From assembly GCA_002269645.1 (NCBI GenBank), contig NIVC01002739.1, positions 42,372 to 106,371 of the forward strand: DNA of 64,000 bases, read 5' to 3'. How positions within the stretch are numbered: position 1 is the stretch's first letter; each line of letters begins with the position of its first letter. A program made the position numbers and the translations under genes. Positions 1 to 64,000 of this stretch are shown here, one piece after another. This stretch comes from Macrostomum lignano. Lineage: Eukaryota. The notes below the pieces were generated by a model that saw nothing but the letters and a program-made list of their open reading frames with translations, was not told the origin of the DNA and ran no database searches.

Positions 1-80
1 GCGGGAAACCCTCCTGCGGGAAACCCTCCTGCGGGAAACCCAACAGGAGGGAAACCCAACCCTCCTCCTGCGGGAAACCC
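1..80. repeat. 15-bp tandem repeat (GCGGGAAACCCTCCT), truncated by window edge
   Basis: About 5 degenerate copies visible. Confidence 0.85.
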
Positions 81-94
81 TAAAAAACCAGTTA

Positions 95-367
95 TTTTTA
101 ATCAGCTTTGAAGGTCTCTTCAAAGATTAAACAGCTAGAGGTGCTCCAGGAGACGTTTTAGCCAGCAGTGAACCATGATGGATAAGCTGACAAGATCCTG
201 TCCATACACATGGTGCTCCTAACCATTGGAGCGCTTTTGTGCACAACTGCACAATTGCATCTGATAAACACCTGAATGAAATGTGTCAGAAAACTACTTT
301 GGAATATCGCAAGCGATTAGAGCAACTTATCGAGAATAACGGAGGCCATGTTGAAGTGTACAACTGA
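95..367 (+). pseudogene. Tc1/mariner-family transposase C-terminal relic
   Basis: Hand translation gives HGAPNHW (DGAPxH-like) and EMCQKTTLEYRKRLEQLIENNGGHVE*, a typical Tc1/mariner/maT C-terminus; upstream part has stops and the WPPxSPDL segment is missing. Confidence 0.7.
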
Positions 368-548
368 GATGGAATTGAACCGATTTAGATAAGACTACAG
401 ACTGCAATAAAATCCAATATGCGTACCATCTTTGAGTAAAATTTCAATGCTACGAGCGTATTTGGTATTTGGTAGATTACCACTACTAGTGATGGAATCT
501 GATGGATCAGAATTTCATGGAAGAAAGAAATAAGAGTTGTATAGCCAT

Positions 549-736
549 ATGGGTTGTAGCCTAGTGGGCAGAGCGTCGGACTCACGACTGGAAGGTCGGG
601 AGTTCGATTCTCGACCCACTCGGAACAACCCCTCCTTGGACTGAACAGCCGTACGCAGGCAGCCTTCAGATGCGCCGCGCAATAGCTGCGGCTGAGCTGT
701 CGGTTGCACATCTGGTCATTAGAGCAGGTGTAACGA

Positions 737-768
<32 letters not shown>

Positions 769-785
769 TACTACTATTATTATAA
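549..785 (+). mobile_element. tRNA-derived SINE with (TTA)n tail
   Basis: A box TAGCCTAGTGG (557-567), B box GAGTTCGATTC (~600-610), broken anticodon stem, ~110-bp body, (TTA/CTA)n tail 737-785. Confidence 0.75.
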
Positions 786-1376
786 TCATTATTATGGTGA
801 TGACATACTCTTCGCATAGGTGCTAGAAAACGGAGAGATTTCTATCTTGTTTTTGCAGCGAAGTCTGCATAGCATCCATTGAAATTCATAAGTTCAAAAT
901 CAACAAGATAATGGCATAGAAAACATCAAAGCTATGCAATGTGAACAATGTGAACCCAATATACAAAATTTGATTATCAATTTAGCCCATACCCTGATAT
1001 TGTAGTGACCTTGTACTAAACCTTCGCGAACCTTCTCACCATGTAGTAAACATTTCAATATAGAAATCTCCGCGATAAATACATGTATAGTTCTAAATAT
1101 AGTAACTATTTCAAAAACATTCTTTCTTTCAGAGTGTTCCATCAAAAATCATAAATACGTGCATAAAGCACCCGCAATCAAACGGTTGCAGACCTTTGGC
1201 TCATTATTATCTCGTTCTCAATAATATTAATAACCAAGAACCACCGCCTTCTGTCTCATTTATTTAAACCGTTACAATATGAAAGGATATCATTTCGAAA
1301 TATTCGTCAAAGACCTCATCGACGAAGGTTTCCTCAGTAATGATATTAGCATATCTGCCTACTTGAATGATCCAGT

Positions 1377-2556
1377 GTGAGCCAGACTTTGCTTTCCAAC
1401 TGGCAATGGCTTCTTGGCGGCAGTCCATCCAATATTGAGTCGCTTTTGTGCGTTGGAATAAAGAGCTTCGCGTGCAAAGCAAGCTACATTTCCTTGTTCC
1501 CAGCGGTGGAGGAGGTGAAGATGGCGTTCAATATTGTGTTTGCAGTCGCCAACCTCCTGACTCTGGCGATCTGGTGCCGTTTCAAGGAGCCGAAGCAGCA
1601 GACGCCAACTAGACCAGAGGTTGGCATTCAATTGCTGCTCCTTCGGTTTTTCAGCGCTTATAGTCTAGCAGCTTGCATCGTGTACATTTTTTTGGTTCAT
1701 CGCCAGTTACGACCGTCAACTCGGTCGCGAGTGCCGTGATTATGAGCGTAGCGCGTTGGATCGTCGTGGTCGTGGACACTGCCAAGATATTTATGGCCTT
1801 TACCAAAAGGAGCGCCGCATTCAGTCTCTAATGACTGCCGCCTTTTTAATTGAGTACTCGCATCCGCGACAGAAACTGCTGCTTTTCACTACCAAAAAGA
1901 GGGCCCTGGTTTCACTTTTTGTATTGTTCCTTACTTTGCTGCTGCTGTCGTTTGCGATGTCCACAATTTATGGCTACATTTACTGTCCAAACGAAGATTC
2001 ACTGCTCAAAATGAAACTAAGAATTTCGCATCGGTTACATGAAATTCTCTACGACCGGATGAACATCCTACACGCTGTCCTATTGGTGCTCAGCGTCATT
2101 TTGCTCATCGTGTTCGCCTCCAAGCGTTGCTGCGCGTGCTGCCGCTGTGATGGCAGTTACATGCATAGCGAGTCGCGTGCCAGTGAATCTGTAGCTTATC
2201 TGACTCAAATGGAAGATGGTGAGCAGTCTGAAAGCGAGGCTAACGAATCCGCGGTTGTACTGCAGGCGGGCAATTCTTCAGAACTGCTGGCAAACGAACT
2301 GAGGCGACTGATATTCTGGCAACAGGTGGTGCTGGTGCTTCCTCAATTAGTTTTTATCGTCAAATTACACTCTCTTAGACTAGTTGAGCATAGCTATGGT
2401 AAGTTCCAACTTATTGGCTATGGTTCAATTGCTGCCGAAGCACTGTTCGTTGCCGCGATGCCAGTCGTGACTCCAATTGTCAGTCCGAGATTTCGCAGAG
2501 GTTTGGTTTCTGCTACGAACGAAGTGAAAAATTATTTGCCTTGTCGTCTGCCATAG
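1377..2556 (+). CDS. Intronless 7TM (rhodopsin-like/chemoreceptor-like) receptor gene with two -1 frameshifts; pseudogene or assembly error
   Basis: Frames join at the T7 run 1687-1693 and at ~1828; hydrophobic helices, TM3-like LMTAAFLIEY..HP, TM7/helix-8-like PVVTPIVSPRFRRGL; true start unclear. Confidence 0.55.
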
Positions 2557-3061
2557 TGGATCGAGTGTCGGCTAATGCTTCGACGGAACTGTGTTAACAA
2601 TTTGAATTGAACTTTAATAGTTCAATAGTGATCGATGAACATTAATAATTATTGCAATTATGTGCAACACTGTTAACTATATATTCAGAAAGTTATACCA
2701 TTACATCTGATCTTTTTTCCTGAAATTGAATCTTCATTTTTTCTCTTTTTTTTCCATAAACGATTCTTTGTCTCGTGTTTTATTACGCTCGTATGAGATG
2801 AAAAATATGTTTTTTTTATATTCGGCACATTACACTGCATGAATTTTAATTTTTAACAGCCTGTTTAAATACAGAGAAAAACAAAAAATACTGATTTTAA
2901 ATATTGCTAAATTTGGTTGTTTGAGTACTATTCAGCTCTTGAGTTTTTTGTGTTAGAGCTAATTAATTACACTGGCGTATTATTGTGATCATGAGTTGGC
3001 GATAAGAAGCAATAAAAAGTCACAAGTTGCAAAGCTCAAGGCAGTAAAAGGTGACATTAAG

Positions 3062-3375
3062 CTCGGGGGGCGCTAGAATGGCGCTAGTAGACTCGGGGTG
3101 CTAATTGGCGCTAGTGGACTCGGGGGCTCTAGAATGGCGCTGGTGGACTAGAAGGGGCGCTAGAATGGCGCTAGTAGACTCGGGGCGCTAGAATGGCGCT
3201 AGTGGACTCGGGGCTCTAGAATGGCGCTAGTGGACTCGGGGGCTCTAGAATGGCGCTGGTGGACTAGAAGGGGCGCTAGAATGGCGCTAGTAGACTCGGG
3301 GGCGCTAGAATGGCGCTAGTGGACTAGAAGGGGCGCTAGTGGACTCGGGGGCTCCAGAATGTCGTCAGTGGACTT
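3062..3375. repeat. 28-30-bp minisatellite (GGGGCGCTAGAATGGCGCTAGTGGACTC)
   Basis: About 11 copies. Confidence 0.9.
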
Positions 3376-3391
3376 ACTAGTGGACCCGATC

Positions 3392-3525
3392 TATTCTCCC
3401 CTCTTCTCTCCCCTATTCTCTCCCCTCTTCTCTCCCCTCTTCTCTCCCCTCTTCTCTCCCCTCTTCTCTTCCCTCTTCTCTCCCCACCTCTTTTCCCGTC
3501 TTCTATCCCCTCCTCTCTCTCTCCC
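3392..3525. repeat. 12-bp pyrimidine repeat (CTCTTCTCTCCC)
   Basis: Direct inspection. Confidence 0.85.
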
Positions 3526-3544
3526 AAAGCATCTGCCTTCGAAG

Positions 3545-4620
3545 TTGTTCAACTGGGTGCTGTTGTCGCGGTTGTAGCCGGTGCTGGAGATCCGTACCTG
3601 TGTCCTGAGCAGAACGGCTTCCGGTCCCATCGCGGCACAGTGACGCAGATCCTGGCTCTTCGGCGAGTCATCGAGGAGGTGCGGACACGCCAATCGATCC
3701 TGATTGTCATCTTCATAGATTTCAAGAAGGCATTCAACTCGGTCGTCAGGTCGGTGCTTTCAAAAGTGCTCCGTGCATACAACGTACCAGAGCAGCTGAT
3801 TTCCGCCATCATGGCGATGCGCCGTGATCCGAAAGCTGCTGTTGCAACACCGGACGGCCTATCGGACTTCTTTGAGACATCCTCCGGGGTGCTTCAGGGA
3901 GATACGCTTACGCTTGCTTGCGTTCGTTCTGGTGCTTGACTGGGTGCTCCGGATCGCTCTTCCTACCAACGACGACGGTTTTCTGTTGCGGCGACGCTTG
4001 GGTCCACGTCAACCGGAGAGACTGTTCAACGTACTTGGCTACGCCGACTATCTCGCCCTGCTGTCTTCAACTGTCGAAAGCGCCCAGCGACAACTGGGTA
4101 AGCTAGTTGCTGTTGCGGCGAGTGTCGGCCTGGTGGTCAACACGCAGAAAACCGTCGTGCTCTGCGTGCCGGATGACATCGAGGCTGCGATTTAGTGACG
4201 AGGCGCTGATGGACAGGCGACAGAGCTTCAGCTGTTCTGTGAGGGCTGCCTTTCGTTCTGTGAGGGCTGCCTTTCGTTCTGTGAGGGCAGTTCTGCAGTC
4301 CGAGGCCCTACCTGACCGCCAGGGGGCGGCGTTGTTCCAGGCAGTGATCGAGACCGTCCTGCTGTACAAAACCGAGATCTGGACGCTGGTGGAGTCGCTC
4401 GAGCAACAAGTTGACGCGGCGCACGCTGGCCTGCTGCGTGCCGCCTTCAAGATCGGCTACGAGCGAGTGACCAACGCAGCATTGTATCACCGCACCGGCC
4501 TGGCCCATCCAAGCGACCTGTTGCGCCGTCGGCGACTCCAGCTGGCAGGCCACATCATCCGCGCCGAGACGTACTGCCCACACCGGTGCAGGAGGTGCTA
4601 CTGCCAACGCTGCAAACACC
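3545..4620 (+). mobile_element. RTE-clade non-LTR retrotransposon reverse-transcriptase relic, 5'-truncated
   Basis: EQNGFR, IFIDFKKAFNSV, GVLQGDTL, YADY (YADD mutated), GLVVNTQKT motifs; frameshift ~3915, stop ~4195, internal deletion. Confidence 0.9.
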
Positions 4621-4838
4621 CTGAGCTGCTGAGTTAATTCAATTGGACCAATTCAACTGTCGGGTCTTTCTTTCAGCGTCCTCCAGAATCTCCAGGCAGC
4701 GTTATGACGGACAGTCCGACCCAAAGAACTGAAGTTGATGCGAGCGCATAATATTAAGCTATCAATTGACAAATTCTCGTAAAAAATAATCTCAATCATT
4801 TCAAGTACAGCTGACCTTGAAATGATTAGGCGCTGCAC

Positions 4839-6400
4839 CTAAATGTGGTCATAAAAAGATCTATTTAACACTTCGAAGATCCAGGACTTCGGCAGGGGAA
4901 TTATAGTTCCGATAGAAGTGCTTTTATAGTTCTCAGTATCCGCTGAAAAAAAGCCACCTAATTCCTTTCTAAAAGTAGTCCTCATTTTTGTGATTACGTT
5001 GTATATGCGCATACGATAAGCAAACTTCATCAAGGAACAGTTTGCGCTCCAAAAAAATGATGCGCTCACCGAGAAAGTCCTCCCAGATAGGAGAACAGAT
5101 TTCGCAGCGGGTAGGCGAATGACTCGGTGAAGAGGCTGGTTTCGACAGATTCGGGGCAGAGGTCCAGCGCCGCTTTCGCATAGTTTTGCAGAATTACCTT
5201 AGCCTGTAGCGCGTCTTGCGGCCACGAATTCGTGGTTGTGATGACCCTATACTTGATTGCTGCAACGGCGCTGGCAACTGTTTTCTGACCCCAACCCTGT
5301 GTCTTCTGGCGTGTCAGCACTCGATGGTAACACTGAAGCAGCTCCCTGGTGCCATTAAATGAGGCCCAATTTTCGAGAATGTAGTCTATTGGAGGATGAA
5401 TATAAAGGATGAATTCCTCCACGATTGTGTACTCAACCAGGCCGTACTTGTTAGTTCGGCCATACCAAATGTTCATTGACATTAGCAATATCTGAAAAGA
5501 ATTCGAATGAATTGCCACCCGTGCTATCGATGAGTTACAGAAAAGCAGATGAAGATTTATGTTGCATATTCTAGTACTGATGCGGCTTAGTTGTTCTGTT
5601 AGCCTATGGGCATGGCACACATCTGTGTCGTTAAATAAGTCGGTCGGTAATGGCAGACACCCGCAGGTGCGCTTGAACGATCTTGCTGTACTGTATGACT
5701 TGAATCAAACAATCCTGATTTGAGCCGAAGAATTGTTCCGGTTCTTAAAGTTACCGGGCCACGAGAAGTCCATCGTGCAGGTGACATCCGGCAGGTTGTC
5801 ACTGCATGGTGCGGATTCGCGGTTCACCAGCTTTGCTACGGTTTCAGTGGTCACCCTGGCTGAGGATGTGGCCGTGCGGAGCCAGGAAGCCGGAGGTGAT
5901 GTCTGGCCTGTAGCAGCTGTTTTGGTACCGAAGTGGAGCAGGAAAGTGCAAAGGTAGCGACTGGTTTTCCAGTGTTTGGTTGCCTAAATGCAGTTTCAAT
6001 TAGGGAGGTCTGAGCGGTTCATTGTTGACCATGGGATGCGAGAACGCCAGTACATGCACTACAGAACTTGCTGGACCGCGGTTGGACCTAGTGTCTGCGA
6101 ATGCGCAATTCCTCAAACCACGGCCCAACCGCCTCGTCACCTTTGTGGGTTTGTAATGGAAGGCGGCGAAATGTACCATGGGCGCCTTGGCCGGTATACA
6201 AGTTGACCCCGGCAGGCAGGACGGCGGTTCCAACAGACCCGAGGGTGAAGTCCCTGAAAAAGCGGCAAAGCAGTTCAAAGGGATGCTAGAAATTAAGCTT
6301 CCGAGGATTTTTTAGCGGCAAAACCCCCCAGTGTATATGGGACAACGGCTCAAAATCTTCCTTTAAAGGTCGTTTCCATAGCAAGGTCGTTTTTTGATTT
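4839..6400 (-). other. Degenerate long reading frame of unknown family
   Basis: ORF 5066-5620 extends upstream past one in-frame TGA (~5705) and joins ORF 4839-5069 by a frameshift near 5075; ordinary globular composition; no motif recognised. Confidence 0.35.
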
Positions 6401-6790
6401 AGTCACCATCGGTCCGACCTAATGTTTTATGATGTGGGCCTACTGTGACAGTGTCGTTTGTTAAAGGCATGTATCATATCGTATTCATTATTTCGCACGC
6501 ATACCGTACTACTTGTAATCATTAATTCATTTTTAACAATATTCTATACGTATTAATTTTGCGCTTATGTTATTTTTGTATTTGTATTTATCTATAGTAT
6601 AGCGTTCTTTCTTCTTAATCTTCTATATTTCTTCTTCTATTAACTATCTATAGTATCTGTAGTTATTTGTAGCCTCGCATGTATTTATTATATTATTTTT
6701 GTATTTCCTGCATATCGTGTTTACTTCCCGTGAAGTAGTTCCTATTTATGTACATGCATTTACATGCAGTAATTCTAGCACGATATGTTA

Positions 6791-7146
6791 TCTCTACCTA
6801 TAAAAATCAAAACTCTGTGTGTCTGTGTACAAATTACTTCGCTATGGACTCCCAAACCGCTCCACCAATTCACACCAAATTTTGCACCCACCCTATATTC
6901 ACTACGGAAACTGCTCAAAATGCGCGATTTTTTCACTAAAGATGGAGATAGAAGAGGGGAGAGAAGTGACAGAGGATCGATGAGAGAGGAGAGTAGAGAA
7001 GTTTGAGAAGAGATGAGAGATGAGAGAACAGAGAGGTAGATGAGAGAGGATCGAGAGGAGAGATTAGAAAGGATAGAGAAGAGAGGAGATAAGAGGGGGA
7101 GAGTGGGAGGGAGAGGAGTGAGAAGAGGAGATAAGAGATAAGAGAT

Positions 7147-7202
<56 letters not shown>

Positions 7203-7229
7203 GAGAGAGAGAGAGAGAGAGAGAGGGGG

Positions 7230-7266
<37 letters not shown>

Positions 7267-8563
7267 AAGAAAGAAGAGATGAGGTAGAGGTAAAGGGAAG
7301 AGGAGGAGAGAGGAAAGAGATGAGATTGTAGAGATGAGAGAGATGAAAGAAAAGATGATCGAGAGAGTAAAGATGAAAGATGAAGGAAGAGAGAGCAGAG
7401 TGCAGAGAGACGAGAGAAGAGAATAGAGGGGAGAGAGTATAGAAGAGGGAAAAGAAGAGAGGAGTAAGGAAAGAGAGGAGTCAGAAGAGGGGAAAGAGAA
7501 GAGTACATAGTAGAGAGGAGAGTAGAGATGACAGAAAAGAGAGGGGAATGATAAGCGAAGATGAGAGTGAACAGACGATATAAGAGAGGAGAGAGGAGAG
7601 TGAGAGAGAAGAGAGAAGACAAGAGAGGGAGAGAGTATAGGAGAGAAGAGAAGAGACGAGAAGAAAAAAGAAAGGATCGAGTCCTCCTGAGTCAAAAAGG
7701 GAAAAGAGAGGAGTACAAGGGGAGAGAGGTGAGAGAACATATGAGAGTAAAGAAGACAGATGAGAGAGGGGAGATGAGAGAGCAGAAACGAGAGTGAATA
7801 GACGAGAGATGGGAGAGTAGAGAGAAAAGAGGAGAGATAAGAAACAAGAGATGAGAGGTGGAGACAAGGGAGAGATGAGAAGTGAGTGAGGAGAGAGGAG
7901 GGGAAGGGAGAGAATAGAGATAGGACAGGAGAGAGCAGAGAGGTGAGAAGAGAGAGAGAGAGAGGGGGGAGAGGAGAGAGCAGAGAGAAATGAGAAAAGA
8001 TAAGAGAGAGAGAAGATAAAAGAATAGAAATGAGAGATTAGAGAGCAAAGACGAGAGAGAAGGGAGGTGAGGGAAGAGAGAGCAGTGAGAAATGAGAAGA
8101 GATAAAAGAGGAGAAAGGAGATATGAGAGACCAGAGACCAGAGAGAAGAGAGGAGAGGAGAGAGAAAATAATAGAGGGGAGAGGGAAGAGACGAGTGAAG
8201 GGACGAGAGATGAGAGAGGACAGAGGAGAGAGGAAAGAAGAGATGAGAGGAGAGAGAGAAGAGACGAGAGAGAAGATAGGAAACAGAAAAGAAGATGGAA
8301 GTTTCAAAGGATGCAAAGGACATAGGAGAGGCAGAGGTAGAGGCCACAGTTTGCCTGACATTCTGCGCAGCACCCCAGCTAACAATATCAATGCTTGCCT
8401 CAAATCCTAATTTTGCATGAATATACACTATTTTATGTTTAACTCTATCCTAACTATGAACAAGTTTTTGTTTGAGTTTGACCTCAGATTTTAGAATACA
8501 TGCAAAAATAATTCCGGGGAATGGAGTTCCCCGGGTTTAAAATCCGCGGGTTTCAACAGCTTG
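6791..8563 (+). mobile_element. Non-autonomous Helitron carrying a GA-rich satellite
   Basis: Inserted between A6790 and T8564 with no TSD; 5' TCTCTACCTATAAA; 3' GC-rich hairpins (CCGGGGAA-TGGAG-TTCCCCGG, CCGCGG) ending ACAGCTTG (CTAG variant). Confidence 0.65.
6945..8340. repeat. Degenerate (GA)n polypurine tract
   Basis: Pure (GA)n core 7155-7263 inside a degenerate purine tract. Confidence 0.95.
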
Positions 8564-9853
8564 TCGATTATAATTTGTACATTGCGCTTGCATATGGGGG
8601 TTTGTCTCTGATTATCTAGGCTTGTTTATCAATTTTTATCATATTTACATGCTTATTATAGATATACGCTTGCAGTCAACGGCCGCAATTTCTTACTTCT
8701 CTGCTCGCGGCCTCTTAGACATCTCATGCTGGCTTTCCTCGCCCTCACAATTAAATAATTAAGTTTACCATTCCGTCGCTTGGCTTGGCCCACCAATAGA
8801 CAGGGTCCCAACCGCGGCCTTCGCAAGGCGCAACCAGAGCCCATTGCATTAAAGTGCATCTCATCAAATTACATTACGCTAGTGTGAAATCGCGGCTGCT
8901 GATCTGGATCGTTGACTCTCTATCAAATTAAATTACAATGTAAATTATCTGCTACGCAAAGTCTTCCGCCTTACTCGTCACACTAATCTTGCATAAATAT
9001 GCGTCGCAAAATTATGAAATTATTGATAATTACTTACTTTTGTCACGTCAGTCCTTAATCGGTGTTCTGAGGTGGTAGGGGCAATAGCAAATGGCCGCCG
9101 CCAGCGGAGGAGTTCCTTACCAACGGAAATAGTTAAAAAAGGCAAAAAAGTATGTTACTTTTAAAAAAAAAAATAGTTAATTTTATACTACTTACTTTTT
9201 AAAATTGAAGTTAACTTGGTTCCTGGTCTTTTACGATGTAAAAAATCAACCATTATAAGTATTTTTGTTCTTTAAAAAAAGGAACATTTTTCAAACTTCA
9301 ACCTTTCCAAGAAACAAATAACAACGCCCTCAACGCCGACTAACAAAAAAACGCATGACGCGTGGCCATGCCTAAATTTTTAAGATACTAATTTTTAGAT
9401 AATGTGTTAGTATTGACATTTTGTTACTGTTTATTAATAATTCTCACTGAGCACTGAGCTCTTGCCGATTGTGAGTTACCACAGAAGGAAGAGCTTAGTC
9501 TTGGTAGATAAAATAGGCCTACTTTTTTGTTACTATTCTATCTTTCACTTGCATAAAAAGTTATGTGAAAACTCAGCATTGCATTGCAAAGCTATGATAG
9601 AAATTTTGGAAAGTTTTGGGATTAACCTCAATTGTAGCATAGGCCTAGTCTATAAGTGATAGCAGGCCTAGCTAGCTACTATGTCCATAGCACACTGATC
9701 TATACTAAGGATACCTTAGCCCTTAAGATGCTTCACCAGTCTTCTTACCAAGAGCATTTCAAAGATTTAGGGTGTATTTAGGTGAATACACTTCTCTAAT
9801 AAGCTCTCAGTTGAGCACACACCCAAGTGCTGCTCTTGCCACAGATCTAAAAA

Positions 9854-10212
9854 CATATGCCCAATACCCATTTGACCCATCCAAACCAGATGGGTAAAAT
9901 GGCCATTGGCCAAGGTAAGTTGCAAAATCAAAAATGCAAAAAATGGTAAATTGGGAGAAGAAGAGAAAAGGAAAAAAATGAGAGAGAAAAAAGAGAGGGT
10001 AAAGAAGAGAAAGAAAGAGAAAGAGAAAAAAAGGCAAGAAAAATCATTTACAAAGTTGAAATTAAATAGCAATTGGGGGAACTAAGTTGCAATCAGGAGG
10101 AACTAAATTGCAATCGGGAGGAACTAAGTTGCAATTGGGAGGAGCTAGGTCGCAAATCTGGACAAAACTAAGTTGCACTGGATGTGTGAAATTTTGAGGT
10201 TAGGCATGTATG
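9854..10212. mobile_element. hAT-type MITE (CATACATGC-terminus family)
   Basis: Exact 8-bp TSD TCTAAAAA (9846-9853 and 10213-10220); termini CATATGCC / GGCATGTATG; internal TAAGTTGCA subrepeats. Confidence 0.75.
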
Positions 10213-10845
10213 TCTAAAAATATGCAGCTGTGCTTTCGCTATGCTTTGTGCTAAAATTTTTGCAACTGTCCCTGTGCCATCAGCTGAGCATCAACAGTGA
10301 TGAGTCACCTTTTCTCGTGCAATAGTCGGATGAGAATGTTATAATTGAATTGACATGACTCAATTGATTTTCTCTTTAGAGTTTGTTGAGAGAAAGTGAA
10401 AATGGCCTTCTGGGTCGCTGGCTAGTTTGACTTTATTTATTTAGATAAAGCAAAGAGAAATTGATGTGTGGGGGGTGGGGGCACGAAGTGTATGAGCAGA
10501 TATACATTGCACAATAGGGGGAGTGGGGTAAAAGGAGAATCAGCTTTTTCTTAATATAAAGAAAACCATTTGGGCTAAATAAATATAAACTTTTTTATTA
10601 GATAAAACTGCCACCACATTTCAACAGCTAGAAGAAATGCTAGGGCCATGAGCTTTCTGCAGAAGGCCTGAATTTATAGATTTATATGCAAGTTAATTAG
10701 TTAGCTAAATTCCCCCTCTATAAGTTTGAGATTTAGTTTAGAAAATTGAACTCCAAGTATATTTGTGGCTAGGACATTAGAGCTTGATCACTCAGGAATA
10801 CACCGTGCCTAGATATTCATTGATTTCCCTGAAATCAATATGGCA

Positions 10846-11129
10846 CATACATGCACAACAGTTGGCCGAGTCGGCAATGATTTGGCAGCCAACCAAGGTA
10901 AGTCGCAAAAATTGCCACCCCAAAATACAGATATAGTACTAATTAGATGACGAGGCATTTAGCCCTTATAAGACAGTCATAGTTACTCCTGCCATTTACC
11001 CAAAATTGCATTAATTTGCTTTAGGGTTTCTTTCACAGGTAAGTCGCATTTTTGGCCAAAAACTACATCACATTTTTTGTTCAAACTAAGTCGCACGGCC
11101 AATCGAATTTTGGAGTTTGCGCATGTATG
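10846..11129. mobile_element. hAT-type MITE (CATACATGC-terminus family)
   Basis: Exact 8-bp TSD ATATGGCA (10838-10845 and 11130-11137); TIR CATACATGCACAAC / GTTTGCGCATGTATG. Confidence 0.85.
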
Positions 11130-12464
11130 ATATGGCATATGTATAATATAGACATGTATATAATAGCTAATGTCAATCTTATCATGTTTAATTACATGCA
11201 ACATTAGAAACTTATACTTGATACAATGAGTTACACCTGGTTTGTAGGACAATATAGATATACATTAGGCCTTGAAGAAAAGATCAATTAGCCATGAAGA
11301 TTGTTTTGACTTTCAACCATTTCAGAATTTGCAGACAAATGCATAGCACATACACCCATGCTTTTCATTACTTTCTGAAATAGGTTAAGATAAACACATT
11401 TTTAGCAATTTTGAAAAGTATCTCAACTACTAATATCAAGGTTTTTCTTATTTTCTGGCAGCCTTGGAAATCTATAAACTGTGGTCACTTAACTATCTAT
11501 AGCATAGTTACTCTTATAGTTCAACACATTTCTATAGTGATTTGGCAATCTATTATAAGTATTAGTTAACTTAAAAAGGATAGTAGGATAACTACCAGGA
11601 CAACAAACTGCTGCCATTGGATTTTATCTTTTTTTATATTAACATAATAGATATTTTTAATCTGAATTGATAATGAACATTGCATTATAATAATTGTTAT
11701 AGCAAAATATAAATATTCTAGAAATTAAAGTGTTTTAAAAGTAACAGAATGTTAAAATGAATAAATGAACCTTTTGATTGGAAAGTTATATCCTCAATTA
11801 AATTTAGACAGTATACTATATAATGAAATAGAGTAGCAATTAACAACATATGGGTAACTTCATATTAATTTCTCGACAAATGATTAATTAAGCACTAATG
11901 TAATAAGTGAGTATTATTTTCATATAGTCACATTATGTTGTTATTATATAACAAAACAACAACAGGTTGTTATTATATGATAGGATTAGTAGCCTGGATT
12001 AGGATTAGTAGACCTGTCTAAAGAATTAATTGACCTCCAATCCAATATTATTCTTCATACTTGTATCGTTTTTGACACAAAAGTTATAAAACAAAAAATT
12101 CAGCTAGACATAATGCTACTTTGAGTTTTTACAACTTTGGGCTATTTTATTGAAATAAAAAAACTATATAAAATGGAGATTTCACTATGCATATATATAA
12201 ACTACTATAGAGAGACACGCTGTGCATGCTAAATTAAAAGAATGCTAATCTTCACTGCCTTAGATCAAATGCAATCATTGTTTTTGGTACATTCTTACAG
12301 GAAATTGGCCTCCAAAAATACACAATCTTTGAGTGTAGCATCCTGATACACTGCTAGTGGTCCTCAATAGAATTTTAATTAAAAGATGACAATAACTAGC
12401 AGTTTAATTTTATTCTTGGCCAATTTGTTGACTTTAAAATTAATTCTTCAGTTTAAACAAAGTG

Positions 12465-14399
12465 ATGAGCAGCCGAGCCAGCAAGCGGCAGTCAGTTGTG
12501 CAGGCAGATCAGCCTGAACTGGATCGTCAAGTTGCCGCGCTGCAGCACTTGGACACTTGCTGCAAAGAGATCTGCTCCGGCTGCAAAACTGCTTGTCAAT
12601 CGTTGAAGAAATGTGCCCCAGCCGAGTGGGAGCTGGTCATGGGCCTGATGCAGCATTCTGATCAGTTTCCGGAACTGCAAGCCTGCTTGGACCAATGGCA
12701 GGGCTTGGTTCGGGCTAAAGAGTTGGCTTATGACCAACTGGCCAACCATATCACTAGATTTGTGGCTAAGCCCATGGCTCAACTGCAGAGAATTCAACCG
12801 TGCGTTGCTCGACAGGTCAGCTAAGATAATTCATTAATTCTTCAATTGTGGGATATTTTTGCTTTGGAATTTTTCAGTGGATTTGTTGATGTTGAGATCT
12901 GTGAATGTTTGGATTTTTAATAATAGGATCAGTGAATGTTTGATTTTTCATAGGATCTGTGAATTTTGGGATTTTCAATGGGATTTGTGAATGTTGGGAT
13001 TTTTAATGGGATCTGTGAACGATGGGATTTTTAATGGGATCTGTGAATGTTGGGATTTTTAATGGGATCTGTGAATGTTGGGATTTTTAATGGGATCTGT
13101 GAATGTTGGGATTTTTAATGGGATCTGTGAATGTTGGGATTTTTAATGGGATCTGTGAATGTTGGGATTTTTAATAAGATCTGTGAATGTTGTTATTTTT
13201 AATGAGATCTGTGAATGTTGGGATTTTTAATAATGGGATCAGTGAATGTTTGATTTTTCATAGGATCTGTGAATTTTGGGATTTTCAATGAGATTTGTGA
13301 ATGTTGGGATTTTTAATGGGATATGTGAATGATAAGATTTTTAATGGGATATATTAATTTTTTTAATGGGATCTGTCTCTGTGAATTCTGGGATTTTAAA
13401 TAGGATCTGTGAATGTGGGTATTAAAAAAGAATATAATTCAACGAACCCGACTCAGGTAAAGCGACGGGAGCGGAAGCAGAGCGAGGAGGCCAGCCTGGA
13501 GAGCAACCTGGCTAAGGAGGAGGCCAAGAGCGGCACTGCCGGCAGTCGAACCGGGAAACGCTTAGCGACTCTGGCTTATCTGCGCCGGGATTTGGAATCC
13601 ACAAAATCTCAGCTGGCTCAGCTTAATGAGGCATTGCTTACCGATCTGCAAGCTTTGCAGGTAAACGCGTCTGACTCATCCTTACTCACCCCTGGTTCGA
13701 ATCCGTGCGCGGCAATAATTAAGGCTTGTGCACAGAGATACAAGTGTCAGATGTGATTGTCAGACAAGTGTCAGATATGATTGTCAGACAAGTGTCAGAT
13801 GTGATTGTCAGACAAGTGTCAGACAAGAGAAACTAGTGTCAAAGATGATTGTCAGACAAGTGTCAAGAGAAACTAGTGTCAAAGATGATTGTCAGACAAG
13901 TGTCAGATGTGATTGTCAGACAAGTGTCAGACAAGAGAAACTAGTGTCAAAGATGATTGTCAGACAAGTGTCAAGAGAAACTAGTGTCAGATGTGATTGT
14001 CAGACAAGTGTCAAGAGAAACTAGTGTCAGAGATGATTGTCAGACAAGTGTCAAGAGAAACAAGTGCCAGAGATGATTGTCAGACAAGTGTCAAGAGAAA
14101 CTAGTGTCAGAGATGATTGTCAGACACGTGTCAAGAGAAACTAGTGCCAGAGATTGCCAAATGCAATCCACCCGCAGGCCGCTCGTCCCGACTACGCGAG
14201 GCCCTGCGTCAGAGCCCTGGCCCAGGCGGAGGCTCAGCACTTCGACCAGCTGGCTCAGCTGTGCGCTCGCGTCAGCGACTGTTTCGCTGCCGAAGAAGAT
14301 TTTATTTGTTTAACCGCCGACTCTTACGCTGAGATGACCAAGGATCGATTGAAACAGATTCGGGCGCTAAGTATTGTGGCCGATACAACCGATTCTTAG
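12465..14399 (+). CDS. BIN3: Bridging integrator 3 (BAR-domain protein), ~258 aa
   Basis: Exons 12465-12815, 13457-13660, 14178-14399 with GT-AG, all phase 0; helical BAR-like sequence; C-terminus KQIRALSIVAD matches BIN3 LRALSIVADD; an unidentified upstream micro-exon via acceptor 12451 is possible. Confidence 0.85.
12875..13400. repeat. 28-bp intronic minisatellite (BIN3 intron 1)
   Basis: GGGATCTGTGAATGTTGGGATTTTTAAT. Confidence 0.9.
13735..14160. repeat. 40-bp intronic minisatellite (BIN3 intron 2)
   Basis: GTCAGAGATGATTGTCAGACAAGTGTCAAGAGAAACTAGT. Confidence 0.9.
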
Positions 14400-14544
14400 G
14401 CCTTTGTTTAGCCTTTTTCAATCAGAAAAAACGACTCCTTTGTCTTGAGTGAGATTTTCTTTCATTATTGAAAGGCAGTAATTTGTCTGTAATTTATGTC
14501 ACTGAGTCTTTGATACTTAATGTCCCGAGTAATTAAATCTGAGT

Positions 14545-14865
14545 TGTTTGTACTTTAATCCCAGAGTTGTAGATGCTTTAATCCCAGAGCAGTTTGTACT
14601 TTAATCCCAGAGCAGTTTGTACTTTAATCCCAGAGCAGTTTGTACTTTAATCCCAGAGCAGTTTGTACTTTAATCCCAGAGTTGTAGATGCTTTAATCCC
14701 AAAGCAGTTTGTACTTTAATCCCAGAGTTGTAGATGCTTTAATCCCAGAGCAGTTTGTACTTTAATCCCAGAGTTGTGGATAATTTAATCCCAGAGTTGT
14801 GGATAATTTAATCCCAGAGTTGTGGATAATTTAATCCCAGAGTTGTGGATAATTTAATCCGCGGT
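14545..14865. repeat. 23-bp minisatellite downstream of BIN3
   Basis: TTTAATCCCAGAGCAGTTTGTAC. Confidence 0.9.
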
Positions 14866-15984
14866 ATTTAGTTGTTTGTACTTTAATACCATTGTTGGCA
14901 CCTGGGATTAAATTATCGATATGTTAGAGTTGTGGATGCCTAAATGCTTTAATGAACTATTAGGCGATTTTAAAAATTGATTGATTGAACATCATTATAC
15001 TCGTGCGTTTGTATCTCAAAATAAATATATTTAAAATTTTATTCAATATGAATGAGACTATGGTATGAATAAGCAGTTGTACAGTTTTTTATTTAAGTTA
15101 ACGAATTTTTGTAATTTTTGACAAAATTTCAGTTTTTGCTACTACGAGTAAATTTGTTTCACTATTGCTAACAACGTGATCTACATGTATGTATTTTTTT
15201 TGTTATATTCCGTCAGTATCTATCTACCCAGATAACACATGTGTCTTTATACTCCAAGTAAACAGATTTTATACAATATATTAGTTTGATTTTATTTGCT
15301 AGTTTTAAAGAATAATATAACAAACTTTCTATTGTTGATTTTGCTCAAAGTTGACTAAAACAAAGCCGAAAAGTTAAAACGGTTTTAATTTAAAAAAAAT
15401 ATTCGATATCTTCGTTCGTTAACGATCGAAAGTTTAAGTTAATGGTGGATTTTGCAAGCACGATTGACTTAAGTGTCTGAAATGTTTTTCGTATTTAGAG
15501 AAGACGATACATATAAAACATGTTACATAACATTATATTACGTAATGTCGTGAATGTTGAGGGTGTTATACATAGATTTTAAGAATTATAATAGTTTGTA
15601 CTTCTCACTTATATGAAGCGTAAAAGGGAATTAAATCAGTAAAAAATATTTGGGCCAAAAATTCATACAAATATGAGTTGTCAGCCAATATCCACAAGTA
15701 TGCATATTAGTACATGCGAAACTACAGTTAAATCTGCTGAGTAGTTTATATACTACTAAAAAGCTAGAGTCGGATAAAGCAAATAAATAAAGCTTCCATG
15801 CTATGCATGTTAAAACAAAATAAAAAAATCGATTGTGCCCTGATCGCACAAATAAAAAATCATTTAACGTTTGTCATAAACTAGCTACTATACTAGTACT
15901 TTTTCTAATTTGGGAGGAAAATGAGTGATTTGAGGTCGTCGATAGAAAATTGCAACTCGTATTAATCCTACCGCGCACAGCAGT

Positions 15985-16450
15985 GATAACGGCTTGCGCT
16001 GCAGGGGGTAGGAAAATGTGGGGTTTAGCAAGCGATAAATGGGGCTTGCGCTGCAGGGGGTAGGAAATTGGGGTCGGGCGCAGCAGCGATAAAATGGGGC
16101 TTGCGCTGCAGGGGGTAGGAAAAAGTGGGGTTTAGCAAGCGATAAAATGGGGCTTGCGCTGCAGGGGGTAGGAAATTGGGGTCGGGCGCAGCAGCGATAA
16201 AATGGGGCTTGCGCTGCAGGGGGTAGGAAAATGGGGTGGGGCTCAGCAGCGATAAAATGGGGCTTGCGGTGCAGAGCGTAGGAAAATGGGGTGGGGCTCA
16301 GTAGCGATAAAATGGGGCTTGCGGTGCAGAGCGTAGGAAAATGGGGTGGGGCTCAGCAGCGATAAAATGGGGCTTGCGGTGCAGGGGTAGGAAAATGGGG
16401 TGGAGCTCAGCAGCGATAAAATTGGGCTTGCGCTGCAGGGGGTATGAAAT
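15985..16450. repeat. 55-bp G-rich minisatellite
   Basis: About 8 copies of GGGCTTGCGCTGCAGGGGGTAGGAAAATGGGGTGGGGCTCAGCAGCGATAAAATG. Confidence 0.9.
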
Positions 16451-16611
16451 TAGGGGTGGTTTTGACGTTGATAGAAAATCACTTGGTCGATAAAAGCCTT
16501 ATACGAAGAAATAGTTTGTTATAATAAAATAGACTATAAAATTGTCCGGTGCGGCTTCTCTAGTCTTGTGTATACTGTTCCACTTTGATATTGACTATCA
16601 AAATAAAAGAC

Positions 16612-19600
16612 CTATTCATCCTTGTTTCTGCCGCGCTGTTTCCGTCGCGCCGCCCGCCGCGTCACGGCGTCCAAACCGGCGCCGAACCTTTTTGCGGCCA
16701 AGCCGGCAAAAGCGGCATTCAAGCCGGAGAAAGCTGCCAACGCTAGCCAAGATGTGGCCAACCAGAATATCGATGTCGCTACAAAGACTAGCCAAGCTAT
16801 TAAAACAATAATTAGCCAAATTCGACAGGCAAAAGTAGGCGAGCAAGCCTCGGTTGGCTCTAGGCTTTGATCTCCGCTAGCCAGATCCGAAGATTGATAA
16901 ATGTTATTACAAAGACTTAAGTCTTTGTCGCGCCACAATTTTCGTAACCAATCGGCTGCTCGTTCGGCGTCCATCGGCACCAAGCTAGCCGGATGTCGGC
17001 GAACTCGCCACGCGATGCCGGCTGGAAGTTGACCGCGCAGAAATTTCAGCTCGCTACTCGGCGGCGGAGACGAATTGGCATCGATGAAGTCTTGCGTCAG
17101 ATCGTACACGGCGTCTAGACGGTCTGCGATGCCAGGTTAAGCAGGTTTGACTGCGGTTAGTACAAGCCTATAGGTTAAATATGTGGTAGCTTCAGAGTAC
17201 ATGTACAAGGCAACGTACGATGTACCCTCACAGCAGATTTAACGCCACCTTCACAGCAGATTCGGCGCCACTTTCACAGAAGAGTTGGCGCCAACTTCAC
17301 AACAGAGTTGGCGCCACCCCAAACAGCAGATTTGGCGCCACCCCTAACAGAAGATTTGGCGCCACCACTAACAGAAGATTTGGCGCCACTTTCACAGCTG
17401 ATTCGGCGCCACCCTCAGCAGCAGATTCGGCGCCATCCTCACAACAGATATGGAAGCAGCTGTTGAGATACCATCTTAATCCCAATCCCTCACTGTCAGT
17501 TATTTATACTAAGTCAAAGCTATACACATATACATGTACCTCCTAGTTGCTGTCGCAGATGCACGAAGCCAAGGGTTCGCGGCTGAAGTACCCGCTTTAA
17601 AGGCGCCAGGCCCTCTTTCTCGGCGTAAGCGTCGCTTTGAGCTTTCGTCTGTGGCGTAAAATTCGTGCCCTCTGGGAAGATTAGAATCTGTAAATTTGGC
17701 GAAGAAACAACTTTTCTGCATTCTCTACTCTTGTTTTTCACTTTCGTTCTTCTCTTAAACTACTTCAGCGCTGACTTATTCATTTAACTACTGTCTTGTC
17801 TACTCTATTACTGTCTTGTCTACTCTACTACTGTCTTGTCTACTCTACTACTGTCTTGTCTACTCTACTACTGTCTTGTCTACTCTACTACTGTCTTGTC
17901 TACTCTACTACTGTCTTGTCTACTCTACTACTGTCTTGTCTACTCTACTACTGTCTTGTCTACTCTACTACTGTCTTGTCTACTCTACTACTGTCTTGTC
18001 TACTCTACTACTGTCTTGTCTACTCTACTACTGTCTTGTCTACTCTACTACTGTCTTGTCTACTCTACTACTGTCTTGTCTACTCTACTACTGTCTTGTC
18101 TACTCTACCGCTGTCTTGTCTGCTCTACTACTGTCTTGTCTACTCTATCGCTGTCTTGTCTACTCTATCGCTGTCTTGTCTACTCTACTACTGTCTTGTC
18201 TACTCTACCGCTGTCTTGTCTACTCTATCGCTGTCTTGTCTACTCTACTACTGGCTTGTCTACTCTACTACTGTCTTGTCTACTCTACCGCTGTCTTGTC
18301 TACTCTACTACTGTTTTGTCTACTCTACTACTGTCTTGTCTACTCTACTACTGTCTTGTCTACTCTACTACTGTCTTGTCTACTCTACTACTGTCTTGTC
18401 TACTCTACTACTGGCTTGTCTACTCTACTACTGTCTTGTCTACTCTACTACTGTCTTGTCTACTCTACTACTGTCTTGTCTACTCTACTACTGTCTTGCC
18501 TACTCTACTACTGTCTTGTCTACTCTACCGCTGTCTTGTCTACTTTACTACTGGCTTGTCTACTCTACTACTGTCTTGTCTACTCTACTACTGTCTTGTC
18601 TACTCTACTACTGTCTTGTCTACTCTACTACTGTCTTGTCTACTCTACTACTGTCTTGTCTACTCTACTACTGTCTTGTCTACTCTACTACTGTCTTGTC
18701 TACTCTACTACTGTCTTGTCTACTCTACTACTGTCTTGTCTACTCTACTACTGTCTTGTCTACTCTACCGCTGTCTTGTCTACTCTACCGCTGTCTTGTC
18801 TACTCTACTACTGGCTTGTCTACTCTACTACTGTCTTGTCTACTCTACCGCTGTCTTGTCTACTCTATCGCTGTCTTGTCTACTCTACTACTGTCTTGTC
18901 TACTCTACTACTGTCTTGTCTACTCTACTACTGTCTTGTCTACTCTACTACTGTCTTGTCTACTCTACTACTGTCTTGTCTACTCTACTACTGTCTTGTC
19001 TACTCTACTACTGGCTTGTCTACTCTACTACTGTCTTGTCTACTCTACTACTGGCTTGTCTACTCTACTACTGTCTTGTCTACTCTACTACTGTCTTGTC
19101 TACTCTACTACTGTCTTGTCTACTCTACTACTGTCTTGTCTACTCTACTACTGTCTTGTCTACTCTACTACTGTCTTGTCTACTCTACTACTGTCTTGTC
19201 TACTCTACTACTGTCTTGTCTACTCTACTACTGTCTTGTCTACTCTACTACTGTCTTGTCTACTCTACTACTGTCTTGTCTACTCTACCGCTGTCTTGTC
19301 TGCTCTACTACTGTCTTGTCTACTCTATCGCTGTCTTGTCTACTCTATCGCTGTCTTGTCTACTCTACTACTGTCTTGTCTACTCTACCGCTGTCTTGTC
19401 TACTCTATCGCTGTCTTGTCTACTCTACTACTGTCTTGTCTACTCTACTACTGTCTTGTCTACTCTACCGCTGTCTTGTCTACTCTACTACTGTTTTGTC
19501 TACTCTACTACTGTCTTGTCTACTCTACTACTGTCTTGTCTACTCTACTACTGTCTTGTCTACTCTACTACTGTCTTGTCTACTCTACTACTGGCTTGTC

Positions 19601-22284
19601 TACTCTACTACTGTCTTGTCTACTCTACTACTGTCTTGTCTACTCTACTACTGTCTTGTCTACTCTACTACTGTCTTGCCTACTCTACTACTGTCTTGTC
19701 TACTCTACCGCTGTCTTGTCTACTTTACTACTGGCTTGTCTACTCTACTACTGTCTTGTCTACTCTACTACTGTCTTGTCTACTCTACTACTGTCTTGTC
19801 TGCTCTACTACTGTCTTGTCTACTCTACTACTGTCTTGTCTACTCTACTACTGTCTTGTCTACTCTACTACTGTCTTGTCTACTCTACTACTGTCTTGTC
19901 TACTCTACTACTGTCTTGTCTACTCTACCGCTGTCTTGTCTACTCTACTACTGTCTTGTCTACTCTACCGCTGTCTTGTCTACTCTACTACTGGCTTGTC
20001 TACTCTACTACTGTCTTGTCTACTCTACCGCTGTCTTGTCTACTCTATCGCTGTCTTGTCTACTCTACTACTGTCTTGTCTACTCTACTACTGTCTTGTC
20101 TACTCTACTACTGTCTTGTCTACTCTACTACTGTCTTGTCTACTCTACTACTGTCTTGTCTACTCTACTACTGTCTTGTCTACTCTACTACTGGCTTGTC
20201 TACTCTACTACTGTCTTGTCTACTCTACTACTGGCTTGTCTACTCTACTACTGTCTTGTCTACTCTACTACTGTCTTGTCTACTCTACTACTGTCTTGTC
20301 TACTCTACTACTGTCTTGCCTACTCTACTACTGTCTTGTCTACTCTACCGCTGTCTTGTCTACTCTACTACTGGCTTGTCTACTCTACTACTGTCTTGTC
20401 TACTCTACTACTGTCTTGTCTACTCTACTACTGTTTTGTCTACTCTACTACTGTCTTGTCTACTCTACTACTGTCTTGTCTACTCTACTACTGTCTTGTC
20501 TACTCTACTACTGTCTTGCCTACTCTACTACTGTCTTGTTTACTCTACCGCTGTCTTGTCTACTCTACTACTGGCTTGTCTACTCTACTACTGTCTTGTC
20601 TACTCTACTACTGTCTTGTCTATTCAATTACTGTCTTGTCTACTCTACTACTGTCTTGTCTACTCTACTACTGTCTTGTCTACTCTACTACTGTCTCGCC
20701 TACTCTACCGCTGTCTTGTCTACTCTACTACTGTCTTGCCTACTCTACTACTGTCTTGTCTACTCTACTACTGTCTTGTCTACTCTACTACTGTCTTGTC
20801 TACTCTACTACTGTCTTGTCTACTCTACTACTGTCTTGCCTACTCTACTACTGTCTTGTCTACTCTACCGCTGTCTTGTCTACTCTACTACTGGCTTGTC
20901 TACTCTACTACTGTCTTGTCTACTCTACTACTGTCTTGTCTACTCTACTACTGTCTTGTCTACTCTACTACTGTCTTGTCTACTCTACCGCTGTCTTGTC
21001 TACTCTACTACTGTCTTGTCTACTCTACCGCTGTCTTGTCTACTCTACTACTGTCTTGTCTACTCTACTACTGTCTTGTCTACTCTACCGCTGTCCTGCC
21101 TACTCTGCTATTGCAATGTCTGCTCCACCGCTGTCTTTTCTATCTTGCCACTAATTTGTCCACTCTGCTACTGTCGTATCTACTCTACCTACTCTACCCT
21201 TGTGTACTTTTAACGTAACAGTTTAAGGTATATACTTTACCAGTCTAACAGATGTAATCTACCCACGTCAATGTCATTTACCCCTGACCAGCTCTTGGAC
21301 GAATTTATCTCATCCAAAACTGACATAATTTAATTATCAAATGTGCCACAATTTCACCTACCGAATTCAACGCACCTGAGTTTTACAGCCAACGATATTA
21401 AAATAATCAACGCATTCCGTAATGTAAGGCTGGTCATGGTCCCAGGCCCGATGCAGAAACATGTAGTGCGCTGCCTGCATGGCCCAGCCAGGGCCTGGCA
21501 AATTCTTCAACTCGTGTTTCATTATAATCTTCAACGTAGATAGGCAGCCAAATCGCATTAACAAATACCAGATGTACATCCAGTCCAATCGACTTGGATG
21601 ATTCATAATTATGATTGCACAATCGCGTTTATCGATTGAATCGCCATAGTGACGAAACTTTAAGCCAAGGAAGAGTTCCATTAAAGCCTATGATGTTAAT
21701 AAGAAATTATGTCTGATTGTTTGAGTTTGTTTAACTTCTAATTATTTTAAGCCATGGAAGAACAAGAGTCTTGGGGGAAAAGTTTCAAGTCACCGGATAA
21801 AACCTTTAGCACCTCAGATGAGATTTTAGTGCTTTTCTGGGGGTCTTTGACTGTCTTGACTTGACCGCCTCCTAGATGAGTCCCCCATTGTATTTCTTCG
21901 TTTTGATAGCCAAAATTTAAACAACTTATTTTTGTCTTCAGGGGGCACCACCTACCTAAAGTTAATGATATCAGATAACTTTCAAATTTGTCCTAGATAA
22001 CAATAGCCACAGCCTCCCAAAAGCATTTATTTCTTTTTAATAAAACTTGAAACTTAGTAAAAAATTGGTCTTTTTGTTAACTGAGACAAAAAGTAAATTA
22101 AGCTAAAAAAGCAACTTACAGAGGCAAAGGTCAGCCATGCAGCAATCAGTGAGTCCATTGCAAAGCGAAATAGTTTTGGTGAGATGGCCAACAGCCATAG
22201 CAGAGGGCCCATTAGAAAAATGCACCCAAAATAGCTGCTCAGAAACAATAAAAGAAAGAATATAGCAGGAGCGATATTAAACAT
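16612..22284 (-). CDS. LCLAT1: Lysocardiolipin acyltransferase 1 (AGPAT8/ALCAT1), ~378 aa
   Basis: Exons 22284-22120, 21687-21376, 17687-17540, 17123-16612 with consistent phases; LPLAT motifs IIMNHPSRLDW, GWAMQAAHYMFLHR, ILIFPEGT, LDAVYD. Confidence 0.95.
17225..17450. repeat. ~24-bp GGCGCC-core minisatellite (LCLAT1 intron 3)
   Basis: CAGATTTGGCGCCACC-type units. Confidence 0.85.
17787..21200. repeat. 20-bp satellite, ~170 copies, with 1180-bp higher-order duplication (LCLAT1 intron 2)
   Basis: TACTCTACTACTGTCTTGTC; variant monomers recur 1180 bp apart. Confidence 0.97.
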
Positions 22285-23278
22285 TTTTTCTGTTTCTGAA
22301 ATAAAAATTGGACGAGAGCACTTTAATGATGAAAGTATAAATTGAAAAGCTAGTCATGAAATTCCTTCTCTTAGTTTTATGCTTCAATAATTAACTTGAG
22401 TTCTTTTTTTAACAATGGCATAATTGACAAAGATATAGCATATGTCTATAACAAGGCAGTTTAGGCCTATGATAAATCCAATATGATACATTTTTAGCAG
22501 TAAAGATAAAAGGTCTAAAATGAGATTATACAATATACTAAACCTAAGTTTAAGCTTATCTAAATTATAAGCTTCACTATTGAATGTAAATAGAGCAAGT
22601 TAAAAAATTGTTCATCAGAAACTTAATTCAAACCAATGATTTTTCCATCAGTTGTAACAAGTCAGTCAAAATAGTAGTAGTATCCAAAAAACTCACACTG
22701 TGTTTCAAATTGTTGTACTTGTTAATCTAAAAAAATAATGCACAAAGAGACACAGACACACATGTGTCACACTGTCACTGAATTATAAAGAACTAACCCT
22801 AACCTCATATAATAAAAATTACTCAAACTTACCCTTGTAACAACACTTACTCTGATATAAGTAAATATGATCAAGCGAAAAAATTTAACTCTAAGAGTCT
22901 GAAGTCATTCATTAACTCTTACTCAATATTCAATAATTACTCTTCATGCAATAAATTATGTTCATATACTAGGCCTATATCATCATATCTTTTGGTTATA
23001 ATGACACATTCCACATAGAGCCAGTCATGTTTACGAATAAATAGCTTTGATCCCATGAATAAGTGAGACACCAAATACAATCTGGCAATGGCAATTGCGA
23101 AAATGTTTCAAGTTATATTATGGATAATATAATGATATTATTATATTCTTACAAGTTACAACAATTTCACATAAAAAACTTCGACAAAAATTAATGCTAA
23201 TTATTTCTTAAATCTCAATTGCACCAAGCCACATTCGATTGAGTTAATGCCAACCAGAATAGGTAGTCTAAAGCATGT

Positions 23279-24787
23279 GGGCATTTCCGCCAAATAGGGA
23301 CACAAATTGTGTCCGAGTGTGCAAAGAAGAAGAAAAATGTTGAAAACAGGAAATCTAACTAGAATTTGTTATTAAATTTCTTTTTTTATCTTGTAGAAGC
23401 ACAAGAAATTTTCTGGTAACAATAAAAGTTGCCGATAAAAGTTATACTGATCTAAGAAGACGATTAATACCGTAGGAGAATAAAATTTTATATTGAGGCG
23501 TAATTGCTTGCTTATAATTAACTTTCTTTCAGTCAATAATTTTTTAATTGTTTCTTAATGCTTTTAATCAACTTTTTAATTCAGATTTTGTTATTTTTGC
23601 GCATAAGTTCATACGATATTTTTTAACTTTGTCAAAATGTTTTTTTCTGCGCGATATACCGAACGTAAATCTCTAATTTTACTTTTCAGTAACTAGCCGA
23701 TCACCGTAATTATTCAGAAGTTCCAGTGCAACTTTGCAAGCAGCAAGAAATGCATATGCTTCCACAATCTAGAGAAAGTTTTTCTGAAGCAATATTACAA
23801 GTAAATGTGGGGAAAATTGATTTAATACTATGTAAATTACTATCTACATACTGTAGTGCAAAATGTAAATTACATTTTTATTGATAAATAAACAAGAAAT
23901 TAATGTGAAACTGTTTTATTTTCCAGCTTTTATACCTAATGATAGTCTTGTAAGACTGATTTTGAGAAAAAAACTAGCAAAAATAAAATAAAGGGTACAA
24001 CATGAAAATACATCTCGTGTAAGTAGTGTGCTTACTACATTTAAATGTTAATATTTAAGGTATTTTGACAGATTACGGTTCAGCAGACCACTTTTTGTGA
24101 AGCTCTGTATGTCGGCAATCCATAAATATATTGTTTTCAGCTGATAAAAAGCACTAAAAAAAATTATTGGGTACAACATGAGTACAATCTTGTGGTTAAG
24201 ATGTCACATCGAAAAAAAATCAATGTCTTAGAAAAATGTATTAAGCAAATTCTATTGCTAAAAAATATACTGATACATCATCGCAAAGATGTTTTCCTTC
24301 ATTTAAGCTAAAAAACGTGAAGATTGAAAGCCTTATGAGTAAATGAGAGGGTACAACATGAGTACAAATGATGCAAAAACTTACCGTTTATACTTTTTGG
24401 TATAGCAAGAAAACTGATAAAAATCAATGACTTCTTGCAGGTTTTGTGACGAAAAGGAATGATTTTAACAAAGTTTAATGTGTTTTTTTCATGAAACAAA
24501 GAGAATTACTATAAAGAATGTTTTCTTCGCTCTTTTATTCAATGTTGAAGTTAAAAATTGTGTGTTTGGACATCCAAAAAAGTGGCGTCTACGTAAGTTT
24601 AAAATGGTTTTTCAACATTAATTTTGCCGATTAACAATCTTCAAATAGCTTTAAATTGAGCAAAAGTGGTTGTATTTTTCAGTTTAAGTCCTTGTTTGAC
24701 TTCAATTAGCTGGCTTAAGCTACAATTCATCATTTTCTGTTTGTTGAAGTGTAATTTTCCGATAGTGCCTAATTGGCGGAAATGCCC
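23279..24787. mobile_element. Non-autonomous DNA transposon, Sola2-like
   Basis: 20-bp TIR GGGCATTTCCGCCAA(A/T)TAGG, 4-bp TSD ATGT (23275-23278 and 24788-24791), GGG..CCC termini; internal GGGTACAACATGA three times at ~178-bp spacing; no ORF. Confidence 0.75.
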
Positions 24788-26189
24788 ATGTGTGTTTTAT
24801 TGTTCATGTATAAACTAAAATGTCAGAGATTTGGAAAGTTAAAAACAACAGTGCGCGATAACTATATTCGCAAATTTAATCAAAACGGCTACAACAAAAA
24901 CCGTCTTTTGCAAACAAGCTGCTGGTTTGGAAAAAATAAAATGCTAAAATAATCACAATTTAAATGTATTTGATGCTTGGTATTAAAGCATAAAAAGTGA
25001 TAATTTTGCGCGCTTTTTTGCATTATTAGAATGTACAGTAGATCGTGCAAAACAGTCTTGTTAACTTAGCTTAATATACATAATTATAGATATAAGCAGT
25101 AGAAGCATTATATCTATAAATAATACAGAAATAAAAATAATATAGATACATCATTTTATTAAAAGTTTGTATCGATCAGTTTTTCATCCTTGAAAACATG
25201 GTTTATGCTGACCTTTATATCAATTAAATCATTTGTTAAAAGTGTATTTTATTGAAATGAGCAGCGAGATTAATTCAGCACTTCAGGTGTCAAGTTTTTT
25301 GCCAAAAATTTTTTGAAGGTATTTTTAGCTTAGTCATTTTACTTTTAACTGCTTTAAATGCAAAGCATTTACAGCTTTATTTATATTTATAGCAATGCTT
25401 GAAAGTAATAGTGTTCGGAGGTGTTCCATATTTCAAAGCAATTTTTAGCTATAAAAAGTATAGCTATACTAGTAAGAGTATTTAGTGTTTAGTTGGGCTT
25501 CTGGTCGAAAAAACTAATGCCAGTATTTGATATGATACCTATTATATAATCTGCTTTTCACATATAAACATTAATAGTCTACAGTTAAGGGTACTCAACT
25601 TAGAGAAGTACATTGTTGAACTTGAAGAACAAAAATCAGTTAAAACATTTTCAAACTTTTGAATATAAAAATACTTAGAATAAAGAATTTTTTATTGTCA
25701 TCAAAGTCAAACTTGGTATGGTAAAAAATAGTTACCAGTATTTAAGGACAATTGATTCATGTTTAAATATGAATTTAAACTTAACTTACATATTTATTAA
25801 ATACACATATTTTTAGTATTTTATCAGTAAGGAAAAATTGTTAAAGTACTTTTGCCTATACATAGTATTTTAACCAGTGTTTAATGATTATGAGTACTAA
25901 TAATTCTACCACATTTTCATTTCATCAAGTTTCATTTGATTGCATAAAGTATCATTTGATTTGATTTTATTCCTTTGATCATGATTGTATTCGATTAGAT
26001 TATCATTTGATTTTATATTGCTGTATCTGTGCATCTCATGAAATGTTTAAACAGCTAATACCCTTGATACCTTTTTTCAAGACCTGCATGCGCTGTTGAT
26101 AAATCAAGTCTCTATTTCTTTAAATCACACTTGCACACAGCGCACTTAGCATTCAGTATGTTCATCCTCGCATCTGTTCTACCCTTTGC

Positions 26190-27292
<1,103 letters not shown>

Positions 27293-27689
27293 GTGGCGAA
27301 TTTTGTTTAGAGAAAAAACTCTCGATGCGATTAATAGTAGCGATATCTGAGTATTTTTGGCATTTTTTTGTAACATTCTGTATGACACGATTTCATTTTT
27401 CTATTTCCTTTCGCTTGTTCCAACTACAAACGAACTCAGGACGAAATATATCGGTTTAGTTTGAACTTGCTCATCCACTGAGTACCCATTTTTCATATTG
27501 TACGCTAGTAACATTGAATTGGATAGTGGGCTTTCTTGTTTGTTTGTTTGTTTGGGTATTACAATTTCAAACCCATATAGCTTTTAAAACATTTTGTCTA
27601 CCAAATTTTGCAGTTCATTTTTATGATACGCGCTCGAACAAGCTCGGGATTAGAGCTGATTAGAGCAGCCGTCCCGTCTTATCGTATCT

Positions 27690-28625
27690 GTGTTCATCAA
27701 AGGATCCGCCCCATCTTATCTGTGTTCATCAAAGGATCCGCCCCATCTTATCTGTGTTCATCAAAGGATCCGCCCCATCTTATCTGTGTTCATCAAAGGA
27801 TCCGCCCCATCTTATCTGTGTTCATCAAAGGAGCCCACACCCATCTTATCTGTGTTCATCAAAGGAGGCCACACCCATCTTATCTGTGTTCATCAAAGGA
27901 GCCCACACCCTTCTTATCTGTGTTCATCAAAGGAGGCCACACCCATCTTATCTGTGTTCATCAAAGGAGGCCACACCCATCTTATCTGTGTTCATCAAAG
28001 GAGGCCACACCCATCTTATCTGTGTTCATCAAAGGAGCCCACACCCATCTTATCTGTATTCATCAAAGGAGCCCACACCCATCTTATCTGTGTTCATCAA
28101 AGGAGCCCACACCCATCTTATCTGTGTTCATCAAAGGAGCCCACACCCATCTTATCTGTGTTCATCAAAGGAGCCCACACCCATATTATCTGTGTTCATC
28201 AAAGGAGGCCACACCCATCTTATCTGTGTTCATCAAAGGAGCCCACACCCATCTTATCTGTGTTCATCAAAGGAGGCCACACCCATCTTATCTGTGTTCA
28301 TCAAAGGAGCCCACACCCATCTTATCTGTGTTCATCAAAGGAGCCCACACCCATCTTATCTGTGTTCATCAAAGGAGGCCACACCCATCTTATCTGTGTT
28401 CATCAAAGGAGGCCACACCCATCTTATCTGTGTTCATCAAAGGAGGCCACACCCATCTTATCTGTGTTCATCAAAGGAGCCCACACCCATCTTATCTGTG
28501 TTCATCAAAGGAGGCCACACCCATCTTATCTGTGTTCATCAAAGGAGCCGCCCCATCTTATCTGTGTTCATCAAAGGAGCCGCCCCATCTTATTTGTGTT
28601 CATCAAAGGAGCCGCCCCATCTTTA
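27690..28625. repeat. 32/34-bp minisatellite
   Basis: CCCATCTTATCTGTGTTCATCAAAGGAGCCCACA. Confidence 0.95.
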
Positions 28626-28967
28626 TTCCGCCCATGCAGACCCAATCAACTCATCAAAGTTGCCGCCGAAACCGACATCAAATGAAATGAAATAAAAATA
28701 AAAAATCAATCGAAGCATCACACAAAGTTTCACTTAAAAATCGTTGTCTTACATGTCCGTGATGGCAAAATATTGATTAACCTTCAATTCAAAGTTACTA
28801 CTTCAACCTATTTATTCGTCGTTAAATAGACATATATCAGCGCGAGGCAAATATCAATTTTTGGAAACAAAGTCTTTGGGGGCGGAATCAAATTGAGAAG
28901 CAGTTCTATTTTTGCAATGTCTGTTCTCGGGCCTTTATGTTGCCACCTAAACACCGAAGACTTCATG

Positions 28968-29039
28968 TCCCTGATGGTCTAGCGGTTAGGATCCCTGGTT
29001 TTCACCCAGGTGGCCCGGGTTCGACTCCCGGTCAGGGAA
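28968..29039 (+). tRNA. trnE-TTC: tRNA-Glu(TTC)
   Basis: 72-nt cloverleaf TCCCTGA..TCAGGGA, anticodon arm CCTGG-TTTTCAC-CCAGG, T arm GGTTCGACTCC. Confidence 0.97.
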
Positions 29040-29044
29040 GTTAA

Positions 29045-29052
29045 TTTTTTTT
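29045..29052 (+). terminator. Pol III oligo-T terminator of tRNA-Glu
   Basis: T8 run starting 6 nt after the tRNA. Confidence 0.8.
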
Positions 29053-29539
29053 CGTCGATAAAAAAAATATTACTTATATAACTGCCACAGAATCAGGTGT
29101 AAAATAAATACATAATACATGTACTGCTTATATGCACTTTCTTTGACAAAGTTTATTTCGATAGTCAAGGCTAATAAAATTACATACAGTGATAGTGATA
29201 CAGTATGACATTAAATTAAAGTACATTCATATGCGAAGTTGAACAAATTAATATTACTGATCAATAAGCATTAGCCCTTATTTATACTGAACTTCAGAAT
29301 TGAAACAGTCAATATTTTGCACGACGCCTGCGTCGCGATGCTATTAGTAATTAAAATAAAATTCTCTAATTTAAGTAGCAAAAGTAGCATAGCTAGAATA
29401 CTACGGTAGTTTTTTTCGAAACGTAACAAAATTCACATCAATGGCCGTTTAAAGTGAATAAAATGAAATGAAAAACGAAGTAAAATTTAAAAGACTTCAA
29501 TCCGAAAAAAAGCTATTTGTACCTGTTCTACAACAGATG

Positions 29540-30115
29540 AGAGATCCCAGTCCATGAACAGGTGGTAGATCCCCAGTCCATGAACAGGTGGTATAGATCC
29601 CCAGTCCATGAACAGGTGGTATAGATCCCCAGTCCATGAACAGGTGGTATAGATCCCCAGTCCATGAACAGGTGGTATAGATCCCCAGTCCATGAACAGG
29701 TGGTAGATCCCCAGTCCATGAACAGGTGGTATAGATCCCCAGTCCATGAACAGGTGGTATAGATCCCCAGTCCATGAACAGGTGGTATAGATCCCCAGTC
29801 CATGAACAGGTGGTATAGATCCCCAGTCCATGAACAGGTGGTATAGATCCCCAGTCCATGAACAGGTGGTATAGATCCCCAGTCCATGAACAGGTGGTAT
29901 AGATCCCCAGTCCATGAACAGGTGGTATAGATCCCCAGTCCATGAACAGGTGGTATAGATCCCCAGTCCATGAACAGGTGGTATAGATCCCCAGTCCATG
30001 AACAGGTGGTATAGATCCCCAGTCCATGAACAGGTGGTATAGATCCCCAGTCCATGAACAGGTGGTATAGATCCCCAGTCCATGAACAGGTGAGATCCCA
30101 GTCCATATACAGGTC
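29540..30115. repeat. 28-bp minisatellite
   Basis: AGATCCCCAGTCCATGAACAGGTGGTAT, about 20 copies. Confidence 0.95.
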
Positions 30116-30318
30116 AGAGATCCCTGCACTACAAGTGACACTCTCAAAAATCCATGTTATACAGATCCTACACGTGACTCTTTGATAATTACAGTATGAT
30201 AACAAATGGTGTCATTCTCCATCTCAACATTCTGTCTTGAGCTGCTATAAATTTAATTACTTGTACCAATCAACAGGTAAGTACGCAACAATTTAAATAC
30301 CCTAAAACCAGTTAGCAG

Positions 30319-39632
<9,314 letters not shown>

Positions 39633-40063
39633 CTGGAAAACAAAATTTCGAAGACTTATTAAAGATGACATTATGAAGAAACGCTGGTATCGAAGCAGAA
39701 GCAAAAATATGCAAGTATTAATGGAAACGTCCTAAATAGTCGTAAAATTGTTGTGGAATTCCAAAACTTAAGTTGCGCTGTTTGCTTAGATACTTAGTAT
39801 AACAAAATTATTAAGACTTCTTAGTTAAAGTTTCTTAAATTGCTTGTCAAATCTCTAGGTATATAAGTAGTTTTTAACTATAGTTATTTCTATTGTAATA
39901 TGGAAAAAATTTCTACAAATATTGAGTATTTGCTCTTTTTAACTTCCAAGATTTTTAGGCAATTTATCTGATAACGGGCTTCATGTTGCAGAAATAGTGA
40001 CATTCCTGAATATTAAATAAATATTAAATTTACACAGACGCTCAGATATTAATATATTTGTAG
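39633..40063. promoter_or_regulatory. Putative bidirectional promoter/outron region between Tectonic and NPHP1; X-box-like GTTTGCTTAGATAC at 39780-39793
   Basis: 431-bp AT-rich spacer between two outward-facing splice acceptors; imperfect RFX X-box match. Confidence 0.5.
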
Positions 40064-40103
40064 ATTCTCGACCTTGTTGGAGGACACCAGATAAAAGCAG
40101 AAC

Positions 40104-43100
40104 ATGGGAGATTACGACGATTTAAAGAAAAGAATTGATACTTTTATTAAAGAGGTAAAGACCGTAAAGTGCTCATTTTATACATCTAATTAGTATAAGT
40201 TACGTAGAAACACAAGCATTCAGTCGATTGTATTAATTAGAAGTGAAAAAGAATGCACGTCATTTAATTCAGTGACTATTCTTTTTTATGTCTTCATTTC
40301 TATAGACAATGTGTCGTAATTTTTTTACTTGCAGTGAATTTAAAGCTTAGCAGTTTTAATGTATGTTAATACGTTGTTATGTTCTGCATGCTGCATGCAT
40401 TTTATTTTAATTTATGTTCATTGAATGTTTTTTAAATGTATTAAATTTTTATGTATTACTTGAAATAAAAACATCTTATGTATGTTTGTACGCAGTTTTG
40501 CTGTTAAACTGTTGTAGTAGGAGAGGAGAAAAAGGCCAGAATATTTATTTAGAAGCACTTAGCTAAAGTATATGTCATAGTGTCAATATTGATCTTTTAG
40601 TGTCCATGCAACCTTTTAGGTCAAAGGATTTGCTTCAGGCATTGCTGGAACAAGTACAGAAATCGAAAGCAACCAAAACAAGTAAGCTTCCAGTCAATTA
40701 GCAATAGAACTCTACATTTTTCTTTTATAAACTTGTCCACAGTTTTTAATCTAACCTTGCGATTGCTTTTCAGATATGCTGAACTTCGCACTCAACAAAA
40801 AGCCTTCATCAAAGAAGTCACGGAATTCCAGGTATTAGAATGCTTTTTTGTTAATCTTAAGTTCGAATTTTCTCTCAATTTTATCTACAATATCCTGATT
40901 GAATTTCAGCCGGCTAAGAAAATTTTCTTTTTGGATAAGAAAAAATCAAACTTGGTGAAGTCTCTTCAAGAGGAGCTGGTAAGTCAGCCAATGCTGCCTT
41001 TCTATAAATTCATAGTTTTGTTTTAACTAATGCGATAATTTTTGTTTATTCAGACAAAATCCAGCAAACTGATGGAGAAGCACAGTATCCCTGTTCCACC
41101 GGAGCCAGAAGAGGCTGAAGCTGAAGACAAAGAAGCAGACAACGCCGCGGAAACAACAGCGGAACCGAATGCGGAAGCAGCGGCACCGGCTACTCCGGCT
41201 TCAGCGCCGAATCCGGAAAATTCAGGAGCGGCTGCAGCTGCCGCGGCAGAAGAAGAGGAAGAAGAATACGATGAGGACGAAGAGGAAGAGGAATATGAAG
41301 AAGAAGAAGAAGCAGAAGAAGATCCAGCAGATTCTGCAACAAAACTAAAAAAAGAAGAGGATTCGCAGCAGAAGACCTCAAGCGGCGATGAAACGGCGCC
41401 AAAACCGACGCCAAGACAGGCGGCACCGGCGCCGAGAAAAACAGACGAAGAGTATGATCAACCGGATCATGTGGCTGCAGAAGCAGAAGCTGGAGACAAC
41501 GAAGAAGAAGAAGAGGAGGAAGAAGAAGAGGAAGAAGAAGAGGAAGAAGACGATATGCGCTCGCTGGCATCGGACGAGCCGAATCTCTACGAAGTTCTGC
41601 ACGCCTACACTGGCCAGGAGTCCGACATGCTGACCATAGTGCCCGGCGAACAGCTACTGGTGCTGCGCGTTGGGTGAGTCCGGGGAGTTCCAAATATTAA
41701 AATCTGGTATTGTACTTAGAATCTGGATTGGGGGTGATGGACCACCTGACCACCTCTCACTCTACAAGAACCTGGCGCCTTCCACCTCTCAACCATGGAA
41801 GAACTTGGCGCCTTCCACTTCTCAACCATTGAAGAACTTCGCGCCTTCCACATCTCACCCTAGGTGTCTTCCACGTCAAGAAGAACTGGCCACCCAATTC
41901 CAATTTTTCAGAGATGACGGCTGGTGGTTAGCCAAGAACAGTCGAGGCCACGAAGGCTTAGTACCGTCCAATCTGCTCAAAGTGGTTGACGAGTCCGAGT
42001 CTGGAGAAGAAATTGATGGAGCTGGCGAATCCGAAGAGGACAGCGAATACGAGGATACAGAGAGGCCTGCTGGGACTGCTGATGCAGCTGCTGAGCAGCA
42101 AGAGGCAAGTTGATCAATGCTGCGTATTCCACATGCGAATTGATTTTGTTTCCTCTTTAAAAAATACAAATGGAAGAGGCCACTGTGATGTGATATCGGA
42201 GCTTTAAACTGAGATTAATGGGGTGCCCGCTTCAGCACACAGTGGCTCCCACCACTTCAGCACACAGTGGCTCCCACCACTTCAGCACAAAGTGGCGCCC
42301 ACCGCTTCAGCACACAGTGGCTCCCACCACTTCAGCACACAGTGGCGCGTCCCTACTTATCACATTCTTCCCACTTTATTCTTGGCAACTAATTCTGAAA
42401 TAAAATCAACCGAAAAAATGCAGCGAGATTCCTGGATGGAGGACAGTGACGACTCGCTATACTCTGACAGCTCAATGTCAGATGGCAGCACTCAGCCAGC
42501 AAACCAAATGCTGCCAATATTCGAGGTATTGCTCAATTTAGTAGGACTTTCTTCAAATCTACAGATTTGTAGACTCAAATCATTTCATTATTGATGCATT
42601 GCGGATCCAGTGCTGAATTATTGTTTTTGCTGATTGTGAGCTCGATTTTTTGATTAAATTTCTTTTAACGATCAATTCGATTTTGTTATCAAAGTAGCCA
42701 AATAACTGGCCAAATTAAATTAAGGTTTGAGACACGATGATCGACAATCACACCCGCGAAGGGCCAACCTCCAAAGGCGCACAGAGTGTACATGTCCTGA
42801 CGATTAGAAGGTCACGGCCGCTGTACACTCTGTGTGAGCGTGTGCGATTGCCCACGAGTCAGCGAAATCAGCGCGATAGAGAAACTTGAGACAGATCAGA
42901 CAATAAACTAGTTTATTTCAAAGCGCAGAAAATTTACTTTTGTCTATAATAATTAGAGTTGTCAATTCAATTTCATTCTTCCAGCGTTCGGTTAGCCAGA
43001 GCAGCCACCTGCTGTCGGGACTTCCATCGGGATTTCGGAACAGCACCCTGGCGAAATGGTTCTACGAAGGTGAGCAGCCACCTGGGTGCCCGTTTGACTT

Positions 43101-43192
43101 CCTGTGCTGCATGGTTGTGATGATTTTTATGTGCCTTTTTAAGGTGAATAGACAGACTGGTGCTTAAACAGACAGACACAAGACACAGACAG

Positions 43193-43255
<63 letters not shown>

Positions 43256-43316
43256 CTAAGACAGACAGACACTAAGACACTAAGACAGACAGACAGACAG
43301 ACTGACTGACAGACAC

Positions 43317-43347
<31 letters not shown>

Positions 43348-43362
43348 CACAGACAGACAGAC

Positions 43363-43407
<45 letters not shown>

Positions 43408-43410
43408 CTA

Positions 43411-43442
<32 letters not shown>

Positions 43443-43456
43443 TGACTGACAGACAC

Positions 43457-43551
<95 letters not shown>

Positions 43552-43610
43552 CACAGACAGACAGACAGATAGACAGACAGACAGACAGACAGACACTAAG
43601 ACAGACACTA

Positions 43611-43641
<31 letters not shown>

Positions 43642-43654
43642 TAGATAGATAGAA

Positions 43655-43710
<56 letters not shown>

Positions 43711-46700
43711 GTCAGACAGCCAGACTGCAGGCATACAGACAGACAGACACACCAAATTCATGAAATACCGATATTTACCGAAATTTCAGTCTCTGCTCAA
43801 ATGCATGAAATTTGCTTGAATCATTCAGTAAGTCTATCGTACCATACTCTTACTAAAATGCTGAAGTGTTTAGCGTCGCTACGCCGTGTAGCTGACATGG
43901 GATAATCTCAGCGCTTATAAAATGTTTATAAAATCGGCCCTGTTGTTGTCCATGGTTCCTGCTGTCCATGGCCGTCAAAAAGTTCTAAGAAACCTGTTCA
44001 TAGACCGTAAAGTGCTTTACGAGTACTAGTTTCAATCATTCGTTGATTCTAAATGACTCCGCACCAGGTTCCCACGGTCTGTCTGCTCACCTGACTCCGA
44101 AACTGTCGCGCAGTTGCCTTGGTTACAGAGATTTACTAACCAACCCAACAAGTCTTCAGGTATATTGTCGCGTTTCCCAATGTCTTTGAAGATACGCTCG
44201 TAATTTCGCATGGCTGCCATAATCCCGGATTCCTTTAGCGACGCGTTTGTCACTTTTGCACCTTAATGACTAACTTAGCGATATGTACATGATTGTAGCC
44301 GGTGGTAAATATGGGTTAACCTTAGTGCACAACTGTAGCTATATTTTTTTAAGAATTAGCTCGTAATCCATTAATTTGTTAATAATTGGTAATCGTACAA
44401 AATTATTAAATAATGCAACCTAAAAACATAACTTGTGTCTCTCTTTTATAAAAATTGTTTTCTTAGAAATTCACTAAATTCCCGGCCTGTAGAAAATTGT
44501 TTAATTGCTTAAAATTCTTTAATCTTAAAATCAAGCAATTTTTTAGACCTATAAGTTTCAATGGTCGTGTTTTGGCTTTTTGTAGCTAATTAACATTTAT
44601 TGTGCTTATTGACTATGCAGCATGTTGAGCTCAAATGCGCTAATTAACATAAAAACTATCTTTATTTATTTTCAATTGACCTTAACAAATTAAAAAATTG
44701 TTAGTTAAAAGACTTTAAAAAATAACATCCTTTAATTACATTCGAATTAACATTCGTTACTTTTAATTAAATGACTTTACAATAATAAATGAATTACAAT
44801 TGCAGGTGCAGGTCAATTCAGCTTAGCTGGCAGCTTGCAGCCAAAACTGGCTCCATCCTGTGCTGCAATGCAGGACGGATGGTGCGCTGCCGCTCAGGTA
44901 CTGACTGGCATTGGCAGCAGCGCGTCTCACACGGATATAATACATATTAGTCAACCTGTAGATTTGTTCCCGCGGTTTGGTTAGCAGTTGAAAACAGAGA
45001 GGTTAATTAACTAATCACTTAAAGTTTTTGTCTGGTGTTTTAAAAGTTAATAACAAAAAATATACCTAGTGCTTTAGCAAAATGGCAAAAAGCTAAAACA
45101 TTTAAACAAAACAGCAAAATTTTTACCGGAAACTTCAACTTTAACTAATAGCTAGTAAAATTTTATTAATATCTTTATCTTTTCATCAGTATATTATAGT
45201 GTTCGAATTTTCTGGAAATATTTTTGAAGGCTGAAATTTATTACGTCGTTAGAATGCATTTTAACTAGTATATTAGCTACATGTAAGTCTTCTAAACAGA
45301 AGTTTGTAATCGTCACTTAGGTTGCGAATATTATTGACTAATTAAAAAAATTTAGGATAACTCAAATTTAAACTCTAAACTTTAAACTTCAACTTTAATT
45401 CAGTGAACTCTTAATTAGCTACCTCTAAAATGTTTACTAATGAATTTCCTTGAAAGCACGTCAAAGTAATTTCTAGGCTTCCTCTAAAACAAAAATGGCT
45501 TAAACTTTCAAATTCCTTTTCAAGTAGTTGAGGTTAGATAGTTAGTTGAAACTAAATTGCATCCCTAGTTTTCCTTTGTCTTAGTGGGTGGCGGTTTTAC
45601 TCAAGTATTTTTAAGAATTTTAATTTTAAGTTCAGCTAACAATTCTTTTCCCCATGAAGTTAGCAAAACCTTATTTTGCATATGCGTAATTTAAATATAT
45701 TTCATTCATTGTATCATACAAGTAAATAAATTTGTGAAGCCAAAAACCTAACTAACTATTAATCGTTTTGCTGTTATACTACTACTCGTGAGTAGCAATT
45801 ATGTTAAAAAATATATTTTAACCTTTTTCTAATTTCAGCTAAAATTTCAATAACCAACTAACAAATTAATTGAGTGATTATGTGCAGATATATACAAAAT
45901 CATAAATATGCTAACAACAACGATGCCAGTGTTATTGGAAAAATCTGCTTGAATTTGTTTTATTTCACTCTCTATGACAAAATCTATTACGATATACAAA
46001 AATATAGCTAAGTTTTCCAAATAAAAAAATAGTTATTTTTAATAAAAATTCATAAGAAGATGAAACTAAGAGAAAGACTTTACAGTTTACTTTATAATTT
46101 CCAACCTAAATTTAAATCCGTTTCCTAATTTATTCCAACTAAATAAAGACAGCCGCGCATTCACCGTTACTGTTTTACTCGTTAACTAATCAATGAAGTG
46201 CACTGCTAGTAGCCCAACTGCCGCCCACCCGTAGGTGCGTCCAGTTCCGTCGCGTATTGAAAAATTGTTGCACCTGCAAAAGTGCACCCTGATGCCAGCC
46301 GACCTGCGTGAGTTCGAATCTTATTTCTCAACTGGGTGAAGGATCAATGATTCGGTGTGGGATTGATAGAAACTGTTGGGGGGATTCAATATTTGCGTGT
46401 CAGAAGATTAGATCGAAAGAATAGCGTGAGAAGATGGGATCAAATATTCTAGCATGGGGAGATGGGATCAAAGATTCTAGCGTGAAGAGATGGGATCAAA
46501 TATTATAGCGTGAGGAGATGGGATCATAGATTCTAGCGTGAGGAGATGGGATCAAATATTATAGCGTGAGGAGATGGGATCAAATATTCTAGCGTGAGGA
46601 GATGGGATCAAATATTATAGCGTGAGGAGATGGGATCAAATATTATAGCGTGAAGAGATGGGATCAAATATTATAGCGTGAGGAGATGGGATCATAGATT

Positions 46701-49700
46701 CTAGCGTGAGGAGATGGGATCAAATATTATAGCGTGAGGAGATGGGATCAAATATTATAGCGTGAAGAGATGGGATCAAATATTATAGCGTGAAGAGATG
46801 GGATCAAATATTATAGCGTGAAGAGATGGGATCAAATATTATAGCGTGAGGAGATGGGATCATAGATTCTAGCGTGAGGAGATGGGATCAAATATTATAG
46901 GTGAGGAGATGGGATCAAATATTATAGCGTGAGGAGATGGGATCAAAAATTATGGCGTGAGGAGATGGGATCAAATATTATAGCGTGAAAGTGGGATCAA
47001 AGATAGCATGAGTATGGAGTCACTCTCAAGGCAAGGCAAGGTGAACGAAATGAAAATGAGACGAGGTACATCATGTACTTCGGTACGCACATCGCTGGCC
47101 ACATCTGCAGCCGTAACCGTGTTGGATCGTTTCGTTCGACTCTGCTTATTCGACGGCAAAGGCCCCGTGTCCAACGTGCTCACTATTCGAGCCGTGCCAG
47201 CCAGCAGAAACGACGACAGAGTCTGGAATTTTGCCAGCCGTCTGGGCGACTCAACTCCCGGATTGGAGTTTGGAGAGCTGTACCTCAGGTACAACTACGG
47301 TCCGAATCATGTCTGCCTCCTGCTTGAGGCCACCATCGTCTGCCCTGAGACCGCAACTTCGGGACAGCAGGTGCGCTGTCCTTGTTAGTTTGTTATTTTA
47401 GAAGGCCGGGGGGTTGTGTGCATTCCACCAATTCCCATGAGCAGGCACACAAGCGCAAGGATACGTACACGGTCATACGCACAGGTACATACTCACACAG
47501 GAGTGTACAGCGGGGTATGTACACTTCACTGTGCCTTCGGAGGGGATGGCTCTCAAGGGCGTTAACTAAACAAGCAGTGCCAAGCCGAGATTCCAATTCA
47601 GCCCCAAATTAATGTGACTGCACTTGGAATCGAGCCTGCAGGGCCGCTGACACACCAGATCGAGGTTCGCCCGACTGAGCCTCTCAATTCACTCTCTCAC
47701 TGAAATGGGACGAATAATCAATCAATTTTATTCACCATTCATTCCTTTTCAGCCAACTGGAAATGAGAAACTCGTCGAACTGAGCATTGGTCACGTGACA
47801 GTTCCTCTATTCGACGATAACGGCGCTCCTTTGCCGCCAAAGTAAGTGAATTAATATGATCCCTTTAAAATTTGAAGTTTTTCACTGTATTTTTCACTAG
47901 TGATTAAATAAATTTGATTTAGAATTAGATTGCACTGCTCTTATGCGGATATTGCAGGCAGAACTGCGCTCCTCCAATTGACAGTGCAGTGGCTCATTTC
48001 AGCAGGTACTGCAGTTTGTCGAAGGAAGACATCAATTGGGATTAAAATTTCACTTTAGGATGATGCATTTAGTGGGTTTCTTAAACAAGTCTAAGGATAA
48101 AAGTGCAAGCATTCGTTTATTTTGAAATAAACACACAGAAAGTAGTCCGTCGAACCTCCAATCCATATGAGCGTATAGTTCAAATGACGGCTTTTTAAAT
48201 GCTTGCATTTTTTTCATAACTTTGAAGAATTGTCTAAATTATCAAGTAAAATCGGTTTCAAGATTTTGTCTATTGCTTAAGCATCTTTCAATGTCGCTAT
48301 CTAGCTGCATGGTATTAAACAATTGGGTTGAAAAAGTAAACTCGTTCGAATTTAAACTCTAAAATTATAGCTAAATTTTTAGAACGCCACAAAACGCTTC
48401 TCTTGGTGAATGCATGCAAGTAGAATAATATTGATCATCATATTTGAAAATTTGCATCATTTTTTGGCTTCATTGACATGAGGAGTTTGTGAATAAATGT
48501 GTACTTTTAATCTATCGCCTGTCATTGACTTACTAATGACACGAAATGTCATGTACATGTACCTGCCTTGTATCGTTGACGCCTACAGTAGTTAAAACAA
48601 AATCAATAGTGGAGCCAAAGTGAACATGGCGAATAGCACTACTGAAAGTGTCAAAACATCAGTAGAATTTTTACAATACTTTTACTTCTATGAGTTTATT
48701 ATTTACTTTATACAGGTCGCTCGATTTACAATTGGAGGGCGGAACGCCGTTTGAACATCAGGTTGAAGTTGACTCAAATTTGAGCAAACCTGGAGGTAAT
48801 AATAGTACGATATTACGCTCGTACTATTGAAATATTTACCAATTAATATATTTTTGTATTAAAACAAGTAGCTTATTGTTGCTAGATTTACTTTTATTTA
48901 TAGCCGTTTTCTCTAGTTTACTTGTAATTTTTTTTGTTAAATGACGTGAAAATATAAATTCATCTACGTTTTGTTTAAGAGCAGTCAAGTATAATTACAC
49001 CATTTTAAACAAACACACGGCACTTTTCAGTTTCCAACAGGCGTCAATCCCTTTGGGACGCGCTGGAGTCCAGTTTTAGCGGTAGAACTTTGAAAAAAAC
49101 AAGAAAAAATCTACTTTTTTTGCTTAAAGCTGAAAAATGTGAAGTTTCTTTCAGATTTTCTATTGCAATTTTTCGCGCAATAATAATTACAAAAATATTT
49201 TAAATAATCATTGATTTATATTGAATCATTTTTATTAAAATTAGACTTATCTAAATTAACAAAATTAAAGCGTCAATTTTGCTCCGACTGCTGTAGTTTA
49301 AGTAGTATAAGATGCAAAATTAATTGTCCTTAATTAAATTTATTTTTCCTATTACTTTTACAGCGAACCAATCAACGGGTGGTTTGTTCAGAGGCTCGCA
49401 GCAGAACAAACAGCCAAGAATTCATTTGAAATTCACCATGCCAAATCGAGAAGTGAAGGAGTTCATGGAGTGAGTATCGAGCTCATTTTCGTATTTTTTA
49501 TTCTGGTTTACAGTCTATACCTAAATCTAAACTTACTTTAACTAATTTTGATAAGCGCAAGTCAATCATGGAGCATCATCTAAGATACCTTCTTGGTGCC
49601 TCATTACTAACTTTGGCGCAACATTTCACATGTTAGCGCCTCATCTCTTATCTTGGCACCTAATTTCTCATCTTGGCGCCTTATCTCTCATCTTGGCGCC

Positions 49701-52204
49701 TTATCTCTCATCTTCGAGCCTCATTTCTCATCTTGGCGCCTTATCTCTCATCTTGGCGCCTCATCTCTCATCTTCGAGCCTCATCTCTCATCTTGGCGTC
49801 CTATGTCTCATCTTGGCGTCTTATCTCTCATCTTGGCGTCTTATCTCTCATCTTGGCGCGTCTCATCTCTCATCTTGGCGTCTCATCTCTCATCTTGGCG
49901 TCTCATCTCTCATCTTGGCACCGATCATCTCTCATTTTGGCACCGATCATCTCTCATCTTGGCGCTTCATCTCTCATCTTGGCGTCTCATCTCTCATCTT
50001 GGCACCGATCATCCCTCATCTTGGCGTCTCATCTCTCATCTTGGCACCGATCATCTCTCATCTTGGCACCGATCATCTCTCATCTTGGCACCGATCATCT
50101 CTCATCTTGGCACCGATCATCTCTCATCTTGGCACCGATCATCTCTCATCTTGGCACCGATCATCTCTCATCTTGGCGTCTCATCTCTCATCTTGGCGTC
50201 TCATCTCTCATCTTGGCACCGATCATCTCTCATCTTGGCACCGATCATCTCTCATCTTGGCACCGATCATCTCTCATCTTGGCACCGATCATCTCTCATC
50301 TTGGCACCGATCATCTCTCATCTTGGCACCGATCATCTCTCATCTTGGCACCGATCATCTCTCATCTTGGCACCGATCATCTTTCATCTTGGCACCGATC
50401 ATCTCTCATCTTGGCACCGATCATCTCTCATCTTGGCACCGATCATCTCTCATCTTGGCGCTTCATCTCTCATCTTGGCACCGATCATCTTTCATCTTGG
50501 CACCGATCATCTCTCATCTTGGCACCGATCATCTTTCATCTTGGCACCGATCATCTTTCATCTTGGCACCGATCATCTTTCATCTTGGCGCTTCATCTCT
50601 CATCTTGGCACCTCATCTCTTATCTTGGCGCCTCATCTCTCATCTTGGCGCCTCATCTCTCATCTTGGCACCGATCATCTTTCATCTTGGCGCCTCATCT
50701 CTCATTTTTACTTAATTTCGCACCACGACGATTTCTGATTAATATTGGAACCTAATTTCTCATCAATGCGCTTCATCTCATACCACGGCGCCTCATAACA
50801 TCTGGTGCGTCATTATCATTGGGCGCCTTATATCTGTCATTGTGATTTACTATCGCAAAAAAATTGGCGCAATAAAACCCAATCGGCACTACTCGCAACA
50901 TACAATGCAGCACATGTCCAAGCACCATCATTGGCAGCATCGCTCACCTGCAGTTGCACAGCCTCTATAGACACCTGCTAGGCCAAGAGCTTAGCATGGA
51001 TAGTCGAATTGTTGAACGAGACAGTGCGCCAGTCTACGGACCATGTCTGGTTCAATTTCCCGCCATGGCTGACCAACCAGATCTGATGGATCTTATTCGG
51101 GTGAGATAACAACATCCTTGTCGTGAGCTGCTGGAGGGGTAGAAATTGAGTCATACTATATTATACTACGTACATAGTCGCAATCTGATTGGCTGCTGAG
51201 GAATAGAAAAACCTATAACGATACAGGGTCGGATTCTGATTGGCTGCTGAGGGATAGAAAAACCTATAACGATACAGGGTCGGATTCTGATTGGCTGCTA
51301 AGAGATAGAAAGTAATTACTGCTAAACTACGATCAAATGGTAAGGAACTTATTTTCACTTCATTTTAGCGTCGGTGGAACGAATTCGCAAAACGCGATCG
51401 AGCTTTTAGAGTAAGACAGTGAAGCTTAATTGAATGATTGGGTTTTTCTCTAAATTGTAAATATTTTGACTTGAATTTCAGAACTTAAACAAAAAAACAA
51501 ACTAATCTTTTTATCCAGAAACCAATAGCCACAGAGACAATGAAGCTGGAGTTTAGCCGCATTGTTAAGTCGACCTATTTTCTTAATCAGGTCAAGGATT
51601 TTCAGCCCTACGTGTTTGGCAACAAGGCGCAGGAGCAGGTAGGTTACTGACGTAATTTACCCGTCAGACACTCATCACACACCTGTTAGACATTCATCAC
51701 ACACCTGTTAAACCAGTCATGACACACCTGTCAGACAGTCATCACACACCTGTCAGACAGTCATCACACACCTGTCAGACAATCATCACACACCTGTTAG
51801 ACATTCATCACACACCTGTTAAACCAGTCATGACACACCTGTTAGACATTCATCACACACCTATTAAACCAGTCATGACACACCTGTTAGACATTCATCA
51901 CACACCTATTAAACCAGTCATGACACACCTGTTAGACATTAATCACACACCTGTTAAACCAGTCAGGAAACACCTGTTAGACAGAATCCCCAGTTTAATT
52001 AATCCCATCATAACAAAATCCCAAATCCCTCAGACCCGAGCAAATCTTATCCAGGATTTCCAACGCCGGACAGCCACGGATCCCAGTGGAACAGGTTTCA
52101 GCCTGTCCGCCGATTTTGCAGTCGAACCGTTTAGCATGCTCGAGGTTACTATGCCGTTGCTGGGGCCTCATTCAGTACCAGTTATCCCTGTTGCAGTCGA
52201 ATGA
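40104..52204 (+). CDS. NPHP1: Nephrocystin-1, ~820 aa, 18 exons
   Basis: Exons 40104-40154, 40620-40681, 40774-40831, 40910-40978, 41054-41673, 41912-42104, 42424-42525, 42985-43069, 44806-44897, 46235-46307, 47111-47370, 47753-47841, 48716-48795, 49364-49469, 50911-51100, 51369-51410, 51519-51638, 52034-52204; coiled coil, Glu-rich tract, SH3 ([17 protein letters not shown]), [40 protein letters not shown]. Confidence 0.95.
41760..41870. repeat. 33-bp repeat, 3 copies, in the intron splitting the SH3 domain
   Basis: AAGAACCTGGCGCCTTCCACCTCTCAACCATGG. Confidence 0.85.
42225..42345. repeat. 25-bp intronic repeat
   Basis: TTCAGCACACAGTGGCTCCCACCAC. Confidence 0.85.
42745..42850 (+). other. 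Long stem-loop element homologous to the core of the SINE at 47400-47690
   Basis: GCACAGAGTGTACA / TGTACACTCTGTGT stem plus outer CAATCACAC..GC / GCGTGTGCGATTG stem. Confidence 0.6.
43170..43755. repeat. (GACA)n microsatellite
   Basis: Direct inspection. Confidence 0.97.
46420..46990. repeat. 28-bp intronic minisatellite
   Basis: GAGATGGGATCAAATATTATAGCGTGAG. Confidence 0.93.
47400..47690 (-). mobile_element. tRNA-derived SINE in an NPHP1 intron
   Basis: Minus-strand A box GGCTCAGTCGG (47671-47681), B box GGCTCGATTCC (47626-47636), central hairpin domain. Confidence 0.65.
49630..50720. repeat. 22-bp intronic minisatellite, about 48 copies
   Basis: TCATCTCTCATCTTGGCACCGA with GGCGCC variants at the edges. 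Confidence 0.96.
51180..51310. repeat. 51-bp repeat, ~2.5 copies, containing CTGATTGGCT
   Basis: Direct inspection. Confidence 0.8.
51665..51980. repeat. 21/41-bp intronic minisatellite
   Basis: CATCACACACCTGTTAGACA-type units. Confidence 0.88.
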
Positions 52205-52992
52205 CAAGAAACTGTTTAGCGAACAGAGAAAAAGTAGGAAAAACTATTCTCTGTATACTATAAGTAGTAGACTGTCGATCAGTCGTACTAGTTTTTCAAA
52301 CTTTTATTCCTTCATATTTTTGTAACTCTCTTCACACCAAAATCATTTGTTGTGTTTTTTCTAAATTTGCATTCCCTATCGAAATTCTAGTGATGAAGTT
52401 TTTGCGATAATTTATAATTACTGTATCCAATTATGTACACATAGCAATATTATTCATATTTTAAAATGTAATCATAATCTAAGATTTATTTATGAGTTTA
52501 AAAAGTTGTCAAAAGTCAAGCAGCGGGTTTTGTTGAGAACGGATTAGGGACATTGTTTCTTAGAAAATATTTAATTGTTTTTTATACAAAACAGCCATTT
52601 TCTCAGACAGTAACTTTCCCGATTTTTGATTTTTGAATCTGTCTCTCGATTCTATTTTTTTCGGCTGGCAACAGATTGATGTGAATTAAAGTCTGCAACT
52701 GTAAAACACCTTCTATAAAAAAATTTTAATTCTTGATTTGTTACTTTTAAATATTTTAAAAGTAAAACAACGAACCTCTGCAATAGTTTTTATTTTTGTG
52801 GTTGTTAAAAAACTAAAAAATAAATAGCTCGTAAGTGTTACGCAGAGAAAATAAAAACTGAATGCGTATAGACATTTCTTTTTGAAATAGAATGTTTATT
52901 GAGTTAAGAAAAATAATAGCGCCAGTCGGTGGTACAGTACACTACAGAGAGTTAATTTTGGCGGGCTAGAACTATAAGTCATAAAAATATTC

Positions 52993-53679
52993 TCACTGAG
53001 CAATCTGCTCAATAACCCAGTCGGGGTTGGCGCAGAAGGTGAACCTATTGTCTACTGGCGTGCCCTCAACGAATCGAGCGTAGGTCAACCGCACGTTGCC
53101 GACCTCCTTGGAGTTCTCGTAGAACTCGAAGTGATTCGGCTCCACCTTGAAGAGCAGCATGGACTCTGGCGGCGGAATCTTGGAGTCCTTGTACTGGGCC
53201 AGCTTGTGCCTCAGCTCCTGGAATTTCTCCTTGAACTCTGAGTCGATCACCTTGCTCTGGTTGGAGTCGATAGCGCTGAAGTAGCACTTCAGGTCTGGCG
53301 TGAACATCTTCTGGAAGTAGCTGTTGATCACGTGACGGTCTCTGATCATGGAAGTCTCGCCGGCTACGGTCACGTGACGGCCGATTGGCAGCCAATCAAA
53401 GTACAGGCAGACATTTTTATTCTGCGATATCTGGCTGCCCTTGCGGCTGTGCAGGGTGGACAAGAACAGAAAGGAGTTGTCGCAGACGTCGGCGAGCTGC
53501 ATGGGCCGCTGCGATGGCGTCATGGACTGCGGGCAGGCCGTGGCGAGGACGAAGGTGTCGGCGTTGCCGAACTGCCCGCATCTGGCGGCGTCCTTCTGCC
53601 AGCGGCGGAACAGGCAGAACGGCTGCGAGAAGCCGCGGCTGATCGCGTCCTTCGGATCGCGGATGGGCTTTGTGTGCGG
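52993..53679 (-). CDS. PNPO: Divergent PNPO/PdxH-like protein, copy 2 (inverted); protein identical to copy 1
   Basis: 687-nt exon; 5 visible nucleotide differences from 26606-27292, all synonymous; alternative in-frame ATG at 54162 reading through the repeat. Confidence 0.8.
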   Translation of the reverse strand, partial: PHTKPIRDPKDAISRGFSQPFCLFRRWQKDAARCGQFGNADTFVLATACPQSMTPSQRPMQLADVCDNSFLFLSTLHSRKGSQISQNKNVCLYFDWLPIGRHVTVAGETSMIRDRHVINSYFQKMFTPDLKCYFSAIDSNQSKVIDSEFKEKFQELRHKLAQYKDSKIPPPESMLLFKVEPNHFEFYENSKEVGNVRLTYARFVEGTPVDNRFTFCANPDWVIEQIAQ

Positions 53680-54130
53680 CTGCGGAGGGTGAAGCGGGTG
53701 CGGAGGGTGAAGCGGGTGCGGAGGGTAAAGCGTGTGCGGAGGGTAAAGCGGCTGCGGAGGGTAAAGCGGGTGCAAATATTTGAAGCGGGTGAGAAGGGTA
53801 AGGCGGATGCGGAGGGTGAAGCGTGTGCGGAGGGTGAAGCGGGTGCGGAGGGTAAAGCGGGTGCGGAGGGTAAAGCGTGTGCGGAGGGTAAAGCGGGTGC
53901 GAAGGGTAAAGTGGGTGCGAAGATTTGAAGCGGGTGTGGAGGGTACACATAGATCGGGTGCAGTGGGTAGAGAAAATAACCTGTAAGGAGGGTAAAGCGG
54001 GTGTGGAGGGTATAATAGGAGAGGAGGGTGAAGCGGGTGGGGAGGGTAAAGTGGCGCAGAGGGTATAACAGGCTGAGGGTGAAGCAAGTGTCGAGTGTGG
54101 AGGGGGTAGGGAGGGTGTGGGGGGCCTGTG
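53680..54130. repeat. 18-bp minisatellite ahead of PNPO-like copy 2
   Basis: CGGAGGGTGAAGCGGGTG, reverse complement of the copy-1 unit. Confidence 0.9.
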
Positions 54131-57100
54131 AAGGGCAAAACAGTTAGTTGTTGCCTAAACATGTGTTGGAGATTTGATCACTTAAAAATTATGCTAATGA
54201 TGCACACTAAATGACTTTTCTTAGTCAGTTGTATAAGAATACAGCTTAATCAAAATTCAATGAAAGCCTCATGATAAGCACAGTCTTTAACAGTACAAGG
54301 TAAATATAGCTCATTACACTTTTTTTCTGAAAAAGTTGTAGTATTTATTGTTTAAAATGCTTTATTTCTTAGTACACTACACAGGGCTCATAGGCCAAAG
54401 CCAAAATTTATTAGGCCTAGCCTATGCTATGTATTTAGGTTTTAGTTAAAGTCTAATAATTATTATAATTGCTTTAACTTTGTATTGGCTTGAAGTAAGT
54501 ATATAAAAAATTTAACAATTCTGAATAAAAAAATAATACAAATAGTTCATCTTACATGACAAAAAATATTTTTATATTAAGACAAATACAACTTATTGCC
54601 TTGACTATTTCAATATAACACAACCATTAAATTTTGAACTATGTGTTTAATTCTTTATTGTTTGGGAATCCATGTACTAGCGCATTTCTGGTCACATATG
54701 CAGTTTAAACAACTAGACAAGCGAAATTCTCCAAATTAAAATAATTTAGTAAGAAAAAAGTTTGCTAATTCCTACCTCACTATGAACAAAATTTATAACC
54801 TTAAATAAGTTTATGCTGTTTATATCATTGAATAGCAAATAAAGCTACAATCCTAGGCATTTTTAAACTTGTTACTTTGGATTAGCTTTCAATGTATTAT
54901 TCAATACTTATTGAGGAGGTAGACAAACAATCATACAATTAAATCTTCCTATCTAAATATACTAAATATCTAAGTTTTGTATGCTTGCTTGCTTGTAAAC
55001 TGAAGATAAAAGACAAAGAATCATACGATTAAAAATGCCTTAGTAAACTTCCGATCGGCAGTGAATAGGTGCATGGGTATCTAAAGCTGCAAACTGGTTT
55101 TATTGACAATGTACAGAACCAGAACGTACTTAGGCCCTAGTCTTATCTAGTCGATCAGATCGATCTGGACAAAAGATCCCAGTACAGGAACAAAAAAGGA
55201 AATACCGCCATTAAAGAAATCGTGAAGAAAAATATTAAATTTTTAGAAATATTGCTGTAACAACGTTTTAATATTAGTTTTTTTAAGAAAATCATTTTAA
55301 TGGTAAACATAGAATTCTAATTTCCTGAAGGAAAAGCTTATAAATATCGATAGAGCAATAAAAAAGGCACAACATATCAAAATATGAACACTGGATCTGC
55401 CTCCTATCAAACGCAATAACAATTTTTGTGCTGAAAAATGAAAACTTCCTATCTCCGTAGTGTATTTTTTCGGGAAAAAGTGCCTTCAAAACTTTTCTAA
55501 GAAACGAGGTTTCCCGTCCTTCTACTTAAGTCGTCCTTGAATAATGTATGTTTATATCAAAAAACAAACTGATAACTTTTGAAACTATTATCTAAGCTGC
55601 ATATTAAAATAAATATATTTTCCGCTTTTACCGTTTATAAGTAAAACTATACATTTGTTAAAATCAACTTTTATCAAGATTAACAAACAGTGCAAAATTT
55701 AAAAGTGTAAACAAATGCACGTTACTGAACCGGCCATGACAGTCAAATGTAAAATTGCAGTCAGAATTCACGAAGTAAGGCTTATATGGGCGTTAAAGCT
55801 TTAAGCTTAGATCACTAGTCCACTATGATCATAATATATATACAGCTGTAAATATCCATTATAAACATTTTTCAAAATGACGTTTGCCATTTCTGTCGCC
55901 AGCTGGTCATGTGGCTTTTTTGTAAACCAGCCAGCCAGAGGCCAGAGCCAGTGGCTGGCAGCCACATGAGGGCGAGTCAAGAGACATAAGTCCTTCAAAG
56001 AAAGAATTTGAGGGGGTAATACAAAAGGCTAAATTCAGATATAATAGGACAGAGAAACCTAAGTTCTAAAAAAGAATAAAGACTAAATTACTGAATTAGC
56101 CTAAACATTTGTCATTGAAATATTGCCTTGGGAAGCTTGGTTTCTTTTTTGTGCAATAGGCAGTGGCATAACTGGGGAGGGGTGGAGGCAATTGCAGTTT
56201 CCCTTCTTAGGCAATGACTAGAAAAAATTAAAGTGGAGACTAAGTGAATTTAATTAAGCCAAAATACAAAGTTAGGCCTAGTTCCTTTATCTTCCTAACC
56301 TTCCTTTGGGTCTTTACCTTCCTAAATCCACCATTTTACCTGGGGATATTATAGCATCTTTATTTAAATTGCATCTTGAAATTAGACATTAGATTAGATA
56401 CAATTTTGTATTTTAATTTTTGCAAAAAACTTTATAGGCCCTACTAGACTATATAACTTTATAAAGATGCTATATAATATCTTAACTTTCTTAATTGTAT
56501 TATTGGATTAATTGCAAATATTCTTCTATTTTCATTAGTGTTTCCACTTTGGTGTGAATTTGTACCAAGCCCAAAAATGTGGCAATATGACCCAAATGTG
56601 CAAATAATATTTGGCACAAATCTAAAAATATAGAAAGTTTGTACCTAAATTATAACCCTTTCCACATTTTTTGTTGATTTTCACTTTAGGTATTGTTTGT
56701 AACAAAACAGACTATGCCTATGGAATGCAATAAATTTTATAGCCTAATTGTAGTATTGATTTAGAAAAAGTAATTGCCTCATGTCCATGCTATTATTGCC
56801 ATTTTTGGACCTATTTTTACTAAGCTGTAGTGTTTTATCTTGTCAAAAATTTGATGATTTATGATTGGGTACTTTATATGTTAGGTATTTGAGTTTCTTT
56901 AAATAGCCTATCTTAATAGACATCACATTACATTAGAGCCTTAGAGGTAAGAGTGATGAACTGATAATAATACAAAAAATATCCATGGTATGAAAAAATA
57001 AAGGTTGTTGAATAGAAATACTGATTTTTATAAAAGGTGTTTCTTTTAGAAGTAAAGTTGAATTGTATATAATAAACTTTACTACAAGTAACCAAGTAAC

Positions 57101-57312
57101 ATAAATTTAGTAATATTTTTAATAAAGGTTATTGTCTTTGGAAATAAGGCCTAGTTTGCTGTTTTTTATTTGCAATGGTTATTTGTATATATAGTGTACA
57201 TCTATATTTATAGTGTAAGCAGGAAAAAAATTAATAAAAATTAGAGTTTTTATATAATATTAGATAGAATCAATATTTTGGATTAGGTAAAAATTATTGC
57301 TTGAATTTGGAT

Positions 57313-57581
57313 CATACATGCATACCCCCCTAGATTTACACTGGCCATGCAACTTACTTTTTGACCAAAATATAACTTACCTGTGAAAGAAAACTGAAGA
57401 AAAAATTAATGCTAATTTGGGTAAATGGCAGGAGTAATTATCACTGTTTTATTAAGGCTAAATGCCTCATCATCTAATTAGTACTAGGTCTTTTGGGTGA
57501 GCATTTTTGCAACTTACCCCTGGTCTACCACAATTTACTTTGGTCAGATCAGTCAGGTTGACCAGCAGTTGTGCATGTATG
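57313..57581. mobile_element. hAT-type MITE (CATACATGC family), inverted relative to 10846-11129
   Basis: TIR CATACATGCA / TGCATGTATG; shared internal TAAATGCCTC(A/G)TCATCTAATTAGTACTA and GGGTAAATGGCAGGAGTAA; TSD imperfect. Confidence 0.75.
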
Positions 57582-57691
57582 ATATTTTGGATCCTATTGC
57601 CTTTAATAGTATAATTCCTCTGTTTTGTACAGCGAACCATGCATACCTTATAATATTTGATGTCATTATTTTCATGAAGCTAACACAAGCA

Positions 57692-60600
57692 ATGAGCGGC
57701 AGCTTAGCAGCCGACACTAACAATCCACAGGCTAAGACGCCTCAGTCATCAACATTTAAGCAACGTCGTTCAGCTGTCAATCAATCAAATCTCAACCTAT
57801 CTGATTCTGTTAAAAAGTCGAAAAAACGCAATTCCATGGCTAAAGCTGGCCCAGTGCCAAAGATGAGCTACGCCATGGCTTTGAAACACATTGTTGGCCC
57901 GATGCCAAGGGGTGCAGTTGATTCTAATCAGCCGGACCCAGCTTGGCTACACCAGCGACAGAAACGGCCGCGCCAGCAGCAGCAGCCGCCTAGAAAGAAG
58001 GCTTCTCGCCGATCCAGCATTCGAGTTCGAGGACGCGGACTGAACGATGCAGCTCGAACTCCGGTTGCTATTCGTCAGGCTGGCGCAATGTCTACTGGCC
58101 ATGCTCTGTCGCCTCCAACTTTGATTGTTGGCTCAAAGCAGCCGGCTAAGCAGCAGAAAAAGCAGAAGCCATCAATAGTTGCTAGGGAACCTAACGCTAC
58201 CCCTACTGATGCCGCTGGTACTAATACTACTACTGCTAGTAGTAAAACACCGCCTCCACCAACTCCGGCTTCGATATTGAACAAAAAGAAACGAATGACT
58301 TGGGCTCAACAATTGCACTCGCCTGCGGCTAAGCCGCCTCAAAGCGATCCAGCCGAACCTCCGCCAAGTTCGGCGCTAAGAAAGTCAATCCTAGTTCGAC
58401 GAGCAATGATGGGAGCCGCTGCGAAAGCTTCTAAGCAACGTGCCGATGACGAGCCTGATATTAATAAAAAGTCTCCCGTTGTTATTAAAGTTAATAAAAC
58501 GCCGATTGCTACTGCTAGTAGTAATCAGTCTACAAGCTCGTCTGTTTCTATGCTAACTATGGCGCCAATTGTTGTTGCCAATACGCCAGAGAGAGCTGCT
58601 ATGACTGCTGCCGGCAATGAGTCAACTGCACCACCCGCTGATAATAAACGTCGACGTTCCTCGGTAGCGGCCGCAAAATCGTTGAGAAAGTCGAAATCTA
58701 TTGGCAAGGTATGTTGAAGTATTATAAATGCTCATCAGGTTTAGGAGCGGGAAGATAATTTAGACACAGATGATCCCATCTTTAAAAAAGTACCTGCATA
58801 ATTCTGCTTGAAGTTTAGTGCTTTATCAGTGGATCGCAACTGATTCCACTAAGATTTCATTTAGGAGCCTTTCAATCCAATCTTCAATTCAATACCCCTG
58901 AAACTTTCTAACAGTGAACAAAACCAAGAATTCGGTGCTAGATTTACGATATTACCCCTAAGAGAATTCCCTCAGAGATTTGATATCCCTAAATAATTCC
59001 TCTCGATATATATTACTCATGAAAGAATTCCCTCCTTGTTTATTACTCCTAGAGAATTCCCTCCTTGTTTATTACTCCTAGAGGATTCCCTTCTTGTTTA
59101 TTACTCATCGAGAATTCCCTCCTTGTTTATTACTCCTAGAGAATTAACTCCTTGTTTATTAGTTTTAGAGAATTCCCTCCTAGATATAATACTCCTAGAT
59201 AATTCCCACCTAAATTTATTACTCCTAGAAAATTCCCTCCTAGATTTATTACTCCTAGAGAATTCCCTCCTTGTTTATTAGTCTTAAAAAATGCCCGCCT
59301 ATTTTATACTCCTAAAGAATTCCCTCCTTGTTTTTTTACTTTAGAGAGAATTCCCAAGAATTAATACCCCCTAGAAAATACCCTCCAAGATTTAATACCC
59401 CATAGAGGATTTTTTGCGAGATTTACTGCTCCCTAAGAGTTTTTAGCGATTTATTACCCCAATAATTTCTCCTGATCTCGCAGGCCCAGCCGAAGATGAC
59501 CTACGCCATGGCTTTGCAGCGCGTCGCCGGGCCAATGCCCCGCAGCGCTATGGCTTCCACCACCGCTGCCGTCAGAATTAGGACTAAGCAACATCAACAG
59601 CAAAAACGTCGCTCAAAGAAGCAGCAGTCTCAACAAGCCGGTAAACGGCCTGGGCCGCCCATGTCGACGCTAGAACAACCGACCGCCCCGCCGCCGGCTA
59701 AACTGCCTCGACTGTCGGCGACCACGGCATCAACAGCAACAACTAACGATTCCGGAGCTGAGGAATCAGCGACTAAGCAGCAACGGCCAGTAGGAGGAGG
59801 TCCACGACGAGGCAGAACAACCGGCCTTTTGGCACGCTCGAAAAGTCTGGCGACTGGCGGACATCTGGCTGCTGCGGCTCACGCGTCTCGCCCTGCCGCT
59901 TTGGTTGTTTCGCATCTGCGTAAATCCGTTGATAGCGGGGTTAGTCAGGTGGTCGTTAAGACGCCACGGGACAAGACACCTGCCAGGACACCCCAAGACA
60001 GGACGCCTGCCAAGACACCCCGGGATAAGACGCCCGCCAAGACACCACGGGACAGGACGCCTGCCAAGACACCTGGCGAGAAGACGCCCGCCAAGACACC
60101 TGGCGAGAAGACGCCCGCCAAGACACCTGGCGAGAAGACGCCCGCCAAGACACCTGGCGAAAAGACGCCCGCCAAGACACCTGGCGAGAAGACGCCCGCC
60201 AAGACACCTGGCGAGAAGACGCCCGCCAAGACACCTGGTGAGAAGGTGCCCGCCAAGACACCCCGGGACAAGACGCCCATCAAGACACCTGGTGAGAAGG
60301 TGCCCGCCAAGACACCCCGGGACAAGACGCCGCCAAGACACCTGGTGAGATGGCACCCCGGGACAAGACGCCCGCCAAGACACCTGGTGAGATGGCACCC
60401 CGGGACAAGACGCCCGCCAAGACACCTGGTGAGATGGCACCCCGGGACAAGACGCCCGCCAAGACACCTGGTGAGATGGCACCCCGGGACAAGACGCCCG
60501 CCAAGACAACTGCAACTGGCGAGAAGACACCCCGGGACAAGACGCCCACCAGGGCACCTAGCGAGAAGACTAGCCGGGCAAGACGCCCACCAGGGCACCT

Positions 60601-62909
60601 AGCGAGAAGACTACCCGGGACAAGACGCCCGCAACAACACCTGCTGAGATGGCGCCCAGGGACAAGACACCTGCCAAGGTACCTGAGGAGAAGACCCCCG
60701 TCAAGACACCTAGTGAGAAGACACCCGGGACAAGACGCCCGCCAAGACACCTAGCGAGAAGACACCCCGGGACAAGACGCCCGCCAAGACACCTGTCGAA
60801 AAGACGCCCGCCAAGACACCTGGAGAGAAGACACCCCGAGACAAGACGCCCGCCAAGACACCTGGCGAGAAGACACCCCGAGACAAGACGCCCGCTAAGA
60901 CACCTGGCGAGAAGACACCCCGAGACAAGACGCCGCTAAGACACCTGGCGAGAAGACACCCCGAGACAAGACGCCCGCTAAGACACCTGGCGAGAAGACA
61001 CCCCAAGACAAGACGCCCGCTAAGACACCTGGCGAGAAGACACCCCGAGACAAGACGTCCACAAAGACACCTGAGCACAATAATACGCTCTCCAAGTCGC
61101 AGTCTGCCAGCGCTAGTGAAGCAGTGGCAAACACAGCCCACACCCTCGCCGTCCCTGAAAAGCCGGCCAATCGTCAGGGACGAAGCCAAAAGCGCAAAGC
61201 GGCCAGAGATGCAGAGAACTCGCCAGCCGATAAGCAGCATCAGCAACAACGAGTTGCTCCATCTTCAAACTCGTCGTCTCCTTTGAGACTGTGGAATCCG
61301 ACTAATGATCCCGTCGATGAAGTACCGCCTTCAACAAAGACTAAGACGAAGACCAGCAAGCAAAAAGCTAAAGTAGTTTCCGTCGCTAAGTCGGTTAAAT
61401 CGACAAAAACTCGCACGAACAGCAAGGCCATTGCTAAGGACGCTATTGATTCGGAATCTGAAGTTGTTGGCAAGGCCAATTCAACCGTCGTCAAGAAAAA
61501 TTCGCGTCAAAAACGACCCGTCGGCAAGAAACCGATTGTCGAAGAGCCGGCTCAACCAGCGGTTGGCAATTCGACGCGTCAAGCCGCTACGGTTGCTACA
61601 GACGCTATTTATAATTCTGCCGGTTCAAAGCATACCATTGCCATGGCAACCAACACGGCTCCAACTAAAAATAATTCGCGTCGTAAAGCGGTTGCTAAGC
61701 AACCGAGAGAGCCGGTTATTGCTGATGTCGAAGAGTCGATTGCTAAGGACGCAGTGGTTGCTAACGAAATCCAATCATCTGATACCGTCGCTACTAAAGC
61801 TAATACTAATAAGCGTCTTCGCAAGCCAATAAGCACTGAAGACAAAACTTCTTTGGCTGAGGTTGCTAAGGACGCTACAAGGTCCAGTCGAGCCATTCCA
61901 GCGGCGGAACTCGCTGCTCAGCCTGAAATCGTCGAGTCGGTCGTCGAAGACGCCCCGGTTGGTCGTCGAAAGCGACGGGCGGCAGCGCCATCTACGAAGA
62001 CGGCGGCGTCGAAAAAGTCCCGCCGCAGCGCCGCTAAGACCAACGAGATTGCTGTAGAATCAAGGGAGACGATTGTTACTAAGGAGGTCGTTGTCAAGGA
62101 GACGGTTACACGCGGCCGCGCCAAGCGAGCCATGGCTGTTGCAGACGATACCGAATCGCGGCTAAGAAGCCGCGTCGCGGCGCAGCCAAAAAAGCAGAGG
62201 AAGCTCCAATTGATGCGGAAGCTCCTGTTGCTAAGAGGGCTCCAGTTGCTAAAAAAGCGGCTGCTACTAAGGTACCTCCTACGATCGAGAAAGCTCCTGT
62301 TACTGAGGAACCTTCCGTTGCTAAGAGGGCTCATGCCACACGTAGGGCGGTTGCTAAGGAAGCTCCTGTTGCTGGGGAAGCTTCCGTTGCTAAGAGGGCT
62401 CCTGCTACAAGGAGGGCAGTGGCTGCTAAGGAAGCTGCTGTTGCTGTGGAAACTTCTATTGCTAAGAGAGCTCCGGCTACGCGAAGGGCGATGGTTGCTA
62501 AGGAAGCTTCTGTCACTAAGGTCAATACTGTTTCAAAGCAGTCTCCAGTTGCTAAAAATGTCACTACTGCCAAGAAAGCTGACGTTGCTAAGGAAGCTCC
62601 CGTCACTAAGAAAGCTGCTGTTGCTAAGGAAGCTCCCGTCACTAAGAAAGCTGTCGTTGCTAAGGAAGCCCCCGTCACTAAGAAAGCTGCCGTTGCTAAG
62701 GAAGCTCCCGTCACTAAGAAAGCTGCCGTTGCTAAGAAAGCCGCCGTCACAAGAAAGCCGCCGTCACTAAGAAAGCCGCCGTCGCTAAGGAAGCTCCCGT
62801 TGCTATGCCGGCTGTTCGGGCTAAACGAGCCGCTGCCAAAGTTGCAGAGGAGGCCATTATGGTTTCAGCTGAAGCTAGAGTGACGACCAAACGTGGCGAT
62901 CGAAAATAA
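57692..62909 (+). CDS. ~1,480-aa basic low-complexity protein with KTP repeats and H1-like AKKA/KEAPV repeats; six -1 frameshifts in exon 2
   Basis: Exon 1 57692-58708 (AAG|GTATGT), exon 2 59484-62909; one missing base each at ~60330, 60577, 60725, 60935, 62157 and 62750, and restoring each recovers the repeat consensus or the continuous frame. Confidence 0.65.
58930..59450. repeat. Degenerate intronic minisatellite
   Basis: GAGAATTCCCTCCTTGTTTATTACTCCTA-type units. Confidence 0.8.
59960..61070 (+). repeat. 27-bp coding repeat (KTPGEKTPA / KTPRDKTPA)
   Basis: AAGACACCTGGCGAGAAGACGCCCGCC. Confidence 0.92.
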
Positions 62910-64000
62910 ACGGCTACTAACAGTTACCATGGACGCGTTGAGTTGCTAAGGACACGACTATAATAGATAGCGTTCAATCTATTTATCTGTTATTATATGG
63001 CTAAGCGTATTTTTTATGTAACTATTATCTAAACGCTGTGCTCTTATTTATATTGGATGTTGTGAATAATTAATATATGCACGATACTTCAAATGCTTAT
63101 ATACGCTCGTACGTAATTAGCTAGGGTACCTATTAACTATGTGCGCTTAGTAGCCTCTCATTGTATTTAATAATTTGTATTTATAGCTTTGCCAAAACTT
63201 GTAATCAAATGCTCTTATTTACATTTGTTCTTTATGTAGCATTTTAGCAAAGCAAAAAACACACAAGGTGCAAAAACTCATACTATTTTTTTATTTTTTT
63301 ATTCAGCTCAATATCTCGCTGTCTGTCTCTCTCTCTTCCTAAGTCGGCATTTCTCTTTTCTATTATAAATCTAAACAAACGATTTGCTCATATTTTTGCT
63401 ATCAACTTTTTTACTGCCTTATATTTTATATTATTTTCTCTGCTAAAATAATACTATATGTAGCTCGGTAGGATGGCAATCTTTAATAAGTGTAAGTTTC
63501 TTAAAGTAGTGATGCATTGTTCCTTGTTAGGTATTGAATTATTTTATTTTTATTTTTAACCACCGTCATACTATTTATAATCCTTCAAAATTACTAATAC
63601 TGCTATTAGTAAGCCGTGCGTTGATTCCGTTTATATATATTAACTCATGTGGCAGCAGTTTATTATTTTTTAAATATAGCATCAAAATAATTTTGTTACT
63701 TATGTATCAACTATTCATTGTTTAAGCATTCAAATATAAGTTGCAACTATCTAAAACAAAATTATACTTTATTATTATTCAGCAGCTATATAGCTTATAA
63801 TCCATTATTACAATTTTTCATTATTACTTTAGTGAATAAAAACTCAATGTCTGTAATCGATGACGAGCTTATTTATTTCGATTGTTAATTATTATTGTTA
63901 GAATAGCGCGTTAAATAAGATGATTAACAAGTTTAAATGATATTTAAGCTAGCATTTGTAAGCGATAAATGAACACTTATTAGACATTAAAACTAATTTC

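Follow-up and report, generated by a model that had tools for sequence, protein, structure and literature searches.

The question raised by this locus is whether two genes of the ciliary transition zone, Tectonic and NPHP1, are transcribed from one shared promoter. Tectonic belongs to the MKS module and NPHP1 to the NPHP module of the transition zone, and the two modules interact genetically. Within 64,000 nucleotides of Macrostomum lignano DNA (the window, a 100% match to contig NIVC01002739.1), the original prediction had placed the two genes head-to-head across a short spacer and had suggested that an X-box-like sequence in this spacer is an RFX site acting on both.

Tectonic was identified on the minus strand, with a coding sequence spanning 30319..39671 (ATG at 39671, stop codon at 30319-30321), from Pfam domains and the mapping of the annotated protein. 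Pfam scans made on hand-joined exon translations detected TCTN_DUF1619 (PF07773, E=2.3e-19, 70.8 bits with a cut-off of 22) and DUF1619_N (PF25752, E=6.1e-11), and thus both the DUF1619 Tectonic domain and the cysteine-rich N-terminal domain of the family were present. The gene is identical to GenBank PAA55539.1 / BOX15_Mlig010888g2, which is labelled 5'-partial there. Together with the two domains, this identity confirmed the Tectonic gene predicted on one side of the spacer. The annotated protein (P0002) was 95-100% identical to the window in each exon, and positions 20319-49731 of the window were 100% identical to a genomic record (L002). The homologues carry the names Tectonic-1 or DUF1619, and a word-indexed protein search with Tectonic, a type of search that is insensitive for both genes, returned five proteins. 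Exon 1 (39587..39671, minus strand) encodes MSSLISLRNFVFQATVILFFVAIKSIAQ plus one base and is followed by a GT donor at 39586-39585. Exon 2 starts at 39170 and encodes a CTCDL...NCCCDxDC motif, and the junction of the two exons gives QNNVGPCTC as in P0002. In translation, the exon 1 peptide MSSLISLRNFVFQATVILFFVAIKSIAQ has a hydrophobic core, and its counterpart in the paralogue is MMVSSWIALFILSSVLCGVLSQSE. This hydrophobic N-terminus looks like a candidate signal peptide, and an N-terminal signal peptide is a trait of the Tectonic family (PMC4635004).

NPHP1 was identified on the plus strand, with a coding sequence spanning 40104..52204 (stop codon at 52202-52204), from SH3 Pfam matches, the structure 1s1n, collinear tblastn matches and named homologues. 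Exon 1, read from the translation, occupies 40104..40154, with the ATG at 40104-40106 and the donor at 40155. It was 65% identical to exon 1 of a paralogous locus (L001, 4939-4989), fitted the ExDxLKKxxD opening of the NPHP1 alignment consensus and gave a weak match (E=0.6) to residues 15-31 of Tubulanus NPHP1. An N-terminal coiled-coil region is a trait of nephrocystin-1. The gene also contains N-terminal helical exons, an acidic tract with the first half of the SH3 domain (ending at 41668) and the second half of SH3 at about 41907-42000. The first five exons of the nephrocystin homology domain lie at about 42973-43074, 44070-44186, 47050-47343, 47762-47842 and 48714-48812, and the last four at about 49360-49470, 50903-51106, 51369-51638 and 51971-52201. 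The SH3 domain matched Pfam SH3_1, SH3_9 and SH3_2, and its top PDB match among 109 SH3 hits was human nephrocystin-1 (1s1n, E=7e-8). Long E/D runs flank SH3 on both sides (ORFs 41039-41674 and 41640-42110), in line with the acidic (Glu-rich) tracts that border SH3 in nephrocystin-1.

The C-terminal homology-domain exons were 53-83% identical to the NPHP1 protein of the paralogous locus (P0001). In an exhaustive HMMER search combined with cluster names, P0001 matched 163 proteins; the top matches, with E values down to 5e-52, were named nephrocystin-1 in molluscs, nemerteans, a priapulid, a hemichordate, echinoderms, vertebrates and Schmidtea. The NPHP1 profile matched P0001 with E=4e-118, showing the nephrocystin homology domain, and collinear tblastn matches of NPHP1 proteins from six phyla spanned 42973-52168 of the window. 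The predicted NPHP1 on the other side of the spacer is therefore borne out by the SH3/1s1n match, the collinear exons from six phyla and the nephrocystin-1 hits of the paralogue. A word-indexed search with the NPHP1 protein of the window returned the paralogue only, and the matches of the NPHP1 profile came mostly from vertebrates, with no further flatworm among them. A Schmidtea NPHP1 protein is on record (P0017). The GenBank annotation of NPHP1 covers 40104-44189 only.

With the Tectonic ATG at 39671 and the NPHP1 ATG at 40104, the spacer between the start codons therefore covers 39672..40103, which is 432 bp with 29% G+C and a candidate bidirectional promoter. The head-to-head layout and the short spacer were thus as predicted, and the predicted distance of 431 bp was essentially right, but the interval given for it (39633-40104) measures 472 bp and takes in 39 nt of Tectonic coding exon 1. 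Co-expression and shared function tend to mark head-to-head pairs whose starts lie within 1 kb of each other (PMC4089025), and the ATGs are 432 bp apart in the window and 345 bp apart at L001. An Rfam scan of the spacer gave no match. Literature searches found no prior report of a Tectonic-NPHP1 linkage or of the identifiers Mlig010888 and Mlig013883.

The same head-to-head layout was found at two near-identical copies, g1 and g3, and at L001, an old paralogous M. lignano locus where Tectonic starts at 4593 (minus strand) and NPHP1 exon 1 at 4939 (plus strand). Protein identity between the window and L001 was about 28-47% for the Tectonic exons and 59-69% for NPHP1, and the DNA comparison of the two loci showed no similarity outside coding sequence and repeats. 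NPHP1 is neighboured by unrelated genes in Priapulus, Tubulanus, Liolophura, Owenia, Bulinus and Trichoplax, and tblastn found no Tectonic within 10 kb of NPHP1 in these six non-flatworm animals. The linkage, which the original prediction had described as unfamiliar from vertebrates, is accordingly not a general one. Being absent from the six non-flatworm animals and present at the old paralogous locus, it is lineage-specific and persistent. Tectonic and NPHP1 form a real lineage-specific divergent pair that was duplicated as a unit and kept its layout and short spacer (432 and 345 bp). Since a very short spacer is hard to break, the survival of the layout through the duplication argues only weakly for selection on the linkage.

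The spacer was then compared at two depths. Between homeologous copies, the Tectonic-proximal 149 bp (39672..39820) contained 3 substitutions (2.0%) and no indels, while the rest of the spacer contained 21 substitutions in 274 aligned bases (7.5-7.9%), a 47-bp insertion and 9 deleted bases; introns contained 50 substitutions in 835 bases (5-7%). One-sided Fisher tests gave modest support for constraint on the 149 bp, with P=0.011 when they were set against the remaining spacer and P=0.028 when they were set against introns. Two sequences, the window and L001, underlie the deep comparison, which was made by an ungapped local scan with shuffles, as a global MAFFT alignment misplaced the block described below. 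A single significant block was common to both spacers. This 29-bp block, TTTGCTTAGATACTTAGTATAACAAAATT at 39781..39809, was identical at 24 of 29 positions to TTGGCTTAGTTACTAAGTAAAACAAAGTT at L001 4681-4709, and its ungapped score was 16.5, compared with 10.3 +/- 1.2 and a maximum of 15 in 300 shuffles. In the window it begins 110 nt before the Tectonic ATG, and at L001 88 nt before it; the block occurs once in the window and is invariant across the three near-identical copies. Weaker shared blocks stand in the same order in the two spacers; the second-best, TACAC(A/T)GACGCT at 40031-40048, scored 10.5, inside the shuffle range, and was given no weight.

Inside the 29-bp block, we read an imperfect 6-1-6 palindrome, GATACT-t-AGTATA (39789..39801), whose L001 counterpart is GTTACT-a-AGTAAA. 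The A..T versus T..A difference keeps the symmetry, a single event with a chance of about 1 in 3 given two substitutions. By inspection, a forkhead reading (RYMAAYA) of the AACAAA tail fitted neither copy, and a SOX reading (WWCAAWG) fitted the L001 copy only; both readings were rejected.

On balance, we lean towards reading the spacer of this lineage-specific pair as a shared promoter in which the 29-bp element would drive both genes. The spacer would be a compact bidirectional promoter for ciliated cells, with a functional core of roughly 150 bp adjoining Tectonic. This core would hold the 29-bp element, made of the imperfect palindrome G-W-TACT-N-AGTA-W-A followed by AACAAA and starting about 90-110 bp upstream of the Tectonic ATG, as the putative binding site of a dimeric transcription factor acting on Tectonic and NPHP1. 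The factor may be RFX, although the window copy is not a recognisable X-box. Both the layout kept at the old paralogous locus and the constraint on part of the spacer fit a shared promoter, and co-regulation of the two genes from it is plausible. We infer the sharing only from geometry and conservation, and co-expression and the nature of the factor are likewise inferred.

The string GTTTGCTTAGATAC, predicted to be an X-box, is present exactly at 39780..39793 on the plus strand (minus strand GTATCT-aa-GCAAAC). The C. elegans form of the X-box, reportedly described by Efimenko and co-workers in 2005, is GTHNYY-N2-RRNAAC. GTTTGCTTAGATAC differs from this form by 2 mismatches on the plus strand and by 1 on the minus strand, which is its best case. 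Sites within one mismatch of the same form numbered 98 in the window (1.5 per kb), and at least one was present in 57% of the spacers simulated with matching composition. Other published consensuses are GTNRCC N0-3 RGYAAC (PMC10530576) and RTNRCC N1-3 RGYAAC (PMC2375033), with the degenerate invertebrate consensuses GYTRYY N1-3 RRHRAC and RYYNYY N1-3 RRNRAC (PMC2375033). GTTTGCTTAGATAC had 4 mismatches to GTNRCC-N0-3-RGYAAC, 3 to GYTRYY-N1-3-RRHRAC and 2 to RYYNYY-N1-3-RRNRAC. In the window spacer, no site was found within 2 mismatches of GTNRCC N0-3 RGYAAC, RTNRCC N1-3 RGYAAC or GTTRCY-N0-3-RGYAAC, and in the L001 spacer none within 1 mismatch of the first two. Neither spacer contained an exact match to any published consensus, even the loosest, RYYNYY-N1-3-RRNRAC. 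Sites within one mismatch of the degenerate forms were no commoner than expected by chance, apart from a marginal excess for the nematode form, with 3 sites against 0.8 expected (P=0.03, uncorrected across 15 tests). Thus GTTTGCTTAGATAC fails every published consensus and resembles an X-box no more closely than chance sites do, and the specific claim that it is one is not supported. A cluster of excellent X-box strings at 61.6-62.8 kb was made up of V-A-K codon repeats inside a long ORF, which shows the ease with which such matches arise. Another string, GTAGCCTGGAAAAC at 39628-39641, matched the pattern GTHNYYNNRRNAAC exactly and was set aside, being part of Tectonic coding exon 1 and lacking an L001 counterpart; this pattern was found 8 times in the window against 6.1 expected, which is chance level.

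The 29-bp block can be compared with an X-box in two registers. The L001 palindrome GTTACT-a-AGTAAA differs from GTTRCY-N-RGYAAC at 1 position (P about 0.04 given the composition of the spacer), while the window palindrome GATACT-t-AGTATA, shifted 9 nt in register from GTTTGCTTAGATAC, has 3 mismatches and carries an A at the nearly invariant second position. In the register of GTTTGCTTAGATAC, L001 reads GTAACT-aa-GCCAAG, which has 2 mismatches. The X-box-like reading is not stable between the two copies of the block. In C. elegans, the NPHP1 orthologue is a target of RFX/DAF-19. The same is true of C. elegans tctn-1, which is predicted to have an X-box and whose expression falls in daf-19 mutants (PMC4635004). 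The usual position of an X-box is 50-200 bp before the ATG (PMC1794439), and GTTTGCTTAGATAC lies 109-122 bp upstream of the Tectonic ATG and overlaps the deeply conserved 29-bp block. This overlap and the near-match at L001 keep RFX as a live hypothesis, and RFX involvement is unproven. That GTTTGCTTAGATAC itself is a functional X-box from which bound RFX drives Tectonic and NPHP1 we rate as unlikely, given its mismatches, the frequency of sites of its quality and the position of the best X-box strings of the window in coding repeats.

A somewhat unlikely possibility is that the adjacency has no regulatory meaning and arose by rearrangement in a repeat-rich, rearranging genome, with each gene having its own promoter in its half of the spacer and the 29-bp block being a proximal element of Tectonic alone. 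The block lies 88-110 bp from the Tectonic ATG and 230-295 bp from the NPHP1 ATG, and a TATA-like TATATAAG at 39860-39867, with a weak L001 counterpart (TATAAGTA), points toward NPHP1. Constraint was seen on the Tectonic side only; the two thirds of the spacer nearer to NPHP1 diverge at the rate of introns and tolerate large indels such as the 47-bp insertion, and therefore NPHP1 may have its own weakly constrained promoter. The 29-bp element may accordingly serve Tectonic alone. However, elements about 300 bp distant commonly act on both members of a divergent pair. About 10% of eukaryotic genes are head-to-head anyway (PMC4089025), but the chance that the divergent partner of a gene is also a transition-zone gene is of the order of 0.1% by our estimate (a few dozen among tens of thousands), and the arrangement outlived a duplication old enough for protein identity to have fallen to about 30-70%. 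We consider it very unlikely that the 29-mer is instead an RNA-processing or 5'-UTR signal of the Tectonic transcript, such as the branch point and acceptor of spliced-leader trans-splicing or the start of the 5' UTR. Its minus strand, TTTTGTTATACTAAG/TATCTAAG in the window and TTTGTTTTACTTAG/TAACTAAG at L001, is pyrimidine-rich and then reads AG. From the block to the Tectonic ATG, the intervening 140 nt are free of upstream ATGs and strongly conserved among the homeologues. Against this, a stronger acceptor-like site (a long pyrimidine tract and CAG) lies 12 nt upstream of the Tectonic ATG, and L001 has a similar one 34 nt before its ATG. The Tectonic transcript of L001 has its annotated 5' end (4638) downstream of the block, and the L001 stretch from block to start codon does hold upstream ATGs. 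Splice signals are also seldom conserved to 24/29 bases across such divergence. In M. lignano, 38.8% of genes are trans-spliced (PMC5730564).

The shared-promoter reading has its closest precedent in the TMEM138-TMEM216 ciliopathy locus, where adjacent transition-zone genes share an RFX-bound intergenic element (Lee et al. 2012 Science, as outlined in PMC3631122). Both cases concern two non-homologous transition-zone genes that became neighbours in evolution, with a lineage-restricted rather than ancestral adjacency, and for both co-regulation through a conserved non-coding intergenic element is proposed. TMEM138 and TMEM216 are both MKS-module tetraspan proteins and head-to-tail in mammals, whereas the flatworm pair joins one MKS- and one NPHP-module gene head-to-head across 432 bp; RFX4 binding was shown experimentally there, whereas the flatworm element is known from its sequence and is not a consensus X-box. 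EVC-EVC2, as cited in PMC3631122, is similar in that divergent non-homologous genes of one ciliary complex or compartment are separated by a short spacer, but the genes and lineage differ, and EVC and EVC2 form one complex while Tectonic and NPHP1 belong to two distinct interacting modules. Compared with the RFX/DAF-19 X-box promoters of C. elegans (PMC4635004, PMC1794439, PMC2375033, PMC10530576), an orthologous gene, Tectonic, has a palindromic element about 100 bp upstream of its ATG and the L001 copy comes within 1 mismatch of GTTRCY-N-RGYAAC; unlike those X-boxes, the window element, read as GATACT-t-AGTATA or GTATCT-aa-GCAAAC, does not conform to any published form.

A bolder version is that a Macrostomum-lineage bidirectional module couples MKS and NPHP transcription, was kept by selection through the duplication of the pair, and has a non-canonical palindrome read by an RFX of relaxed or shifted specificity or by another ciliogenic factor, as an independent invertebrate parallel to TMEM138-TMEM216/RFX4; we regard this as decidedly unlikely. 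To our knowledge, the Tectonic and NPHP1 genes of C. elegans are unlinked, and each would have its own X-box. As it stands, the M. lignano locus is a co-functional divergent gene pair, plausible but ordinary. If the spacer truly serves as a shared promoter, the locus would be the second transition-zone gene pair under one control element, after TMEM138-TMEM216, and one that evolved independently. Such a pair would join the MKS and NPHP modules and bear on the stoichiometric expression of ciliary-gate components. Transgenesis works in M. lignano (PMC5730564), and a bidirectional promoter of 432 bp that is active specifically in ciliated cells would be of practical value in this animal. The gene models given here also correct the public annotation, which labels Tectonic as 5'-partial and, at both paralogous loci, splits or truncates NPHP1.

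Tectonic and NPHP1, which belong to the MKS and NPHP modules of the ciliary transition zone, were found head to head in the window (assembly GCA_002269645.1, Mlig_3_7; contig NIVC01002739.1). The assembly locus of the annotated Tectonic protein matched 20319-49731 of the window, in reverse orientation, at 100% identity. The minus-strand exons of Tectonic, joined by hand and translated, matched Pfam TCTN_DUF1619 (E=2.3e-19) and DUF1619_N (E=6.1e-11), and the gene corresponds to GenBank PAA55539.1/BOX15_Mlig010888g2 (622 aa, labelled "5'-partial"). Its first in-frame ATG was at 39671 (minus strand) and its stop at 30319-30321. Exon 1 (39587-39671, minus strand) encodes MSSLISLRNFVFQATVILFFVAIKSIAQ, a putative signal-peptide-like start, and a signal peptide is the expected N-terminus of Tectonics (PMC4635004). 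The public annotation begins Tectonic at 39731, as 5'-partial, despite the in-frame ATG and signal-peptide-like sequence at 39671.

NPHP1 starts at 40104 (plus strand) with translated exon 1, followed by a split SH3 domain (Pfam) between acidic tracts and by later exons running to the stop at 52202-52204. Among all PDB SH3 domains, the closest to that of the window was human nephrocystin-1 (1s1n), and the exons were collinear with NPHP1 of Schmidtea, a snail, a nemertean, a chiton, an annelid and human. The NPHP1 paralogue protein P0001, from an older paralogous M. lignano locus (L001), spans the C-terminal nephrocystin homology domain only. An exhaustive HMMER search with P0001 gave 163 protein matches, the top named ones being nephrocystin-1 of ten animals from six phyla, and an NPHP1 profile recovered P0001 with E=4e-118. 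Pfam domains, the PDB SH3 match, exon collinearity and the HMMER and profile searches thus confirmed both gene identities. GenBank NPHP1 covers 40104-44189 only in the window (453 aa), and the C-terminal half alone at L001 (10001-16495, 397 aa); the public annotation therefore splits NPHP1, with the N-terminal part called in the window and the C-terminal part at L001. The nephrocystin-homology-domain exons at 47050-52204 carry no annotation in the window. Long tandem-repeat arrays fill the introns of both genes, at 35366-36954, 37214-37845 and 38160-38640 (units of ~35, 69 and 8-16 bp) and at 43150-43760, 46381-47004 and 49555-50750 (units of ~4-8, 56 and 20 bp). These arrays explain the gene sizes (Tectonic 9.4 kb, NPHP1 12.1 kb) and give rise to many long but spurious ORFs.

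The ATG-to-ATG spacer was 39672-40103, comprising 432 bp with 29% G+C. The original prediction was largely correct as an observation, in gene identities, divergence, motif position and gap (431 bp, essentially as measured), while its interval for the spacer, 39633-40104, included 39 nt of Tectonic exon 1.

The divergent or upstream neighbour of NPHP1 differed in each of six other animals: Med6 in Priapulus, p31comet and CIA30 in Tubulanus, an unrelated 290-aa gene in Liolophura, a bZIP gene in Owenia, FAM177 in Bulinus and CTC1 in Trichoplax. No Tectonic was detected within 10 kb of NPHP1 in any of the six by tblastn with four Tectonic proteins. Judged against these non-flatworm animals, the linkage thus seems to be a derived trait, of flatworms or of the Macrostomum lineage, as originally suspected. 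No mention of these gene identifiers or of a Tectonic-NPHP1 linkage was found in the literature searched.

Three near-identical copies of the locus were present in M. lignano: the window copy (g2), g1 (99.7% identical) and g3 (~94% at aligned sites), in line with the redundancy reported for the DV1 assembly (PMC5730564). At L001 (contig NIVC01000042.1), a second Tectonic starts at 4593 (minus strand; MMVSSWIALFILSSVLCGVLSQSE) and a second NPHP1 at 4939 (plus strand; MVDFSDLKKRVETFVKE), with a gap of 345 bp. Protein identity between the window and L001 was ~28-47% for Tectonic exons and 59-69% for NPHP1, and no DNA similarity remained beyond coding sequence and repeats. An ancient duplication therefore copied the pair as a unit, with both copies keeping the head-to-head layout.

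The predicted X-box-like 14-mer, GTTTGCTTAGATAC, was located exactly at 39780-39793. Compared with GTHNYY-N2-RRNAAC, reportedly the C. elegans X-box form of Efimenko et al. 2005, it had 2 mismatches on the plus strand and 1 on the minus strand (GTATCT-aa-GCAAAC). Sites within 1 mismatch of this form numbered 98 in the window (1.5 per kb), and 57% of composition-matched simulated spacers held at least one. The 14-mer showed 4 mismatches to GTNRCC-N0-3-RGYAAC (PMC10530576), likewise 4 to RTNRCC-N1-3-RGYAAC, and 3 and 2 to GYTRYY-N1-3-RRHRAC and RYYNYY-N1-3-RRNRAC, respectively (consensuses from PMC2375033). No tested X-box consensus, even the loosest, was matched exactly in the spacer of the window or of L001, and the window spacer had no site within 2 mismatches of GTTRCY-N0-3-RGYAAC. 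With 1-4 mismatches across consensuses and a chance-level frequency in the window and in simulated spacers, the motif taken as an X-box is indistinguishable from chance, and this part of the prediction was unsupported.

The strongest X-box-like strings in the window all fell in coding sequence. GTAACC-aa-GGCAAC (44113) is part of an NPHP1 exon. Further strings cluster at 61.6-62.8 kb, among them a perfect GTTGCT-a-AGCAAC, within a repetitive lysine/alanine-rich ORF (61124-62770, plus strand, 548 aa); those at 61637, 61691, 62299, 62440 and 62.2-62.8 kb are codon repeats (GTT GCT AAG, V-A-K). These repeats are a warning against motif-only X-box calls in this genome.

Ungapped local alignment of the paralogous spacers, with 300 shuffles and a reverse-complement control, gave a single outstanding block, window 39781-39809 (TTTGCTTAGATACTTAGTATAACAAAATT) against L001 4681-4709 (TTGGCTTAGTTACTAAGTAAAACAAAGTT), with 24 of 29 bases identical. 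Its score was 16.5, compared with 10.3 ± 1.2 for the shuffles (maximum 15, n=300) and 9.5 for the control. Three weaker shared blocks kept the same order in both spacers, none individually significant. The 29-bp block occurred once in the window, was invariant across g1-g3, and covered 13 of the 14 bases of the predicted motif. It starts 110 nt upstream of the Tectonic ATG (88 nt at L001) and ends 295 nt upstream of the NPHP1 ATG (230 nt at L001). The core of the block forms an imperfect 6-1-6 palindrome that reads GATACT-t-AGTATA in the window. At L001 it reads GTTACT-a-AGTAAA, and the A..T to T..A difference between the loci preserves the symmetry. The L001 palindrome was 1 mismatch from GTTRCY-N-RGYAAC, a match reached in ~4% of simulated spacers, and that of the window was 3 mismatches away, including an A at the second position, which is nearly invariant in X-boxes. 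An RFX role at the block is therefore possible, perhaps ancestral, though the window's own element is not recognisable as an X-box. Another X-box-like site, GCTACC-a-TGCAAC (L001 4609-4621, within the 5' UTR annotated for the paralogous Tectonic), was 2 mismatches from GTTRCY-N-RGYAAC and had no counterpart in the window.

The 149 bp adjoining Tectonic (39672-39820) differed between g2 and g3 by 3 substitutions and no indels. Over the 274 aligned bases of the remaining spacer there were 21 substitutions, along with an insertion of 47 bp and 9 deleted bases, and flanking introns had 50 substitutions in 835 bases (one-sided Fisher tests against the 149 bp, P=0.011 and P=0.028, respectively). The functional core of the spacer therefore seems to sit on its Tectonic side. 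An 18-bp near-perfect palindrome, GTTGTGGAATTCCAAAAC (39750-39767), also lies in the constrained part; it was unchanged in the three recent copies and had no counterpart at L001.

From the sequence comparisons we infer that the spacer is a compact divergent promoter common to both genes. Its constrained core, including the 29-bp element, would lie upstream of each gene, ~100 bp from Tectonic and ~300 bp from NPHP1, and a dimeric factor on the palindrome would switch on both genes in ciliated cells. In the main rival explanations, either the block acts on Tectonic alone and NPHP1 is driven by a separate promoter free of constraint, or the block is a signal for RNA processing or within the 5' UTR. 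The common promoter fits the general behaviour of head-to-head gene pairs (PMC4089025), the RFX dependence of C. elegans tctn-1 expression (PMC4635004), and the earlier example of TMEM138-TMEM216, two genes with a common intergenic element bound by RFX4 (PMC3631122). The latter module, assembled during evolution, and EVC-EVC2 are the closest in spirit. Tectonic-NPHP1 is a new case of a known phenomenon, the co-functional divergent gene pair. The RFX-driven bidirectional promoter originally proposed was supported in part: the arrangement exists, is specific to this lineage, has persisted and is partly under constraint, but the X-box cited for it was not supported.

Pyrimidine tracts ending in AG were found a few to ~40 nt upstream of both ATGs at both paralogous loci (window 39684-39712, minus strand, and 40058-40064, plus strand; L001 ~4628-4652, minus strand, and 4894-4901, plus strand), suggesting candidate spliced-leader trans-splice acceptors. 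Trans-splicing of this kind is common in M. lignano (38.8% of genes; PMC5730564) and, if it occurs here, would make the real transcription starts invisible in mature mRNAs. A PNPOx-like gene lies on an inverted duplicate of ~1.08 kb (~26230-27293 and 52992-54068, 92.6% identity), whose copies flank the gene pair, one per side. The annotated copy carries Pfam PNPOx_N (pyridoxamine-phosphate-oxidase-like), and the same gene comes after Tectonic in g1 and g3 too. A tRNA-Glu gene (anticodon TTC; 28968-29039, plus strand; Rfam 61.4 bits; ARAGORN) was located ~1.3 kb past the 3' end of Tectonic.
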